From NCBI GenBank assembly GCA_002269645.1, contig NIVC01001264.1, forward strand, positions 261,684 to 325,683: a stretch of DNA of 64,000 bases. The letters are read 5' to 3'. The translations under genes and the position numbers were made by a program. Shown one piece after another: positions 1-64,000 of this stretch. Every line of letters begins with the position of its first letter. Position 1 is the first letter of the stretch. The notes beneath the pieces are model-generated. The model had not been told where the DNA came from. It saw only the letters and a list, made by a program, of their open reading frames with translations, and did no database searches. Origin of the DNA: Macrostomum lignano (taxonomy: Eukaryota).

Positions 1-1365
1 CGATCCTGTCTCCTCTCCTATTTTTGGTCTTCAAATCTCGTCTCCTCTCTTATACTTTAATTCCTTCGCCTCCTCGATTCTTTATTCTACATGTATCTCC
101 TCTTCTCTATTCCCTCGATCTCCTCTCTCGATCACCTCCTCGATCTCTGGCCCGCATTCTGCAGGCACTATAGGTTCTCGATCTGGCCGAGGTAAAAAAG
201 TTTTGCCAGCCCCTGATTTAGAGGGACATCGATGTAGACTTGTCTCGATATTTTGGCAATCTGTACTATACATGTAGCTCGTATAGCGAGAATTTCTCTT
301 GGCGACGGCCCCATCCATGACACCAAAAGAGTTTTTTTCGAGAAGGTGCAGCATGTGCACGTACAGCTATTGTTAAATATAAGCTGTTGATAACAAAATA
401 GCGCTGTAACTAATCATTTTCATAACAAAAGCTCAGGCAGCTTTCATTTATCCTCTTGGCCCTAGCTGAGACCGACCGATTTATACGTTTATATAGTTGA
501 GGGCTTTCGCGTGTCCACTACATGGAACTGGCAGGGGCCGGAATTTAGAGTTTATATCATTTTTAACAGACCCCACTCTGCCTTATAAAACTGTTTCGGA
601 GGAAAAACTTTTTTCCATTAACATAAAAAATTACATCAATGTCAATGCAGCAGCCTTTTAAAGTACCACCATACAAATGTATTGAAAAAAGTGATATGAT
701 AAACTAATTGTATATTATTAATTGCAATTTAGCATTTAAAGACCTGGCTATTTGCGACACTCTATTTATATTATCTATCATACCAAATCATAAATTTACT
801 TCACTGAACAATATTTCGAAGAAAGAAAGCTTTCGCAGAATGGCACCAATTTAACATAATACGTCATATTAACTTTTACGGTCATAGCCTGCCTGCCTAT
901 ATAGTTTTTCTAGTATGCAATAGGTCAACACCAGTTATTAGGTTAGTTATTAATAAGATAGTTAAGGGATTTATGGAAGTGTAGTGAGGCTGTTAGATTC
1001 TAAAAACATTGGTTTTATAGATCTAATTAATAAGTTTAGATCGATCGCGTTTGAGTCGGGTTTATTCATTTTTTTTAAAACCTTGGTCAGGCATAGGCCT
1101 TTTAAATGATTAGATGGAAGAATCTGCTATCAGCTGCTATTGCCCATTGCATTGCATTTACAGCCCCATTTAAAAATCATTTTAATTCATAGACCTAAGC
1201 CTAGATTATAGACAGTCCTCAGAGTCAAAGTTTTGTGCTTTCTATGCCTAGGGGCAGGGGGCCTAGTATAGCTTTGATTTGCTAGATTTAAACTCTGAGT
1301 CTTGTAAAATCGCATAGCTTGTTTAAAAAATTGAAGTAGGCCTATAAGCCTGTTATTTTTTCATA

Positions 1366-4300
1366 ATGTCCTTAAACAAGCCCATTACCCATGAATCTGA
1401 TACAGAAGAAATTTATGAAGAAAATAAAGACCAAATTCAGGTAATTTCTATTTTTTTACTTTAGCATTATAATTGTAATATAGAATTAGTATGCTTTTTA
1501 TATTGAGTCTATAAACAAGGTTGCTTAATTATATTAAATAAAAATATTGATAGGCCTAAGCCAAATTTGATATTTATCACTTACACTCTTGTTTTGACTT
1601 AAGTTATATATATAGATAGGCCTTTTTTAAATAAGGCCTATGTTTCTTTTAACCTTAGCCTATTATTAGTATATAGATTCTATAGGGGGGGAGGCTATAA
1701 TCCATAGTCTAGATCATGGCAGGCATATGCTAGAATAAAAGTTCATGCTTTTTTCAATTTTATACCAACGTAAAATTAAAAAAAAATTGATTAGACTAAA
1801 ATTTTTATATGCTATTTTAAAGAATATATATTTTAAGAATTCAAAACTTTTAATAAACTTTAAAATAGCTGTTTTTTTTGCTAAAAACTAATATTTTTTG
1901 TTTTAATTTTGACTTTTGTGATTGCATTAATATTTTCTATTTAGTTTCCAATTATTTTTAAAGAGCTTTTGATGTTGGTTGATATTTAATTACACAATTA
2001 CATTAGCCTTGAATTTAGGTTCATATTGAACCTAAAAATTCTAACTTTATAGACTAATTTTATTGTGACATGTTTTTGTTAAGTTTAATAGTAGGAATAC
2101 CAAGCCATTTTTCTGCTTGTTGAACTACTAAGAGGGTGGGAGGAAATCCCCCCCCCCTAACAATTTTTTTTGCTATGCTAGAATGGAGCAGTGCAGGCAC
2201 ACGAAAATCAATTTTCAAAAAATGAAAAAAACCAATTGAATTTATTGAATTTATTCAACAAATGAAATTTAGGTTTTTTCATTTTTAAAAGCGTAACCCT
2301 TTCTGCATAAAATTGGGTTCAATATTAAAGTTGAATAGACTAAATAGCTTGTCAAATAAAATATGTATGTATCTCATATATATAAAAGTATATATAATAA
2401 TATAAGTATATAGCAACATGAGTTTAAGCTTAACTATAGCAATGTCTATCTATAGACATTGCTATAACTATAGAAATGTTAAGAGTATAATGAAAAATCA
2501 TGCTCATATGTCCTTACTCACCTGGTGCCACCTATTGAAGGTGCCGATGGCGTCGGGATAATGACTAAAGGCTCGAGAGACTAGCTGAGAATGTCCATTG
2601 TTTAGCAGTTGGGTTTGCCCATTATTGAAGCTTGATAAGAAAAACCTGACATATTTGCAACAGGATGTCTATAGTCATCTGGTGTAATCTATTGAAGGTG
2701 TTGACATTGTTGGGGTGATGGCTGAATGCTTGACTGACTAGCTGAGGATGTCCAGCAGTTTATTTTTGCCTACTTGATTGGTGAAACTAGAGAAATTCTT
2801 ATCAGGCTATCTATAGTCACCTGGTGTAATATTTTGAAAGAGCCAACAGCATCAGGATGATGATGGAATGCTTGAGAGACTAGTTGAGAATGTCTGATGG
2901 TTGATTCTTGCCTACTGTCAAGACTTGATTGGCAAAACTAGAGAAATCTGCATCAGGATGTTCATAGTCAAATGGTGCTAGCTGCTGAAAGTCCAGAAGC
3001 TCCACCTAGGTGAAGGCTAGTGACCAACAAAGTTAGAACTGATGCATACACATGTGGTCAATGTGCTGATGAAATTTGGAGACTTGGCAAGGCTGCACTG
3101 AGGCGTAGTGCTGATTGGCACATAGGGGTATACTGAATACACTAGCGCTTATGGGAAAAATCTGACCTTCTGGCAGAATTGTAAAATATCTCAATGGTCT
3201 GAAAGGCTGGCAACTTGATTCTTGTTTGAGAAGGTGCACAACAAAAAGTTAGCCCATGTTCTTGAATTTTGTATGCCTGCATTGCTCCGTTCCGGTGCAG
3301 CAAAAAATTGTCAGGGGGGAATTCCCCCCCCTCTTGGTAGTTCTACTGTTAATTCAGTTGTTTTATTAGTAGGTGCCATTCAATAGATCATATGTGTATA
3401 ACATTGTTACTAGCAAAATCATGAGTTTTATAATAATTTTCTAATTGCAAATAATTTGCAGCAATGAATAATTTATTAAAAGCTTTAATCACTAAAGTGG
3501 TATATTTGTAATTATATATATAGCCAATCTTTTTGCCAAACTTGTCATTTTATTTTTCCAAAATATACATCTATTTAAACTAAAAATTCACTTTTGCCAA
3601 AGCATCTTTTTCCAAAAATTACTTCACCAAAATGGGCTGCACCCAAGTATCATATAGTTTATGCCCAAAAATTTGGGCATGCATTGGCCTTGTATGCCAA
3701 AAGTTGGCATGCAAGACTCTTGAGAAAATACTATGCGTACACACCTGGTATGTACTTCATAGAATCATGCAGAAGAGTTAAGCCTAGTGTTACTCATAAA
3801 TAGAAGAAAAAAACTAAAAAAATATTTTAAGTATAAATTTCAAGCTTTCTAGTTTTGACTTTTATAATTTTTAAGATAGCTCTATAAAAGGTAGAAATAA
3901 AAATAAAAGTCTCTAGGTTTTATCTAAACTAATGAAGCTGATAAAAAATGCTATTTAATATATATATCTATGTACAAAAAGCCTATTTATGACTCTTGAT
4001 AGATTTTTAATTGCCAAATAAGGGTTTTTATTTGCATTTTAATTTACAATAATTAAAATTTACTCAAATTTAATGTAAAAATTATATAGACCTAACCATA
4101 CATGCGCAACTGCTGGCCGACCTGGCCGATCTGGCCACCATAAATTGTGGTGGACCAGGGCCAGGGGTAAGTCGCAAAAAATGCCCACCCCAAATACAGA
4201 TGTAGTACTAATTAGATGACGAGGCATTTAGCCCTTATAAGACAGTCAAAGTTACTCCTGCCGTTTACTCAAAATTGTGTTAATGTTGCTCTAGTTTCTT

Positions 4301-7300
4301 TCACAGGTAAGTCGCATTTTTGGTCAAAAAGTAAGTCGCATGGCCAGTGTAAATCAGGGGGGTTGCGCATGTATGGGCCTAACTCTAAACCTAATTATCA
4401 CTACTCATCACTTTTTCTGTTTGCCTTGAAACTTTAACAAAGAAACAAAATCATAGTAGTGACAGACTTAAAATTGTTCATCTGTCTCTAAAACAATTTA
4501 TTTGATTGTTTACTATAAATCTACTAGCCTTTTTACTAATATGCTATTTCATACTATAAAAGAAAAACTTTTAAAAATTACCTACTATTCCATGGTTACA
4601 ACCAACATTCAATTATTCAAGCTAGTCTATTTACAAAGTAGTAAGAGTTCCATTTTTTATAAATAAACTTTGAATTAATGGATTTATAGTGTTTTTTTCT
4701 AGTGCAAGCCTTCTATCTTTAATTAAAAATAATGGTTTTAATGGTATGACCATTTTTAACTAGAACTATCCTTAGGCATCTGTTGGAATTAAAGTTGAGC
4801 AATCTATAGACTTCTATTTAACTAATGTAGTTCAAGACTAAGGTTTTGAATTCAAAAGGTACACACATGATGCTATTTTATTAGATTTAAATTTTTTGAC
4901 CAATGCTAGGTAGCCTCCTAGTTTTAAGTTTTATACCTTTAATTTTTACCTTGGATGCTAAATATGACTAATTCTAATGCTTAGAAACCTTTTATAAGAA
5001 AATTCGCAATGCAAATTAAACAACAATTTATAAATATTTGTGCAGGAGCAACTGGAAAAAAATCAATGATGCTTATACCTATGTTAACTGTCTTCAAACA
5101 GAATTGGAGGTAAGTCAACATTGTGTATTGACCTCACTAAAAATGCATTTAATTTGATCTTAATAAGTGATCAACCCAATCTCTAAGTGACCAACCAAAA
5201 CTCAATAAGAGACCAACCCTAATCTCAGAGACCAACTTAATCTCAATAAGTGACCAACCCTAATCTCAATAAGTGACCAACCCTAATCTCAATAAGAGAC
5301 CAACCTAATCTCAAAGAGACCAACTTAATCTCAATAAGTGACCAACCCTAATCTCAATAAGAGACCAACCCTAATCTCAAAGAGACCAACTTAATCTCAA
5401 TAAGAGACCAACCCAATCTCAAAGAGACCAACTTAATCTCAATAAGTGACCAACCCTAATCTCAATAAGTGACCAACCCTAATCTCAATAAGACACCAAC
5501 CCAATCTCAAAGAGACCAACTTAATCTCAATAAGAGACCAACCCAATCTCAAAGAGACCAACTTAATCTCAATAAGTGACCAACCCTAATCTCAATAAGT
5601 GACCAACCCTAATCTCAATAAGTGACCAACCAAAACACAATAAGAGACCAACCCAATCTCAATAAGAGACCAACCCAATCTCAATAAGTGACCAACCCAA
5701 TCTCAATAAGTGACCAACCAAAACTCAATAAGTGACCAACCCAATCTCAATAAGTGACCAGCACAATCTGAATGAGTGACCAACGCAAAACAATAAGTAT
5801 CCTAAACCCAATCCCACTGCATTGCCAGGCCTGTACAGCGGAGTTCAACGCCCAGATGACGGCAGCCAAAGTCGAACTGGTCGCTTTACGCAAGCGAATC
5901 GGCGCTAAGCGCATTGAAAAAGCGGCGCCATATTATCGCCAACTGGCCGAGCGGGCTCGAGCTCAGGACCTTGCCGCCGATGCTGCCAGACAATATCAGA
6001 GAAGCCTGTCCGAGCTGCAAGCGGCCAGGGAGACTCTGGAAGTGGCTGAGAATGCTCAGAAGCCTTCTGTTCAAACTGACGCTGCGGGAGCTGCCGCTGC
6101 CTGTTTAGATGAAGCTGCAGCATCCTGGGAGGAGCATTTGAGTCTGGCTAGACAGCGGGTTGTGTACGCTGAGCAGGAGTTGGAGCGGTGCCGATACGAG
6201 CACCAGTTGCACTCTAAGTGAGCGAAAGATTGAAGTTTAAGCCAGGGGGTGCATTGAAATACCTGAGGATATATTACCTAGCAGTTGAGGTTTGCCCCTC
6301 TGTCAAGGCTTGATCAGCGAAACTAGAGAAATTCGCAACAGGGTGTCCATAGTCACCTGGTGCCACCTGTTGAAGGTCCAGAAGCTCCGCCTGGGTGAAG
6401 GCCAGTGACCACCGAAGTCGGAGCTGATGTGGTCGAAGTGCTGATGAAATTTGGAGGCTTGGCAAGGCTGCACTGAGGCGAAGTGTTGATTGGCGCACAG
6501 GGGTGTACTGAATACACTGATGCTTGTGGGAAAAATCCGACCTTGTGCCAGAATCGTCGAATATCTGGACGGTCCAAAGAGCTAGGTAGCCCTTTGGCAG
6601 TTCTACTGTTAATATGCACGAAGATAGGGTTATGCAGTGCGAATATTAAGGAAACTACATGAAGTTTATCGTATGCCAAACCTAAGCAATAAAACTGTCA
6701 ACCAATTACGCCAACGTGCAGGCAATACTCCAAAGCGTCGGAGCAGTTGGCTTCTCTAAAAGCCAAACAGGAACGGCTAATAGAATCGTGCCGGCCATTC
6801 TACGAACTGAAAATGGCTCGCGAGCGCACCCTCACGGAGCTGGAGGACCGGCGTCAGCAGCTGACTGAACGCCTGGGTGGACAGAAGCGCGCTCACAAGC
6901 AGGCCATGTCGAGTCTGGAAGCGATCAGCTCCGATATGCACATGTCCAGGCGGCTGGCACAGTTGCACAGGTGTGCTTATTGCATTGAGAACTGCTGTGA
7001 CATTAGCTGGTTTCGAGCTTCTGTAAAGCTTCGAGCTCATGTGAAGCTTCGAGCTCGTGTGAAGCTTTGAGATTGTGTGAAGCTTCTGGTTTGTGTGAAG
7101 CTTCGAGCTCGTGTGAAGCTTCGAGATTGTGTGAAGCTTCGAGATTATGTGAAGCTTCTGGTTTGTGTGAAGCTTCGAGATCGTGTGAAGCTTCGAGCTT
7201 ATGTGAAGCTTCGAGATTGTGTGAAGCTTCTGGTTTGTGTGAAGCTTCGAGCTTGTGTGAATTAGCTTCAAGCTTGTGTGAAGCTTCGAGCTTGTATGAA

Positions 7301-7760
7301 AGTTTGAGCTTGTATTTAAGAATAGTATGACTCAATTGATTTCTGTTATTAAAAATGCTTGATCAATGCTAATAAAAAATCACATCCTACACGTAGGCGC
7401 CGGCTGCAGCAGCAGGTCTCTCCAGCAGATCACGTGTCCATCTCGCTCACTGCGGACGCCGAGTCCATGCGCAGCGACTGCTCCGAGGAAAGCCGGCAGC
7501 TGACCCTGCCGCCAGCTGCTCCCAGCTCCGCCTCGGTGCCGCCTTCGCCTGCTCGCGGCCGCATCGTCAGCCGGCTGGGTCACGTGACCGAGCATCCGCT
7601 ATTACAGTCCGTCTCTGGCTTGTCCGCTTCTTCTAGTAGCAAATCTAGCAATGCCGCCGCAGCCACTGCCGCTGCTGCTCCACCATCCTCACCGACGCCT
7701 GCAGATGCTCGTCATTCGACTGCGTCAGCTTCTTCACCTGCCACTCATGATCCCTCTTAA
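1366..7760 (+). CDS. SH3BP5: SH3 domain-binding protein 5-like (SH3BP5/parcas family Rab11 GEF), 5 coding exons
   Basis: Exons 1366-1440, 5046-5109, 5829-6217, 6722-6970 and 7397-7760, all GT-AG and phase-compatible apart from one extra A in the run at 5056-5062. The peptides DQIQ/EQLEKIN..QTELE, KRIEKAAPYY, RETLEVAE and SCRPFYELK...LEAISSDMH match SH3BP5 repeats (KPYWE/KPYFELK, LEMISDEIH). Confidence 0.85.
2122..3343. mobile_element. Non-autonomous TIR DNA element in SH3BP5 intron 1
   Basis: Imperfect TIRs of about 70 bp (GAACTAC.AAGAGGG...GGAGCAGTGCAGGCAC at 2122-2200; reverse complement at about 3270-3343). Internal subrepeats of about 150 bp (ATAGTCACCTGGTG...). Related partial copies occur elsewhere in the window. 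Confidence 0.65.
5168..5765. repeat. About 22-bp minisatellite (CCAACCCAATCTCAATAAGTGA), SH3BP5 intron 2
   Basis: Direct tandem copies visible. Confidence 0.9.
6275..6610. mobile_element. Partial copy of the 2122-3343 element
   Basis: Shares ATAGTCACCTGGTG, GCTGATGAAATTTGGAG..TGGCAAGGCTGCACTGAGGCG and the end GTTCTACTGTTAAT. Confidence 0.6.
7012..7310. repeat. 18-bp minisatellite (GTGAAGCTTCGAGCTTGT), SH3BP5 intron 4
   Basis: Tandem copies; same unit as 9385-10100. Confidence 0.9.
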
Positions 7761-7964
7761 GACATGCTCGGAAGCCATTCGAGCATGTCTGGTATTTTGT
7801 GTCCCTTTCCTTGTACACCACATTTTCTGTATACCAAATGTACTGCTGTTCTGCGCCACGTGGACTTCAGTGAAGTATTTCTTTCTATTTCTATTGAAAC
7901 TTTTACTCGAAAAGTCTGTGTTTCAATCATATATTATAGTGTGTATTTTGTACTGTCTGTGTCC

Positions 7965-8725
7965 GCATCTATCCTTGTCTGTGTCCACTCTATCCCTGTC
8001 TGTGTCCACTCTATCCCTTTCTGTGTCCACCTCTATCCCCGTCTGTGTCCACCTCCACCCCTGTCTGTGTCCACCTCCACTGTCGGTGTCCACCTCTATC
8101 CCTGTCTGTGTCCACATCTATCCCTGTCTGTGTCCACCTCTATTCTTGTCTGTGTCCACCTCTACCCATGTCTGTGTCCACCTCCACTGTCTGTGTCCAC
8201 CTCTACCCCTGTCTGTGTCCACCTCCACTGTCTGTGTCCACCTCTATCCCTGTCTGTGTCCACCTCCACTGTCTGTGTCCACATCTATCCTTGTCTGTGT
8301 CCACTCTATCCCTGTCTGTGTCCACATTTATCCTTGTCTGTGTCCACCTCTATCTTTGTCTGTGTCAACATCTATCCTTGTCTGTGTCCACATCTATCCT
8401 TGTCCGTGTCCACATCTATCCTTGTCTGTGTCCACTCTATCCCTGTCTGTGTCCACCTCTATCCTTGTCTGTGTCCACCTCTATCCTTGTCTGTGTCCAA
8501 ATCTATCCTTGTCTGTGTCCACCTCTTTCCCTGTCTGTGTCCACCTCCACTGTCTGTGTCCACCTCTACCCCTGTCTGTGTCCACCTCTTTCCCAGTCTG
8601 TCCACCTCTACCTCTGTCTGTGTCCACCTCTTTCCCTGTCTGTGTCCACCTCTACCCCTGTCTGTGTCCACCTCTTTCCCTGTCTTTGTCCACCTCTTTC
8701 CCTGTCTGTGTCCACCTTTATCCCT
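7965..8725. repeat. About 22-bp pyrimidine-rich minisatellite (TGTCCACCTCTATCCCTGTCTG)
   Basis: Tandem copies 3' of SH3BP5. Confidence 0.9.
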
Positions 8726-9384
8726 GCGTGTGTTTCCGAACTATTTCTAAAAGCTGTTGATTAGTACATGTAAACCCTGTGCTTTAAAGGCCCCAGTATG
8801 CATCAGTGTACGTTAATCATTTTCTGTGATGCAGTTTAGTCTGCTTCTGCTTATAGACTATATATCTTACTCCAGTAACCGTAACTGGGCATTGTTGTAT
8901 TTGGTGATATAATTTCTTCAAACTTCTTATTTATATACCCCTCCCGGATAGAAAAATTATTGTAAATAATACTTTTTGTTGTGACACCGATGTTCCACAA
9001 TGAAATTAACAGTAGTTACATGCAAAAATATTTGCAATTACAGTCCATTTCTTTGTTACCTCACTTTGCTTGTCATTGATTTACATTTCAATAGGAAACA
9101 CATTCTACAAATTCTGCAATACACTTCAAAAAGTTTTGTCTCAACGATTTCCAGCTCTGATGTGATCATGTGTGAAATTTTACTCTTTGAATTGAAAAAG
9201 AAACCAAATGTCAAGGCGTTATTTCTCGGGTTTTGTTTATTCGCATAATTAGAAATAAAATATTTCCATTTATCGGCCAAATTGCTTTTTGTGTCCGTCA
9301 TTTTCGCGTGCGGTTTGTGTTACTGCTAGTAGGAAGTAATGTTTTTTCATTCGGAACATTTTCTCTAAATTTAGGACTTTATTG

Positions 9385-10100
9385 CGTGAAGCTTGTGTGA
9401 AACTTGTGTAAAGCTTCGAGCTTGTGTGTGAGCCTTCGAGCTTGTGTGTGAAGCTTCGAGCTTGTGTGTGAAGCTTCGAGCTTGTGTGAATTAGCTTTTA
9501 GCTTGTGTGTGAAGCTTTTAGCTTGTGTGTGAAGCTTCGAGCTTGTGTGAAGCTTCGAGATTGTGTGAAGCTTCGAGCTTGTGGGAAGCTTCGAGTTTGT
9601 GTGAAGCTTCGATATTGTGTGAATCTTCGAGCTTGTGTGAAGCTTTGAGCTTGTGTGAAGCTTCGAGCTTTTGTGAAGCTTCGAGCTGGTGTGAATTAGC
9701 TTCAGCTTGGCTGAAGCTTCGAGCTTTTGTGAAGCTTCGAGCTGGTGTGAAGCTTCGAGCTTTTGTGAAGCTTCGAGCTGGTGTGAAGCTTTGAGCTTGT
9801 GTGAAGCTTCGAGCTTGTGTGAAGCTTCGAGCTTGTGTGAAGCTTCGAGCTTGTGTGAAGCTTCTAGCTTGTGTGAAGCTTCGAGCTTGTGTGAATCTTT
9901 GAGCTTGTGTGAAGCTTCGAGCTTGTGTGAAGCTTCGAGCTTGTGTGAAGCTTCGAGCTTGTGTGAAGCTTCTAGCTTGTGTGAAGCTTCGAGCTTGTGT
10001 GAAGCTTCGAGCTTGTGTGAAGTTTCTAGCTTGTGTGAAGCTTCGAGCTTGTGTGAATTAGCTTCGAGCTTGTGTGAATTAGCTTCGAGCTTGTGTGAAA
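9385..10100. repeat. 18-bp minisatellite (GTGAAGCTTCGAGCTTGT) upstream of TMEM201
   Basis: Tandem copies. Confidence 0.9.
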
Positions 10101-10154
10101 CTTGTTGTTCATTTCTGCATTTCTTAACCTGAGTACTTGTAAACTTTGGTTGTC

Positions 10155-13100
10155 ATGGCAACAACGGCAACACTATTATTAAATATTGTGACGCAATGGT
10201 TGTCGCTAGCGGCTACCAAAACTATATACGGCATTGCGTCTTTGGCAACCTTGTGCGCTCTGCTGCTTGTCTGCTTCTACCTGTGGCGGTTGGCTCGTTG
10301 CGGCTTCCCCGTGAACTGCTGGTTCTGCGGCGGCTCAACTCGGGTGCCCTTTGGCAATCGGAACTGCTTTGATTGCCCCCACTGCGACCAGTACAATGGC
10401 TTCGATTCGTGAGTGAGGGGGACTGTCTGGACATTCATTTTGAGAGGGTATTGTTGTCTTAATTTATCCAGAAGTTCATTCTTTTTTTAGCACACTATAA
10501 GAGTCATTCTGAGCACACTATGACGTATATTAGTCATTCTGAGCACTCCATACCGGTATTCGTGCACATTATATTAGTCATTCTGAGCACACTTTATTAG
10601 TCATTCTGAGTACACTTTATTAGTCATTCTGAGCACACTTTATTAGTCATTCTGAGCACACTTTATTAGTCATTCTGAGCACACTTTATTAGTCATTCTG
10701 AGCACTATAGGAGTCATTCTGAACACTATAGGAATCATTCTGAGCACTATAGGAGTCATTCTGAGCACTATAGGAGTCATTCTGAGCACTATAGGAGTCA
10801 TTCTGAGCACACTATAGGAATCATTCTGAGCACTATAGGAGTCATTCTGAGCACTATAGAAGTAATTCTGAGCACACTATATGAATCATTCTGAGCACAC
10901 CATATTAGTCATCCTGAGTACACTATAAAAATGATCATGGGTACACAATAAAAATCATTTCGAGTACACTATATGATTCATCCTGCGCACACTATAGGAA
11001 TCATCCTGCGCACACTATAGGAATCATCCTGCGCACACTATAGGAATCATCCTGAGCACACTATAGGAATCATTCTGAGCACACTATAGGAATCATCCTG
11101 AGCACACTATAGGAATCATTCTGAGCACACTATAGGAATCATCCTGAGCACACTATAGGAATCATTCTGAGCACACTATAGGAATCATCCTGAGCACACT
11201 ATAGGAATCATTCTGAGCACACTATAGGAATCATTCTGAGCACACTATTAACAGTAATTCTGAGAACCTTTCACAATTGCACTTTACATACTAAAGTACT
11301 TATGAGTGTCTGATTTAATGAAAAACTTCAGCGAAGGCAACTACAACAAGGACATACCGGCAATGCGGCACTCAGCAATGAACCTACGTCAGACGCCTTT
11401 GGCCTGTAGATCCTCTAGCACTGGCCGACTACCGTCTCCTAGCAACGGCGCGCAGCAGCAGCAGAAACAACTCTGCGACGCTTGCAATCGCAATCAGGCA
11501 TTGAAGGTGGCCCAGCTGGCCCAGTTCGAGCCGACCAGTCCGTCTGCGGAGGACGCCGAGCTGGCGGCCCTGCGCGCCCGTCTGGAGCGAGCCTACGCCC
11601 TCTGCCAGCGCTGCCGGGCCAAGCGGCGGGCCGCTCTGCAGGCTCAGGATATCCGACTGTTGCCGAGCTTACTCGAATGGCAGAGGTCGCGAGTTCGAGC
11701 CCGGAACAAAGCCGTTAAAACATCCGGCGCGTGCTCGAAGCAGACTAATTGGCTTCGAATGTTTTCTGTTTGCCTAGCAACTATGGGCTTGGCTTCCGCT
11801 TTGTCTGCTTGCGCAGCTCGACTGGTCTGCCTGCCGGCTGTCTTCTGCCTGCTTCTGGCTTGCCTGATCCGCCGGCCGCTCTGCTTCGGCTTCAGATTTC
11901 TAATTAACGGATGCGGCGGCGATCTGTGGCAAGGGCCCGTGTTCTTTGCGGCAGTGGAACCGTTGAGAACTCAGCTGACTGGTTGGATTGCTGAGGCTCT
12001 GGGGTTGGTGCTTAATGATGATGGCCTCAGCGTGAGCTTGCCTGGGTGAGCAGATATTGTGTCCTGCTGTTGCTTGTTGATGTCCAGTGTGACATCCAGT
12101 GTGACAACCAGTGTGACATCTAGTGTGACATCCAGTGTGACATCTAGTGTGACATCTAGTGTGACATCCAGTGTGACATCTAGTGTGACATCTAGTGTGA
12201 CATCCAGTGTGACATCTAGTGTGACATCTAGTGTGACATCTAGTGTGACATCCAGTGTGACATCTAGTGTGACATCTAGTGTGACATCCAGTGTGACATG
12301 CAGTGTGAAATCTAGTGTGACATCCAGTGTGACATCCAGTGTGAAATCTAGTGTGACATCTAGTGTGACAACCAGTGTGACATCCAGTGTGACAACCAGT
12401 GTGTCTTTGACTAGCGCTCCTTTCCAAGAAACCACAATTGCAAATTTCAGCTCAGCTACACGCTTCCAGCTCAGTTCGTCCACAATGGCTTCTTGGCTAA
12501 TGTCAGCGACTCTTACTGTTCTGCACCTCATCGCATTCTGGTTCAGATGGCGTCAGTTTAGAGCCTCATCCAGCTTAGTAACAATTGTCAATGTCAACAG
12601 TAACCATAGCAACAACAAAGCCAAGCTTCGCAGTCTAAACGGCAATTATAACAATAATAAAGCTACTGTCAGTAATTTCGGCGATGCCAGTTCTAATAGC
12701 GATAATAGTAGCGTCGCTGATGATGTCGATACTAATGTCGATTCTGCGTCGGTTCTGGCTTGGAATCAGCAGCAGCAACAGCAGAAGCCGGCGCCGTCAC
12801 TTATCAATCAGCGCGCGTATCTGCTTCAGCAGCAGGCTCAGGTCAAACGTCCTGCTTCGCTTCCGCCTGACTGGGCCTCTGGCGGCGCCGCTGCATATCG
12901 ACCGGTTCGCTCGTTCAGCTACTTGCAGCCCAATAACAGGCCGGTCGGTTTTGCCAATCCCACTCAGTCCCTGCTGTCGCCTGCGCAGCACCGACCGGCT
13001 TCGAGGTCGCCACCGGCGCCTCCGTCCACTCCGCTGATGTTGACGCCGACTGCTGCGCCATCGGCTGCCTGTATTGGTCGACGGTCGCCATCCACGGCAA

Positions 13101-13966
13101 TTGGCCTGCCGTCGCCTATGGACGTTGACGAGGATACTGGGGGACTGCGGCAGGCTGAATGCGACCTTGGCGGGGAAGGCGGTGAGCCTGCTGTCTGGAT
13201 GCCTGTCTGTTTAGGGTACCTGTCATCGGGTCTCAGTGTCTGTCTGTCTGTTTAGTGTACCTGTCATCGTGTCTCAGTGTCTGTCTGTCTGTTTAGGGTA
13301 CCTGTCATCGTGTCTCAGTGTCTGTCTGTCTGTCTGTTTAGGGTACCTGTCATCGTGTCTCAGTGTCTGTCTGTCTGTTTAGGGTACCTGTCATCGTGTC
13401 TCAGTGTCTGTCTGTCCGTTTAGGGTACCTGTCATCGTGTCTCAGTGTCTGTCTGTCTGTTTAGGGTACCTGTCATCGGGTCTCAGTGTCTGTCTGTCTG
13501 TTTAGGGTACCTGTCATCGTGTCTCAGTGTCTGTCTGTCCGTTTAGGGTACCTGTCATCGTGTCTCAGTGTCTGGCTGTCTGTCTTTCTGTCTGTCTGCT
13601 TATCTCGCCCACTCGCATTTAACTCAATAGAGCATTCAACTTCATCAAACGCATCTTAAGTCATAAATTTCGCATTTAACTGCAGACTCCGCTTACGCCA
13701 GCCAGCGCGCTTCGATCGCCGACATGCCGTTGACCTTCGGCGCCTCAGCGTCGCGACCGCCAACGGCATCTGAGGCCAAGGGCCGCAGCAGTGGCAGCCG
13801 AAGCCGCCTCTCCCAGGTGCTAATTGGGTGCTGCGTTGGCGTCAATTTCTCCCTGCTGCTGCACTGCCTGCTGATACCAGCTGGCGGCGCTGTTCTCGCT
13901 GCTGTTGCAGCCGGAAGCACCTGGGCCGACTCAGTGGAAAATATTTGGCTGCTGGTTGCTGGCTGA
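10155..13966 (+). CDS. TMEM201: Inner nuclear membrane protein TMEM201/Samp1/Ima1-like, 4 coding exons
   Basis: Exons 10155-10408, 11332-12045, 12415 (or 12451)-13181 and 13686-13966. It has an N-terminal TM segment, then the Ima1 CxxC motifs VNCWFC...NRNCFDCPHCDQYNGF-SEGNYNKDIP, LCDACN and YALCQRC, followed by TM segments, a Ser/Pro-rich region and a C-terminal TM. Confidence 0.88.
10490..11260. repeat. 21-23-bp minisatellite (CACTATAGGAATCATTCTGAG), TMEM201 intron 1
   Basis: Tandem copies. Confidence 0.9.
12082..12402. repeat. 12-bp minisatellite (CCAGTGTGACAT), TMEM201 intron 2
   Basis: Tandem copies. Confidence 0.9.
13190..13585. repeat. 41-bp minisatellite, TMEM201 intron 3
   Basis: CTGTCTGTCTGTTTAGGGTACCTGTCATCGTGTCTCAGTGT repeated about 9 times. 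Confidence 0.9.
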
Positions 13967-14011
13967 TGTTACTGGACTCTCAGATTTCACGTCCTCTACA
14001 GCCTTCACCTC

Positions 14012-14420
14012 CCTTATAACTTCTGCCCCAGCACCCACCCCCAACCCCCTTATAACTTCTGCCCCAGCACCCACCCCCAACCCCCTTATAACTTCTGCCC
14101 CAGCACCCACCCTCATCCCCACCCGGATATAACGTCTGCCCCAGCACCCACCCCACCCCCACCCCTTATAACTTCCTTCCTAGCGCCCACCCCCACCCCC
14201 AACCCCGATATAACTTCTGCCCCAGCACCCACCCCAACCCCCGATATAACTTCTACCCCAGCACCCACCCCCACCCCGTTATAACTACTGCCCCAGCACC
14301 CACCCCCACTCCGTTATAACTTCTGCCCCAGCACCCACCCCCACCCCGTTATAACTTCTGCCCCAGCACCCACCCCCACCCCGTCATAACTTCTGCCCCA
14401 GCACCCACTTCGACCCGTCT
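14012..14420. repeat. About 36-bp C-rich minisatellite 3' of TMEM201
   Basis: TTATAACTTCTGCCCCAGCACCCACCCCC units. Confidence 0.9.
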
Positions 14421-14783
14421 TATTACTTTTTACAAATTGGGTGTACTTAGTTGTGCATTTAATAGCTAATAAATTTATTGTTAGTCATTGACTTTTTATG
14501 CTGCTATTATAGGAATTTGTGCGCACTGTTTATTTACAGCAGGATTTAGCGGTCTATAAAAAGAAGCTTGAATTTCCATCAATCTGTTAAATTTAAGAAT
14601 TCATGTTTTACTTAAACGTTTAGCGTTTTTCGGTCATAATTTTCAGATTGAATTCGGAATTCAAACAGGAATTTTTACTCTCCGATATATCTAACACGTG
14701 GAGTGATTCAATTCCTTATTACACGTATGCCATTCGATTGGCTAATCCAAAATAATGATCTTTTAACCTCCGCTTTGCTCTGT

Positions 14784-17700
14784 ATGCAGTCCGTCTGCAA
14801 ATTTGGCTATCGGTGCCATCGTGCCACACTTGTATTTGATAGTGTGCTCTGTTCGGTAAATTAATAATGCATCTTTAGAAAATAAAAATGTTCATATCAT
14901 TTTCGAACTTTGTCGCTGAATTTTAGATTTTGTTTCATTCCTCTGTTTTTTTCACTTTTTGTAGTTCTCAATATATGGATCCATGCAGTTTTTTAAGTTC
15001 ATTTTAATTAAATAAATTTCGCATCTGGCGTTAGCGGAATTTTGACATTGTTACGCTTTTGAACCGTTGCAGCCTCGCTCTCAACAGAAATCTCTGAGCA
15101 GTCGCCGCCCAGTGGGTTGTCGCATAGTAGCTGATAGGGGATCCGATCTTAGTGCAACCCCTGCGCTGGCACCCACCCCCTCCGCAACCCCTGCCCTGGC
15201 ACCCACCCCCTCCGCCACCCCTGCCCCAGCACCCACCCCCTCTGCAACCCCTGCCCCAGCACCCACCCCCTCCGCGACCCCTGCCCCAGCACCCACCCCC
15301 TCCGCGACCCCTGCCCCAGCACCCACCCCCTCCGCGACCCCTGCCCCAGCACCCACCCCCTCCGCGACCCCTGCCCCAGCACCCACCCCCTCTGCGACCC
15401 CTGCCGCTCCCCCATCTGGCGGAGACAGAGTCATCGCCCTAATCGACATGGACTGTTTCTACGTTCAAGTTGAGCTGCAGCATTGTCCCGAAAGCATTGG
15501 CAAGCCGGCTGTAGTTGTTCAATACACTGGCGCCGGCCTCTTAGCCGTGTCCTACGAGGCGCGTGCACTGGGCGTTCGGCGCCACATGAGGCTGGCAGAC
15601 GCGCAGCGCATCTGTCCCAGCCTGAAGGTGTTCCAAGTGCCGGAGAAGCGCGGCAAAGCCGACATCTCTCGCTACCGTCAGGCGTCCGACGCGGTCATGT
15701 CCGCGCTGAGCCAGCTGAGTACTCAGTTTCAGAAGGCTTCAATTGATGAGGCCTACGTTGACTTGACCGAACGTGTGGACGGCATGCTTGCTGAGTCCAG
15801 CGACTCCTGCTTGGACATGCTGAAGCCGGAGCGATTAAAATCTACCTGCATGGCAGTCGGAGGTCAGGAGGCGCTCTCTGATTGGCTCAATGGTTGCCTA
15901 GCAACCGCTGCCGGTATGACGCGGGAACAGCGACTTCGGTATCACGATTTGAGACTAGCAGTGGGAGCCTGTCTGGTTGAGGATGTCAGGTGAGTTTAGT
16001 GCGGTAGGGCATACGTATAGTTACCCCCAAGCAGTGTTGGGCACCAGTCCGTTAATAAGCGTTAATCCGTTAATAAGCGTTAATCCGTTAATAAGTGTTA
16101 AGATTTTTTGCACTAACGGATTAACGAATTTTCGTTAATAATTTTGTGAGTTCATCGTCAAATTCATCGTTGACGTTAATGGCAATTTCAATGACCAAAA
16201 ACGCAAAGAAAGAACAAAAATACAAGTCTGACAAGAAGTTACAACATTACGAATGTTTTCGAATTTACCTAAATGCCTAATTAATCTCTCTGTTAATAAA
16301 CGATGATACTTTCTTAGCTTTCTACTGTGCCTGCTAATACTAATGAAACAACCTTCCTATTCGTATTCTATTATTAACTAATTAGCTTTCAAGTTTCAAA
16401 TAAACGAGTTACTTCTTTTACCCGATGCTTACTTTTAGTAGTATTATTACTAGCAATCTTCGCCCCCCGATGGGGGACATCTGAATTGGATATCTGTTCT
16501 CTAAAAGTAACAAAAAGACAGCGAAATAAAGCTTTCACAAAGACAACAGACATTCCATCTAAAAAGAAAACATCATCCCAAGACAGCAAGCATCTCCTCA
16601 GATAGCAAAACCCCTCGCCCCAATATGGCAAGTACCCTCGCGCCGAGAGCAAGCCTCTTGCCTCCCAAATATCAAGCATCCCCCGATAGCAAGCATCCCC
16701 AGACAGCATGCAAGCATCTCCCAGGTAGCAAGCATCCCCCAGATAGCAAGAATCCCCCAGATATAGCAAGCATCCCCAGACAGCATGCAAGCATCTCCCA
16801 GATAGCAAGCATCCCCAGACAGCATGCAAGCATCCCCCAGATAGCACGCATCCCCCAGCTAGCAAGAATCCCCCAGATAGCAAGCATCCCCAAACAGCAT
16901 GCAAGCATCCCCAGACAGCATGCAAGCATCCCCCAGATAGCAAGCATCCCCCAGCTAGCAAGAATCCCCCAGATAGCAAGCATCCCCAAACAGCATGCAA
17001 GCATCCCCAGACAGCATGCAAGCATCCCCCAGATAGCTAGCAACCCCCCTTCTCAGATAGCAAGTACCCTCCACTCCCCAAGAGCAAGCATCCCCCAATA
17101 GCAAGTTACCCCAGATAGCAATTATCTATCCTTAAATAGCAAGCATCCATCAGACAACAAGTAGCTAGTGCAAAAATATCCTTAGCTTTATAGTGGCTCC
17201 TTTAGGTTTGGCATGGTGGCTCTTTAATGTTTGACATGGTGGCTCTTTTATGTTATACACGGTGGCTCTTTTATGTTATACACGGTGGCTCTTTTATGTT
17301 ATACACGGTGGCTCTTTTATGTTATACATGGTGGCTCTTTTATGTTTGACCTGGTAGCTCTTTAATGTTTGACATAGTGGCTCTTTAATGTTTGACATTG
17401 AGCCAGGTATATGTTTGACATGGTGGATATTTTGTTTGACATGGTGCCTCTTCTATGTCTGACTTGGTAGCTCTTTTACGAGTATGTTTGACATGATAGC
17501 TCTTTAATGTTTGACATGGTGGCTCTTTAATGTTTGACATGGTGTCTCTTTAATGTTTGACATGGTGTCTCTTTAATGTTTGACACGGAGTCACGTATAT
17601 GTTTGACATGGTGGCTTTTTAATGTTCGAAATGGTGGCTCTTTAATGTTCGAAATGGTGGCTCTTTTATGTTTGACATGGTGGCTCTTTAATGTTTGACT

Positions 17701-20700
17701 TGTGGCTCTTTAATGTTCTAAATGGTGGCTCTTAAATGTTCGAAATGGTGGCTCTTTAATGTTCGAAATGGTGGCTCTTTAATGTTCGAAATGGTGGCTC
17801 TTTAATGTTCGAAACGGTGGCTCTTTAATGTTCGAAACGGTGGCTCTTTAATGTTCGAAATGGTGGCTCTTTTATGTTTGATACGGTGGCTCTTTAATGT
17901 CTGACATGGTGGCTCTTTAATGTTTGAAACAAAGTCACTTATATGTTTGCCATGGTGGCTCCTAAATGTTCAACATGGTAGCTCTTTTAGTTTGACATTG
18001 CGCTTCTTTTATGTTTAGCATTTTGTGCTTTTGTGTTTTAATAAAAAAATCATTTTGTTTGTTTGTAGTTCTAAGATTCGAACCCAGGTTGCTACATTAG
18101 CAGTCCAGTCTGTTCGCATCTATGCTATCTCTTTTCAATTGGAGAACACGAATTGTGGCCCTTATAATTCAATTCTTACAGCAAGTTGGTTAGAGCAAAA
18201 GCTTATGACATAATCAATTTCTCAGTCAGCCAGTATCAGTCTCAATTTAAGTTAGCAATATGGTTACGCAATTTCAATCAAGTCGTGTGTGCATTTTATG
18301 GACACTGTTTTCAACTTGTTGTGATGCAATCTTTATCACAATCGGTATTCAGCCAGTCAGTTTTTTCTCTAGCATTCTTACAATGCATTTCAGGTCGAAA
18401 GAGCTGTTTGACCTTTGCAAAAAAGCATGTTTTTCGAATATTTAATGCCTTTAACATTAAGCAATTTCTTAGCCAAAATGCATGTACCGTCCCAGGAAAA
18501 TTTCTGATCGAATGGTGCAAGTTTGAAGAAAATCGGTTCAGCCATTTTTTCTAAAATCTATTATTATTTATTACTTTTTTGCTTGTGAATCTCTTAGATG
18601 ACCTCTGTGTTTCGCTAAAAAGTCTGTTTTGAAAGTAAGTGCTTTGAAATGTTTTGAAATGATTGTGGGACCATGTCGCCGAAGGCGTTGGGCCAGGGTC
18701 CTCCACCAGCTAGGAGTAACTCAGGATGTGTGGAACCCCCCCCCCCTCAGTCCTGAGGTGTCGGTTGCACATGTGCCCAATAAATTAAAATTAAAATTAT
18801 TTTTATTATTAATATTATTATTAATGCTCAGCTTTCGAATCGTATACCTAATTTACTCTTTAGAAGGCATACTCGGTGTTACATTCAAACCTCCGCAACC
18901 CCAGCACCCACCCCCTTTGCCGCCCCTGCCCCTTAAGACATTCGTTTCAGTGAAGCAGGTGTTTATTAATAAGCGAATTGTTAAATATTTGCTCCCTTGC
19001 GTATGTGTACATGTGTCGTTTCGTTTTGGTAATTTGTAGGTCCGAAGTTCGAGCCCGCCTAGGCTACAACTGCAGCGCCGGCTTAGCTGGCACAAAAACT
19101 TTGGCTAAAATTAGCGCCGGCGCTAACAAACCCGCGCGGCAAACGTTGGCGCCCTGGTCGATGGCGCCGGAATTGATGGCGCCGATGCCGCTGGACCGGG
19201 TGCCCCGGCTTGGCGGCAAATTGGGCCGAGCAATCAGCGCCCTGCTCGGCGGCAATGCCACCGTGGCCGACGTGCTGGCCGCGTCCGAGGCCTCCGTCCT
19301 GTCCGCCGAACTCGACTCGGCCAGTGTCCGGTACGCCAGGGAGCTGTGCCGCGGTCTTGACGGCGGCGAGGCTGTGGTGCCTCGATTGGCGCAGACTTCG
19401 CTGGGCTGTTCGAAAAATTTCTACGAACCGATTCGCGATTCGGCTACGCTACGGCGATGGCTGGGCGAACTGGGCGACGAGCTGTTTGAACGGCTGACGC
19501 AGGACCGGGTGGAGCATCGGTTAGTGCGCTGGGTGCTTTTGTGCGCCTTGTCTTATTAGCTAGTTACTCACCTGTCTACCTGTCTGCTTATCTACCTACC
19601 TGCCTACTTATCTACCTACCTGCCTACTTATCTACCTACCTGCCTACCTTTCTACCTTCCTGCCTACTTATCTACCTTCCTGCCTACTTATCTACCTACC
19701 TGCCTACTTATCTACCTACCTGTCTATTTATCTACCTACCTGCCTACTTATCTATCTACCCGTCTACTTATCCACCTACCTGCCTACCTTCTTCTACCTT
19801 TCTGCCTACTTATCTACCTACCTGCCTACTTATCTACCTACCTGCCTACTTATCTACCTACCTGCCTACTTATCTACCTACCTGCCTACCTTTCTACCTT
19901 CCTGCCTACTTATCTACCTACCTGCCTACTTATCTACCTACCTGTCTATTTATCTACCTACCTGCCTACTTATCTATCTACCCGTCTACTTATCCACCTA
20001 CCTGCCTACCTTCTTCTACCTTTCTGCCTACTTATCTACCTACCTGCCTACTTATCTACCTACCTGTCTATTTATCTACCTACCTGCCTACTTATCTATC
20101 TACCCGTCTACTTATCCACCTACCTGCCTACCTTCTTCTACCTTTCTGCCTACTTATCTACCTACCTGCCTACTTATCTACCTACCTGCCTACTTATCTA
20201 CCTACCTGCCTACTTATCTACCTACCTGTCTGCTTATCTTTATACCTGTCTGCTTATCTATCTACCTGTCTGCTTATCTTTATACCTGTCTGCTTATCTA
20301 TCTACCTGTCTGCTTATCTACCTACCTGTCTGCTTATCTTTATACCTGTCTGCTTATCTACCTACCTGCCTACTTATCTACCTACCTGTCTGCTTGTCTT
20401 TATACCTGTCTGCTTATCTATCTACCTGCCTACTTATCTACCTACCTGCCTACTTATCTACCTACCTGCCTACTTATCTACCTACCTGTCTGCTTATCTT
20501 TATACCTGTCTGCTTATCTATCTACCTGCCTACTTATCTACCTACCTGCCTACTTATCTACCTACCTGCCTACTTATCTACCTACCTGTCTATTTATCTA
20601 CCTACCTGCCTACTTATCTATCTACCCGTCTACTTATCCACCTACCTGCCTACCTTTCTTCTACCTTTCTGCCTACTTATCTACCTACCTGCCTACTTAT

Positions 20701-22720
20701 CTACCTACCTGTCTATTTATCTACCTACCTGCCTACTTATCTATCTACCCGTCTACTTATCCACCTACCTGCCTACCTTTCTTCTACCTTTTTACCTACT
20801 TATCTACCTACCTGCCTACTTATCTACATTCCTCCCTACTTATCTGCCTTCCTGCCTACTTATCTTTCTATCTGCCTACCTTCTCTACCTTCTCTACCCA
20901 TCTTATCTACTCATCTACCTAATTTATCTGAATTATTGCAACCTTATCTACCTATCCGCCTACTTTATCTGAATTATTGCAACCTTATCTACCTATCCGC
21001 CTACTTTATCTACCTTATTTACCTACTTACCTGTCTGCTTAATAACGTACGTACTTATCTACCTCCACCCACCCGCCCGCCCACTGCAGCCGCTGGCCCG
21101 GCCTACTGTGCGTGGCATTCGGCTGGGATCGGGGCTCTCGCCGGCTCAGCAAAAGTCGCCAATTAGCCACAGACTTCTGGCCGGGGGGCCGCGAGCATTT
21201 CCTTCGCCTGCTGGAAGCCCTGGTTGATGCTTCCGGCGTCTCAGTTGGTCCGGACTCGCCTCTCGGCCATCTGCACGTGTCTGTTGGCAAATTCCGCAGC
21301 CTGGACTGCAGCCTGGGCGAGAATAGAGATATTAAAAGTCTGCTAATGCGACAGGGTGCTGCTAATGCAGCTCGGTCCACTGCCACCGCCGCCTCTGCCG
21401 ATGCAACGGAAAGCTGTAATCTTGACTATGACGATTGTGCAGTAGATGATAATAATGAAGACAGTTCTAATGGTTCTGCAGCTGCTGCTGGCGTATCTGC
21501 CGATAAGCCTGTCAACAAAACTGCCGGTATTATAAGCTTTTTTACTGCCAGCACGTCTACTGCTAATAATAATGTTAACTGTGATATCAGACGAGGTGAG
21601 TTTGCTATGCTGTTGCATATATTTCAGATATTTGTGTTGCTAATTTTACCCTGTCACCATTCTTGTCACCCTCTCCCTGTCACCCCTTTCCCTGTCACCC
21701 CTTTCCCTGTCACCCTCTCTCCCTGTCACCCTCTCTTCCTGTCACCCTCTCTCCCTGTCACCCTCTCTCCCTGTCACCCTCTCCCTGTCACTCTCTCCCT
21801 GTCACCCTCTCTCCCTGTCACCCTCTCTCCCTGTCACCCTCTCCCTGTCACCCTCTCCCTGTCACCCTCTCTCCCTGTCACCCTCTCTCCCTGTCACCCT
21901 CTCCCTGTCACCCCTTTCCCTGTCACCCCTTCCCTGTCACCCTCTCTCCCTGTCACCCTCCCTCTCTGTCACCCTCTCCCTGTCACCCTCTCTCCCTGTC
22001 ACCCTCTCTCCCTGTCACCCTCTTTCCTTGTCACCCTCTCTCCCTGTCACCCTCTCTCCCTGTCACCCTCTCTCCCTGTCACCCTCTCTCCCTGTCACCC
22101 TCTCTCCCTGTCACCCTCTCTCCCTGTCACCCTCTCTTCGTGTCACCCTCTCCCTGTCACCCTCTCTCCCTGTCACCCTCTCTCCCTGTCACCCTCTCTC
22201 CCTGTCACCCTCTCTCCCTGTCACCCTCTTCCTGTCACTCTCTCCCTGTCACTTTGTCCCTGTCTCCATCAGCTGTCTCTGCTTGAGTACTCATAATATG
22301 CATAAATAATCTTATATAAAAATTGCAGAAGCCAGGGCGGCGCCAACACATTCCGTAGCCAGTGCCCTAGAAGTGCCAAACGATCGCCAACAGCAAACAG
22401 ACCAGCCCAGCAGCAGCAGCAGTGATGAGCCTCTAACAGTGGAATGCAGCCAGTGCCGGCCACCCCGAGCGGTACTCATGACCGACTGGCTAGAGCATCA
22501 AGATTATCACGCCGCTGTTGACTTGCAACGAAGCATCCAATTGGAGTTCAAAGCTGAACGGGATCGAGATGTACAGCTGCTGCAGCAGTCGCGCAAACGA
22601 CCCGCAACCAGCAGTTCAAGTAGCGCTGGCAAGAACAAGCGTCGAAGTACAACCAGTACTAATAATAACTCTTCGTCCGCTAATGGACCAACTCTTGACA
22701 GTTATTTTCGTAAAGCTTGA
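14784..22720 (+). CDS. POLH: DNA polymerase eta (Y-family translesion polymerase); first exon tentative
   Basis: Exons 14784-14855 (tentative), 15073-15989, 19040-19519, 21090-21595 and 22329-22720. Motifs: [67 protein letters not shown] finger CSQC...EHQDYH, basic NLS and C-terminal PIP-like TLDSYFRKA. Confidence 0.93.
15150..15400 (+). repeat. 30-bp in-frame repeat encoding ([10 protein letters not shown])n in the POLH N-terminal region
   Basis: ACCCCTGCCCCAGCACCCACCCCCTCCGCG repeated about 8 times. Confidence 0.85.
16580..17150. repeat. AGCATCCCCCAGATAGCA-type compound minisatellite, POLH intron
   Basis: Tandem copies. Confidence 0.85.
17205..18000. repeat. 23-bp minisatellite (GTTTGACATGGTGGCTCTTTAAT), POLH intron
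   Basis: Tandem copies. Confidence 0.9.
19565..21065. repeat. 20-bp minisatellite (TACTTATCTACCTACCTGCC), POLH intron
   Basis: Fills nearly the whole intron 19520-21089. Confidence 0.9.
21650..22262. repeat. CTGTCACCCTCTCTCC minisatellite, POLH last intron
   Basis: Tandem copies. Confidence 0.9.
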
Positions 22721-23066
22721 TCTTAGGTATAGTTTGAAAACGGTGGTCGCGAGTTCGAATCTGATTCGATTAATAGTTCAAGCATTTTACTCATAGCAAT
22801 GCAATTTTTTTCTCTCGAAATATTTTCCTACTTTTTTTACTCGTTAGCACGGTATATTTGGCTTATAACTTTATTCATGCTTGAGAAGAAAATTATAACG
22901 ACGATATGTATCGATATACACATTTCTAGCTGACTTTCCGCGTTACGCTGCATGCCTCTATAAGAGAAAGCATTTTTCTCTTTTATAGCTCAAGTTAATG
23001 TAGTCGTCATTAAGCATTTGCGCCTATTTTTAGTGTTTAGTTAGTTTCTCCTATGCCCATTGAATT

Positions 23067-23334
23067 GGGCCAGATGTGCAACCGACAGCTCAGCCGCAGC
23101 TATTGCGCGGCGCATCTGAAGGCCTCGTACGGCTGTTCAGTCCAAGGACTGGGGGGGGGGTCGCCACACAGCCTCAATTACCCCAGCTAATGCTGGCACG
23201 CATTTTACAGCTGGGCGAACTGTAGCAATGTAGAGTTAAGTGTCTTGCTCAAGAACACAAATTGTTCCAAGTGGGATCGGGAATCGAACCCCCGACGTTC
23301 AAGTCGTGAGTCCGACGCTCTAGCCACTAGGCTA
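23067..23334 (-). mobile_element. tRNA-derived SINE with CORE-like central domain
   Basis: The minus strand reads TAGCCTAGTGG (A box) and GGTTCGATTCC (B box), then TCTTGAGCAAGACACTTAACTC...CCAGCTGTAAAATG and a tail ending GTCGGTTGCACATCTG. Homologous to the copies at about 44.9 kb and 57.8 kb. Confidence 0.8.
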
Positions 23335-23830
23335 AAAACCCCTAAGAGTCTCGAAAAAGTAGTCAAAGAGTTGTTGTGTTAGTGCGCTTAACTTTCTACT
23401 CACTCAAGTAGTCTGAATAGATTATGTCGTTAAAAAATTCCTCACTTGGGATTTGTCCCTGGAAGTAGTGATGTCTGGCAAAACAGCCATGACCCCATAG
23501 GGCCATGGTCACCGCCCTGATGTGATTGCGGTTATTTTTAATTATTCCAAATGCCATTATGTTTGTTGCTAGGGTCATAAATCTGCTAAACTAAATACAG
23601 TATTCTTGTTGCCATAGCAACCTATTAAATTTTGTCACCTTAGCAACCACCTTTAAATTATGTTTTCTTAGCCCTTGAATTTGATAGATAATATGCAATT
23701 GTTGCCAGGATCATCAATAGTACAGTTTTATTGTTGCCATAGCAACCACCTTTTACTACTGTTTTCTCAGTGATTAAAAGGAAGGCCATGTGGTTGTTGC
23801 CTGTTTCAGCAGAGCAGCGGCCAGCTCACG

Positions 23831-26800
23831 ATGGCAGTTGTCTCAACAGTAGCGGATGTCTACGACGCCGCATCGGCCATTGGCAAAGATTTCGAACTAT
23901 TAATCGATCGCTACGGACCCGACTGCGTATCCGGCCTCATGCCCAAGGTCATCGGCGTCCTTGAAGAGCTGGAGTCCGTCACCAGCCAGCGCGAGGACGA
24001 TGCCAGACGCCTGGCGGAGTTGGAGCGCTGCCAGGAGCGTCTTGACCAGGAGCGACGAGCCAGGCAGTCGGACCGAGCGAGGCACGAACGCGAGCTTGAA
24101 CAGTCCGAGGATCTTTGGCGAGGCGAGGCCAAGGACCTCAGCGACGCTCTGGCCAGATGCCAGGAGGAGAACAAGCGGCTGCTGGCTGCCGCGGCCAGCT
24201 CGGCGTCTCAGAAAGCGGAGCTGAACGATGGTACCATAGCGGCTGATCGAGATGGCGCGGCCAGGCTGCAGCAGATGCCGGATCTGCAGGTACATCTGTA
24301 GTGCCCTTTTCTGAGTTGTTGAGACTGGTTGGCCAAATTGGCTCTCCTAAAAAACCGCCTTCATTAAAGTGCTTTGAAAAAATCCCCTTAGCAAGAGAAA
24401 AACATCTCCATAGCTAGTGGGAATAATCGCCCCCCCCTAAAAAGGCTAGAAGGAAAAATCGCCCCGAAAAGAAGCTAGAAGAAAAAATCGCCCCCTTCCA
24501 AAAAGCTGGAAGAAAAAATCGCCCCCTTCCAAAAAAGCGGAAGAAAAAATCGCCCCCTTCCAAAAAGCTGGAAGAAAAAATCGCCCCCTTCCAAAAAGCT
24601 GGAAGAAAAAATCGCCCCCTTCCAAAAAAGCTGGAAGGAAAAATCGCCCCCCTTCCAAAAAATCTAGAAGGAAAAATTGCTCCCCCCTTTCAAAGAAGCT
24701 AGAAGAAAAAATCGCCCCCCAGAAGAAGCTAAAAGAAAAAATCGCCTGCAAAAAGAAGCCAGAAGAAAAAATCGCCCCAAAAAAGAAGCTAAAAGGAAAA
24801 ATCGCCTTCCTCCCAAATAGAAGGAAAAATCGGCCCCCAAAAGAAGCTGGAAGGAAAAATCGCCCCCCTTCCAAAAAAGCTAGAACGAAGGAACCCCTCC
24901 CCTCCTCAGAACAAGCTAGAAGGAAAAATCGCCTTCCAAAAGAATCTAGAAGGAAAAATTGGCCCCCAAAAAAGCTGGAAGGAAAAATCCCCCCTCCCCA
25001 GAAGAAGCTAGAAGGAAAAATCCCCCCTCCCCAGAAGAAGCTAGAAGGAAAAATCCCCCCTCTCCAGAAGAAGCTAGAAGGAAAAATCCCCCCTCCCCAG
25101 AAGAAGCTAGAAGGAAAAATCCCCCCTCCCCAGAAGAAGCTAGAAGGAAAAATCCCCCTCCCCAGAAGAAGCTAGAAGGAAAAATCCCCCCTCCCCAGAA
25201 GAAGCTAGAAGGAAAAATCCCCCTCCCCAGAAGAAGCTAGAAGGAAAAATCCCCCCTCCCCAGAAGAAGGTAGAAGGAAAAATCCCCCCTCCCCAGAAGA
25301 AGCTAGAAGGAAAAATCCCCCCTCCCCAGAAGAAGCTAGAAGGAAAAATCGCTCATTAGAGAAATCGCCGTGAGGAAAAAAGCGAGACAAACCCCGCACT
25401 GCGCAGGGCATGGCTAAACTGAAAGCCACCATAGAAGCGCAGCGAGACGAAATCCGTCGCTTGCAACGCGATCTGGCTCAGTGCCAGACAGATTCTGAGG
25501 CTCTCCAGTCGCAGTCGGACCGATTGGCCCGGGCAAACGCCGAGTACAGGCGACGGCACAGCGTCAGCAGCAGGCAGGCCCAGCGACTGTTGGAGAGCCA
25601 AGCAGATCTCGAAGCTCGCCTGGCGGCCAGCGACCAGGCACTGCGGCTGGCCGCGGAGGCCGGCACCACTGCGGAGGGGTGCGCCGATGCGGTGAGGCTC
25701 TTTCTGGAATGTTTATGGGACTGTTTATGGATGGGACTGTTTAGTGACTGTTGATGGAGCTGTTTATGGGGTTGCTTATAGGGCTGTTTATGTGACTGTT
25801 TATGGGTCTGTTTATGGGGTTGCTTTTAGGGCTGTTTATGGAGCTGTTTATGTGACTGTTTATGTGGCTGTTTATGTGACTGTTTATGGAGCTGTTTATG
25901 GGGCTGTTTGTGACTGTTTATGGGGTTGCTTATAGGGCTGTTTATGGGGCTGTTTATGGGGTTGCTTTTAGGGCTGTTTATGGAGCTGTTTATGTGACTG
26001 TTTATGTGACTGTTTATGAAGCTGTTTATGGGGCTGTTTGTGACTGTTTATGGGGTTGCTTATAGGGCTGCTTATGGAGCTGTTTATGGGGTTGCTTGTA
26101 GGGCTGTTTATGGAGCTGTTTATGGGACTGTTTATTTGACTGTTTATGTGACTGTTTGTGGCTGTTTATGGGACTGTTTATGGAATGCTTACGTTTCTGT
26201 TTCTGGGACTTTTATGAGGCTGTTTAAGGAACTGTTTATGAGGCTGTTTAAGGAACTGTTTATGAGGCTGTTTAAGGAACTGTTTATGAGGCTGTTTAAG
26301 GAACTGTTTATGAGGCTGTTTACCGGTATGGGACTGTTTATAAGAATGTTTATAAAACATGGCTTCCCTCTGAGGCAGTTATGAGCAAGTTAATTTGATC
26401 TTGATGATGCTGCTTGTTGGCCAAACTCCAAGGCTCAGGAGTGCCGCTGTACACCCTGAATGAGCGAGTGAGCGTGTTTGGATGTCAATGGAGTTGGGCG
26501 TGGCTGTTTGGATTATCTAGTCATCTAAAATTAAATAAGTTATAAACTTACGATTTTACATACTTTTTTCACTTTTTTAAGGCCACTCAAACAGCTGATC
26601 AGGATGCATCAGGTGTTGCTGGCGTCTCAGATTCTCAAACAGAATTGAAGCCTTCTTCTCCTAAAACTGCTGCTGCCAGCAAGGACTCTGGGCAGACTCA
26701 CCAGGTTTGGTCTTTGACTGCTGTAGGGGATGAGGAAGGGTGAGATGTAGGGAGAAGAGGAGTGAGATGGAGGAAGAAGAGGCTGAAATAGAGGGAGAAG

Positions 26801-29558
26801 GGTAAGATGGAGGGAGAAGAGGGGTGGGATGGAGGGAGAAGAGGGGTGAGATGTAGAGAGAAGAGGGTGAGATGTAGGGAGAAGAGGCTGAGATGGAGGG
26901 AGAAGAGGCTGAGATGGAGGGAAAAGAGGGGTGAGATGGAGGGAGAAGAGGCTGAGATGTAGAGAGAAGAGGGTGAGATGTAGGGAGAAGAGGCTGAGAT
27001 GGAGGCAGAAGAGGCTGAAATAGAGGAAGAAGAAGGGTAAGATGGAGGGAGAAGAGGGGTGAGATGGAGGGAGAAGAGGGGTGAGATGGAGGGAGAAGAG
27101 GGGTGAGATGGAAGGAGAAGAGGGGTGAGATGGAGGGAGAAGAGGGGTGAGATGGAGGGAGAAGAGGGGTGAGACGGAGGGAGAAGAGGCTGAGATGGAG
27201 GGAGAAGAGGCTGAGATGGAGGGAGAAGAGGGGATGGGTAGGGAAAGAGCAAATAAAGATAGAAAAGGGAAGAGAGATACAACAGTGCAGCAGGGAGGAC
27301 ATACATTACAAGTAAAAGCATAGAATACGGAAGTAATGTGTAATAATGTTCCTTTCACTCGCAGTCGCCAGAGCCGGCCCTGATGACCCAAGAGCAGCTG
27401 ATGGAGCGGCTGCGCCAGGACGGCAAGCTGGTGATTGACAAGTCAGATCCCAACAGGCCCCGGTTCACCCTGTGCGAACTGCGCGACGTTCTAACTGAGC
27501 GAAATGAATTGAAAGTTCGCCTGATTGAAGTTGAGGAGGAACTGGTTGCGTACAAGCAGGCTAGGTGAGTCTTGTGTTGCAGGGACTAGCGTGAACTGAG
27601 ACTGATCGATTTCATAGGATATCTAAGCTGAGATTCTAAGAGATTTCCCGGGGATCTAAGCTAAGATTCTAAGAGATTTCCTCGAGAATCTAAGGTGAGA
27701 TTCTAAAAGATTTCCTCGAGGATCTAAGGTGAGATTCTAAGAGATTTCCTCGAGGATCTAAGGTGAGATTCTAAGAGATTTCCCCGAGGATCTAAGGAGA
27801 GATTCTAAGAGATTTACCCGAGGATCTAAGGTGAGATTCTAAGTGATTTCCTCGAGGATCTAAGGAGAGATTCTAAGAGATTTCCTCGAGGATCTAAGGT
27901 GAGATTCTAAGAGATTTCCCCGAGGATCTAAGGAGAGATTCTAAGAGATTTACCCGAGGATCTAAGGAGAGATTCTAAGAGATTTCCTCGAGGATCTAAG
28001 GTGAGATTCTAAGAGATTTCCTCGAGGATCTAAGGTGAGATTCTAAGAGATTTCCCCGAGGATCTAAGGTGAGATTCTAAGAGATTTCCTCGGGGATCTA
28101 AGGTGAGATTCTAAGAGATTTCCTCAAGGATCTAAGGTGAGATTCTAAGAGATTTCCCCGAGGATCTAAGGTGAGATTCTAAGAGATTTCCCCGAAGATC
28201 TAAGGTGAGATTCTAAGAGATTACCTCCGGGATCTAAGGAGAGATTCTAGGAGATTTCCCCGGGGATCTAAGGGAGAGATTCTAAGAGATTTCCCCGAGG
28301 ATCTAAGGACAGATTCTTTACAAATGATTTAAACTCCTAAACGATATCAAAGAGTTCATAAATATCGAAGATGAGGTTTTACACATATTTACAGCTTTTG
28401 ACAGATTCTGTCTAGAAAGCTGAGGGATTTCTTTACTTAGTTATATTTTGACAAGACTGAGATTCAACGTTTCTTCTTCTTTGACTAACAGCGAAAAAGC
28501 GGCTGCGGCGGCTGCTGCAGCTTCGGCAGCGACTGTCGCTCCCGAGGACGCTCCAGTTCAGGGGCCCATCAACCGGGAACCGGACGAGAAACTGTTTCCG
28601 CAGGATGTCGGCTCCAGGATAGGAATTAAGCACTTGTGAGTTTTGGGGGCCACATTCAACCCTGCATGGATGTTATTTCTATTGCAGTTTGTTTCTTTTT
28701 GACCTCTCTGAAGAGTTTTGTTCAGGTCAGTCAGTATCTATCCCTTAGCAACCCTCCCTGAGGATTTTTTGTTCAGGTCAGTCAGTATCTATCCTTAGCA
28801 ACCCTCCCTGAAATTTTTTGTTCAGATCAGCCAGTATTTTTATTCCTTAGCAACCCTCCCTGAGGATTTTTTTGTTCAGATCAGCCAGTATTTTTATTCC
28901 TTAGCAACCCTCCCTGAGGATTTTTTTGTTCAGATCAGCCAGTATTTTTATTCCTTAGCAACCCTCCCTGAGGATTTTTTTGTTCAGATCAGCCAGTATT
29001 TTTATTCCTTAGCAACCCTCCCTGAGGATTTTTTTGTTCAGATCAGCCAGTATTTTTATTCCTTAGCAACCCTCCCTGAGGATTTTTTTGTTCAGATCAG
29101 TCAGTATCTGTTCTTAGCAACCCTCCCTGAGGATTTTTTTGTTCAGATCAGCCAGTATTTTTATTCCTTAGCAACCCTCCCTGAGGATTTTTTTGTTAAG
29201 ATCAGTCAGTATCTGTTCTTAGCAACCCTCCCTGAGGATTTTTTGTTCAGATCAGCTAGTATCTATCCTTAGCAACCCTCCCTGAGGATTTTTTGTTCAG
29301 ATCAGTCAGTATCTATCCTTAGCAACCCTCCCTGAGGATTTTTTGTTCAGATCAGTCAGTATCTATCCTTAGCAACCCTCCCTGAGGATTTTTTGTTCAG
29401 ATCAGTCAGTATCTATTCTTAGCAACCCTCCCTGAGGATTTTTTGTTCAGATCAGCAGGTATCTATCCGTAGCAACCCTCCCTGAAATTTAATTGAATAT
29501 AAAATTTTGTTATTCCTCTTTCAGTTTTCAAGGCCTGTTGGATCGCGTGCAGAACTAA
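23831..29558 (+). CDS. RILPL1: RILP/RILP-like Rab effector with RH1 and RH2 domains, 6 coding exons
   Basis: Exons 23831-24289, 25407-25691, 26582-26704, 27365-27564, 28492-28635 and 29525-29558. RH1 is DVYDAASAIGKDFELLIDRYG...LMPKVIGVLEELE; RH2 is DPNRPRFTLCELRDVLTERNELK; there is also QGPINREPDEKL and the C-terminus GIKHFFQGLLDRVQN. Exact paralog identity within the family is not resolved. Confidence 0.87.
24425..25345. repeat. 33-bp minisatellite (AGAAGAAGCTAGAAGGAAAAATCCCCCCTCCCC), RILPL intron 1
   Basis: Tandem copies, more homogeneous at the 3' end. Confidence 0.9.
25715..26345. repeat. 12-bp-based minisatellite (TTTATGGGGCTG), RILPL intron 2
   Basis: Tandem copies. Confidence 0.85.
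26730..27240. repeat. Purine-rich about 21-bp minisatellite (GAGATGGAGGGAGAAGAGGGT), RILPL intron 3
   Basis: Tandem copies. Confidence 0.9.
27620..28315. repeat. 34-bp minisatellite (GAGGATCTAAGGTGAGATTCTAAGAGATTTCCTC), RILPL intron 4
   Basis: Tandem copies. Confidence 0.9.
28720..29487. repeat. 50-54-bp minisatellite, RILPL intron 5
   Basis: CCTTAGCAACCCTCCCTGAGGATTTTTTGTTCAGATCAG units. Confidence 0.9.
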
Positions 29559-30544
29559 CAGGTTCGCCCAAGTTCATTATGTACTTTTAGTAACACTTCT
29601 TGATAGTTGTTGTATTGTTGCAGAAAATTGACGGATATTGATTTTCAGTATCTATAATACTGTTGGACTGTCTTTATTTCAAGCTGCTGCATAGCACGAT
29701 GATGTATTATATATAATAGATTATGAACTATTTATGTAGATCCTCTAGTTTTGTTGTGGCTTCAGGAGCATTTGTTGTTGTTATTATTATTTTTAAAACA
29801 ATTTCAGTTTTATCATTCGAAATACCTCTCTTTGCTCTCCTTTTTGTTTTCATTGCTTTGTTATTTAATTGTTGGACGCATAATTAACGAATATTTGTTA
29901 TACCATTCTAGTCTGAGTACCTCTGAGCAGATTCTCTGTCTCATTTGTTTAACCCGAGAATCTCTACGAGTTTTTTCTCTTTTTGTGATGTCTATAGACA
30001 CATATTCCAATAAAATACATATGATTATGAATCATGTTACGTTCGAAGAATCATTTTAACAAAATGCGAGTGGCCTCGGAATCAAGCATACTCATTTCCT
30101 TCTGACGCAGTGGCCCGAGAGAGAGAGAGAGAGGCTGCACATCATTGCATACCGGACTTCCCGCAAAGGGTCCCAGCTCAATTAAAAAAATTCGAGTCCC
30201 CATCCCCCTGCTTCTTTGATTAGAAATTTTTCTCTGCTCACAATTAGGCATCTCCCAGGATCGCTGGACTCTGTGTTCCCCTTTTCCTGGTTAGCCTGCA
30301 TCTCCTATCTGCATTTTTTACAAAGCGTGCATAGGGCATATTTTTCTATGCCCTATGCACTATGAACTATGCCCTATGAACGCGCTATGCGCGTTCGTAT
30401 GCTGATGCTTGAACCCTGAAACTTAGTCAAGTACATTCTTTTCTGCTGTCTAATTTGTTTGTTCAAAATGCAGCTTATGATATTAACTATTGCACTCAGT
30501 TCTGTAGCTGGCAATTTTAACTTTTTGGTTTATCTACTGGCGGG

Positions 30545-32292
30545 AAATATCAGTGACCTATAATGTCTGGGGTTGGGTAGTTTATCTAATGGCGGGGAAT
30601 GTCAGTGACCTACTATAATGTCTGGGGTTGGGTAGTTTATCTAATGGCGGGGAATGTCAGTGACCTATAATGTCTGGGGTTGGGTAGTTTATCTAATGGC
30701 GGGGAATGTCAGTGACCTACTATAATGTCTGGGGTTGGGTAGTTTATCTAATGGCGGGGAATGTCAGTGACCTACTATAATGTCTGGGGTTGGGTAGTTT
30801 ATCTAATGGCGGGGAATGTCAGTGACCTACTAAATGTCTGGGGTTGGGTAGTTTATCTAATGGCGGGGAATGTCAGTGACCTACTATAATGTCTGGGGTT
30901 GGGTAGTTTATCTAATGGCGGGGAATGTCAGTGACCTACTATAATGTCTGGGGTTGGGTAGTTTATCTAATGGCGGGGAATGTCAGTGACCTACTATAAT
31001 GTCTGGGGTTGGGTAGTTTATCTAATGGCGGGGAATGTCAGTGACCTACTATAATGTCTGGGGTTGGGTAGTTTATCTAATGGCGGGGAATGTCAGTGAC
31101 CTACTATAATGTCTGGGGTTGGGTAGTTTATCTAATGGCGGGGAATGTCAGTGACCTATATAATGTCTGGGGTTGGGTAGTTTATCTAATGGCGGGGAAT
31201 GTCAGTGACCTACTATAATGTCTGGGGTTGGGTAGTTTATCTAATGGCGGGGAATGTCAGTGACCTACTATAATGTCTGGGGTTGGGTAGTTTATCTAAT
31301 GGCGGGGAATGTCAGTGACCTATAATGTCTGGGGTTGGGTAGTTTATCTAATGGCGGGGAATGTCAGTGACCTATAATGTCTGGGGTTGGGTAGTTTATC
31401 TAATGGCGGGGAATGTCAGTGACCTATAATGTCTGGGGTTGGGTAGTTTATCTACTGGCGGGGAATGTCAGTGACCTATAATGTCTGGGGTTGGGTAGTT
31501 TATCTAATGGCGGGGAATGTCAGTGACCTATAATGTCTGGGGTTGGGTAGTTTATCTAATGGCGGGGAATGTCAGTGACCTATAATGTCTGGGGTTGGGT
31601 AGTTTATCTAATGGCGGGGAATGTCAGTGACCTATAATGTCTGGGGTTGGGTAGTTTATCTAATGGCGGGGAATGTCAGTGACCTATAATGTCTGGGGTT
31701 GGGTAGTTTATCTAATGGCGGGGAATGTCAGTGACCTATAATGTCTGGGGTTGGGTAGTTTATCTAATGGCGGGGAATGTCAGTGACCTATAATGTCTGG
31801 GGTTGGGTAGTTTATCTAATGGCGGGGAATGTCAGTGACCTACTATAATGTCTGGGGTTGGGTAGTTTATCTACTGGCGGGGAATGTCAGTGACCTATAA
31901 TGTCTGGGGTTGGGTAGTTTATCTAATGGCGGGGAATGTCAGTGACCTACTATAATGTCTGGGGTTGGGTAGTTTATCTACTGGCGGGGAATGTCAGTGA
32001 CCTATAATGTCTGGGGTTGGGTAGTTTATCTAATGGCGGGGAATGTCAGTGACCTACTATAATGTCTGGGGTTGGGTAGTTTATCTACTGGCGGGGAATG
32101 TCAGTGACCTACTATAATGTCTGGGGTTGGGTAGTTTATCTAATGGCGGGGAATGTCAGTGACCTACTATAATGTCTGGGGTTGGGTAGTTTATCTACTG
32201 GCGGGGAATGTCAGTGACCTACTATAATGTCTGGGGTTGGGTAGTTTATCTAATGGCGGGGAATGTCAGTGACCTACTATAATGTCTGGGGT
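30545..32292. repeat. 52/55-bp G-rich minisatellite upstream of the GPCR
   Basis: AATGTCTGGGGTTGGGTAGTTTATCTAATGGCGGGGAATGTCAGTGACCT(ACT)AT, about 32 near-identical copies. Confidence 0.95.
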
Positions 32293-32438
32293 GGAGTAGG
32301 ATCAACTCAAAAGCAGCTTTGTTTCAGGGTGGTGATTGGTCCAGTGGAAGCGGCAGCTCTATGGAACAAAGTTCTCTTTAACACAGCAGTTGCATGTAGA
32401 GCTACACGCATCCTGTGAAAGTTGTCCGAGAACACAAC

Positions 32439-35400
32439 ATGACAAGCGACAGCAGCGGGATCAACATCTCCGGTCGCGACTGCACCAGCGATGCATTCAA
32501 CGACAACGACTATTGCTTGACAACGGATGAGTACATTGGCGAGATTCTGGCCTACCTGAGGCCCACAGCCTATGAGATTGTGTTGCTATGCCTATACTGC
32601 ATTGTACTGCTAGCTGGCCTGCTTGGCAACGCCCTGGTGATAGCGGCTGTGCTGCGCAAGCAGACAATGCGGACAGCCACTAATATGTTTCTTGTGAACT
32701 TGGCGCTGGCCGACTTCCTGGTGATTCTGTTGTGCCTGGTGCCAACCGTCATTGAGGATGTGATGGAGAGCTGGTTGTTTGGAGACGCAGCCTGTCGGGT
32801 GCTTAAATACTTGCAGGTAACAAACTACCTTTTTAAACAGAATGTCAATTCAGAAACTGATGCAGACGCAAGGGTGCTTGTCAGCGTCTGGGTGACGACT
32901 GAATGCTTGAGAGACCACACCAGCTGAAGGTCCAGAAGCTCCAACGGGACGAACGAAGTCAGCTAATGCAGACACATGTGATGGGCGTTCTATGAAATTT
33001 TGAGGCTTTACAAGACCGCCCTGAGGCCGCAGTCGTATTGAATACACTGGCGCTTATGGGAAAAATGTGACCTTCTGGCAGAATTGTTAAATATCTCGAC
33101 GATTCGGAGGGCTGGCGACTTGCTTGGTTCGTGTTTGTGTGCCTGCATTGCTCCGTTGATCCGGCGCAGCAAAAACGTCAGGGAGGGGAGGGTTATTCCC
33201 CTCTGGTAGTTCTATTCTTAGAAGCCTCTCAGCTTCTAGAAAGTCCTTTTAGTACGGGGTTTTCTTTGGGAGCACGAGAATTTCTTGCAGTGAGGTTTTC
33301 CCGGATGGTTTCTTGCCAGTTGGAATTTCAAATCAAATCCAGTCTATAGACAATGCTGGACTAGATTAGAACTAGACTAGACTAGAAATAAACTAGACTA
33401 GACTAGAACTAGACTAGACTAGACATAAACTAGACTAGATTAGAACTAGACTAGACATAAACTAGACTAGATTAGAACTAGACTAGACTAGACATAAACT
33501 AGACTAGATTAGAACTAGACTAGACTAGAAATAAACTAGACTAGACTAGAACTAGACTAGACTAGACATAAACTAGACTAGATTAGAACTAGACTAGACT
33601 AGACATAAACTAGACTAGTTAGAACTAGGCTAGACTAGATTTGATTTGAAATTCCGACTGAAAAAACCCTGCGGAAAAACCTCCTGTGGGAAATCCTCGT
33701 AGACCCTTTTCTTTTTGAGTTAAATCGGTTAAATGTAAGGAAAATTAGTCTATTAGAAACTTCTGGCTCCGTCAACTGATTTTTAAAGGTTCTGTTCAAT
33801 ATATAAAAAAGTGTTTATCTTCAAATTAAATTTCTGAAATTCAATTAAGGCAGCTCTAAGAATTGTATGAACTCAAAAAAATCAATACCGTTTAAATTTA
33901 GAGATAATATCTACTCGCATGAGAGAGATTGCCGCAGACAACGCACTCTCGGTACAACAGACAGCTCATTCGATGACTTACGTTGACTTTCTAATCGTCA
34001 GTCAGACATGATAATTAGCATGTCAGAATATGTCAGAAACAGACTCTCTTCCTAAAGCTATACATAGTGCAGCATTAGCTTTCTATTTGTTCGGGCAGGT
34101 CCCAATGCAAGGACCACACAAAATTGAGCTGTTGCAAAAGGATCTTGTCAGTTTTAGACTGAAACTTCATTTTTCACAGACATGTCCCTGTAATTATACA
34201 AATTGCAGCACGCATCACATCTTTTTTATATTCAGCTCCGTACTGGTATACATGTAGCTATACTTTTGGCTTCCTGTGGAAAAGATTTCTGCAGAAATTT
34301 CTTTCGCCTTCTTTCTCATACTGCAGCGGCAACTGGATCAAAATACTAGCAGTTTTACGGGCATATTTTTGATGAAGCCACTATTTAGGCCATATCCCAC
34401 ATTTAGCGAGGAAAATTTTCTAGGCTTTTATAGTGTTAATCCGCAAGACTGGTTCACTTTCTGCAACACCCACGGCTCTTGCTTGTAGCTATCTGAAGCG
34501 TAAATACAGAGACACAACACCAGTCTACCCAGCTTTCAACCACAAAGCCATTGCAAATGGAAGGCCTGAAAATTTACTAATCTTCTCTGCGCTAATCCAC
34601 CACTCACGGTTTTGATGCCGCAAACTGCCGCGATTTAAGCGCTAGCAACGCAGTAGCGAGAAAGTTAATGTAATAAGATGACGCGATTATGGCTTCCTGT
34701 AAACAAATTAAATCGTTCGTTCCATCTCATGACCAATTCGCAGAGGACTTTTGAAAGGGTTTTAGGGGACACAGCGGGAAGGCGCGGACGCAGCTGTGCT
34801 GTTCTCTGAAGAGGATTGAGTTGAGCCCTTGAGCGCATGAGGTGATGATTAGAATTTTCCGGTTTGCACGCTTCGGTAACTGATAATAAATGTGTGCAGC
34901 CCCGAAGGTCAGTTGGTCCGGATCGCAAAAAATTAAAATGCTGACAAAATACTCGGCGGAATTTCGTCACCTGAGTTACAACAACTGCAGAGAAAATACA
35001 CATTCACGTTCGTATACCAGGATGTTATATTTCACATTTGTGCTTTATTGCAACTGTTTTAGTAGTTGCATTTGGCAGCAGTTTTATCACTGGAGACCCC
35101 CCACGGGTGTCCCATTGTGCACGAGTTGTTTACGGCTTGTAAATTGCTGTTATTATAACTTTATTAAGCGCTCTATTTGATTATTATTGCTATAGGCCAA
35201 GTCAAGGCTCATATGTGGGTAATTGCTCAGATTTAAGGCTCATGGGGGATTGCTGAAATGCTTCAATCCTATTATACAGAGACTAACAAAATTCGTAACT
35301 GTAAGTCTTGTGAGCTGTAAATATCGGTGCCAAAATCATAACATACTTTTTAGCTACAGTACACGCACTTAATGTAATTTTAAGGTCAAGTTTTATTGTT

Positions 35401-38400
35401 ACAAAATTTTAGTTCATGTAGACGGGAAATCCTAGCCCCCTCCCGTTGGGAGCCAAAAAATGCAAATATAAGTCTGAATTGACGCTACTGGTATGCTCTA
35501 CGTTACAGAACGCATCGCGCTGAAAGAGGTTTTGCCTAAGATGAATTCGATTAAGAAAGTCTGACTTCTCAAAGCTGAAGTAAAGAATGGCGTAGAGAGG
35601 ACCGCTAGCAAAAGAGGACAGTGAGAGGACAGTGAATGCAGGTGACTGACGGTTTGAAGTTTGACGTGATTTCAGTTAATAGTCTATGGTATTTCCACTG
35701 CGGCGAAAAAATGAGTGCCTGACTGCGGTGCCAAAATGAGTGCCTGACTGCGGTGCCAAAATGAGTGCCTGCGGCGCCAAAATGAGTGCCTGACTGCGGT
35801 GCCAAAATGAGTGCCTGCGGCGCCAAAATGAGTGCCTGCGGCGCCAAAATGAGTGCCTGCGATGCCAAAATGAGTGCCTGCGGTGCCAAAATGAGTGCCT
35901 GCGGTGCCAAAATGAGTGCCTGCAGTGCCAAAATGAGTGCCTGCGGTGCCAAAATGAGTGCCTGCGGTGCCAAAATGAGTGCCTGCGGTGCCAAAATGAG
36001 TGCCTGCGGTGCCAAAATGAGTGCCTGCGGTGCCAAAATGAGTGCCTGACTGCGGTGCCAAAATGAGTGCCTGCGGTGCCAAAATGAGTGCCTGCGGTGC
36101 CAAAATGAGTGCCTGCGGTGCCAAAATGAGTGCCTGCGGTGCCAAAATGAGTGCCTGCGGTGCCAAAATGAGTGCCTGCGGTGCCAAAATGAGTGCCTGA
36201 CTGCGGTGCCAAAATGAGTGCCTGCGGTGCCAAAATGAGTGCCTGCGGTGCCAAAATGAGTGCCTGCGGTGCCAAAATGAGTGCCTGCGGTGCCAAAATG
36301 AGTGCCTGCGGTGCCAAAATGAGTGCCTGCGGTGCCAAAATGAGTGCCTGCAGTGCCAAAATGAGTGCCTGCGGCGCCAAAATGAGTGCCTGCGATGCCA
36401 AAATGAGTGCCTGCGGCGCCAAAATGAGTGCCTGCGATGCCAAAATGAGTGCCTGCGATGCCAAAATGAGTGCCTGCGATGCCAAAATGAGTGCCTGCGA
36501 TGCCAAAATGAGTGCCTGCGGTGCCAAAATGAGTGCCTGACTGCGGCGCTAAAATGAGTGCCTGCAGGGCCAAATTGAGTTCTAACAAAACCGATTCTCA
36601 AATTAAAGTACATGCAGCAATTTAGTCATGTACATGTAGAAGATTTTGCTTTCCCTCCACCTTAAATTCCAAAAGATAATAAGATTAAAAAACCCAATAA
36701 CAACTGTGAAAACTTGCTCACGAAAACTTTACCGCCGACTTTTTCAATTATCAATTTTTTAGCACTTCTAGGATTTGAAATATTTTCTTCCAGAATCATG
36801 TCTTAGATCATTTCTCCTGGTTTACCGTCTCATTTTTGTGTAATTCCCTCACAACTCGCCATCTGCAGCCAGTGTCGGTCACCGTGTCCGTACTGACGAT
36901 GACACTGAACTCGGTTGAGCGCCTACTAGCAGTCTGCTTCCCGATGAAAGTGAAAACAACTAAAAAACGAGTAGGCAGCCTCATCATGCTGGCCTGGACC
37001 ATTGCTCTGGCGTCAAAGCTGCACTACCCCTTCACTATGGAGGCGGTCCCGTTCCCCAATCTGCCAAACGACACCGCCTTGCTGACCTCCTGCCGCTCCA
37101 ATTGGAAACAGCTGGACCAGAACGGCACCGTCTTTATCAATTTTGAAATTGGCGCCAGCATTCTTGATTCCCTGCTGTTCTTTGTCCTGCCGTTCGCATG
37201 GATGCTGGTGGCCTACAGCATGGTGTGTCATCGCCTGTGGCATGCTTCTGTGCCTGGGGAGGCCTCGCATGTTCAGCAGCGCAGTGAGAATTTTTTGTGC
37301 TTTTCAGTATATTGTACAAGTGTCTTGGCGTGCCCCTGGTGCTAAAGCCCCTGGTGCAAAAGACCCTGGTGCTAAAGCCCCTGGTGCTAAAGACCCTGGT
37401 GCTAAAGCCCCTGGTGCTGAAACCCCTGGTACTAAAACCCCTGGTGCTAAAGACTCTGGTGCTAAAACCCCTGGTGCTAGAGCCCCCTGGTGCTAAAGAC
37501 CCCTGGTGCTAAAGCCCCTGGTGCTAAAGCCCCTGGTGCTAAAGCCCATTGGTGCTGGCGCCCCTTGGTGCTAAAGCCCCTGGTGCTAAAGCCCCTGGTG
37601 CTAACATCCCTGGTGCTAAAGCCCCTGGTGCTAACATCCCTGGTGCTAAAGCCCCTGGTGCTAACATCCTGGTGCTAAAGCCCCTGGTGCTAAAGCCCAT
37701 TGGTGCTGGCGCCCCTTGGTGCTAAAGCCCCTGGTGCTAAAGCCCCTGGTGCTAAAGACTTCTGGTGCTAAAGCCTCATGCATTTGGTTAATTTAAAAAT
37801 CATCCCATACGAGCACCTGATGCACTTGCTGTACACCAGGCAGACCCAGCCACCATCGTGCTGGCAGCAGCCGCATCTCCGGATCTGGCCGGAAGTCGAC
37901 ATCCAGCGCTTTGCCAGCTTCCGCGGCTGCCTCGGTAGTCTCTCCGGACTCAACACTGGCTCAGCGGAGGCGCACCGCCCTGATGCTGGTGTCCATCGTG
38001 CTCATCTTCTTCGTGTGCAACCTGCCTGTGCACATTATGCGAGTGGCGTGAGTGCCTTTCGGGTCTGTTGTAGATTCGGCTGCACATATGCTCAAATGGT
38101 AGGCATATCTACTCTAATGAGATTCGTCTCTATATTCAAATGAGAACCGTATTTACTCAGATGAGTACCAATGCCTACCTAGATGAGTACAGATGTCTAC
38201 TCAGATGAGTACCAATGCCTACCTAGATGAGTACAGATGTCTACTCAGATGAGTACCAATGCCTACTCAGATGAGTACCAATGCCTATTCAGATTCAGTA
38301 CCAATGCCTACTTAGTTGAAACGACGTTGGACTCAAAGAGTGCTCAAATCTAACAAAAATAAAGTTCGACATGTCTCTCTCTTTCTCAAATAATTTTCAG

Positions 38401-41400
38401 AAATGTTTACTTCTCGGGCAGGCAGTTCTCGCACTCTCAGCACCACCTGAAAATTGCCATCCAGCACATTGCCGGCACAGCTCACTGGATTTGCTATTTC
38501 AATGCGGCAATCAACCCCATCGTGTACAACATACTGAGTGGTAGGTGGTGTAAAGAACCAGTATTGCAACAGTGGAAGTGCTTTGGTTTTGTTAAAACTT
38601 GAATTCTTCACCTAATATATAGGGTGTTCCTGTGAATTGACATTCCTGTGAATTGACATTCTTGTGAATTGACATTATTGTGAATTGATATTCTTGTGAA
38701 TTGACATTCTTGTGAATTGATATTCTTGTGAATTGATATTCTTGTGAATTGACATTCTTGTGAATTGACATTCTTGTGAATTGACATTCTTGTGAATTGA
38801 TATTCTTGTGAATTGACATTCTTGTGAATTGACATTCTTGTGAATTGATATTCTTGTGAATTGACATTCTTGTGAATTGATATTCTTGTGAATTGACATT
38901 CTTGTGAATTGATATTCTTGTGAATTGACATTCTTGTGAATTGACATTCTTGTGAATTGATATTCTTGTGAATTGATATTCTTGTGAATTGACATTCTTG
39001 TGAATTGATATTCTTGTGAATTGACATTCTTGTGAATTGACATTCTTGTGAATTGATATTCTTGTGAATTGACATTCTTGTGAATTGACATTCTTGTGAA
39101 TTGACATTCTTGTGAATTGACATTCTTGTGAATTGATATTCTTGTGAATTGATATTCTTGTGAATTGACATTCTTGTGAATTGATATTCTTGTGAATTGA
39201 CATTCTTGTGAATTGACATTCTTGTGAATTGATATTCTTGTGAATTGACATTCTTGTGAATTGACATTCTTGTGAATTGATATTCTTGTGAATTGACATT
39301 CTTGTGAATTGATATTCTTGTGAATTGACATTCTTGTGAATTGATATTCTTGTGAATTGATATTCTTGTGAATTGACATTCTTGTGAATTGACATTCTTG
39401 TGAATTGATATTCTTGTGAATTGACATTCTTGTGAATTGACATTCTTGTGAATTGATATTCTTGTGAATTGACATTCTTGTGAATTGACATTCTTGTGAA
39501 TTGATATTCTTGTGAATTGATATTCTTGTGAATTGACATTCTTGTGAATTGATATTCTTGTGAATTGACATTCTTGTGAATTGACATTCTTGTGAATTGA
39601 TATTCTTGTGAATTGACATTCTTGTGAATTGACATTCTTGTGAATTGATATTCTTGTGAATTGACATTCTTGTGAATTGATATTCTTGTGAATTGACATT
39701 CTTAGGAATTAAAACTTTTGTAAATTAACATTCTTGTGAGCTGACATTCTTGTAAATTAAAATTACTTTGAATTAACATTATTGTGAATTGACATTCTTG
39801 TGAATTGACATTCTTGTGAATTGATATTCTTGTGAATTGACATTCTTGTGAATTGACATTCTTGTGAATTGATATTCTTGTGAATTGACATTCTTGTGAA
39901 TTGATATTCTTGTGAATTGACATTCTTGTGAATTGATATTCTTGTGAATTGACATTCTTAGGAATTAAAACTTTTGTAAATTAACATTCTTGTGAGCTGA
40001 CATTCTTGTAAATTAAAATTACTTTGAATTAACATTATTGTGAATTGACATTCTCTTGAATTGAAATTCTTGTGAATTAACATTCTTGTGAATTGATATT
40101 CTTGTGAATTGTCATTTCTGTGAATATCATTGCTGTGAATTGCCATTCCTGTGAATTGACACTCTCTTGAATTGAAATTCTTGTGAATTAACATTCTTGT
40201 GAATTGATATTCTTGTGAATTGTCATTTCTGTGAATTATCATTGCTGTGAATTGCCATTCTTGTGAATTGCCATTCATGTGAATTGACATTCTCTTGATT
40301 TGACAATCTTGTGAACTAAAATTCTTTTAAATCGTCTTTCCAATGAATTTTTAATCATCTGAATTGTCATTCCTGTCAATTGTCACTGATGTTGGATGTC
40401 ACACTTGTGAAATTGAGCTCTGCTTGTGAAGGAGTGATAGATTAATGCCGAGAAGATCGAAGGTTGACAGTGGGAATCTGGCTGTGCTGGGGCCACATCT
40501 GGCTTTTCGTCAGACGACTTCATGTCGCTATTGAAATATTTATAAAAATCCTTAAAACTTATATACTCAATACTCAAGTCTACAGTGCCCAGGATGTTTT
40601 ATCATGTGGGAAGTAATGTTATCTACCAATTTATTAATTCGAAATCCCAAGATGACCGTACTGTTAATAAAAAGCCGCGTTTTTAGATAAAACTATGCAT
40701 CATGCAGCTTTATCTCAGGAGAACTGCTATTAAGTTAAAAGGAATTTTATTATTTAACATTTATGGCTTATTTCCATTAGCATGAGATAATTTTCATAAA
40801 GATTATCGAAAGAATTCCGAAAGAACCGCCCGTGAAGAGTTGGTGGACGAGGCACTAGGGGAAACTCCTTGTAGCATTGCTCACTTTTAACATGTGCTCA
40901 CAACCCTAGATCATTGAAACTTAGAACCCTGGATCATTGACACTTAGTTAGAACCCTGGATAATTGACACTTAGTTTTAGAATCTTGGATCATTGACACT
41001 TATTTTAGAAACCTGGATCATTGCCGCTTAGTTAGAACTCTGGATCATTGACACTTAGAACCCTGGATCATTGACACTTATTTTTAGAAACCTGCATTAT
41101 TGCCACTTAGTTAGAACCCTGGATAATTGCCGCTTAGTTAGAACCCTGGATAAGTGACACTTACGCTCGTAATTTTAGGACCCTGGATCATTGACACTTA
41201 GTTAGAACCCTGGATAATTGCCGCTTAGTTAGAACCCTGGATAATTGCCACTTAGTTAGAACACTGGATAATTGCCGCTTAGTTAGAACCCTGGATAATT
41301 GCCACTTAGTCAGAACCCTGGATAATTGCCACTTAGTTAGAACCCTGGATAATTGCCACTTAGTTAGAACCCTGGATAATTGCCGCTTAGTTAGAACACT

Positions 41401-41918
41401 GGATAATTGCCGCTTAGTTAGAACCCTGGATAATTGCCACTTAGTTAGAACACTGGATAATTGCCGCTTAGTTAGAACCCTGGATAATTGCCGCTTAGTT
41501 AGAACCCTGGATAATTGCCGCTTAGTTAGAACCCTGGATAATTGCCACTTAGTTAGAACACTGGATAATTGCCACTTAGTTAGAGCACTGAATGATTACG
41601 AGTAGCTGTCTTGAAAACATAAACTGCATCGCACTCAATACTTTCTACTTATCAGTAGACGAACTCTGGCAACCCACGGCAATTTACTTCTGCTACCCCT
41701 CATTATCCACAGCAAAATTTCGCGCAGAGTTCCGACTCGTGATCCGGCGCTGGGTGCCTCGCTTCTGCCGCCGCTGTCGCGAAGACGAAGGCCTCAGCGC
41801 TGTCGCCCAGTCGGAGATTCTGCTGCGGCGCCGGCCCGCGGTGATGCTGCACTCCGGAAACTGGATGCCAATGATGCTGATAAGGAACTCGGCAGCTGGG
41901 GCTTCGAGCTACAGTTGA
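32439..41918 (+). CDS. Class A neuropeptide GPCR, orexin/allatotropin receptor-like, 5 coding exons
   Basis: Exons 32439-32816, 36869-37283, 37840-38047, 38422-38540 and 41713-41918. Seven TMs: N-terminal YCLTTDEY..YLRPTAYE, GNALV, MRTATNMFLVNLALAD, CRVLKYLQ/PVSVTVSVLT, ERL (DRY position), CNLPVH, and AHWICYFNAAINPIVYNILS/AKFRAEF. Confidence 0.88.
32855..33215. mobile_element. Partial copy (right end) of the 2122-3343 element in GPCR intron 1
   Basis: Shares CTGAATACACT..CGCTTATGGGAAAAAT.TGACCTTCTGGCAGAATTGT and the terminal GCCTGCATTGCTCCGTT...GGTAGTTCTA. Confidence 0.6.
33255..33705. mobile_element. Foldback/MITE-like element: imperfect TIRs around a CTAGA microsatellite
   Basis: Left arm GAGGTTTTCCCGGATGGTTTCTTGCCAGTTGGAATTTCAAATCAAATCCAGTCTA versus right arm TAGACTAGATTTGATTTGAAATTCCGACTGAAAAAACCCTGCGGAAAAACCTC (reverse complement). 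Confidence 0.65.
33930..35000 (-). mobile_element. Possible very decayed hAT transposase remnant in GPCR intron 1
   Basis: Minus-strand fragments in the expected order across broken frames: VMRWNERF (cf. TRWNS), EWWISAEKISKF..PF and TASI(L)DP (cf. ATILDPRFK). Weak evidence. Confidence 0.3.
35700..36565. repeat. 21-bp minisatellite (GTGCCAAAATGAGTGCCTGCG), GPCR intron 1
   Basis: Tandem copies. Confidence 0.95.
37335..37772. repeat. 15-18-bp minisatellite (GCCCCTGGTGCTAAA), GPCR intron 2
   Basis: Tandem copies. Confidence 0.9.
38625..40315. repeat. 16-bp minisatellite (TGTGAATTGA[C/T]ATTCT), GPCR intron 4
   Basis: Homogeneous to about 39700, then degenerate. Confidence 0.95.
40905..41590. 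repeat. 27-bp minisatellite (GAACCCTGGATAATTGCCACTTAGTTA), GPCR intron 4
   Basis: Tandem copies. Confidence 0.9.
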
Positions 41919-42054
41919 CAGATGCAGATATTAAATTGCACTACTAAATTGCACTATATATAGCAGTGCTTGTACTTTGTTATAAGATACTTTTAACAAT
42001 TGTAGCAGAAGGAATTACATTATTTTACTATAGTGCATTGTTACTCTATCTACA

Positions 42055-42392
42055 TACATCTGTCTGTCTTAGTGTCTTAGTGTCTGTCTCTGTCTTGACT
42101 GTCTGTCTGTCTTAGTGTCTTAGTGTCTGTCTCTGTCTTGACTGTCTGTCTGTCTTAGTGTCTTAGTGTCTGTCTCTGTCTTGACTGTCTGTCTGTCTTA
42201 GTGTCTTAGTGTCTGTCTCTGTCTTGACTGTCTGTCTGTCTGTCTTAGTGTCTTAGTGTCTGTCTCTGTCTTGTCTGTCTGTCTTAGTGTCTGTATGTCT
42301 GTCTCTGTCTTGTCTGTCTGTCTGTCTGTCTTAGTGTCTGTATATCTGTCTCTGCCTTGTCTGTCTGTCTGTCTTAGTGTCTGTATGTCTGT
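42055..42392. repeat. CTGT/CTTAGTGT compound simple repeat 3' of the GPCR
   Basis: Tandem copies. Confidence 0.85.
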
Positions 42393-44883
42393 CTGTTGCT
42401 AAGCCCCACTTGTTATTCAATATCATCCTTTAGTGTAAAAACATGATGTAACACGTGTTTCGATAGCTTGGTTGTCACTATATTCAATATTTACTCGCAA
42501 AAGTCTTGCATATTCAAATGAGTTTGCCAGATGCAGAAGCACATGGGCACACGTATTTCATGTAGGCGTCAGGTTTTATAAGACCAAAATTTCAGCTTTG
42601 ACGAAACCTAAAAATTAAAAAAAACTTCAACTCTACAAAGCATTACTTAATTCTTCGTCATACAAGTACATTTTCAACAAAATTATAAGCTCGTACACTG
42701 GGCAACCTAAAACTGCAGTAAGTCTACAATGAAGCATGAATCTATATTTATTGTACAATTTTTAGGTGACCTGTTATTCAATGTACTATAAATATAAAAG
42801 CACAGCTGTTACACTGTATGTTGTTTAATATATTTTACTAGCTAAACCTGTTGTTTCATACTATTGATGAGGACGCACTTTTTTCCAAACTTCACACTCG
42901 CACATTGGCTCCAAACTTACTAGCCTACTAACAACAGGCTATGGGCATCTTTTCTTTTCTTTATGTAATTTTCCTAGAATTCATACTAGTTATATGATTT
43001 TGCCTTACTTGTAGTTATAATAACATAGGTGCGGCTTTTGGGTCATAAATCATTGCTTTCGAGCTGGCCTGACAGCCACCTGCGCCTCACTCAATGCTAA
43101 GGCTGGCGCCAGATGGTCTGAGAGGATGCGGGCGGTAGCTTTTTTCATCATTTTGACAGGCCATCAGATTTATGAGGTCAGGGCCTATTGTTCGTGTTGA
43201 CTCAAGCGTGTGACAGCTATGCGTTTTACCCCTAAAAGTACGTTGGGATTAGCTATTTCTCTTCATTATCTTCACTTTCTACTTAATACGACCTTTCTAA
43301 TGTATATTTTTTCATTAATTTTTGTCATTCCTACGCGAAAGGTCATAAATCATTATGTAGCGATTTTGAGTGATTTATGACCGCACCTGTCGTATTTTTA
43401 TGGCCCCGAGGGAACTGATAGGATCTTCTGGTCACGTGAGTTTGGATGGCAAGAAGCTCAGCCAATCAGAAAATTCGACGTGCGTTTTAACAAATCGGCT
43501 CAGCCAATCAGCGTCGAGGTGTTCCATTATAACAAATTGCGGTCCAGTTGGCGGCTATTTAAACCGGTGTTTTTGGCCCGCTCGAACTCAACCTCCTGCT
43601 CCGCCTCCTGGGACTTTGGCCTAGCTTAGACCTCCCGGAGCTCGACCGTCGTCTTTTGATCCCCAGATCGCGGTCGACTTCCCCCCTCATCATCAAGGAC
43701 GAATCCCCCCGGTCGTCAGCAGCGAACATCAGATTAAGATCATCACCTGCTAGCTATCTGCTAAGATTGTGACATCAGCATCATCCCGGGCCTACAGCTG
43801 CGAAGCACTAAGCCGATTCGGTCACTGTGGATTACCCATGGTCTCCGGCTGTTGAGTTTCTGATTGGTTGGGTGAGAGGCTACCTAGACTTGCTTGATTG
43901 GGTGATCCCCTATCTGTCCCCTGTTTCAGTAGCTGGATTAGGCGCACACTTTTGCTCATTTTGTTCAGCAGTGCTGTTATTGAGGTAGAAATCATTCAAT
44001 AATACTGTTAGTAGTCTGAAACTCCAATTCAATCTGAAGTGTGAAGTGATTTAAGGAGAAGGTTAAATCTGACAGTTATTTTTATCGGTTTTATTTCTTT
44101 GCTCGCCGATGGCTCAGACGAGTAGTAGGCGCCGGTCGCAGTGGACCAATGGCAAGGCAGTTCTCAGTCGATCAATCCATCAAATCAGTGAGCAAAATTG
44201 CCAATAGTGCAAAATCGGCGCCAGAGATGTACTTTGTGCACTCTAGGTTCGCCAAGCGGCTCGGGTAATGAATCATGCGGTCTCTGAAGTTCGAGTTAGC
44301 CTATCATCAGCGCTATGAGAGGCTGGTTGGCGCGTTGAAGGCCAAAAGTACATTCCTCGTATTTAGCAATGTAATAGTACATGTAGCTACCCCATAGTCT
44401 CGCCACTGCAAGAATCCCTTACACAAGTCCCCTCTGTACCTGCATGGCCAATGCGATCAAGTCTCAGCAGTGTCCCTTATCATCGGCTATGACTTCGAGA
44501 TTGACAGCAAAAAGACACTAGTTGGCAGGTATAAAGTGCTAAGCCCCCTCTAGTCGGAAGCCCGATTTCGAAAGTTCCGGTTTGGTGAGCCAGGACGCAC
44601 GGGCTGGTGGCAGCGGGTTAGTTAATCTGCGGATTAGCTGATCTCTACCTTCAAAATTCTCCCTGCTTGTCTCTCGCTGTCCCTCTCTTAGCTATAGGAC
44701 CTAGACTGCTCGCCACACGATCAAGCTACCATGGGGCTGACCATCTGACAGGAGTGGGGGGCCAGGACTCTAATTGATTTATTTCTGAGACCTGAGGCCC
44801 GAAGGCTTCCCGAAAGGGGCCGAAAAGGCCGAAACCCATCACTAAACAATTACTAATTACACCTGCCCCTATAGAGGCAGCTT

Positions 44884-45135
44884 TGTGCAACCGACAGCTC
44901 AGCCGCAGCTATTGCGCGGCGCATCTGAAGGCTGCGTACGGCTGTTCAGTCCAAGGACTGGGGGGTCGCCACACACACAGCCTCAATTATCCCAGCTAAT
45001 GCTGGCACCCATTTTACAGCTGGGTGAACTGAAGCAATGCAGAGTTGTCTTGCTCAAGGGCACAAATTCTTCCGATTTACGACTGGATCGAGAATCGAAC
45101 TCACGAGTGTCAGTCGTGAATACGACTGCAACCCT
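44884..45135 (-). mobile_element. Same SINE family, diverged head
   Basis: Near-identical tail and body to the 23067-23334 copy (GTGCAACCGACAGCTCAGCCGCAGCTATTGCGCGGCGCATCTGAAGGC...). Confidence 0.8.
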
Positions 45136-45874
45136 TAATAACTATTTTCAGTATAAAAAGATAATACGAGCGTATAGTGTAGTCAGTGCATATAGTGCAC
45201 TTTAAAAATGAGAAAGACTACATGTACAATTAAAGGCTAAAGCATAGAAAAATTAGGTTGGCAAACTTTCATCGTACCGATATGTCGGTAGTCACATGAT
45301 TCATGTGAATTTACATTAAACTTTTAGAAATTTGCATGAACTATACAAATACACTGTACAGTACACTAAGACTACACTAAGCACTTTAAGCGACATTGTC
45401 ACGCAACCGGCGAGAGGCATTGCTGCCAATTGCGCGGACTCCCCTGAGCAGGCACACAAGCGCGCGGATACGTACGCAGTCATACGCGCAGGCACACACT
45501 CACACAGGAGTGTACAGCGGCCCTAACTTTATTTTATCGTTAGGCATGTACACTTCACTGTGCCTTTGGGGGTTGGCTCTCAAGGCCGTTAATTGCACGA
45601 GCAGAGCCAAGCCGAGATTCCAATTCAGCCCCAAATTAATGCCGCTGACACATCAGAGCGCCGCGCTAGAGCACTGGGCCACAGTCCCAGTGCAGTACTG
45701 ATCCCTCATTTTCATTATCTATACTCAGCAACAGTCAAAGTTCCACCCTCCAAATTGCGAAAACTTCACACTCACAATTCAACCCTCAAGTTACGCAACT
45801 AAGCCGCCGCGAGAAAGGGAAAGTTGATTGACTATCAATACTCGTAGTAAAATCATAAATTTTTTATGCAATAT

Positions 45875-46188
45875 TCAGTTAGAATCGCGATGCGTGTGGG
45901 ATCCCCTCGCACGCAGAAGTGCGACGACTCTGCGGGGCATCCCAAGGATGAGGCAGCGCAGAAAGTCCTGGGGAAGCCGCTCCAAAGCGTTTTCAATGGC
46001 ATGACGCAGAGCTCTCCGCAACATTCTATGGTGGATTCTCTTTTCGAATGCTACGTTTTAGGAAGTCCCAGACATGCTCGATGGGATTCATGTCTGGGGA
46101 CCGGGAAGGCCAGCGCAGAGTGCGCAGCTATAGCTGTTCTTTCAGTTGACTAACAGCATCGGCTTGGTGTGGCGGGGCGTTGTTCCTG
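45875..46188 (-). mobile_element. Decayed Tc1 (DD34E) transposase C-terminal fragment
   Basis: Q(D)NAPPH...WPSRSPDMNPIEHVWDFLKR...LPQDFLRCLILGMPRRVVALLRARGSHT, with 34 residues between D and E, two in-frame stops and two frameshifts. Confidence 0.8.
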
Positions 46189-47207
46189 GGCTTGGGTCTG
46201 CTTAATGTCCAGGCCTGGACCATTAAGCAGACCCAAGCCACCCCCAAGCGGCAATAAGCTTTGCGCGTGCCGTAGGTTGCGTCACTCGCAATAAGTGAAA
46301 AAATCATCTCGCTTAGTGGGGTGGAACTTTTGACTGTTGCTGAGTATAACCCTAAGCAGGCAGATAAGAAAGGATTAACACGGAAAATGTTACTATTTTT
46401 TTTTAGATTAAATCGCTTTATTTCTATCGAAGGCCATTAAGAGATGAAGAGAGAAAATTAAAAGTAGTAATTGGTAAGGATATTTAGAAAAGCAAAAATA
46501 CTTAGTTATTTTTTGCAAATCTATCAAGCTACTAGAATTAAACAAACTTGAAATTGCCTGGCGCAAAGCAGTTCCCAGATCAATTGCTACACTTGAATAG
46601 GTGAAGAATTGCACAATTATTTTGTCTTAATCATTATCGTGCTGCAGTCATATCTCAACATTCTTATCAATCGATTCGTACGAAAAATACGGACCTCATT
46701 CGATGCGCACTACTAACCAAAATAACAGACCATTCGAGTAGCATAGTGAGGGAGAGAAAAACGCGGAGATTATTGAAAAAATAGAAAAAATAATTATTAA
46801 AAAAAACAGTGAAACAGCGCGACAAAGCCGGGGGTCGGTTTTCTTTAAGGCGAAGGCAAACAACGTTTTCCAAATGTGAATTCACGGGTTCGAGTAGAGC
46901 AACGCAAAATATACTGATAGAAGAAAATATTAATTACAGATACCTTACGTTGAGTTTTGTTTTGAGAGATTTTTCAGGAGCATTCAAAGTCGTTACGGAT
47001 GCAGCTGCAAAATTGCATAAAAAATAAACATTGACAAATAAATGTTTTATTTGTTATATTAAACCAAGCAGAAGTGAATCGAGTCAAGCACGCCGATAAA
47101 ACTGAACAAAAAGGCAAAATTAAATTTCGTTAAACTGTCTGTTTCGACAGGGTTTTTACCGTGCGGTGAATACAAAGTCGGCGTTATTGAGGCAAGCGAC
47201 AACCATT

Positions 47208-47742
47208 TCTAGCTGTCACACTGCAGCACATCTAGCTGTCACACTGCAGCACATCTAGCTGTCACACTGCAGCACATCTAGCTGTCACACTGCAGCACAT
47301 CTAGCTGTCACACTGCAGCACATCTACTTGTCACACTGCAGCACATCTAGCTGTCACACTGCAGCACATCTACTTGTCACACTGCAGCACATCTAACTGT
47401 CACACTGCAGTACATCTAACTGTCACACTGCAGTACATCTAACTGTCATACTGCAGTACATCTAACTGTCACACTGCAGTACATCTAACTGTCACACTGC
47501 ATGCAGCACATCTAGCTGTCACACTGCAGCACATCTAGCTGTCACACTGCAGCACATCTAGCTGTCACACTGCAGCACATCTAGCTGTTACACTGCAGCA
47601 CATCTAGCTGTCACACTGCAGCACATCTAGCTGTCACACTGCAGCACATCTAGCTGTCACACTGCAGCACACCTAGCTGTCACAATGCAGCACACCTAGC
47701 TGTCACACTGCAGCACATCTAGCTGTCACACTGCAGCATATC
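47208..47742. repeat. 23-bp minisatellite (CTAGCTGTCACACTGCAGCACAT) 3' of EB1
   Basis: Tandem copies. Confidence 0.9.
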
Positions 47743-48052
47743 CACCTACCTACTACTAATAGAAATCGTACAAGAACTTGCAAATCGCAGGGAGGAGAAA
47801 CCGATTCATACCAACAATAACATCATCAATTAACATAATTATTAATTAACTACTGTACAATACAATTATTGATTATTATTATAATTAGGACAATGGCCCA
47901 ATACGAACTACAATTGGGTGAGTATCTCCGAGAAGTGACTGTGCTATAGGTAATAAAATAATTAAATAACGATACTGAATAGTCAGCTTAGGCTATTAAT
48001 GTTTTCTGACGGATTTACTGTTCAATATAATTTCTAGATTAATAAAAAATTA

Positions 48053-50546
48053 TTAATATTCGTCAGGCTCGCCGTTGTCGGCGGCCTCTGGCGGGGCGAA
48101 GCCCTCCTCAGTCTGGTACAGCACGTCCAGAATGCGGCGAATCTGTTCGCTGTCCTCGGACTCCTGGCAGATGATCTCCACGCTGCGCAGCTTGTTAAAA
48201 TAGAAGTCCCGCTCCTTCATCAGGCCGTCAATGCTCTGCTGGTCTTCGTTGTGCTGCTGGTTCAGGTCGTCCACCTGGGGAGGGCGGGCCGGCGAATGGG
48301 GAGGATTAGGTGGCTGATGGTCCTGGAGGTGTGGGATTAAGCTTGCTGCTAGGTGTGGGATTAAGCTTGCTGCTAGGTGTGGGATTGAGCTTGCTGCTAG
48401 GTGTGGGATTGAGCTTGCTGCTAGGTGTGGGATTAAGCTTGCTGCTAGGTGTGGGATTAAGCTTGCTGCTAGGTGTGGGATTAAGCTTGCTGCTAGATGT
48501 GGGATTAAGCTTGCTGCTAGGTGTGGGATTAAGCTTGCTGCTAGATGTGGGATTAAGCTTGCTGCTAGGTGTGGGACTAAGCTTGCTGCTGGGTGTGGGA
48601 TTAAGCTTGCTGGTGCTGGTGTGGGTTTAAGATTGCTGGTGTGGGATTAAGCTTGCTGATGGATGTGGGATTAAGCTTGCTGCTGGGTGTGGGATTAAGC
48701 TTGCTGCTGGGTGTGGGATTAAGCTTGCTGGTGCTGGTGTGGGTTTAAGATTGCTGGTGTGGGATTAAGCTTGCTGATGGATGTGGGATTAAGCTTGCTG
48801 GTGCTGGTGTGGGATTAAGCTTGCTGGTGCTGGTGTGGGATTAAGCTTGCTGCTAGGTGTGGGATTAAGCTTGCTGCTGGGTGTGGGATTAAGCTTGCTG
48901 GTGCTGGTGTGGGATTAAGATTGCTGGTGTGGGATTAAGCTTGCTGCTGGGTGTGGGATTAAGCTTGCTGCTGGGTGTGGGATTAAGATTGCTGGTGTGG
49001 GATTAGGCTCACTGGTGCTGGTGCTGGCTGAAACACAAGTACGCACCTGGATACGCAGTTCGGCCATCTCAGCCTCCAGCCGCTGCTGGTTAGCATTGGG
49101 AGCCGCTGCCGGCTGGTGGGCCGGAGCTGGCGGATGCGCTGGCGCCGGGGCGGCAGCGGCTCTTGTTGGCACCGGCTTCGGCGGCGTCCGATTCGGCTGC
49201 CGCATGCCCCGCCGGCGCCGGCAGGGGCGCGGCCAGCAGCTGGGCCGGCGGCAGGCGCCCGGTTGTCGCCTCTAGCAGCAGCCGGAGCCGCCGCAGGCTG
49301 ACTGTGCGCGCCGGCGGGCCTGGCCTTGCCGGAGCCGGTGATTGGCTCGCCGCCGCGGGCAGCCAGGGCGTCGTACTCGATTCCGGTGTAATTGGCGTCG
49401 AAGAATCGTTTGAACCATTGCACGAATTCGAAGTTGTCTTGGAAACGCGCTTTGACCAGGCGCTCGATTGGTACCTCCTGGGTAATAGTTTGATGGTTGA
49501 AATCGTTTTGGTGGAAACTTTCAACTAATTCTGGAGTTTGGAGGGAATTCCCGCAGTGAATGACCTTGGGGGAACTCTAATCATACTTAGAATGGAAGTC
49601 CCGCAGTGAATGACCTTGGGGGAACTCTAATCATACTTAAAATGGAAGTCCCGCAGTGAATGACCTTGGGGGAACTCTAATCATACTTAGAATGGAATTC
49701 CCGCAGTGAATGACCTTGGGGGAACTCTAATCATACTTAAAATGGAAGTCCCGCAGTGAATGACCTTGGGGGAACTCTAATCATACTTAAAATGGAAGTC
49801 CCGCAGTGAATGACCTTGGGGGAACTCTAATCATACTTAGAATGGAAGTCCCGCAGTGAATGACCTTGGGGAACTCTAATCATACTTAGAATGGAAGTCC
49901 CGCAGTGAATGACCTTGGGGGAACTCTAATCATACTTAGAATGGAATTCCCGCAGTGAATGACCTTGGGGGAACTCTAATCATACTTAAAATGGAAGTCC
50001 CGCAGTGAATGACCTTGGGGGAACTCTAATCATACTTAAAATGGAAGTCCCGCAGTGAATGACCTTGGGGGAACTCCAATCATACTTAAAATGGAAGTCC
50101 CGCAGTGAATGACCTTGGGGAACTCCAATCAAACTCACAATGGAATTTCCGCAGTGAACGACCCTGGGGAACTCCATATCTCACCTTATCAACGCCGTGT
50201 TTTTTAAACAGCGCCTGCAGCACTTTGAAATTGCTGATAAACTCGTGCTCCAATTTGGTATTAAATTTCACCTTTTTAAAGGGCAGAGTACCTGAATAAT
50301 GATGAATTTGATGATGTTAGAATAAGTAAAAAACAAAAACACTGCATTATTTAATAAATGAATAATGTAAAACGTACCCGGAAACAGCATGTCCATAAAT
50401 TGGCAATAGACAGCCCCAGAGGCTAGTTCTTCAATTTTGCCTAAATTGGCCTGCAAACAGGTATTAATCCAATCCAGGATGTCATGCCTACTCAAATTAT
50501 CAGTTGTTTGCGATGTCGAGTGAACGTTGACAGCTTGCTGGGCCAT
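48053..50546 (-). CDS. MAPRE1: Microtubule plus-end-binding protein EB1 (MAPRE family), 4 coding exons
   Basis: Exons 50546-50378, 50291-50185, 49477-49047 and 48274-48053. CH domain [12 protein letters not shown]...[53 protein letters not shown]; EBH domain [18 protein letters not shown]; acidic tail ending DEY. Confidence 0.95.
48330..49015. repeat. 24-bp minisatellite (GTGTGGGATTAAGCTTGCTGCTAG), EB1 intron 3
   Basis: Fills nearly the whole intron. Confidence 0.9.
49545..50172. repeat. 50-bp minisatellite, EB1 intron 2
   Basis: AATGGAAGTCCCGCAGTGAATGACCTTGGGGGAACTCTAATCATACTTA[A/G] repeated about 12 times. Confidence 0.92.
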
Positions 50547-51642
50547 ACTTATTAATGAAGTTATGCTCTGCTGCTTCTGCTAGCTGAAAATAACAATTTA
50601 TGCAGTTTGTGCATACTGTGGCAGTGAAACCTACAGCAGATACCACAGATACTGGAATAACTAGATGGGCTACTCAAGCACATTTGCGTGTAAGCTACTT
50701 TCAGTTCAGTAGTAGGTTAGACAGATGCATTTTATGCCATGGCTCATTTATTGGCTCTTACCCACCTCCCAGCTTAAACCCTCAAACTGTGCCTTTCCCA
50801 CTAACCCCCCTGCTGCCCTGCCCCAATTTTTATTGCCCAGAGGTCTGGCCAATGTACATTACTGCTGAACCAATTAGCCAGTTGTTTATGCCTGCAAGCT
50901 TGGGGGCTTCTAAACTTATTAAAGTCATTTCAGCTGCCTTTATTTTATTATAAAATAGCTTATAAAAATTGAGCTTGCCTTTATGATTGTTAAAATTAGA
51001 GGTGCTAACAACAAACAGTTTTTAATATTTTCATCATATTAATATTTAGATTAAAAAAACATAGTTGCAACTTTTAGGCAGTCTTTAAAATGAAATTTTT
51101 AATAGCATAAAATTAAGCATAGTGATGAAATGCTATTAAATACTTAATCAGTAGTATATACTATGATCCTAAGTACACAAGAAAAATACAAGAATATAAT
51201 CAATAAGAACAAGCTAAATATAAATGCTAAATCAGGCCTAGCAACAAAAAAATAAACAAAAAACTATATAATAGGCCTATGCTATACTAGGCCTAGTTAA
51301 TCATCATATTTATTATTTATATTGTTATTAATTTCACTTTTTTATAAAAATATCAGGCAGCTTGCACTTGCAGTGCAAGAATTAGAGATCCAAATATCAA
51401 TGACCTTATCCTTGGTTGGTATTGGTATTGTATACTGTTATACTAGCTTATATATATCCAGGCTAAAAAGCATAGCCTAGACCCAATGGTATTCTTGTTA
51501 GGCACTTTTGTTATATGACCCCCGTGTAAAAGATACAGTCAAAGAATAGAAACCAGATGAAACATTATCCATGAGTCAAAGGCATTGCATTAAGGCAGTT
51601 TCAATTGATTTCTATTTGAAGTGAGTTCAACCAAAAAGAGTC

Positions 51643-52201
51643 TCTATATTCACTTTCATTATACAATCATTTAAATGGAGGAAATGTATGCAAAGGCCAA
51701 AGGGATCAGATAACAAAACTTGGGCTTTTTTCATCAATTTCGTAATATGATCCCCCAAGTCAAAATTTTCTTTGCAAGGGATTGTATATCAAAAATGAAA
51801 TCAAGGTATCGCACTTGTAGATGAAGTAAAGATAGTTCATTCATACTAGGCCTATCTAATAATTCCATGCCTGACCCCTTTCCTCACTTTCGTTTTACAA
51901 TCCCCTTACAGTATGGACAATATTGTTTCACACTATAGTGTATTGGGGATCATATAACAAAAGTGAGGGGGGTTTCAAAAAAGAAAAGGGAGGGATACCA
52001 AAAAAATCACAACTTATTTTTGTGGAATCTCATATTAGGTAGCCTAGACAAGGGGTTAAACAAGGTATATGATCCCTTTCAAACAAATTTTTGACTGGGG
52101 GATCATATTACAAAATTGATGAAAATCCCAAGTTTCATTATCTGATCCTTTTCCATATATTTCTTCCATTTGAATGATTGTATAACGAAAGTGAATATAG
52201 A
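51643..52201. mobile_element. MITE-like element with about 120-bp imperfect inverted repeats
   Basis: 51643-51769 (TCTATATTCACTTTCATTATACAATCATT...TATGATCCCCCAAGTCAAAATTT) is the reverse complement of about 52085-52201. Confidence 0.7.
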
Positions 52202-53589
52202 TACATCCTTACTCTTGCTAAGAATCGTGGCTTGCGCTTGACTTAGCTCAGCTGCAGGGGGCATCAGGCAAATGCAACGAGGAGGCAGAGGAGACTGCCC
52301 ATTCTGCTAGCCTTACGATTAAATAGGGTAATTGCACTTCAAATATACTCCACTGATAGGCCTATGCAAATAAGACTCCTATCTTTTACATAGGGGATTG
52401 TATAACAAAAGTGCCATGTTCTATAGAACAATTTCTATAGTTTACAATTCTATAAAATACAATTACCCCTTACAATTGCCCCTTACAATTTCTATAGAAC
52501 TATAGAACCATAGAACCATATGTTCTATATTGTAAGGGGATCATAAAATGACGAAAGAATGCCAACCCAACTATGTTGGCCTAGGCCTAGTCATGGTTAA
52601 TTATAACTAGGCCTGGTATATTTTTTGGGAAATTAGGCCCTATTCTCCTACTAGGCCTTACCTAACCTACTCTAGAATAAAAACCAAAGTTTGCTTTATA
52701 GGCCTATGCTAGAGTGTATTGCTAGGCTAATATAAAACAAAACCATGTAATTTGCATTATTTGTTGTTAAAAATCAATTGACAATTAGGCTCCATGCAAG
52801 CCATAGGCCTAGTCTATGACTCAGGTCTACAAAATTTATCTAGGTTTTCCTATGCTAGAAATTTATGCAGCACAAATGTGATATATTAACATCTCTGATT
52901 AAAAAAAACTAAATATTGAAACAACTAAGCTTATCGAATTAAAAATTTATAACTTAACCTAGCCTTACTTACTATAAAAATTTAATGTCTTCAGTTTTTA
53001 TGTCATAACTGTCATAGGCCTAACATAACATGTCATAACCATAACCGAGTTAAGTTGGAAATTGGAATGGATCGTCCGCAATAGATCGTCGTTAAGTCGT
53101 CGATGACGCAGCTCGAAGAAGCGGACAAACTTTCAAATATCGATAAAAGGGTGGCCAACAGTGTATTAAAACTTTTATAGGCTTTTTTCCAACAAAAAAT
53201 GAAGTGTTAAGTTTCAAGATCAGTCTGATCGCATAGTAAAAAGTTCAAAGTTTTGTTTTAGTGTGTTTAAACCCGGAACCTGCTGCTTAATTTGTACATT
53301 TGTTTAAAGACTAAAAAATGTTTGATAGGGGGCAAGCTATACCAAGCACTACAACCCAAAAGTGGAAAGAAAATAGACCTGGCATAGTTGCAGGCCAAAA
53401 AAGTATGGCCCAATTTTTTTGGCCGCGGCTGAGGGGGAAGGGCATATGGCTCTCCAATTGCCCCCCCCCTGGATCCGCGCCCCTGAATTTTTGCTGGGTG
53501 TGCACAGATTAGAAATGGTTAGAGAAAATTAAACAGTCATAATTAGGGTTATTCAATGCAATTAAGTTGCATCTGCTCAAACCATGCAC

Positions 53590-53830
53590 TTGCAGGTCTG
53601 GGCTGTAGAAGTAGATCGAGAATGGTCGTCGCGAGCGGGATCGAGCTCTTGAAGCGCTCGATCCTCCTCTCCGGCCAGGAGTTCCCCACCAAACCTAGCG
53701 AGCATTGTACATGTACTTTCCGGGGCGTTGTGATGATGGAGAATGATGCCCCGAGCTCGAGTCCTTTTTTGCGACGCCTGCTGCAGGAGAGAGCGCACAG
53801 CAATTTCTGGCAGGATTAATATGTATCGCC
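53590..53830 (-). mobile_element. Decayed mariner-like transposase fragment
   Basis: QKRTRARGIILHHHNAP resembles mariner KRP..GVILHHDNARPH, and YSPDL follows downstream in a shifted frame. Confidence 0.5.
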
Positions 53831-55742
53831 ATGCGCGCTGCTGCTCTCTCGCCGAAGATTCGATGGTGGGATCCACCAGCTGGAGAGACTAGGCTGCAAC
53901 TACTTTAATTTTGTTGTTCTCTGAGTTAACTGAAGATCTAGTAAATATAAAGCTCATTACCGCTGACAATTCCCAGGCTGAGTTTGACTTGGCCACCATT
54001 GAATTTGCTGCGGGTACCACATGTCCACGAGCCTCCTGATCCAGCTCCGGAGTCAACTGATGGGACACTCATTGCGAGCAGAAATCAATTGCTCAGGTTT
54101 AGCCTTGAGTACAGGGGTCACAGTCGCATCGCAACCTCTGTTTCTATTGGGCCACAGTGACTTCAGGCATTTTTCTTACAAAACCGCGCTATTTCATTCA
54201 ACAGCGCATTTTGATGCAGACGTAAAAGCAACCCTCAGGCAGCAGTGGTGCAGTACACCATACCTAACATTTTGGGGTCTACTCTCTTTAGTAAAAGTTC
54301 ATGGTTGCCAGCACACACTAGTACGTCGCATGATACTTGCACCAGTAATAATCATGCGTTACACCGCATTCCGACACCCAGACGCGTCAGAATTAGGAGC
54401 GGCAGCACCAAGGGGCCGACCATATTATGCAGCTGCACCTGATCTACACTTGACGTAATTGCTGTAGGTACAATAAATGCAGGGTGCACAAGGTCACATG
54501 CACATGCAAACTGATATGCGCATACATTTTGCGAGCAAAATTAATGCAACAGACTGCTATACATTCATTATATCATGTCATGTAAATATCATGTGCATGT
54601 AAAACTAAAAGTACATGTCCTGTTTTGACGCCTAAATATATCCGTCGTCTACCGGAAGAAGAAAAATTACTTGTAATTTTTACATCTAAACTGTACTATA
54701 TGTCTATACAGTATATCTAATCACAACTAAGGACCACTAGAAGTTACCCTTGTATCAAGACGTAGCGTGCTTAGATGCACGCATTGCGGAATTATTTATA
54801 GCCGCTTGTTTCAATTGCAGCTGAAGTTCAATGGTACAACGGGTACCTCAAAAGGTATCATCTAGGTACTAACGAGTAGCAAAAGCTCGAAACATGCCCC
54901 TCAAATGGAATGGCGCCTAAAGCCCGCACCCCAAGAAATCAATTTCAAGCTGTGCAAGAATAGTCGAAGAAAACTGCACCGGAAAGTCAAGGCACCTGCA
55001 GGCAAACCTGTCCTGACCTCTACGGTTGAGTAGTTTGTTTTAAAATATTCAAGCAATTTAATGTATGAGATGGTTTACGGCAAACATCAGAAAATCTCTG
55101 AGAAACTATAGACCATATTTGCTTGAGATTTGACAATATTTGCATTTGGCGAACAATCAAGAAGCCTAAAATGATGACGGCTTGAGCTGGATTTAAGAGT
55201 TGCAGTAGGGCGCCAACGGCAGTACTTTAAACTGCTGACTCTCCCATTCGACCTGCAGTTACCGCAGGTTTCCTGAGTTTTTCCATAGTCAGAGAAAATA
55301 AGACCGAACTCTGCTATAACAGTATACGTCACCGCTACTCTCTATCTTCTCTGCGTCTTCTCTTCTTTCCACTTAAAAAACAGGCCTCAGTGCTCACTCC
55401 GTTTAGCTTGTCCTTTTCTTTAGCATTGGCAGATTAGAACTGATGAAGAGAGAAATTTTCTCACGTGACCATCATAGCTCTACTTTTTCAGCCTACAGCC
55501 TAGAGCTGAGCTGATGGTGCAGCGGAAAAGATTGGATAGAGAATAAAACGCAGGAGAAGCTTTCATGACGACAGACGCGGTCAGCTGCACAGCTTTAATT
55601 GCCAATCGAAAAGAGCTCACACTCCGACAACTAGTACAATTGAGGGCCAAAAAAAACTTTACAGTAACCATAGTCTACTCGTAAAACATTGACAGACAAA
55701 GCTAGACAAGTTTCCTAATCAGGTCTAATAAGATCAAACGCA

Positions 55743-58700
55743 ATGTCGTCGCCAGTGGAGTCAGCGAAGCGCGATCTGGCTCGTGCACTTCGCTCAGAGG
55801 AGCCTCATCGAGTCAAAGCGATACTTCGGTCGCCAGTTGCCGACCTGGCTTGGCTAGACAAGCCGCTAGACAGGTAACTGCGGTTAAATGTACATACTAC
55901 GCACAATCTGTAGAAAACGTTGGGAGCACTGAATATACTGTACCAATACGTCCAGTATTTATAAGCTGCAGTACGCACCTCTAACTTTCAGTTCGTTGCA
56001 GCTTGATAGGGGCTGCAGCATTTTCTGGCAGCAGCTTGAAAACCTGCAGGGTTAAGACCATAGACTATAGCTTCTACTGCTCTAAAGCATAATCTGACTG
56101 ATGTGGTTGCTATGCTATAATGTCTGTGGCACCAAGGGGCACCAAGGGGCTTTAGCACCAAGGGGCTTTAGCACCAAGGGGCTTTAGCACCAAGGGCTTT
56201 AGCACCAAGGGGCTTTAGCACCAAGGGGCTTTAGCACCAAGGGCTTTAGCACCAAGGGGCTTTAGCACCAAGGGGCTTTAGCACCAAGGGGCTTTAGCAC
56301 CAAGGGGCTTTAGCACCAAGGGGCTTTAGCACCAAGGGGCTTTAGCACCAAGGGGCTTTAGCACCAAGGGGCTTTAGCACCAAGGGGCTTTAGCACCAAG
56401 GGGCTTTAGCACCAAGGGGCTTTAGCACCAAGGGGCTTTAGCACCAAGGGGCTTTAGCACCAAGGGGCTTTAGCACCAAGGGGCTTTAGCACCAAGGGGC
56501 TTTAGCACCAAGGGGCTTTAGCACCAAGGGGCTTTAGCACCAAGGGGCTTTAGCACCAAGGGGCTTTAGCACCAAGGGGCTTTAGCACCAAGGGGCTTTA
56601 GCACCAAGGGGCTTTAGCACCAAGGGGCTTTAGCACCAAGGGGCTTTAGCACCAAGGGGCTTTAGCACCAAGGGGCTTTAGCACCAAGGGGCTTTAGCAC
56701 CTAGGGGCTTTAGCACCTAGGGGCTTTATCACCAATGGGCTTTAGCACCAAGGGGCTTTAGCACCTAGGGGCGCCAGCCGCTTTATTTAGTTTAATCCCT
56801 TCTTACTAAAATAGCTTGGTTCTCTTAGTTCGGAATGTACGACTAAACGGATGCATATTGCAATTTAACGTGTTCGTTCACAACAGAGACGGCAGCTGCG
56901 CTCTGCACATCGGCTCCTATTGCGGCCAGGAGGTTGGCGTTCACGCCTTGCTAGAATTCGGCTGCGACCCGAACGTCACCAATCAGAACGGAGAGACTCC
57001 GCTGCACGTGGCAGCCGAGCAGCGGTTCGAGCACATGATCGACCTGCTGGTCGATGCCGAGGCAATCCGGCTTGATGCGGCTCGAAAGCTGGACAGGCGG
57101 ACTGCGCTGCACATTGCCGCCAGTCACGGCTGTTGCGACGGCGTGCGAAGACTTCTGGAAGCCGGAGCTGGCATCGATGTTCGGGATCGGGACGGCAACA
57201 CACCGGTGTTCCTGGCTGTCCAGAACAACAAGTGAGGATTTAGTTTACCTGATGGGTAGCCACGCTTTGTACTTCAGTAGAAGGACGCACCAAAACAAGA
57301 GACATCTTGACAATAATTTCCCGCAGACACCGCGTAGTTCACGAGCTGGTTTCTCGGGGCGCTAATTTGAAGCTGAAGAACAACGGCTTGCAGACTTGTT
57401 TGGCATTTGCCATGAAGCAGAGCCAAGATAAAGCCATGATCAAACTGCTTGTTGAGCGCAAGTCCAACATGGCTCCTCAGCCTGGCACTAGCAGGCAGGC
57501 AGCCGCTCGAGCTACCCGAATTGACAATGCTGCACAGAAGCAACAGTCGATGGCAGGTAGAGATCTGCCTAATCAGGGTAGATTTTTTATGACCGAGTCG
57601 CATAGTAACAAACCTGACCGGCCGAATCTCACACCCAGCAGACAGCTATGGCAGCAACACCCTCAGGTATGGCAGTTTCTAACCGATTGTATAAATCTGT
57701 TCTGTAGTAGGTTTCGATGAGCTTAATTTATTCACTAGCTAAAGGGGGTTGTGGTAGCCCTGTGGTTTGAGCGTCGCCTGCGTCGGAGTCCCGACTTGAA
57801 AGGTTGGGGGTTCGATTCTCGACCCACTCGGAACAGTTTGTGTCCTTGAGCAAGACACTTAACTCTGCATTGCTTCAGTTTACCCAGCTGTAAAATGGGT
57901 GCCAGCATTAGCTGGGGTAATTGAGGGTGTGTGTGGCGACCCCCCCACCCCCAGTCCTTGGACTGAACGCTCAATATCTGGGGCTGAGCTGTCGGTTGCA
58001 CATCTGCCCATTATTAATATTATTATGACTATCAAATCTCATAGCCGCAGACTCGACATCAACAATCGGTCATTCCGGAAGAGCCAACAAAGCATCCTCA
58101 AGCAGCCCAGCACCCTCAGTACCACCAGCAGAAGCAGCAACAGCAGCAACAACAGCAGCACAGGCTTAGCAACGCAAATTACTCGCGCCAACGCGACACG
58201 AAAAGCGCCGGTGTTCAAGCAACCCCGGCCGAATCAGACAAAGAAGATGATGACGAAGAGGATGCATACAGCATGGACAGCAAAATCCGCGGCTTGTGCA
58301 TCATCGTGAACAATCAGGATTACTTCAACTCCGACGATTTCAAAGAACGCGCCGGAACAGATCTGGACGAGAGGTGCTTGGAGCGACTATTTAAATCGTT
58401 GCGCTTTCACGTCAAGATATTCAAGAATCTGGACGCCAAGGATATCTACTGGAACCTCAGCAACTATGCCAAGAGCGATCACAGCGGGTATGACTGTTAC
58501 GTCTGCTGCATCCTGTCTCACGGCACTCTCGGCGGGATCTACGGAGTTGATGGACGAGTGCAGAAACTGTCCGACCTCACCGTGATGCTCAGCAGCACCA
58601 ATTGTCCGTCGTTGGCCGGCAAGCCAAAACTGTTCTTTATCCAAGTGAGTTTCACAGCTGTACTGGTCTCGGCAATCCTCTACTTTCGCACGTTTAATTA

Positions 58701-59556
58701 TTTTTCGAAAATAATGACTTGCCCTTAATTACCGCGAGTAAATATTTGAACTCGCGCGAGTGTACGACGTGGTAGTGTATCGATTTTATGTCTATGTATA
58801 CTAGTTTGAGGCGGCTATTGGCTATGTCTATGGCCAAAACCTGAAATTGCTCTCTGTTCAAGTTTTGGCCTTAGACAATCGCTCCCTGTTTCTTGAGCAA
58901 CAATGGGCCCATGCTAAGGCCCGGTTCAGGGCTATGCATGGCACATCTAAGGCCCTGTTCGACACCCACCTAGATGAGTTTCTGTGGCGCCGTTGCCACC
59001 CGCGCAACACCTTCGGCAAAATACTTTTCTGGGTGGTGCACTACTACGATGTTTAGTGCAACCGAACGTGGTAGCAAACTCGCTCATACCTGAGATGAGT
59101 CTCAAAGTCTTGAAGTTGACCGCCTGAACTTCGAAACCCATGCATCTTTAGGCTTGTCGAGGCCGCTGTCTCCAGCGAGGCGCGCACCATTTCACCGGCG
59201 GTCGGCAAGCCAGCGATCGCGACCCGGCCATGATCCCGATGGCCAACCACGAGACGGACGCGCTGTCAGCCGACCCAGACCAAGAGTACATCCTGCCTGA
59301 TCACGGCGACTTCTTGATTGGCTACGCCACGGTGGCTCAGCACATCGCCCAGCGGCACCGGGAGCAGGGCTCCGTGTACGTGCAGACCCTCTGCGACGTT
59401 ATCGAACGCGGCAGGCACAAGGAGGACCTGCTCAGTCTGCTCACCAAAGTCAAATACCGCGTGTCGAAGCACGTGTTCCACAATGAAGACGGCAGTGTGT
59501 TCGTTCAGATGCCCGAAGTAAAGGAAACTCTGCGCAAGAAGATCTACTTTAAGTAG
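55743..59556 (+). CDS. Ankyrin-repeat prodomain caspase (caspase-8-like catalytic domain), 5 coding exons, about 604 aa
   Basis: Exons 55743-55873, 56887-57231, 57327-57666, 58051-58644 and 59152-59556 join in frame (1815 nt). About 5 ANK repeats (GETPLHVAA, RRTALHIAA, GNTPVFLAV), a Q-rich/acidic linker, p20 (RGLCIIVNN, ERAGTDLD, CCILSHG, CPSLAGKPKLFFIQ/ACRG) and p10 (ILPDHGDFLIGYAT, GSVYVQTLC, QMPEVKETLRKKIYF). Confidence 0.88.
56130..56772. repeat. 16-bp minisatellite (TTTAGCACCAAGGGGC), ANK-caspase intron 1
   Basis: About 39 near-perfect copies. Confidence 0.95.
57748..58030 (+). mobile_element. Same SINE family, full length, in caspase intron 3
   Basis: GGTAGCCCTGTGG...GGGTTCGATTCTCG head, TGTGTCCTTGAGCAAGACACTTAACTC...CAGTTTACCCAGCTGTAAAATGGG core, and an ATT-rich tail. 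Confidence 0.82.
58895..59056 (+). mobile_element. Merlin/IS1595(ISXO2)-like transposase C-terminal fragment in caspase intron 4
   Basis: EQQWAHAKARFRAMHGTSKALFDTHLDEFLWRR...FGKILFWVVHYY* matches the (IE.LW..AK)...HG.S...L..YLDEF.WRR tail of Merlin/IS1595 transposases. Confidence 0.7.
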
Positions 59557-60092
59557 CAACTAAAGCACTTCATTTAAAATCTGCTCAACAATTAATAGTC
59601 TAGTATACCTTTCAAAATTTCCCAATAATAGCATAGCAAAAGCCTAAACAATTCTTGACAATGAAAGCTATCCTAGAAACAAAAATTGCCCCGTTAAACT
59701 TCTGCAACATTTACGGACCCTTTTGAGGGTGATATCCATGTACAATACAAGCTACTTACAATCAGCTATGTGGAGCAATAATGAGTAGAAATCGCTATTA
59801 CATAACGGCTATATGTACATGTATTATATGCATGTATAGACAAAGCTAGCTAAACTGTCTCAGTTCATGTACTTTTAAAGGACTTATCTAATTTGGTAAT
59901 GTCAGACTATAAGGGTGTAAAATAAAAACGCACTTCTATCCCAATTTTTATATATTATTCTTCGACTTTTTAGAGGTTCTCAATAAAAATCCTATGTCTC
60001 GGTTGCAGAGAGCATCCATAAGTATTTATTAAAGTAGAATATTGTTTCATCTGGCTGCTATGCCGTTGCGTCATTACCAATTTGCTCAGTTT

Positions 60093-60672
60093 CAGTCACA
60101 TGTATACAACAACAACAACAACAACAAGGTACTGCTCCCGCCGGCCACGCAGTAGCCAGAAAGGGGGAGCAGTCAGAAAGCGCGTCTCTGGGCCATTGCC
60201 CTCAGGAAGTCGCATCCCCCTGCTTGGTCCTGGGCGCCAGCGTCACTCAGAAGTCGGTCAGGGTATCGCACCGTTCGCCCTTGGCCTCGCCTCCGCGGTC
60301 CCTGCAGCTTGAGCAGCAGCACGTCGTGTAGCGGCTCAGGACAGCGGGCCTCCGACCGGATGACGTGGCCAGCCAGTCGAAGTCGCCGCCGCGCAGCAGG
60401 TCAGAAGGCCGCGTCAGGCGCGCCCTAGTGTAGAGCGCGGCGTTGGTCTCGCTGCCTGGGCCGCTGCGCACTCCGAAAGCCGCACGCAGCATTGCCGCAT
60501 GCGCAGCGTCCAGCTGCCTCTCCAAGGCGTCCGTCAGGGTCCAAGTCTCGGCGTTGTACAACAGGACAGTCTCGACGACTGCCTGAAACAGCCGAGCCTT
60601 GAGACCGTCGTCCAGGGCCTCAGATTGGAGCACGGAGCGCACAGGTCGAAATGCGGCCCAGTCACATGTATA
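60093..60672 (-). mobile_element. 5'-truncated RTE-like non-LTR retrotransposon with 14-bp TSD
   Basis: The minus-strand peptide RLFQAVVETVLLYNAETWTLT...LL(fs)RRRRLRLAGHVIR is typical of the LINE ORF2 post-RT region. It has a (GTT)n 3' tail at 60107-60128, and CAGTCACATGTATA is duplicated at 60093-60106 and 60659-60672. Confidence 0.85.
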
Positions 60673-60724
60673 TAAATTTCTTATCATAGCTATTAATATT
60701 TATAGAATAGTACATACATTTCTG

Positions 60725-60922
60725 GCCCCATCAGTGACATCTGCGTCAATGAGCCTGACAGTCTTCCTGACCCCATCAGTGACATCTGCATCAATGAGCC
60801 TGACAGTCTTCCTGACCCCATCAGTGACATCTGCATCAATGAGCCTACAGTCTTCCTGACCCCATCAGTGACATCTGCGTCAATGAGCCTACAGTCTTCC
60901 TGACCCCATCAGTGACATCTGA
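60725..60922. repeat. 44-45-bp tandem repeat
   Basis: CTGACCCCATCAGTGACATCTGCATCAATGAGCCTGACAGTCTTC repeated about 4.5 times. Confidence 0.85.
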
Positions 60923-61094
60923 GCAAAAGTCAATTTCGGTTTAATTGTCAAATACTATCGCAGAGCTGCATTTCTGCACAAATTTCAATGTACATCTTAG
61001 CCACATAACACAGACACTCCCTCTACGAAACAAAGGCTTATCACATAGGCATAAGCTTTAACACAGAAGCCCCCTTTTCATTAGCTAGATGATC

Positions 61095-61103
61095 TCTCTT
61101 CCT

Positions 61104-61171
<68 letters not shown>

Positions 61172-61640
61172 TCTCTCCAACACAGACTCTTTCTGTCTTC
61201 AACACAGACTCTCTCTCTCTCCCTCTCTCTCTCTACCACTCTCTCTCTTCAACACAGACTCTCTCTCTCTCTCCCTCTCTCTCTCTACCACTCTCTCTCT
61301 TCAACACAGACTCTCTCTGTCTTCAACACAGACTCTCTCTCTCTCTCTCTCCCTCTCTCTCTCTACCTCTCTCTCTCTCTCTCTCTCTTCAACACAGACT
61401 CTCTCGGTCTTCAACACAGACTCTCTCTCTCTCTCCCTCTCTCTCTCTACCTCTCTCTCTCTCTTCAACAAAGACTCTCTCTGTCTCCAACACAGACTCT
61501 CTCGGTCTTCAACACAGACTCTCTCTCTCTCTTCAACACAGACTCTCTCTCTCTCTTCAACACAGACTCTCTCTGTCTTCAACACAGACTCTCTCCGTCT
61601 TCAACACAGACTCTCTCCGTCTTCAACACAGACTCTCTCG
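61095..61640. repeat. (CT)n microsatellite interspersed with CAACACAGACT
   Basis: Direct inspection. Confidence 0.9.
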
Positions 61641-61965
61641 TCAACACAGGAAACGTATTTCAACATGTGTCAACGACCGTAAGAAATCAAAATGAGATTG
61701 GAATGAAAAACTCAAGCTAATTAACAGATATTTTCTGTATGCTTGGAACAATAAGTTGCTGGTAGAAACTAACGTACGGGAATGAGATTTAAATTGTTTA
61801 GCTGTATTTGCCTTTTAGTATCTTTTTAATAAAAACCAAAGATAACCCAATCGATATTGAATAACTGATCGACAACTGAGGATAATTTAGACAACAAACA
61901 GGGGAATTGAATTTAGTTAGTTATATAAGTTGTTGATCGGCTTCAAGCCACACTGATGCATTCGC

Positions 61966-62314
61966 TCAATCGTGCATCGGAAACGTGAACTGGAAGTTCT
62001 TGCAGATGCAATGGCAAACACTTCGCTTAGGCGGCCCGGCCATGGCGCAGGTCGGCACCCTGTAGCAGGAGAGCCGGCATACATTCTGCCAGTAGAGCTG
62101 CGTGTTAACTGCAAGGTGAGGCGAAATCAGATTTATTGAAAGCTACTGTATAACAAAAATATCGAATCGGCAATGTCTTACTCCAGTTGATCGGCCAACG
62201 CTTTTTCATCGACAGCTGCGGCACGTCGTTCTTGCCTTTGGCGCTGTCCGCACCAGTCAGCAGACAAGCCAGCATGGCCATGGCAGCCAGGCAATAGACA
62301 GTAGCAGCCTGCAT
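61966..62314 (-). CDS. Small secreted cysteine-rich prepropeptide (91 aa), 2 exons; function unknown
   Basis: Exons 62314-62182 and 62108-61966, with a 73-nt GTAAG...TTGCAG intron. Translation: MQAATVYCLAAMAMLACLLTGADSAKGKNDVPQLSMKKRWPINWINTQLYWQNVCRLSCYRVPTCAMAGPPKRSVCHCICKNFQFTFPMHD*. It has a hydrophobic signal peptide, a KKR site, six Cys and an upstream TATA box. Confidence 0.68.
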
Positions 62315-62402
62315 GATTGCGTTGCTAGAAATTTGGTCAGCGAGTTTTCTACAAAACTGACAAGTCTGGGGCTGAATAAAACTGTCCCCTGGCTTAAGAT
62401 GT

Positions 62403-62441
62403 CTTTTATAGACGATGGTCGGGATTTTCACCAGCCAATCA
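62403..62441 (-). promoter_or_regulatory. TATA box and CCAAT box upstream of the Cys-rich peptide gene
   Basis: CTATAAAAG on the minus strand at 62411-62403, AGCCAATCAG at about 62432-62441, and an Inr-like ACAGTT about 27 nt downstream of the TATA. Confidence 0.5.
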
Positions 62442-64000
62442 GAAATTGTCAATGAATTCATCAACGCTTGAAACGTTCAAAGGTTATAAGAGATTAAGGC
62501 AAGATGGGAGAAACTCTAAATAAAAAACCAAGAAATTTCGGGAAATCCTGAAGAACCTGAGTGATCGGGTGGGGTGTTTCATAGATGTTACAATTAGTGA
62601 CCAGTGATAGTGACAAGCGATAATTTATGAGGTTACAAGTGCTGCAGAGTTTCGTTTCACAGAATGATTTGCAAATCTAGCGACAAGGTACAAGCTCTCT
62701 GAGTAGTGACTCAAAATATGTCTATGGCCAAATCAACGGGTGCCTCGCTCGAACCCCCCATCTCGAAAGCTTGCTTAAGATCTATGGTAAGATCTGTCTT
62801 ACGCAGTCGTCCCGTGTATAGCATAAGATTAATCGAAGGGCGTTTCTGAAAGTCATCTTTGTCGCAGCTTTTGTGATTGACAGGTGCTTCTGAATTCCTT
62901 GCAGAAGTTGCTCCTTCTTAAGGGTGAAGAAATTCCGCACACGCTTGACCATTCTTAGTAAATCCGTGTGTAAAAATGTAACAAGTCCGTACCAAGGCGC
63001 AAGTTTACGATCTCACATAAAAAGAGCCAGAAACATACGAAGCTATAGTTTCGAGAAACAGCTTCCTCGCATAAGTTTACGCGGTCGTAGATTTGCGCCA
63101 AATCTTACGTACGGCCCAGTTGCGAGAACTTTGATCGCAACGCCTACGCATGACCGACCCAGCTTACGTCTATTGCCAGCGCGTAAGTTGCTTTCGAGAA
63201 AGACCCCCAGGACCCTGAATATGCTCTGAAAAGTGCTCTATGAAACACTCTGTGAAGCACAACAAATCTCTGCACTCTGATCGGGGGTGCCATGCAGACT
63301 CCTCGCCTTTCACCAAAGCTCCGACACTCTTGAATCAGTGTGATACCGATACCGGAATTTTCGGGAAATGAAAAACCTAATGATTATCACAGAGAAAGCG
63401 CGGCTTGCAAATTCCGGTTGACCCCCACTGAGCTCCTGGCTCTGGAAAACTTCAGAGAATGAGCTGAGACACGGCTTCAGTGTTCAGCGGTCACTGTACC
63501 AGTGGACTTCATAGTTTCAAGCTTCAACGTAGCTATACATAGATAGTCAATCCAATCTATTTATAACCATTTTTACCGAATCTTTTCTTCAATCTTCACG
63601 TCGATATCCTAGTCTTTTAGTCAGAAATAGTCGCAAGTCTGCACAAAAACACCTGTAACCAACTGCTTGATTCGTATTCCGTAGACAACGGTGCATATAA
63701 CTATAGGCCCACGCATACATTTTTATCTCAACAAAACACCTGCGAAATCCCTCCTTTACCAGCGAGCCCGCATCAATTTTTATCCAGAGAGAGAGTAATT
63801 ACCGTGGGCGTCAATTTTCAGCAATTTTCTGTTGCTTTATTTGCTTCTCAGTGTCGGGATGTGGGTGACAGCCATTTTTTTCACCTAAGCCGCCTCACAA
63901 TAATGGCCACCCACGGCTTACAGTTTTTCGACGCTGAAATCAGTAGGAACAGCCTTTCTAGATTCTTAATTTCGTATGACAAGCTGCTGCTGCTGTAACT

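What the first reader, a model, noticed from the sequence alone, without database searches (positions are those of the whole stretch)
55743..59556. Ankyrin-repeat/caspase fusion: caspase-8-like protease with an ANK prodomain instead of DED/CARD
Seen: five GT-AG exons with matching phases (2,2,0,0) join into one stop-free 604-aa frame. It comprises about 5 ankyrin repeats, a Gln/acidic linker, and a complete caspase p20+p10 with catalytic His (ILSHG), catalytic Cys (FFIQ/ACRG across the last intron) and S1-pocket Arg residues (ERAGTD, AQRHREQGS). Established: long-prodomain animal caspases are recruited via death-fold DED or CARD domains. The stretches CCILSHG, CPSLAGKPKLFFIQ, LPD..DFLIG.AT and QMP...TLRKK resemble caspase-8/10. 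Inference: this is an initiator-type caspase activated on a death-fold-independent, ankyrin-mediated platform, that is, a non-canonical death/immune signalling module. I cannot tell from sequence alone whether this architecture is already described in this lineage.
Basis: partly seen in the sequence, partly recalled or inferred. Interest (0 to 1): 0.9.

Follow-up and report, generated by a model that had tools for sequence, protein, structure and literature searches.

The report
Ankyrin-prodomain caspase of a free-living flatworm
The five-exon gene is real and encodes a catalytically intact caspase-8-like protease with an ankyrin-repeat prodomain, but this "ANK caspase" family is already described in parasitic flatworms; the modest news is that it also occurs in the free-living flatworm Macrostomum lignano, where the literature says it is absent.

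Summary
Five GT-AG exons (55743-55873, 56887-57231, 57327-57666, 58051-58644, 59152-59556; phases 2,2,0,0) give a 604-aa ORF. It has an N-terminal cap plus 5 ankyrin repeats, a 135-aa disordered Gln/acidic linker, and a complete Peptidase_C14 domain (Pfam E=1e-54) with R372, H429, Q470, C472 and R538 intact. The best structural match is caspase-8.

The window is 100% identical to Macrostomum lignano contig NIVC01001264.1. The gene is BOX15_Mlig019067g2 (PAA70133.1, "hypothetical protein"), one of four near-identical copies whose annotation was built from RNA-seq.

The architecture is not new. "ANK caspases" were described in Schistosoma (Lee 2014) and across parasitic flatworms (GBE 2024, PMC11463336). 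That paper states they are restricted to parasites and reports none in M. lignano.

Here the caspase domain groups with neodermatan ANK caspases (NJ bootstrap 94-96%). It shares their signatures (QACRG, A-Q-R, PEV[KR]xTL) and a phase-2 intron at the same position of ANK repeat 4. The family therefore probably predates parasitism.

Activation through ANK-mediated recruitment is plausible but untested. Verdict: a new member of a known kind, of moderate interest.

The parts
55743..55873 (+). Exon 1: ATG and aa 1-43 plus 2 nt; N-terminal helical cap preceding the ANK repeats
   Evidence: Splice solver and translation. An in-frame TAA lies 15 nt upstream. The AF2 model has helices 4-18, 21-29 and 35-39.
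55874..56886 (+). Intron 1 (1013 nt, phase 2), containing a 16-bp minisatellite at 56139-56772
   Evidence: GT..AG borders. TRF reports 39.8 copies of GCACCAAGGGGCTTTA.
56887..57231 (+). Exon 2: ANK repeats 1-3 and the first half of repeat 4 (aa 44-158)
   Evidence: Pfam Ank_2 and Ank hits. AF2 helix pairs 49-67, 82-104, 109-135 and 150-156.
57232..57326 (+). Intron 2 (95 nt, phase 2), inside ANK repeat 4, 13 codons after the 'GNT' motif; same position and phase as in the S. mansoni and T. szidati ANK-caspase genes
   Evidence: Mlig GNTPVFLAVQNN|K, T. szidati GNTALHCAVIDK|L, S. mansoni GNTALHCAVMDK|L, all phase 2.
57327..57666 (+). Exon 3: rest of ANK repeat 4, ANK repeat 5 (to aa ~206), and the start of the disordered linker
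   Evidence: The repeat-5 motif KAMIKLL matches KMLSLL in Trichobilharzia.
57667..58050 (+). Intron 3 (384 nt, phase 0), carrying a ~230-bp interspersed repeat
   Evidence: Further copies lie at window 23068-23318 and 44884-45100.
58051..58644 (+). Exon 4: Gln-rich/acidic linker (to aa 341) and the p20 part of the caspase domain up to FFIQ. Includes R372 (58348-58350), H429 (58519-58521) and Q470 (58642-58644)
   Evidence: pLDDT is below 50 for aa 207-341 and 85-97 from aa 342.
58645..59151 (+). Intron 4 (507 nt, phase 0) splitting the active-site pentapeptide Q|ACRG; not shared with neodermatan ANK-caspase genes or with Lingula or chicken DED-caspase genes
59152..59556 (+). Exon 5: catalytic C472 (59155-59157), intersubunit linker (aa ~483-514) with the HETD506|A site (59248-59262), the p10 part with R538 (59353-59355), and the TAG stop at 59554-59556
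   Evidence: The AF2 loop corresponding to this linker (P0001 residues 483-509) is disordered.
59200..59214 (+). 15-nt in-frame segment (GRQAS) present in this copy (g2) and in g4, absent from the g1 DNA, and omitted from GenBank's CDS of this locus

Best explanation
This is the Macrostomum lignano gene BOX15_Mlig019067g2, a member of the flatworm 'ANK caspase' clade. The polypeptide has an N-terminal cap plus five ankyrin repeats (aa 1-206), a 135-aa disordered Gln/acidic linker, and a complete caspase-8-like p20/p10 domain with an intact catalytic dyad and S1 pocket. That much is shown. Inferred, by analogy with long-prodomain caspases: it acts as an apical (initiator-type) caspase. The ANK domain would replace tandem DEDs as the protein-protein module that concentrates the zymogen on an unknown partner or oligomer. 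The caspase domains would then dimerise and autoprocess in the disordered intersubunit loop, with HETD506|A lying where caspase-8 has its xETD|x site. The enzyme would then cleave downstream executioner caspases. The published survey found neither FADD nor a DED caspase in M. lignano or in parasitic flatworms, so this may be the lineage's substitute for the DED-caspase arm. Because Macrostomorpha and Neodermata share it, the fusion most likely arose in a free-living rhabditophoran ancestor rather than with parasitism. My confidence is about 0.95 in the identity and architecture, about 0.7 in orthology and ancestral origin, and about 0.4 in the activation mechanism.
For: - Gene model and domains.
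- Locus identity: the window is 100% identical to NIVC01001264.1.
- Product: 100% identical to PAA70133.1 apart from the 15-nt segment.
- RNA support: the annotation is RNA-based and cuts units at spliced-leader and poly(A) sites (PMC5730564). The g1 model has the same four junctions.
- Catalytic residues: R372, H429, Q470, C472 and R538 fall on invariant columns.
- Structure: an AF2 caspase domain with pLDDT 85-97; Foldseek's best hit is caspase-8 at TM 0.91. The PDB sequence ranking puts caspase-8 at 171 bits against 132 for caspase-9.
- Orthology with neodermatan ANK caspases: NJ bootstrap of 96% (15 sequences) and 94% (24 sequences including effector caspases). The shared signatures QACRG, A-Q-R and Q.PEV[KR].TL are absent from DED and CARD caspases. 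Both have five colinear ANK repeats, with a phase-2 intron at the same site of repeat 4.
- Selection: exons are 99.1% identical between paralogues against 97.3% for introns, with a rough dN/dS of ~0.3.
- Linker site: HETD|A aligns with LETD|A or ETD|A in chicken, Mytilus and oyster-like caspase-8.
- Literature: ANK caspases are sister to DED caspases and are proposed as initiators; the survey placed only the two planarian DED caspases in the DED clade, reported only a CARD and a kinase-prodomain caspase for M. lignano, and describes FADD as lost in platyhelminths (PMC11463336).
Against: - There is no biochemical or genetic evidence for any ANK caspase, so the activation platform is unknown.
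- ANK-domain similarity between M. lignano and neodermatans is weak (29-40% over 47-62 residues, E about 1e-6 to 5e-4) and not clearly above generic ANK similarity. In PDB searches the M. lignano ANK domain looks like consensus ankyrin or DARPins, which gives no clue to a partner.
- Caspase-domain introns are not shared with neodermatans.
- The phylogeny is distance-based only. It lacks planarian DED caspases and the M. lignano 'kinase-prodomain' caspase that the 2024 paper places as sister to ANK caspases. Deep nodes are unresolved.
- The neodermatan linkers do not conserve the HETD site.
- GenBank's CDS for this copy drops 15 nt that are in its DNA. The supporting transcript was therefore probably of the g1/g3 type, and expression of this particular copy is not shown.
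Confidence: 0.6

Rival explanations
1. Same protein, but the ANK domain is not a recruitment or oligomerisation platform. Instead it acts as an intramolecular regulator (an autoinhibitory cap on the caspase domain released by linker cleavage) or as a substrate or localisation module. The enzyme could then serve non-apoptotic or executioner-like roles.
For: Designed ankyrin-repeat proteins bind and inhibit caspases (Schweizer 2007 and Flutsch 2014, cited in PMC11463336). The pentapeptide is QACRG, as in the caspase-3 sequence aligned here (Mugilogobius casp3 QACRG), not the QACQG of caspase-8. A long, flexible, Asp-rich linker (SDKEDDDEEDA) lies just before p20 and could let the ANK domain fold back, or be cut off. 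ANK repeats are not known to form death-fold-like helical filaments (my own knowledge).
Against: By sequence and fold the caspase domain is clearly closer to caspase-8 and caspase-9 than to effector caspases. Long prodomains are the hallmark of apical caspases. No docking of ANK onto the caspase domain was assessed, because the AF2 output gave no inter-domain confidence and pTM is only 0.49.
Confidence: 0.25
2. The ANK-caspase architecture arose independently in Macrostomum and in Neodermata, by convergent domain shuffling onto a caspase-8-like gene. On this view M. lignano is not a member of the neodermatan ANK-caspase clade and says nothing about the clade's origin.
For: ANK similarity is weak and generic. 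Caspase-domain introns differ. The 2024 paper reports a convergent ANK caspase in the annelid Alitta virens and a different odd prodomain (kinase-like) on an M. lignano caspase that is sister to the ANK clade. Caspase+ANK co-occurrence also exists in gastropod giant proteins.
Against: The caspase domain alone gives 94-96% bootstrap for M. lignano plus neodermatans. Three non-trivial signatures are shared. Both have five colinear repeats, with an intron at the same site and phase in repeat 4; by my rough count the chance of that is about 1-4%.
Confidence: 0.1
3. This particular copy (g2) is a silent or decaying duplicate; only the g1/g3-type copies are expressed.
For: GenBank's CDS for g2 and g4 lacks the 15 nt present in their DNA. 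This suggests the model was transferred from a g1/g3-type transcript. M. lignano DV1 carries large recent duplications (PMC5730564).
Against: The ORF is fully intact and all splice sites are canonical. The only indel is in frame and lies in a disordered loop. Exons are more conserved than introns. g4 is a 99.8% identical second copy.
Confidence: 0.1
4. Gene-model artefact: an ANK gene (exons 1-3) and a caspase gene (exons 4-5, starting at ATG 58273) are separate mRNAs.
For: M. lignano has polycistronic precursor transcripts resolved by spliced-leader trans-splicing. An ATG at 58273 opens the caspase domain. The g4 model starts internally, at M188.
Against: The frame is open across all four introns with compatible phases. 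Exon 3 has no stop before its donor, and the linker is coding-like across intron 3. The TBONE-cut, RNA-based annotation keeps one CDS in g1, g2 and g3. The same fused architecture is annotated independently in at least 5 neodermatan species.
Confidence: 0.04

Closest known systems
Platyhelminth ANK caspases (Schistosoma, Trichobilharzia, Taenia, Mesocestoides and others; Lee et al. 2014; Genome Biol Evol 2024, PMC11463336)
   Same: N-terminal five-repeat ANK prodomain, long disordered linker with an acidic patch before '(Y)Y.M.S', and a C-terminal caspase domain. The signatures QACRG, A-Q-R and PEV[KR]xTL are shared. There is a phase-2 intron in ANK repeat 4. The caspase domain is monophyletic with them.
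   Different: The host is a free-living macrostomid, whereas the literature defines the clade as parasite-restricted. The ANK repeats are close to consensus rather than highly diverged. The linker is 135 aa against ~250 aa. An intron splits Q|ACRG, whereas neodermatans have one at FQ|NR. The intersubunit loop is short and carries a caspase-8-like HETD|A site.
Caspase-8/-10 (DED caspases)
   Same: Best solved match by sequence and by fold (36-43% identity, TM ~0.9). Also shares a long prodomain, an xETD|A site in the intersubunit linker, and CPSLAGKPKLFFIQAC.
   Different: No DEDs. The pentapeptide is QACRG, not QACQG, and the motif is A-Q-R, not S-[YF]-R. No caspase-domain introns are shared with the Lingula or chicken genes. 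It does not group inside the DED clade.
Annelid Alitta virens ANK caspase and other odd-prodomain lophotrochozoan caspases (kinase, TIR, ROC, Z-binding; PMC11463336)
   Same: A caspase with a non-death-fold interaction module as its prodomain.
   Different: The paper treats these as species-specific and of convergent origin. Their sequences were not examined here.
Gastropod caspase-STAND-ANK giant proteins (Haliotis rufescens XP_048241358.1; Batillaria attramentaria KAK7463151.1)
   Same: Peptidase_C14 and ankyrin repeats in one predicted polypeptide.
   Different: These are 1.9-2.0 kaa proteins with ~27 ANK repeats plus an nSTAND3 NTPase (and ZU5 in one), in an NLR-like layout. The caspase is N-terminal in one and C-terminal in the other. 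They may be fused gene models.

Membership tests
Caspase (peptidase family C14A) | Full-length match to the caspase domain profile | tested here: met
   PF00656 E=1.1e-54, profile positions 1-233/233, aa 352-602.
Caspase (peptidase family C14A) | Catalytic His in SHG and catalytic Cys in QACxG | tested here: met
   H429 (ILSHG) and C472 (QACRG) fall on columns invariant in 34 caspases.
Caspase (peptidase family C14A) | S1 pocket residues for Asp (equivalents of Arg179, Gln283 and Arg341) | tested here: met
   R372, Q470 and R538 are aligned and invariant.
Caspase (peptidase family C14A) | Caspase-hemoglobinase fold | tested here: met
   AF2 pLDDT is 85-97 over the domain. Foldseek gives 4ps1 (caspase-8) at E=7.5e-26 and TM 0.91.
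Caspase (peptidase family C14A) | Asp-specific endopeptidase activity | not testable with these tools
   Requires recombinant enzyme and fluorogenic substrates.
Flatworm ANK caspase clade | ANK-repeat prodomain and p20/p10 in one polypeptide, with no DED or CARD | tested here: met
   The paralogue model is RNA-based and has the same junctions.
Flatworm ANK caspase clade | Caspase domain groups with the other ANK caspases | tested here: met
   NJ bootstrap of 96% and 94%, plus shared signatures. The tree is distance-based with limited sampling.
Flatworm ANK caspase clade | Homology of the ANK prodomain itself | tested here: inconclusive
   Five colinear repeats and a shared phase-2 intron in repeat 4, but BLASTP similarity is weak.
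Flatworm ANK caspase clade | Restricted to parasitic platyhelminths (as stated in PMC11463336) | tested here: not met
   The host is free-living M. lignano. This is a claim about distribution rather than a structural criterion, so it argues for revising the claim, not for excluding the gene.
Caspase-8 / DED caspase | Tandem death effector domains in the prodomain | tested here: not met
   No PF01335 hit at E<=1, and the prodomain is ANK.
Caspase-8 / DED caspase | QACQG active-site pentapeptide and placement inside the DED-caspase clade | tested here: not met
   The pentapeptide is QACRG, and the protein groups with ANK caspases, not within DED caspases.
Caspase-8 / DED caspase | Recruitment by FADD | not testable with these tools
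   FADD is reported lost in platyhelminths (PMC11463336).
Initiator (apical) caspase, functional class | Long prodomain carrying a protein-interaction module | tested here: met
   The prodomain is 341 aa with five ANK repeats.
Initiator (apical) caspase, functional class | Activation by induced proximity or dimerisation, and cleavage of executioner caspases | not testable with these tools
   Inference only.

The most novel reading that the evidence does not exclude
The ANK caspase is not an adaptation to parasitism. It is an ancestral rhabditophoran invention, present in Macrostomorpha and Neodermata and lost in (or replaced by the retained DED caspase of) triclads. It took over the apical-caspase role when FADD and DED caspases were lost. 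M. lignano, which has transgenesis and RNAi, would then be the first tractable system in which to find the unknown, death-fold-independent activation platform of a whole caspase class. That class is also present in schistosomes and tapeworms.
Probability: 0.6. Interest if true: 0.5.

Novelty: new member of a known kind. Interest (0 to 1): 0.38.

Why it matters
This finding corrects a published evolutionary claim. [quoted passage not shown] A clear orthologue in an early-branching free-living flatworm moves the origin of the fusion back to a free-living ancestor.

It also has a practical side. No ANK caspase has been studied biochemically, and the parasites that carry them are hard to manipulate. 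M. lignano offers RNAi, transgenesis and regeneration assays for asking what an ankyrin prodomain binds and how a caspase-8-like enzyme is activated without FADD or DEDs.

Beyond that, the gene is an ordinary, already-annotated member of a described family.

Tried and rejected
- **Exact look-up of the spliced 604-aa product.** I worked through P0001 and P0123 instead.
- **Exhaustive phmmer of P0001 against 1.84 billion representatives, meant to map ANK+caspase proteins across taxa.** The top 150 were swamped by giant ankyrin proteins. Only two gastropod caspase-STAND-ANK proteins emerged.
- **Profile of four ANK-caspase protease domains against the 5.8-billion-protein set.** All strong hits (>=305 bits) were neodermatan or unnamed partial contigs. 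No further free-living flatworm was found. The full-length ANK-bearing proteins were oddly missing from the list, so this is a weak negative.
- **Intron conservation in the caspase domain.** The M. lignano Q|ACRG intron is not shared with Taenia, Schistosoma or Trichobilharzia, nor with Lingula or chicken DED-caspase genes. This is uninformative.
- **Looking for a specific partner clue in the ANK domain.** PDB hits are generic ankyrin-R/B, NOMPC, latrotoxin and DARPins. An IkB/Relish-like reading was considered and dropped for lack of any specific similarity.
- **Literature search.** 'Mlig019067' gave no hits. A search for schistosome papers on ankyrin-repeat caspases beyond the 2024 paper found nothing relevant. 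PMC12058154 is unrelated. The supplements of PMC11463336 are not held, so the accession of the M. lignano 'kinase-prodomain' caspase could not be checked.
- **RNA features.** Rfam and ARAGORN scans of 55000-60500 found nothing credible.
- **Intron 4 ORF remnant.** Pfam found no significant hit. My recollection that it resembles an IS1595/Merlin transposase tail stays a lead only.
- **S. rodhaini protein P0005.** It is not on record for locus retrieval.
- **The third large homology search** was deliberately not spent.


Full report

Yes. The five segments are 55743-55873, 56887-57231, 57327-57666, 58051-58644 and 59152-59556. All are bounded by GT..AG and their cumulative phases are 2, 2, 0, 0. 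Joined, they make 1815 nt, which is 604 codons plus TAG. An in-frame TAA lies 15 nt upstream of the ATG.

Pfam finds ankyrin repeats (Ank_2 E=2e-25, Ank E=1e-22) over aa ~50-200. It also finds an end-to-end Peptidase_C14 match at aa 352-602 (E=1.1e-54). Scanned alone at E<=1, the 348-aa prodomain shows only ANK families and no DED, CARD or Death domain.

In an alignment of 34 caspases they fall on invariant columns: R372, H429, Q470, C472 and R538. This is far beyond chance.

**2. What and whose gene is it?**

The protein is 98-100% identical to four Macrostomum lignano GenBank proteins, BOX15_Mlig019067g1-g4. Window 50001-64000 is 100% identical to contig NIVC01001264.1, and the gene span coincides base for base with g2 (PAA70133.1).

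Copy g4 is a 99.8% identical second copy. Copy g1 is a 94-95% identical paralogue, introns included. This fits the recently duplicated DV1 genome (PMC5730564).

GenBank calls the protein 'hypothetical'. UniProt auto-names it 'Caspase-8'.

There is one discrepancy. GenBank's CDS for g2 and g4 is 599 aa because it omits 15 nt (59200-59214, GRQAS). Those bases are present in the g2 and g4 DNA, absent from the g1 DNA, and not flanked by GT-AG. The model was therefore probably carried over from a g1/g3-type transcript. The extra residues lie in the disordered intersubunit loop.

**3. Is the fusion one mRNA?**

I could not see reads, but three lines of evidence argue against a mis-join.
- The GenBank annotation of this assembly was built only from RNA-seq and de novo transcripts. 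Transcription units were cut at experimentally mapped trans-splice and poly(A) sites before ORF calling (PMC5730564). It still keeps one ANK+caspase CDS in g1, g2 and g3.
- The g1 model has exactly the same four junctions.
- The same architecture is annotated independently in Schistosoma mansoni, S. rodhaini, Trichobilharzia szidati and Taenia solium.

Between the window copy and g1, exons are 99.1% identical and introns 97.3%. Nine codons differ synonymously and eight non-synonymously, a rough dN/dS of ~0.3. Both copies therefore appear to be under constraint.

**4. Anatomy**

An AlphaFold2 model of the g1 protein was built from a 34-sequence alignment (mean pLDDT 70.5). It shows four regions:
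- An N-terminal helical cap followed by five helix-turn-helix repeats, aa 1-206 (pLDDT 60-88).
- A disordered linker, aa 207-341 (pLDDT below 50). It contains 27 Gln of 135 residues, a poly-Gln run and SDKEDDDEEDA.
- A confident caspase domain from aa 342 (pLDDT 85-97).
- A disordered intersubunit loop, aa 483-509.

Foldseek's top PDB hits are caspase-8 chains (E=7.5e-26, TM 0.91). By sequence, caspase-8 scores 171 bits against 132 for caspase-9 and ~125-130 for caspase-3/7.

In the intersubunit loop, HETD506|A aligns with the LETD|A or ETD|A of chicken and mollusc caspase-8. This is where caspase-8 autoprocesses; that site assignment rests on my own knowledge.

**5. Is it already known?**

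Yes, as a family. Genome Biol Evol 2024 (PMC11463336) names 'ANK caspases'. It describes them as a maximally supported platyhelminth clade, sister to DED caspases, first noticed in Schistosoma by Lee et al. 2014, and proposed to be initiators with an unidentified activator. No other paper in the searchable library uses the term.

The same paper makes three relevant statements:
- The clade is 'specifically restricted to parasitic platyhelminths' and free-living flatworms lack it.
[quoted passage not shown] The gene in this window contradicts that distribution claim.

**6. Is the M. lignano gene a true member of that clade?**

- *Caspase domain only.* Neighbour-joining with Kimura distances groups M. 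lignano with the neodermatan ANK caspases. Support is 96% (15 sequences, 245 columns, 500 replicates) and 94% (24 sequences including effector caspases, 1000 replicates). The neodermatans alone get 100%. Deeper nodes are unresolved.
- *Shared signatures.* Three are absent from DED and CARD caspases: QACRG (against QACQG or QACGG), A-Q-R at the S1 arginine (against S-[YWF]-R), and Q.PEV[KR].TL near the C-terminus.
- *ANK region.* Both sides have five colinear repeats. A phase-2 intron lies 13 codons after the GNT of repeat 4 in M. lignano, S. mansoni and T. szidati. By a rough count I estimate a 1-4% chance of that coincidence.

Against this, BLASTP similarity of the ANK regions is weak, and the caspase-domain introns differ. 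I rate orthology at about 0.7-0.8.

Macrostomorpha branches before the split of triclads and Neodermata. The taxonomy is; the branching order is from established flatworm phylogenomics, which I cite from my own knowledge. Orthology would therefore place the fusion in a free-living ancestor, with loss in planarians.

**7. How does it most likely work?**

*Shown:* an intact protease with a long ANK prodomain and no death fold.

*Inferred:* it is an apical caspase. Its ANK domain recruits or clusters the zymogen on an unknown partner. The protease domains then dimerise, autoprocess in the loop (the candidate site is D506) and cleave executioner caspases. It would stand in for the DED-caspase/FADD arm, which the published survey did not find in this species.

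The main rival is that the ANK domain is regulatory (autoinhibitory, or targeting substrates or location) rather than a platform. The ANK domain looks like consensus ankyrin and gives no partner clue. Neither reading can be tested computationally here.

**8. Verdict**

The structural interpretation is correct and the mechanistic interpretation is plausible but untested.

This is a new, literature-unrecognised member of a known kind. It has a useful evolutionary corollary and offers a tractable model organism. Interest is about 0.38.

Noticed in passing
window 59200-59214: GenBank's CDS for this very locus (PAA70133.1), and for g4, omits 15 nt (GGTCGGCAAGCCAGC, GRQAS) that are in the genomic DNA and lack GT-AG borders. 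The g1 DNA lacks them. This is probably an annotation carried over from a paralogous transcript.
   Followed up: yes
window 56139-56772 (intron 1); related array at about 37332-37775 on the minus strand: A 16-bp minisatellite, GCACCAAGGGGCTTTA, in 39.8 copies at 98% match. A related array lies elsewhere in the window and in the g1 paralogue's intron 1.
   Followed up: partly
window 57780-58010 (intron 3); copies at 23068-23318(-) and 44884-45100(-): A ~230-bp interspersed repeat with a tRNA-like-looking head. ARAGORN and Rfam find no tRNA. It is probably a SINE-like element of M. lignano.
   Followed up: partly
window 58800-59058 (intron 4): An ORF remnant, ...LEQQWAHAKARFRAMHGTSKALFDTHLDEFLWRRCHPRNTFGKILFWVVHYYDV*. 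From memory it resembles the C-terminus of IS1595/ISXO2-like (Merlin) transposases. Pfam gives no significant hit.
   Followed up: partly
window 50268-50546 (-) and L006 2520-4804 (-): The upstream neighbour on the opposite strand is a CH-domain gene (239 aa, EB1-like first exon). No kinase gene lies next to the caspase gene.
   Followed up: partly
window 60247-60687 (-), 60722-60921, 61093-61640: Downstream of the gene lie a reverse-transcriptase-like ORF remnant (LLYNAETWTLT motif, no Pfam hit), a 45-bp tandem repeat of 4.5 copies, and a long TC-rich microsatellite.
   Followed up: no
P0130 (Haliotis rufescens XP_048241358.1) and P0154 (Batillaria attramentaria KAK7463151.1): Gastropod predicted proteins of 1.9-2.0 kaa combine Peptidase_C14, an nSTAND3 NTPase and ~27 ankyrin repeats (plus ZU5 in one). 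This is an NLR-like caspase architecture, or a fused gene model. I did not search the literature for it.
   Followed up: partly
L002 (Taenia solium), L003 (S. mansoni), L004 (T. szidati): Neodermatan ANK-caspase genes share two further introns. One is phase 0, in ANK repeat 1 (AVE.GF..A|V). The other is phase 0, at FQ|NR.GCD just before the S1 arginine. From that intron onward the rest of the caspase domain lies in a single exon. The S. mansoni RefSeq model P0012 (707 aa) skips parts of p20 and of the linker relative to UniProt P0006 and looks mis-spliced.
   Followed up: partly
PMC11463336 versus GenBank PAA94436.1, PAA70133.1 and PAA88208.1: The 2024 survey used NCBI BLAST and ScanProsite and included M. 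lignano, yet does not list these ANK+caspase proteins. It reports a 'protein kinase-like prodomain' M. lignano caspase as sister to the ANK clade. I could not identify that protein, because the supplements are not held.
   Followed up: partly

Follow-up and report, generated by a model that had tools for sequence, protein, structure and literature searches.

The stretch of DNA analysed here (hereafter the window) is the terminal 64 kb of contig NIVC01001264.1 from the flatworm Macrostomum lignano. On its minus strand, with 1.5 kb of sequence left upstream of the gene, script assembly yielded a spliced coding sequence of 276 nt for a 91-aa protein, which consists of the precursor portion MQAATVYCLAAMAMLACLLTGADSAKGKNDVPQLSMKKR followed by the predicted mature portion WPINWINTQLYWQNVCRLSCYRVPTCAMAGPPKRSVCHCICKNFQFTFPMHD. 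The first-pass annotation had described a gene in two exons, split by a 73-nt intron and hence missed by the track of open reading frames. This was borne out when the 91-aa coding sequence was rebuilt: the unspliced frame reaches a stop inside the intron, and because of this stop the prokaryote-style ORF list shows fragments only. The features of the locus are as follows.

62459..62461, minus strand: upstream ATG of the deposited protein PAA70134.1, located upstream of the TATA box and adding 49 aa N-terminally
62431..62442, minus strand: inverted CCAAT box, CTGATTGGCTGG on the coding strand and CCAGCCAATCAG on the other strand, with ATTGG at 62439-62435; 24 nt upstream of the TATA box
62403..62410, minus strand: consensus TATA box TATAAAAG, a motif match
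62315..62380, minus strand: inferred 5'UTR, assuming a transcription start ~25-30 nt downstream of the TATA box
62314-62312, minus strand: start codon ATG, read from the sequence
62314-62182, minus strand: exon 1, 133 nt, from the sequence and the spliced assembly
62249..62314, minus strand: predicted signal peptide, residues 1-22, MQAATVYCLAAMAMLACLLTGA, with predicted cleavage at TGA/DS
62198..62248, minus strand: pro-piece, residues 23-39 (17 aa), DSAKGKNDVPQLSMKKR, cationic (pI 10), with a tribasic KKR end
62182..62197, minus strand: start of the predicted mature peptide in exon 1, WPINW and the first base of I45, from the spliced assembly
62109..62181, minus strand: phase 1 intron, 73 nt, GTAAGACATTG...CCTCACCTTGCAG (GTAAG...TTGCAG), both ends matching the enriched M. 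lignano motifs
62108-61966, minus strand: exon 2, 143 nt including TGA, from the sequence and the spliced assembly
61969..62108, minus strand: coding part of exon 2, the Cys-rich domain (I)NTQLYWQNVCRLSCYRVPTCAMAGPPKRSVCHCICKNFQFTFPMHD, with all six Cys
62023..62028, minus strand: internal dibasic K72-R73 (PPKR/S), which may be a second site of cleavage; the structure prediction puts it in the turn of the β1-β2 hairpin
61966..61968, minus strand: stop codon TGA
61825..61830, minus strand: candidate poly(A) signal ATTAAA, 136 nt past the stop codon

The enriched cis-splice motifs of M. lignano are GT[G/A]AG at the donor and CAG at the acceptor (PMC8629364). Among the GT..AG pairs that keep the reading frame open (n = 106), this combination of species donor and acceptor occurred in two, and the joining of 62182 to 62108 is the only one of these two in which the high-scoring frame is kept. 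The junction 62182/62108 is also common to both public gene models, each of which contains ...WPINWINTQ....

The existence of these models means that the gene is not “unannotated,” as had been claimed from the letters alone; that description holds for the prokaryote-style ORF track and not for the public record. The UniParc entry UPI0007A231D6 is identical to the predicted product over 91/91 residues. In GenBank, PAA70134.1, the hypothetical protein BOX15_Mlig007017g1 of Macrostomum lignano (140 aa; UniRef100 entry with n = 2), is encoded at the end of NIVC01001264.1 in assembly GCA_002269645.1 (Mlig_3_7), a locus that the final 12,035 nt of the window match with 100% identity. An exact-protein contig look-up returned contig NIVC01001264.1 alone for the 140-aa form and no record for the 91-aa form. 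The Mlig_3_7 annotation was built from StringTie/TACO assemblies of RNA-seq with experimentally defined ends and ORFs called by TransDecoder (PMC5730564). Because this annotation derives from RNA-seq, the junction 62182/62108 has indirect transcript support, and the transcription and splicing of the gene are in this sense supported indirectly, through the RNA-seq-guided public models.

The coding potential was scored using a table of 1,640 codons taken from recognisable exons within the window. In frame 0 the spliced coding sequence scored +0.41 bit/codon with a GC3 of 0.76, against +0.05 and +0.21 bit/codon in frames 1 and 2, from -0.25 to -0.74 bit/codon in all frames of the intron and about -0.6 bit/codon in the 3' flank. 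About 11.5% of random stop-free 91-codon windows scored at least as high, under a null that includes real exons and coding-like minisatellites and repeats; for this reason the codon score is supportive of coding without settling it. The 49-codon extension of the 140-aa model had a score of -0.14 bit/codon and a GC3 of 0.45, in comparison to 0.76 in the 91-aa coding sequence, and, judging from its composition, this extension is probably a longest-ORF artefact.

Both a TATA and a CCAAT box had been noted upstream of the gene in the first-pass annotation. The two elements are indeed present, but the CCAAT box is in inverted orientation, with ATTGG on the coding strand; we take it to resemble an NF-Y site. 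The sequence TATAAAAG alone occurs 10 times in the window versus 3.25 expected, and the TATA motif by itself is weak evidence, whereas the module CTGATTGG-N24-TATAAAAG has a single occurrence in the window versus 0.01 expected. A TATA-type promoter fits a regulated gene, which was counted in favor of a role in defence. The start context AATCATGC has A at position -3. Between the TATA box and the ATG, no [T/C]TNCAG acceptor for SL trans-splicing was found, the TTTCTAG/CAAC site located 10 nt upstream of the ATG being a mismatch to the enriched motif; trans-splicing of the transcript is not required by the model. No AATAAA was found in the 3' flank. An Rfam scan revealed no RNA families anywhere in the window.

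Taken together, the promoter module, the codon statistics and the species-typical splice motifs support the 91-aa model. That the feature exceeds chance is confirmed by the junction shared by two independent public models, along with the codon score, the splice motifs and the promoter module. We consider it highly probable that this is a real two-exon protein-coding gene of M. lignano and that its product is secreted.

The N-terminal region of the predicted protein has the properties of a signal peptide, in agreement with the first-pass annotation: a hydrophobic core extends over residues 3-19, the Kyte-Doolittle mean over 9 residues reaches its maximum of 2.57 at residues 11-19, and the -3/-1 rule is satisfied at A22 (TGA/DS), which is a motif-level prediction. 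The short pro-piece ending in KKR, described from the same first inspection, was recovered as residues 23-39, and its terminal motif suggests that a proprotein convertase would cut after KKR39. The pro-piece is cationic instead of anionic, a feature commoner in precursors of hormones or toxins than in those of defensin-type AMPs, and this observation counts against defence. At the motif level, the N-terminal signal peptide and the basic motif upstream of a Cys domain place the protein in the generic class of convertase-processed secretory prepropeptides.

At 52 residues, the predicted mature peptide has a mass of 6,206 Da, a pI of 8.9 and a charge of about +3.9, and contains three Trp, three Phe and two Tyr residues; with Trp at 3 of its 52 positions, its initial description as Trp-rich was too strong. 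With a net charge of +4, the peptide would be weakly charged among cationic AMPs, which also counts against defence. The cysteines at positions 55, 59, 65, 76, 78 and 80 give exactly the array C-x3-C-x5-C-x10-C-x-C-x-C that had been described for a 52-aa mature region. Two further cysteines (8 and 17) fall inside the signal peptide, so that an even number (six) is left after its removal. The internal KR (PPKR), already pointed out as a possible second cleavage site, is K72-R73. After the last structured strand, only PMHD follows.

AlphaFold2 (AF2) was run on the single sequence with no alignment, both for the full precursor and for the exon-2 domain. The full precursor gave a pLDDT of 57 overall and of about 70 for residues 50-90, and the Cys domain of exon 2 alone gave a mean of 81. 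The two models agree on the elements, namely one helix and three strands. In these models the helix extends from about 44/47 to 59/60 and carries C55-x3-C59; the first strand (64-68) holds C65 and is followed by the turn G69-P-P-K72; the middle strand (73-79) holds C76 and C78, with C80 just past its end; and the third strand spans residues 84-88. The four-residue turn would set C65 opposite C76, and because of this C55/C59 would be left to pair with C78/C80. The disulfides expected from this strand register, rather than from the coordinates, would be C55-C78, C59-C80 and C65-C76. With CxxxC carried by the helix and CxCxC by the middle strand, the AF2 models show a cystine-stabilised-helix (CSH) arrangement. 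W40, W44 and W51 (i, i+4, i+11) may share one face of the helix.

Foldseek searches with both AF2 models against the PDB retrieved no member of the CSαβ defensins, scorpion toxins or mytilins, and the best E value was about 1; peptides shorter than 50 residues are weak ground for this method. The nearest shape match was a designed disulfide H-E-E-E miniprotein, which was not significant (TMt 0.62, E = 4.6), and the other shape matches were generic α+β3 modules.

Relatives of the protein were searched for at several levels. A k-mer and HMMER search of 5.8 billion clusters found the identical protein only, even at E<=10, and an exhaustive phmmer search of 1.84 billion representatives returned the protein itself and P0003 only. 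The latter is an unrelated 1318-aa repeat protein whose score summed six weak matches to the signal and pro-regions, and it was rejected as a relative. In the JGI metagenomes, none of the 103 pattern matches was confirmed. Neither the precursor nor the mature peptide had a Pfam match at E<=10, and NCBIfam and PDB sequence searches gave nothing meaningful; matches to amicyanin at E of about 1 were discarded as noise. The paralogs for which a tblastn search had been proposed are absent from the window, where the peptide found itself only across all 64 kb. The peptide is thus an orphan with no detectable relatives in the collections searched, which evidently lack the transcriptomes and genomes of other Macrostomum species. 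The best reading of this result is that the gene is lineage-restricted.

On these grounds we tentatively propose, at somewhat less than even confidence, that the gene encodes a lineage-restricted, convertase-processed, three-disulfide secreted effector, with defence slightly favored over signalling as its role. According to this proposal, a TATA/CCAAT-type promoter would drive a two-exon mRNA for a 91-aa prepropeptide, the signal peptide (1-22) would send the precursor into the ER, and three disulfides would form there. A furin/PC-type convertase would then cut after KKR39 to release a 52-aa peptide of 6.2 kDa, with a charge of about +4 and a pI of 8.9, in which an amphipathic N-terminal helix with W40, W44 and W51 would be pinned through C55-x3-C59 on the middle strand C76-x-C78-x-C80. 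The peptide would act outside cells on microbial membranes or envelopes, in the manner of an antimicrobial host-defence peptide. If K72-R73 were also cut, two chains would result, held together by all three disulfides. The leaning toward defence rests on the physico-chemical hint given by the positive charge and the many aromatic residues of the mature peptide; defence is slightly favored because such a composition, in a predicted disulfide-locked α/β module, occurs in a phylum without canonical AMP families. The identifier Mlig007017 gave nothing in a full-text search, and it does not appear in the supplements examined of PMC5816591, PMC5730564, PMC7336406, PMC12896417 and PMC5946080, which may use other identifiers.

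Possible, though not probable, is a role as a signalling peptide, i.e., a neuropeptide, hormone or pheromone-like ligand, cut by a PC2-type enzyme at KKR39 and possibly at K72-R73 to give a one- or two-chain receptor ligand. The layout of the precursor is prohormone-like: the signal peptide is followed by a short pro-piece of cationic character, by the tribasic KKR and, at a turn predicted to be exposed, by an internal KR; under the disulfide map given above, a cut at KR would leave a two-chain disulfide-linked product, which in principle recalls two-chain hormones, and a charge of +4 is ordinary for a ligand. Signalling is nearly as good a fit as defence in view of the dibasic sites, the modest charge and the cationic character of the pro-piece. 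However, a C-terminal Gly for amidation is absent, the searches described above revealed no similarity to known peptide-hormone families, and the Cys array is unlike that of the insulin/relaxin type. Hormones as a rule co-evolve with receptors that are conserved, and an orphan would be unusual among them.

It is unlikely, in our estimation, that the protein is a non-immune glandular secretion, such as a prostate or seminal-fluid protein or a component of rhabdites, adhesive or mucus, although these are classes that evolve fast in Macrostomum and a small, secreted, lineage-specific gene suits a glandular product. Studies on this genus describe rapid evolution of reproduction-related secreted genes and many prostate-limited transcripts without homologs (PMC7336406, PMC5977470). 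The TATA-type promoter is compatible with a tissue-specific, highly expressed secretory gene. On the other hand, the sequence points to no particular gland, and the gene identifier is missing from those reproduction-related and germline supplements that were considered, where other identifiers may be in use.

We regard as doubtful the assumption that the open reading frame is young or non-functional, i.e., that a real transcript is non-coding or barely translated and that its signal-like and Cys features are fortuitous. The protein is a complete orphan in very large databases, it is short, and its codon score is unexceptional against the window null (11.5%). Such an origin would nevertheless require the coincidence of KKR, a -3/-1 site behind a hydrophobic N-terminus, exactly six cysteines compatible with a CSH arrangement and an in-frame optimal splice. 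Furthermore, the GC3 of 0.76 is limited to the coding sequence, and the domain is folded confidently by AF2 from a single sequence, which is uncommon for random ORFs.

Finally, it is exceedingly improbable that the true product is the 140-aa PAA70134.1 starting from the ATG at 62461, with the hydrophobic segment internal as a signal anchor or the protein unsecreted, since, although this is the deposited coding sequence and implies a transcript model reaching upstream of 62461, its extension is non-coding in composition, runs across both promoter boxes (CCAAT and TATA) and would leave the signal peptide buried, TransDecoder selects the longest ORF, and UPI0007A231D6 begins at M50 of the 140-aa model, which is the ATG at 62314.

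A model of the gene had already been deposited, under the name of a hypothetical protein. To this the present analysis adds a corrected start, a hypothesis on processing and fold, a six-Cys CSH framework of non-canonical type, and evidence that the protein is an orphan. Innate-immune effectors of flatworms are almost unknown, and homology searches have depicted a phylum without the standard lophotrochozoan AMP families (PMC10414684). If the helix-on-sheet three-disulfide fold and the antimicrobial action proposed above are true, the peptide would be a concrete example of what replaces these missing families, in M. lignano as a tractable model that is transgenic, RNAi-competent and transparent, and a new six-Cys framework would join the cystine-stabilised scaffolds. 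If the peptide is a ligand or a gland product, it would be another taxon-restricted secreted gene of local interest.

Among the known cysteine frameworks, two can be set aside from the spacing. Knottins (inhibitor cystine knots) have six Cys in the order C-C-CC-C-C or similar, with a C5-C6 spacing that fits a β-hairpin; in the flatworm peptide this spacing is one residue, there is no CC pair, and AF2 predicts a long helix. Peptides of the insulin/relaxin type have two and four Cys on their two chains, and an insulin-like framework is ruled out by the Cys spacing.

The first-pass annotation had also raised the possibility of a defensin- or mytilin-like peptide. The helix-strand motif CxxxC/CxC on which this was based is present in the AF2 model, but membership in either family is unsupported, the peptide having six Cys, no N-terminal Cys and no family matches. 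With the CSαβ defensin/scorpion-toxin-like superfamily it shares a small size, a cationic charge, secretion and three predicted disulfides, and the CSH motif would be formed by C55-x3-C59 and C76-x-C78(-x-C80). In the reference array of this superfamily, the CSH core consists of C3, C4, C8 and C9 (the CxxxC helix and the CxC strand), and the C2-C6 bond, with C2 located N-terminal to the helix, “completes the CS-αβ fold” (PMC5116183). From the KKR site up to C55 the flatworm peptide is free of Cys, and because the reference C2 is thus missing, the C2-C6 bond cannot form. Instead, there is an extra Cys after the helix (C65), and the third bond would staple the β1-β2 hairpin. The topology differs as well: it is αββ or βαββ in the superfamily, with CxC on the last strand, whereas α-β-β-β with CxC(xC) on the middle strand is predicted here. 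HMM, sequence and Foldseek searches gave no match to the superfamily. It is quite improbable that we are dealing with the first CSαβ-like helix/strand host-defence peptide of Platyhelminthes, in a permuted framework with a CSH core, a hairpin staple and no N-terminal Cys; such a peptide would be a relic of the scaffold that has diverged extremely, or else the scaffold would have arisen a second time independently.

The screens of Irvine et al. (2023) by HMM, BLAST and tBLASTn covered 33 flatworm species, including both assemblies of M. lignano, and reported no homologs of CSαβ, big-defensins or myticalins in the flatworms screened (PMC10414684); the lack of family membership of the present peptide accords with this. 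The predicted AMP-like repertoires of flatworms described there are dominated by Cys-rich peptides, which are experimentally unassayed candidates (PMC10414684). Our peptide resembles this AMP-like class in being a flatworm protein of <150 aa that has >2 Cys as well as a signal peptide and a propeptide site; neither the peptide nor its sub-motifs are among the rows listed of the tables of that study (PMC10414684).

The comparison with mussel mytilins is similar in outcome. The mytilin array is C-X3-C-X3-C-X4-C-X11-C-X-C-X-C-X2-C with four disulfides, and the precursor, encoded by four exons, comprises a signal peptide, the mature peptide with a charge of +7 to +10, and an anionic C-terminal extension (PMC7168163). 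In both peptides, C-x3-C stands close to the N-terminus and a C-x-C-x-C run follows a loop of ~10-11 residues, and the array of the flatworm peptide resembles that of mytilins minus the first and the last Cys. In contrast to the eight Cys and four bonds of mytilins, it has six Cys and three predicted bonds; its charge is about +4 instead of +7 to +10; its precursor has a cationic N-terminal pro-piece and no anionic C-extension; and its gene has two exons rather than four. It shows no sequence similarity to mytilins, from which it also differs by an additional N-terminal segment of 15 residues that bears Trp and by a third strand in the prediction. The peptide thus lacks every testable defining feature of mytilins, and it can be assigned to neither the defensins nor the mytilins.

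The closest parallel in cysteine content is the nematode ASABF-6Cys-α, which likewise has six Cys, keeps the CSH cysteines and lacks the reference C2; given this absence, its authors suggested a non-canonical third bond (PMC5116183). In its sequence, ASABF-6Cys-α is a member of the nematode ABF family, to which no similarity of the flatworm peptide was detected, and it keeps the reference C6, whereas the flatworm peptide has instead an additional Cys through the change from CxC to CxCxC. In spite of these differences from each of the known families, the peptide may work like a CSH/CSαβ mini-protein.

The GenBank model of the peptide gene, PAA70134.1, starts at an ATG upstream of that of the 91-aa prepropeptide and thereby gains an N-terminal extension:

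62315-62461, minus strand: extension of PAA70134.1, 49 codons from the upstream ATG of the 140-aa GenBank model

The extension is non-coding in composition, with a GC3 of 0.45 and a codon score of -0.14 bit/codon, and it overlaps the CCAAT and TATA elements of the putative promoter. The upstream start is likely an artefact of longest-ORF annotation, one that masks the signal peptide in secretome screens. The TATA-box motif, TATAAAAG, was observed 10 times over the whole window vs 3.25 expected from shuffles, none of which attained this count; half of the copies (5/10) fall within the first 5 kb, which is AT-rich. In a scan of the full 64 kb, no Rfam family was detected at threshold.

Directly downstream of the 3' end of the peptide gene lie two repeats, and a 146-aa ORF is found nearby:

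61093-61639: compound repeat of ~550 nt based on (TC)n, with 22, 44 and 92-nt periods
60722-60921: 45-nt unit repeated in tandem 4.5 times, with 97% match between copies
60247-60687, minus strand: 146-aa ORF containing VLLYNAETWTLT

A Pfam search with this ORF gave no match. Its product is reminiscent of the C-terminal portion of the reverse transcriptase of non-LTR retrotransposons, so the ORF is possibly what is left of a degraded LINE.

The window is dense in long minisatellite arrays. On either strand, several of their frames remain open and imitate ORFs of 150-540 aa; several arrays are housed in the introns of real genes:

7651-8760, 9707-10132, 11900-12531, 16389-17101, 19541-21166: long minisatellite arrays
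21663-22296, 26627-27391, 35605-36613, 38592-39699: further long minisatellite arrays
5772-6221, 11306-12049, 23831-24301, plus strand: further exon fragments, among them an SH3BP5 domain, the Ima1_N domain of a NEMP-like protein of the inner nuclear membrane, and part of an RH1 (RILP-homology) domain protein
15067-15993 and 18978-19559, plus strand: Y-family DNA polymerase exons, with IMS, IMS_C and Pol eta/Rev1 HhH domains
32415-32927 and 36836-37345, plus strand: pair of exons from a GPCR of the rhodopsin family (7tm_1)

The intron between the two GPCR exons contains the ~1-kb minisatellite at 35605-36613. The first exon ORF of the polymerase opens with a tandem peptide repeat of the PAPTPSAT type, which may be an intronic or UTR repeat and not coding.

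The gene next to the peptide gene is convergent with it, tail-to-tail, at a distance of ~3.2 kb:

56816-58728 (4445-8258 in the separate numbering of locus L001), plus strand: ankyrin-repeat and caspase (Peptidase_C14) gene

It encodes a protein of 599 aa in which ankyrin repeats are joined to the caspase domain, and this combination of ankyrin repeats with Peptidase_C14 is an unusual architecture for a death protease.
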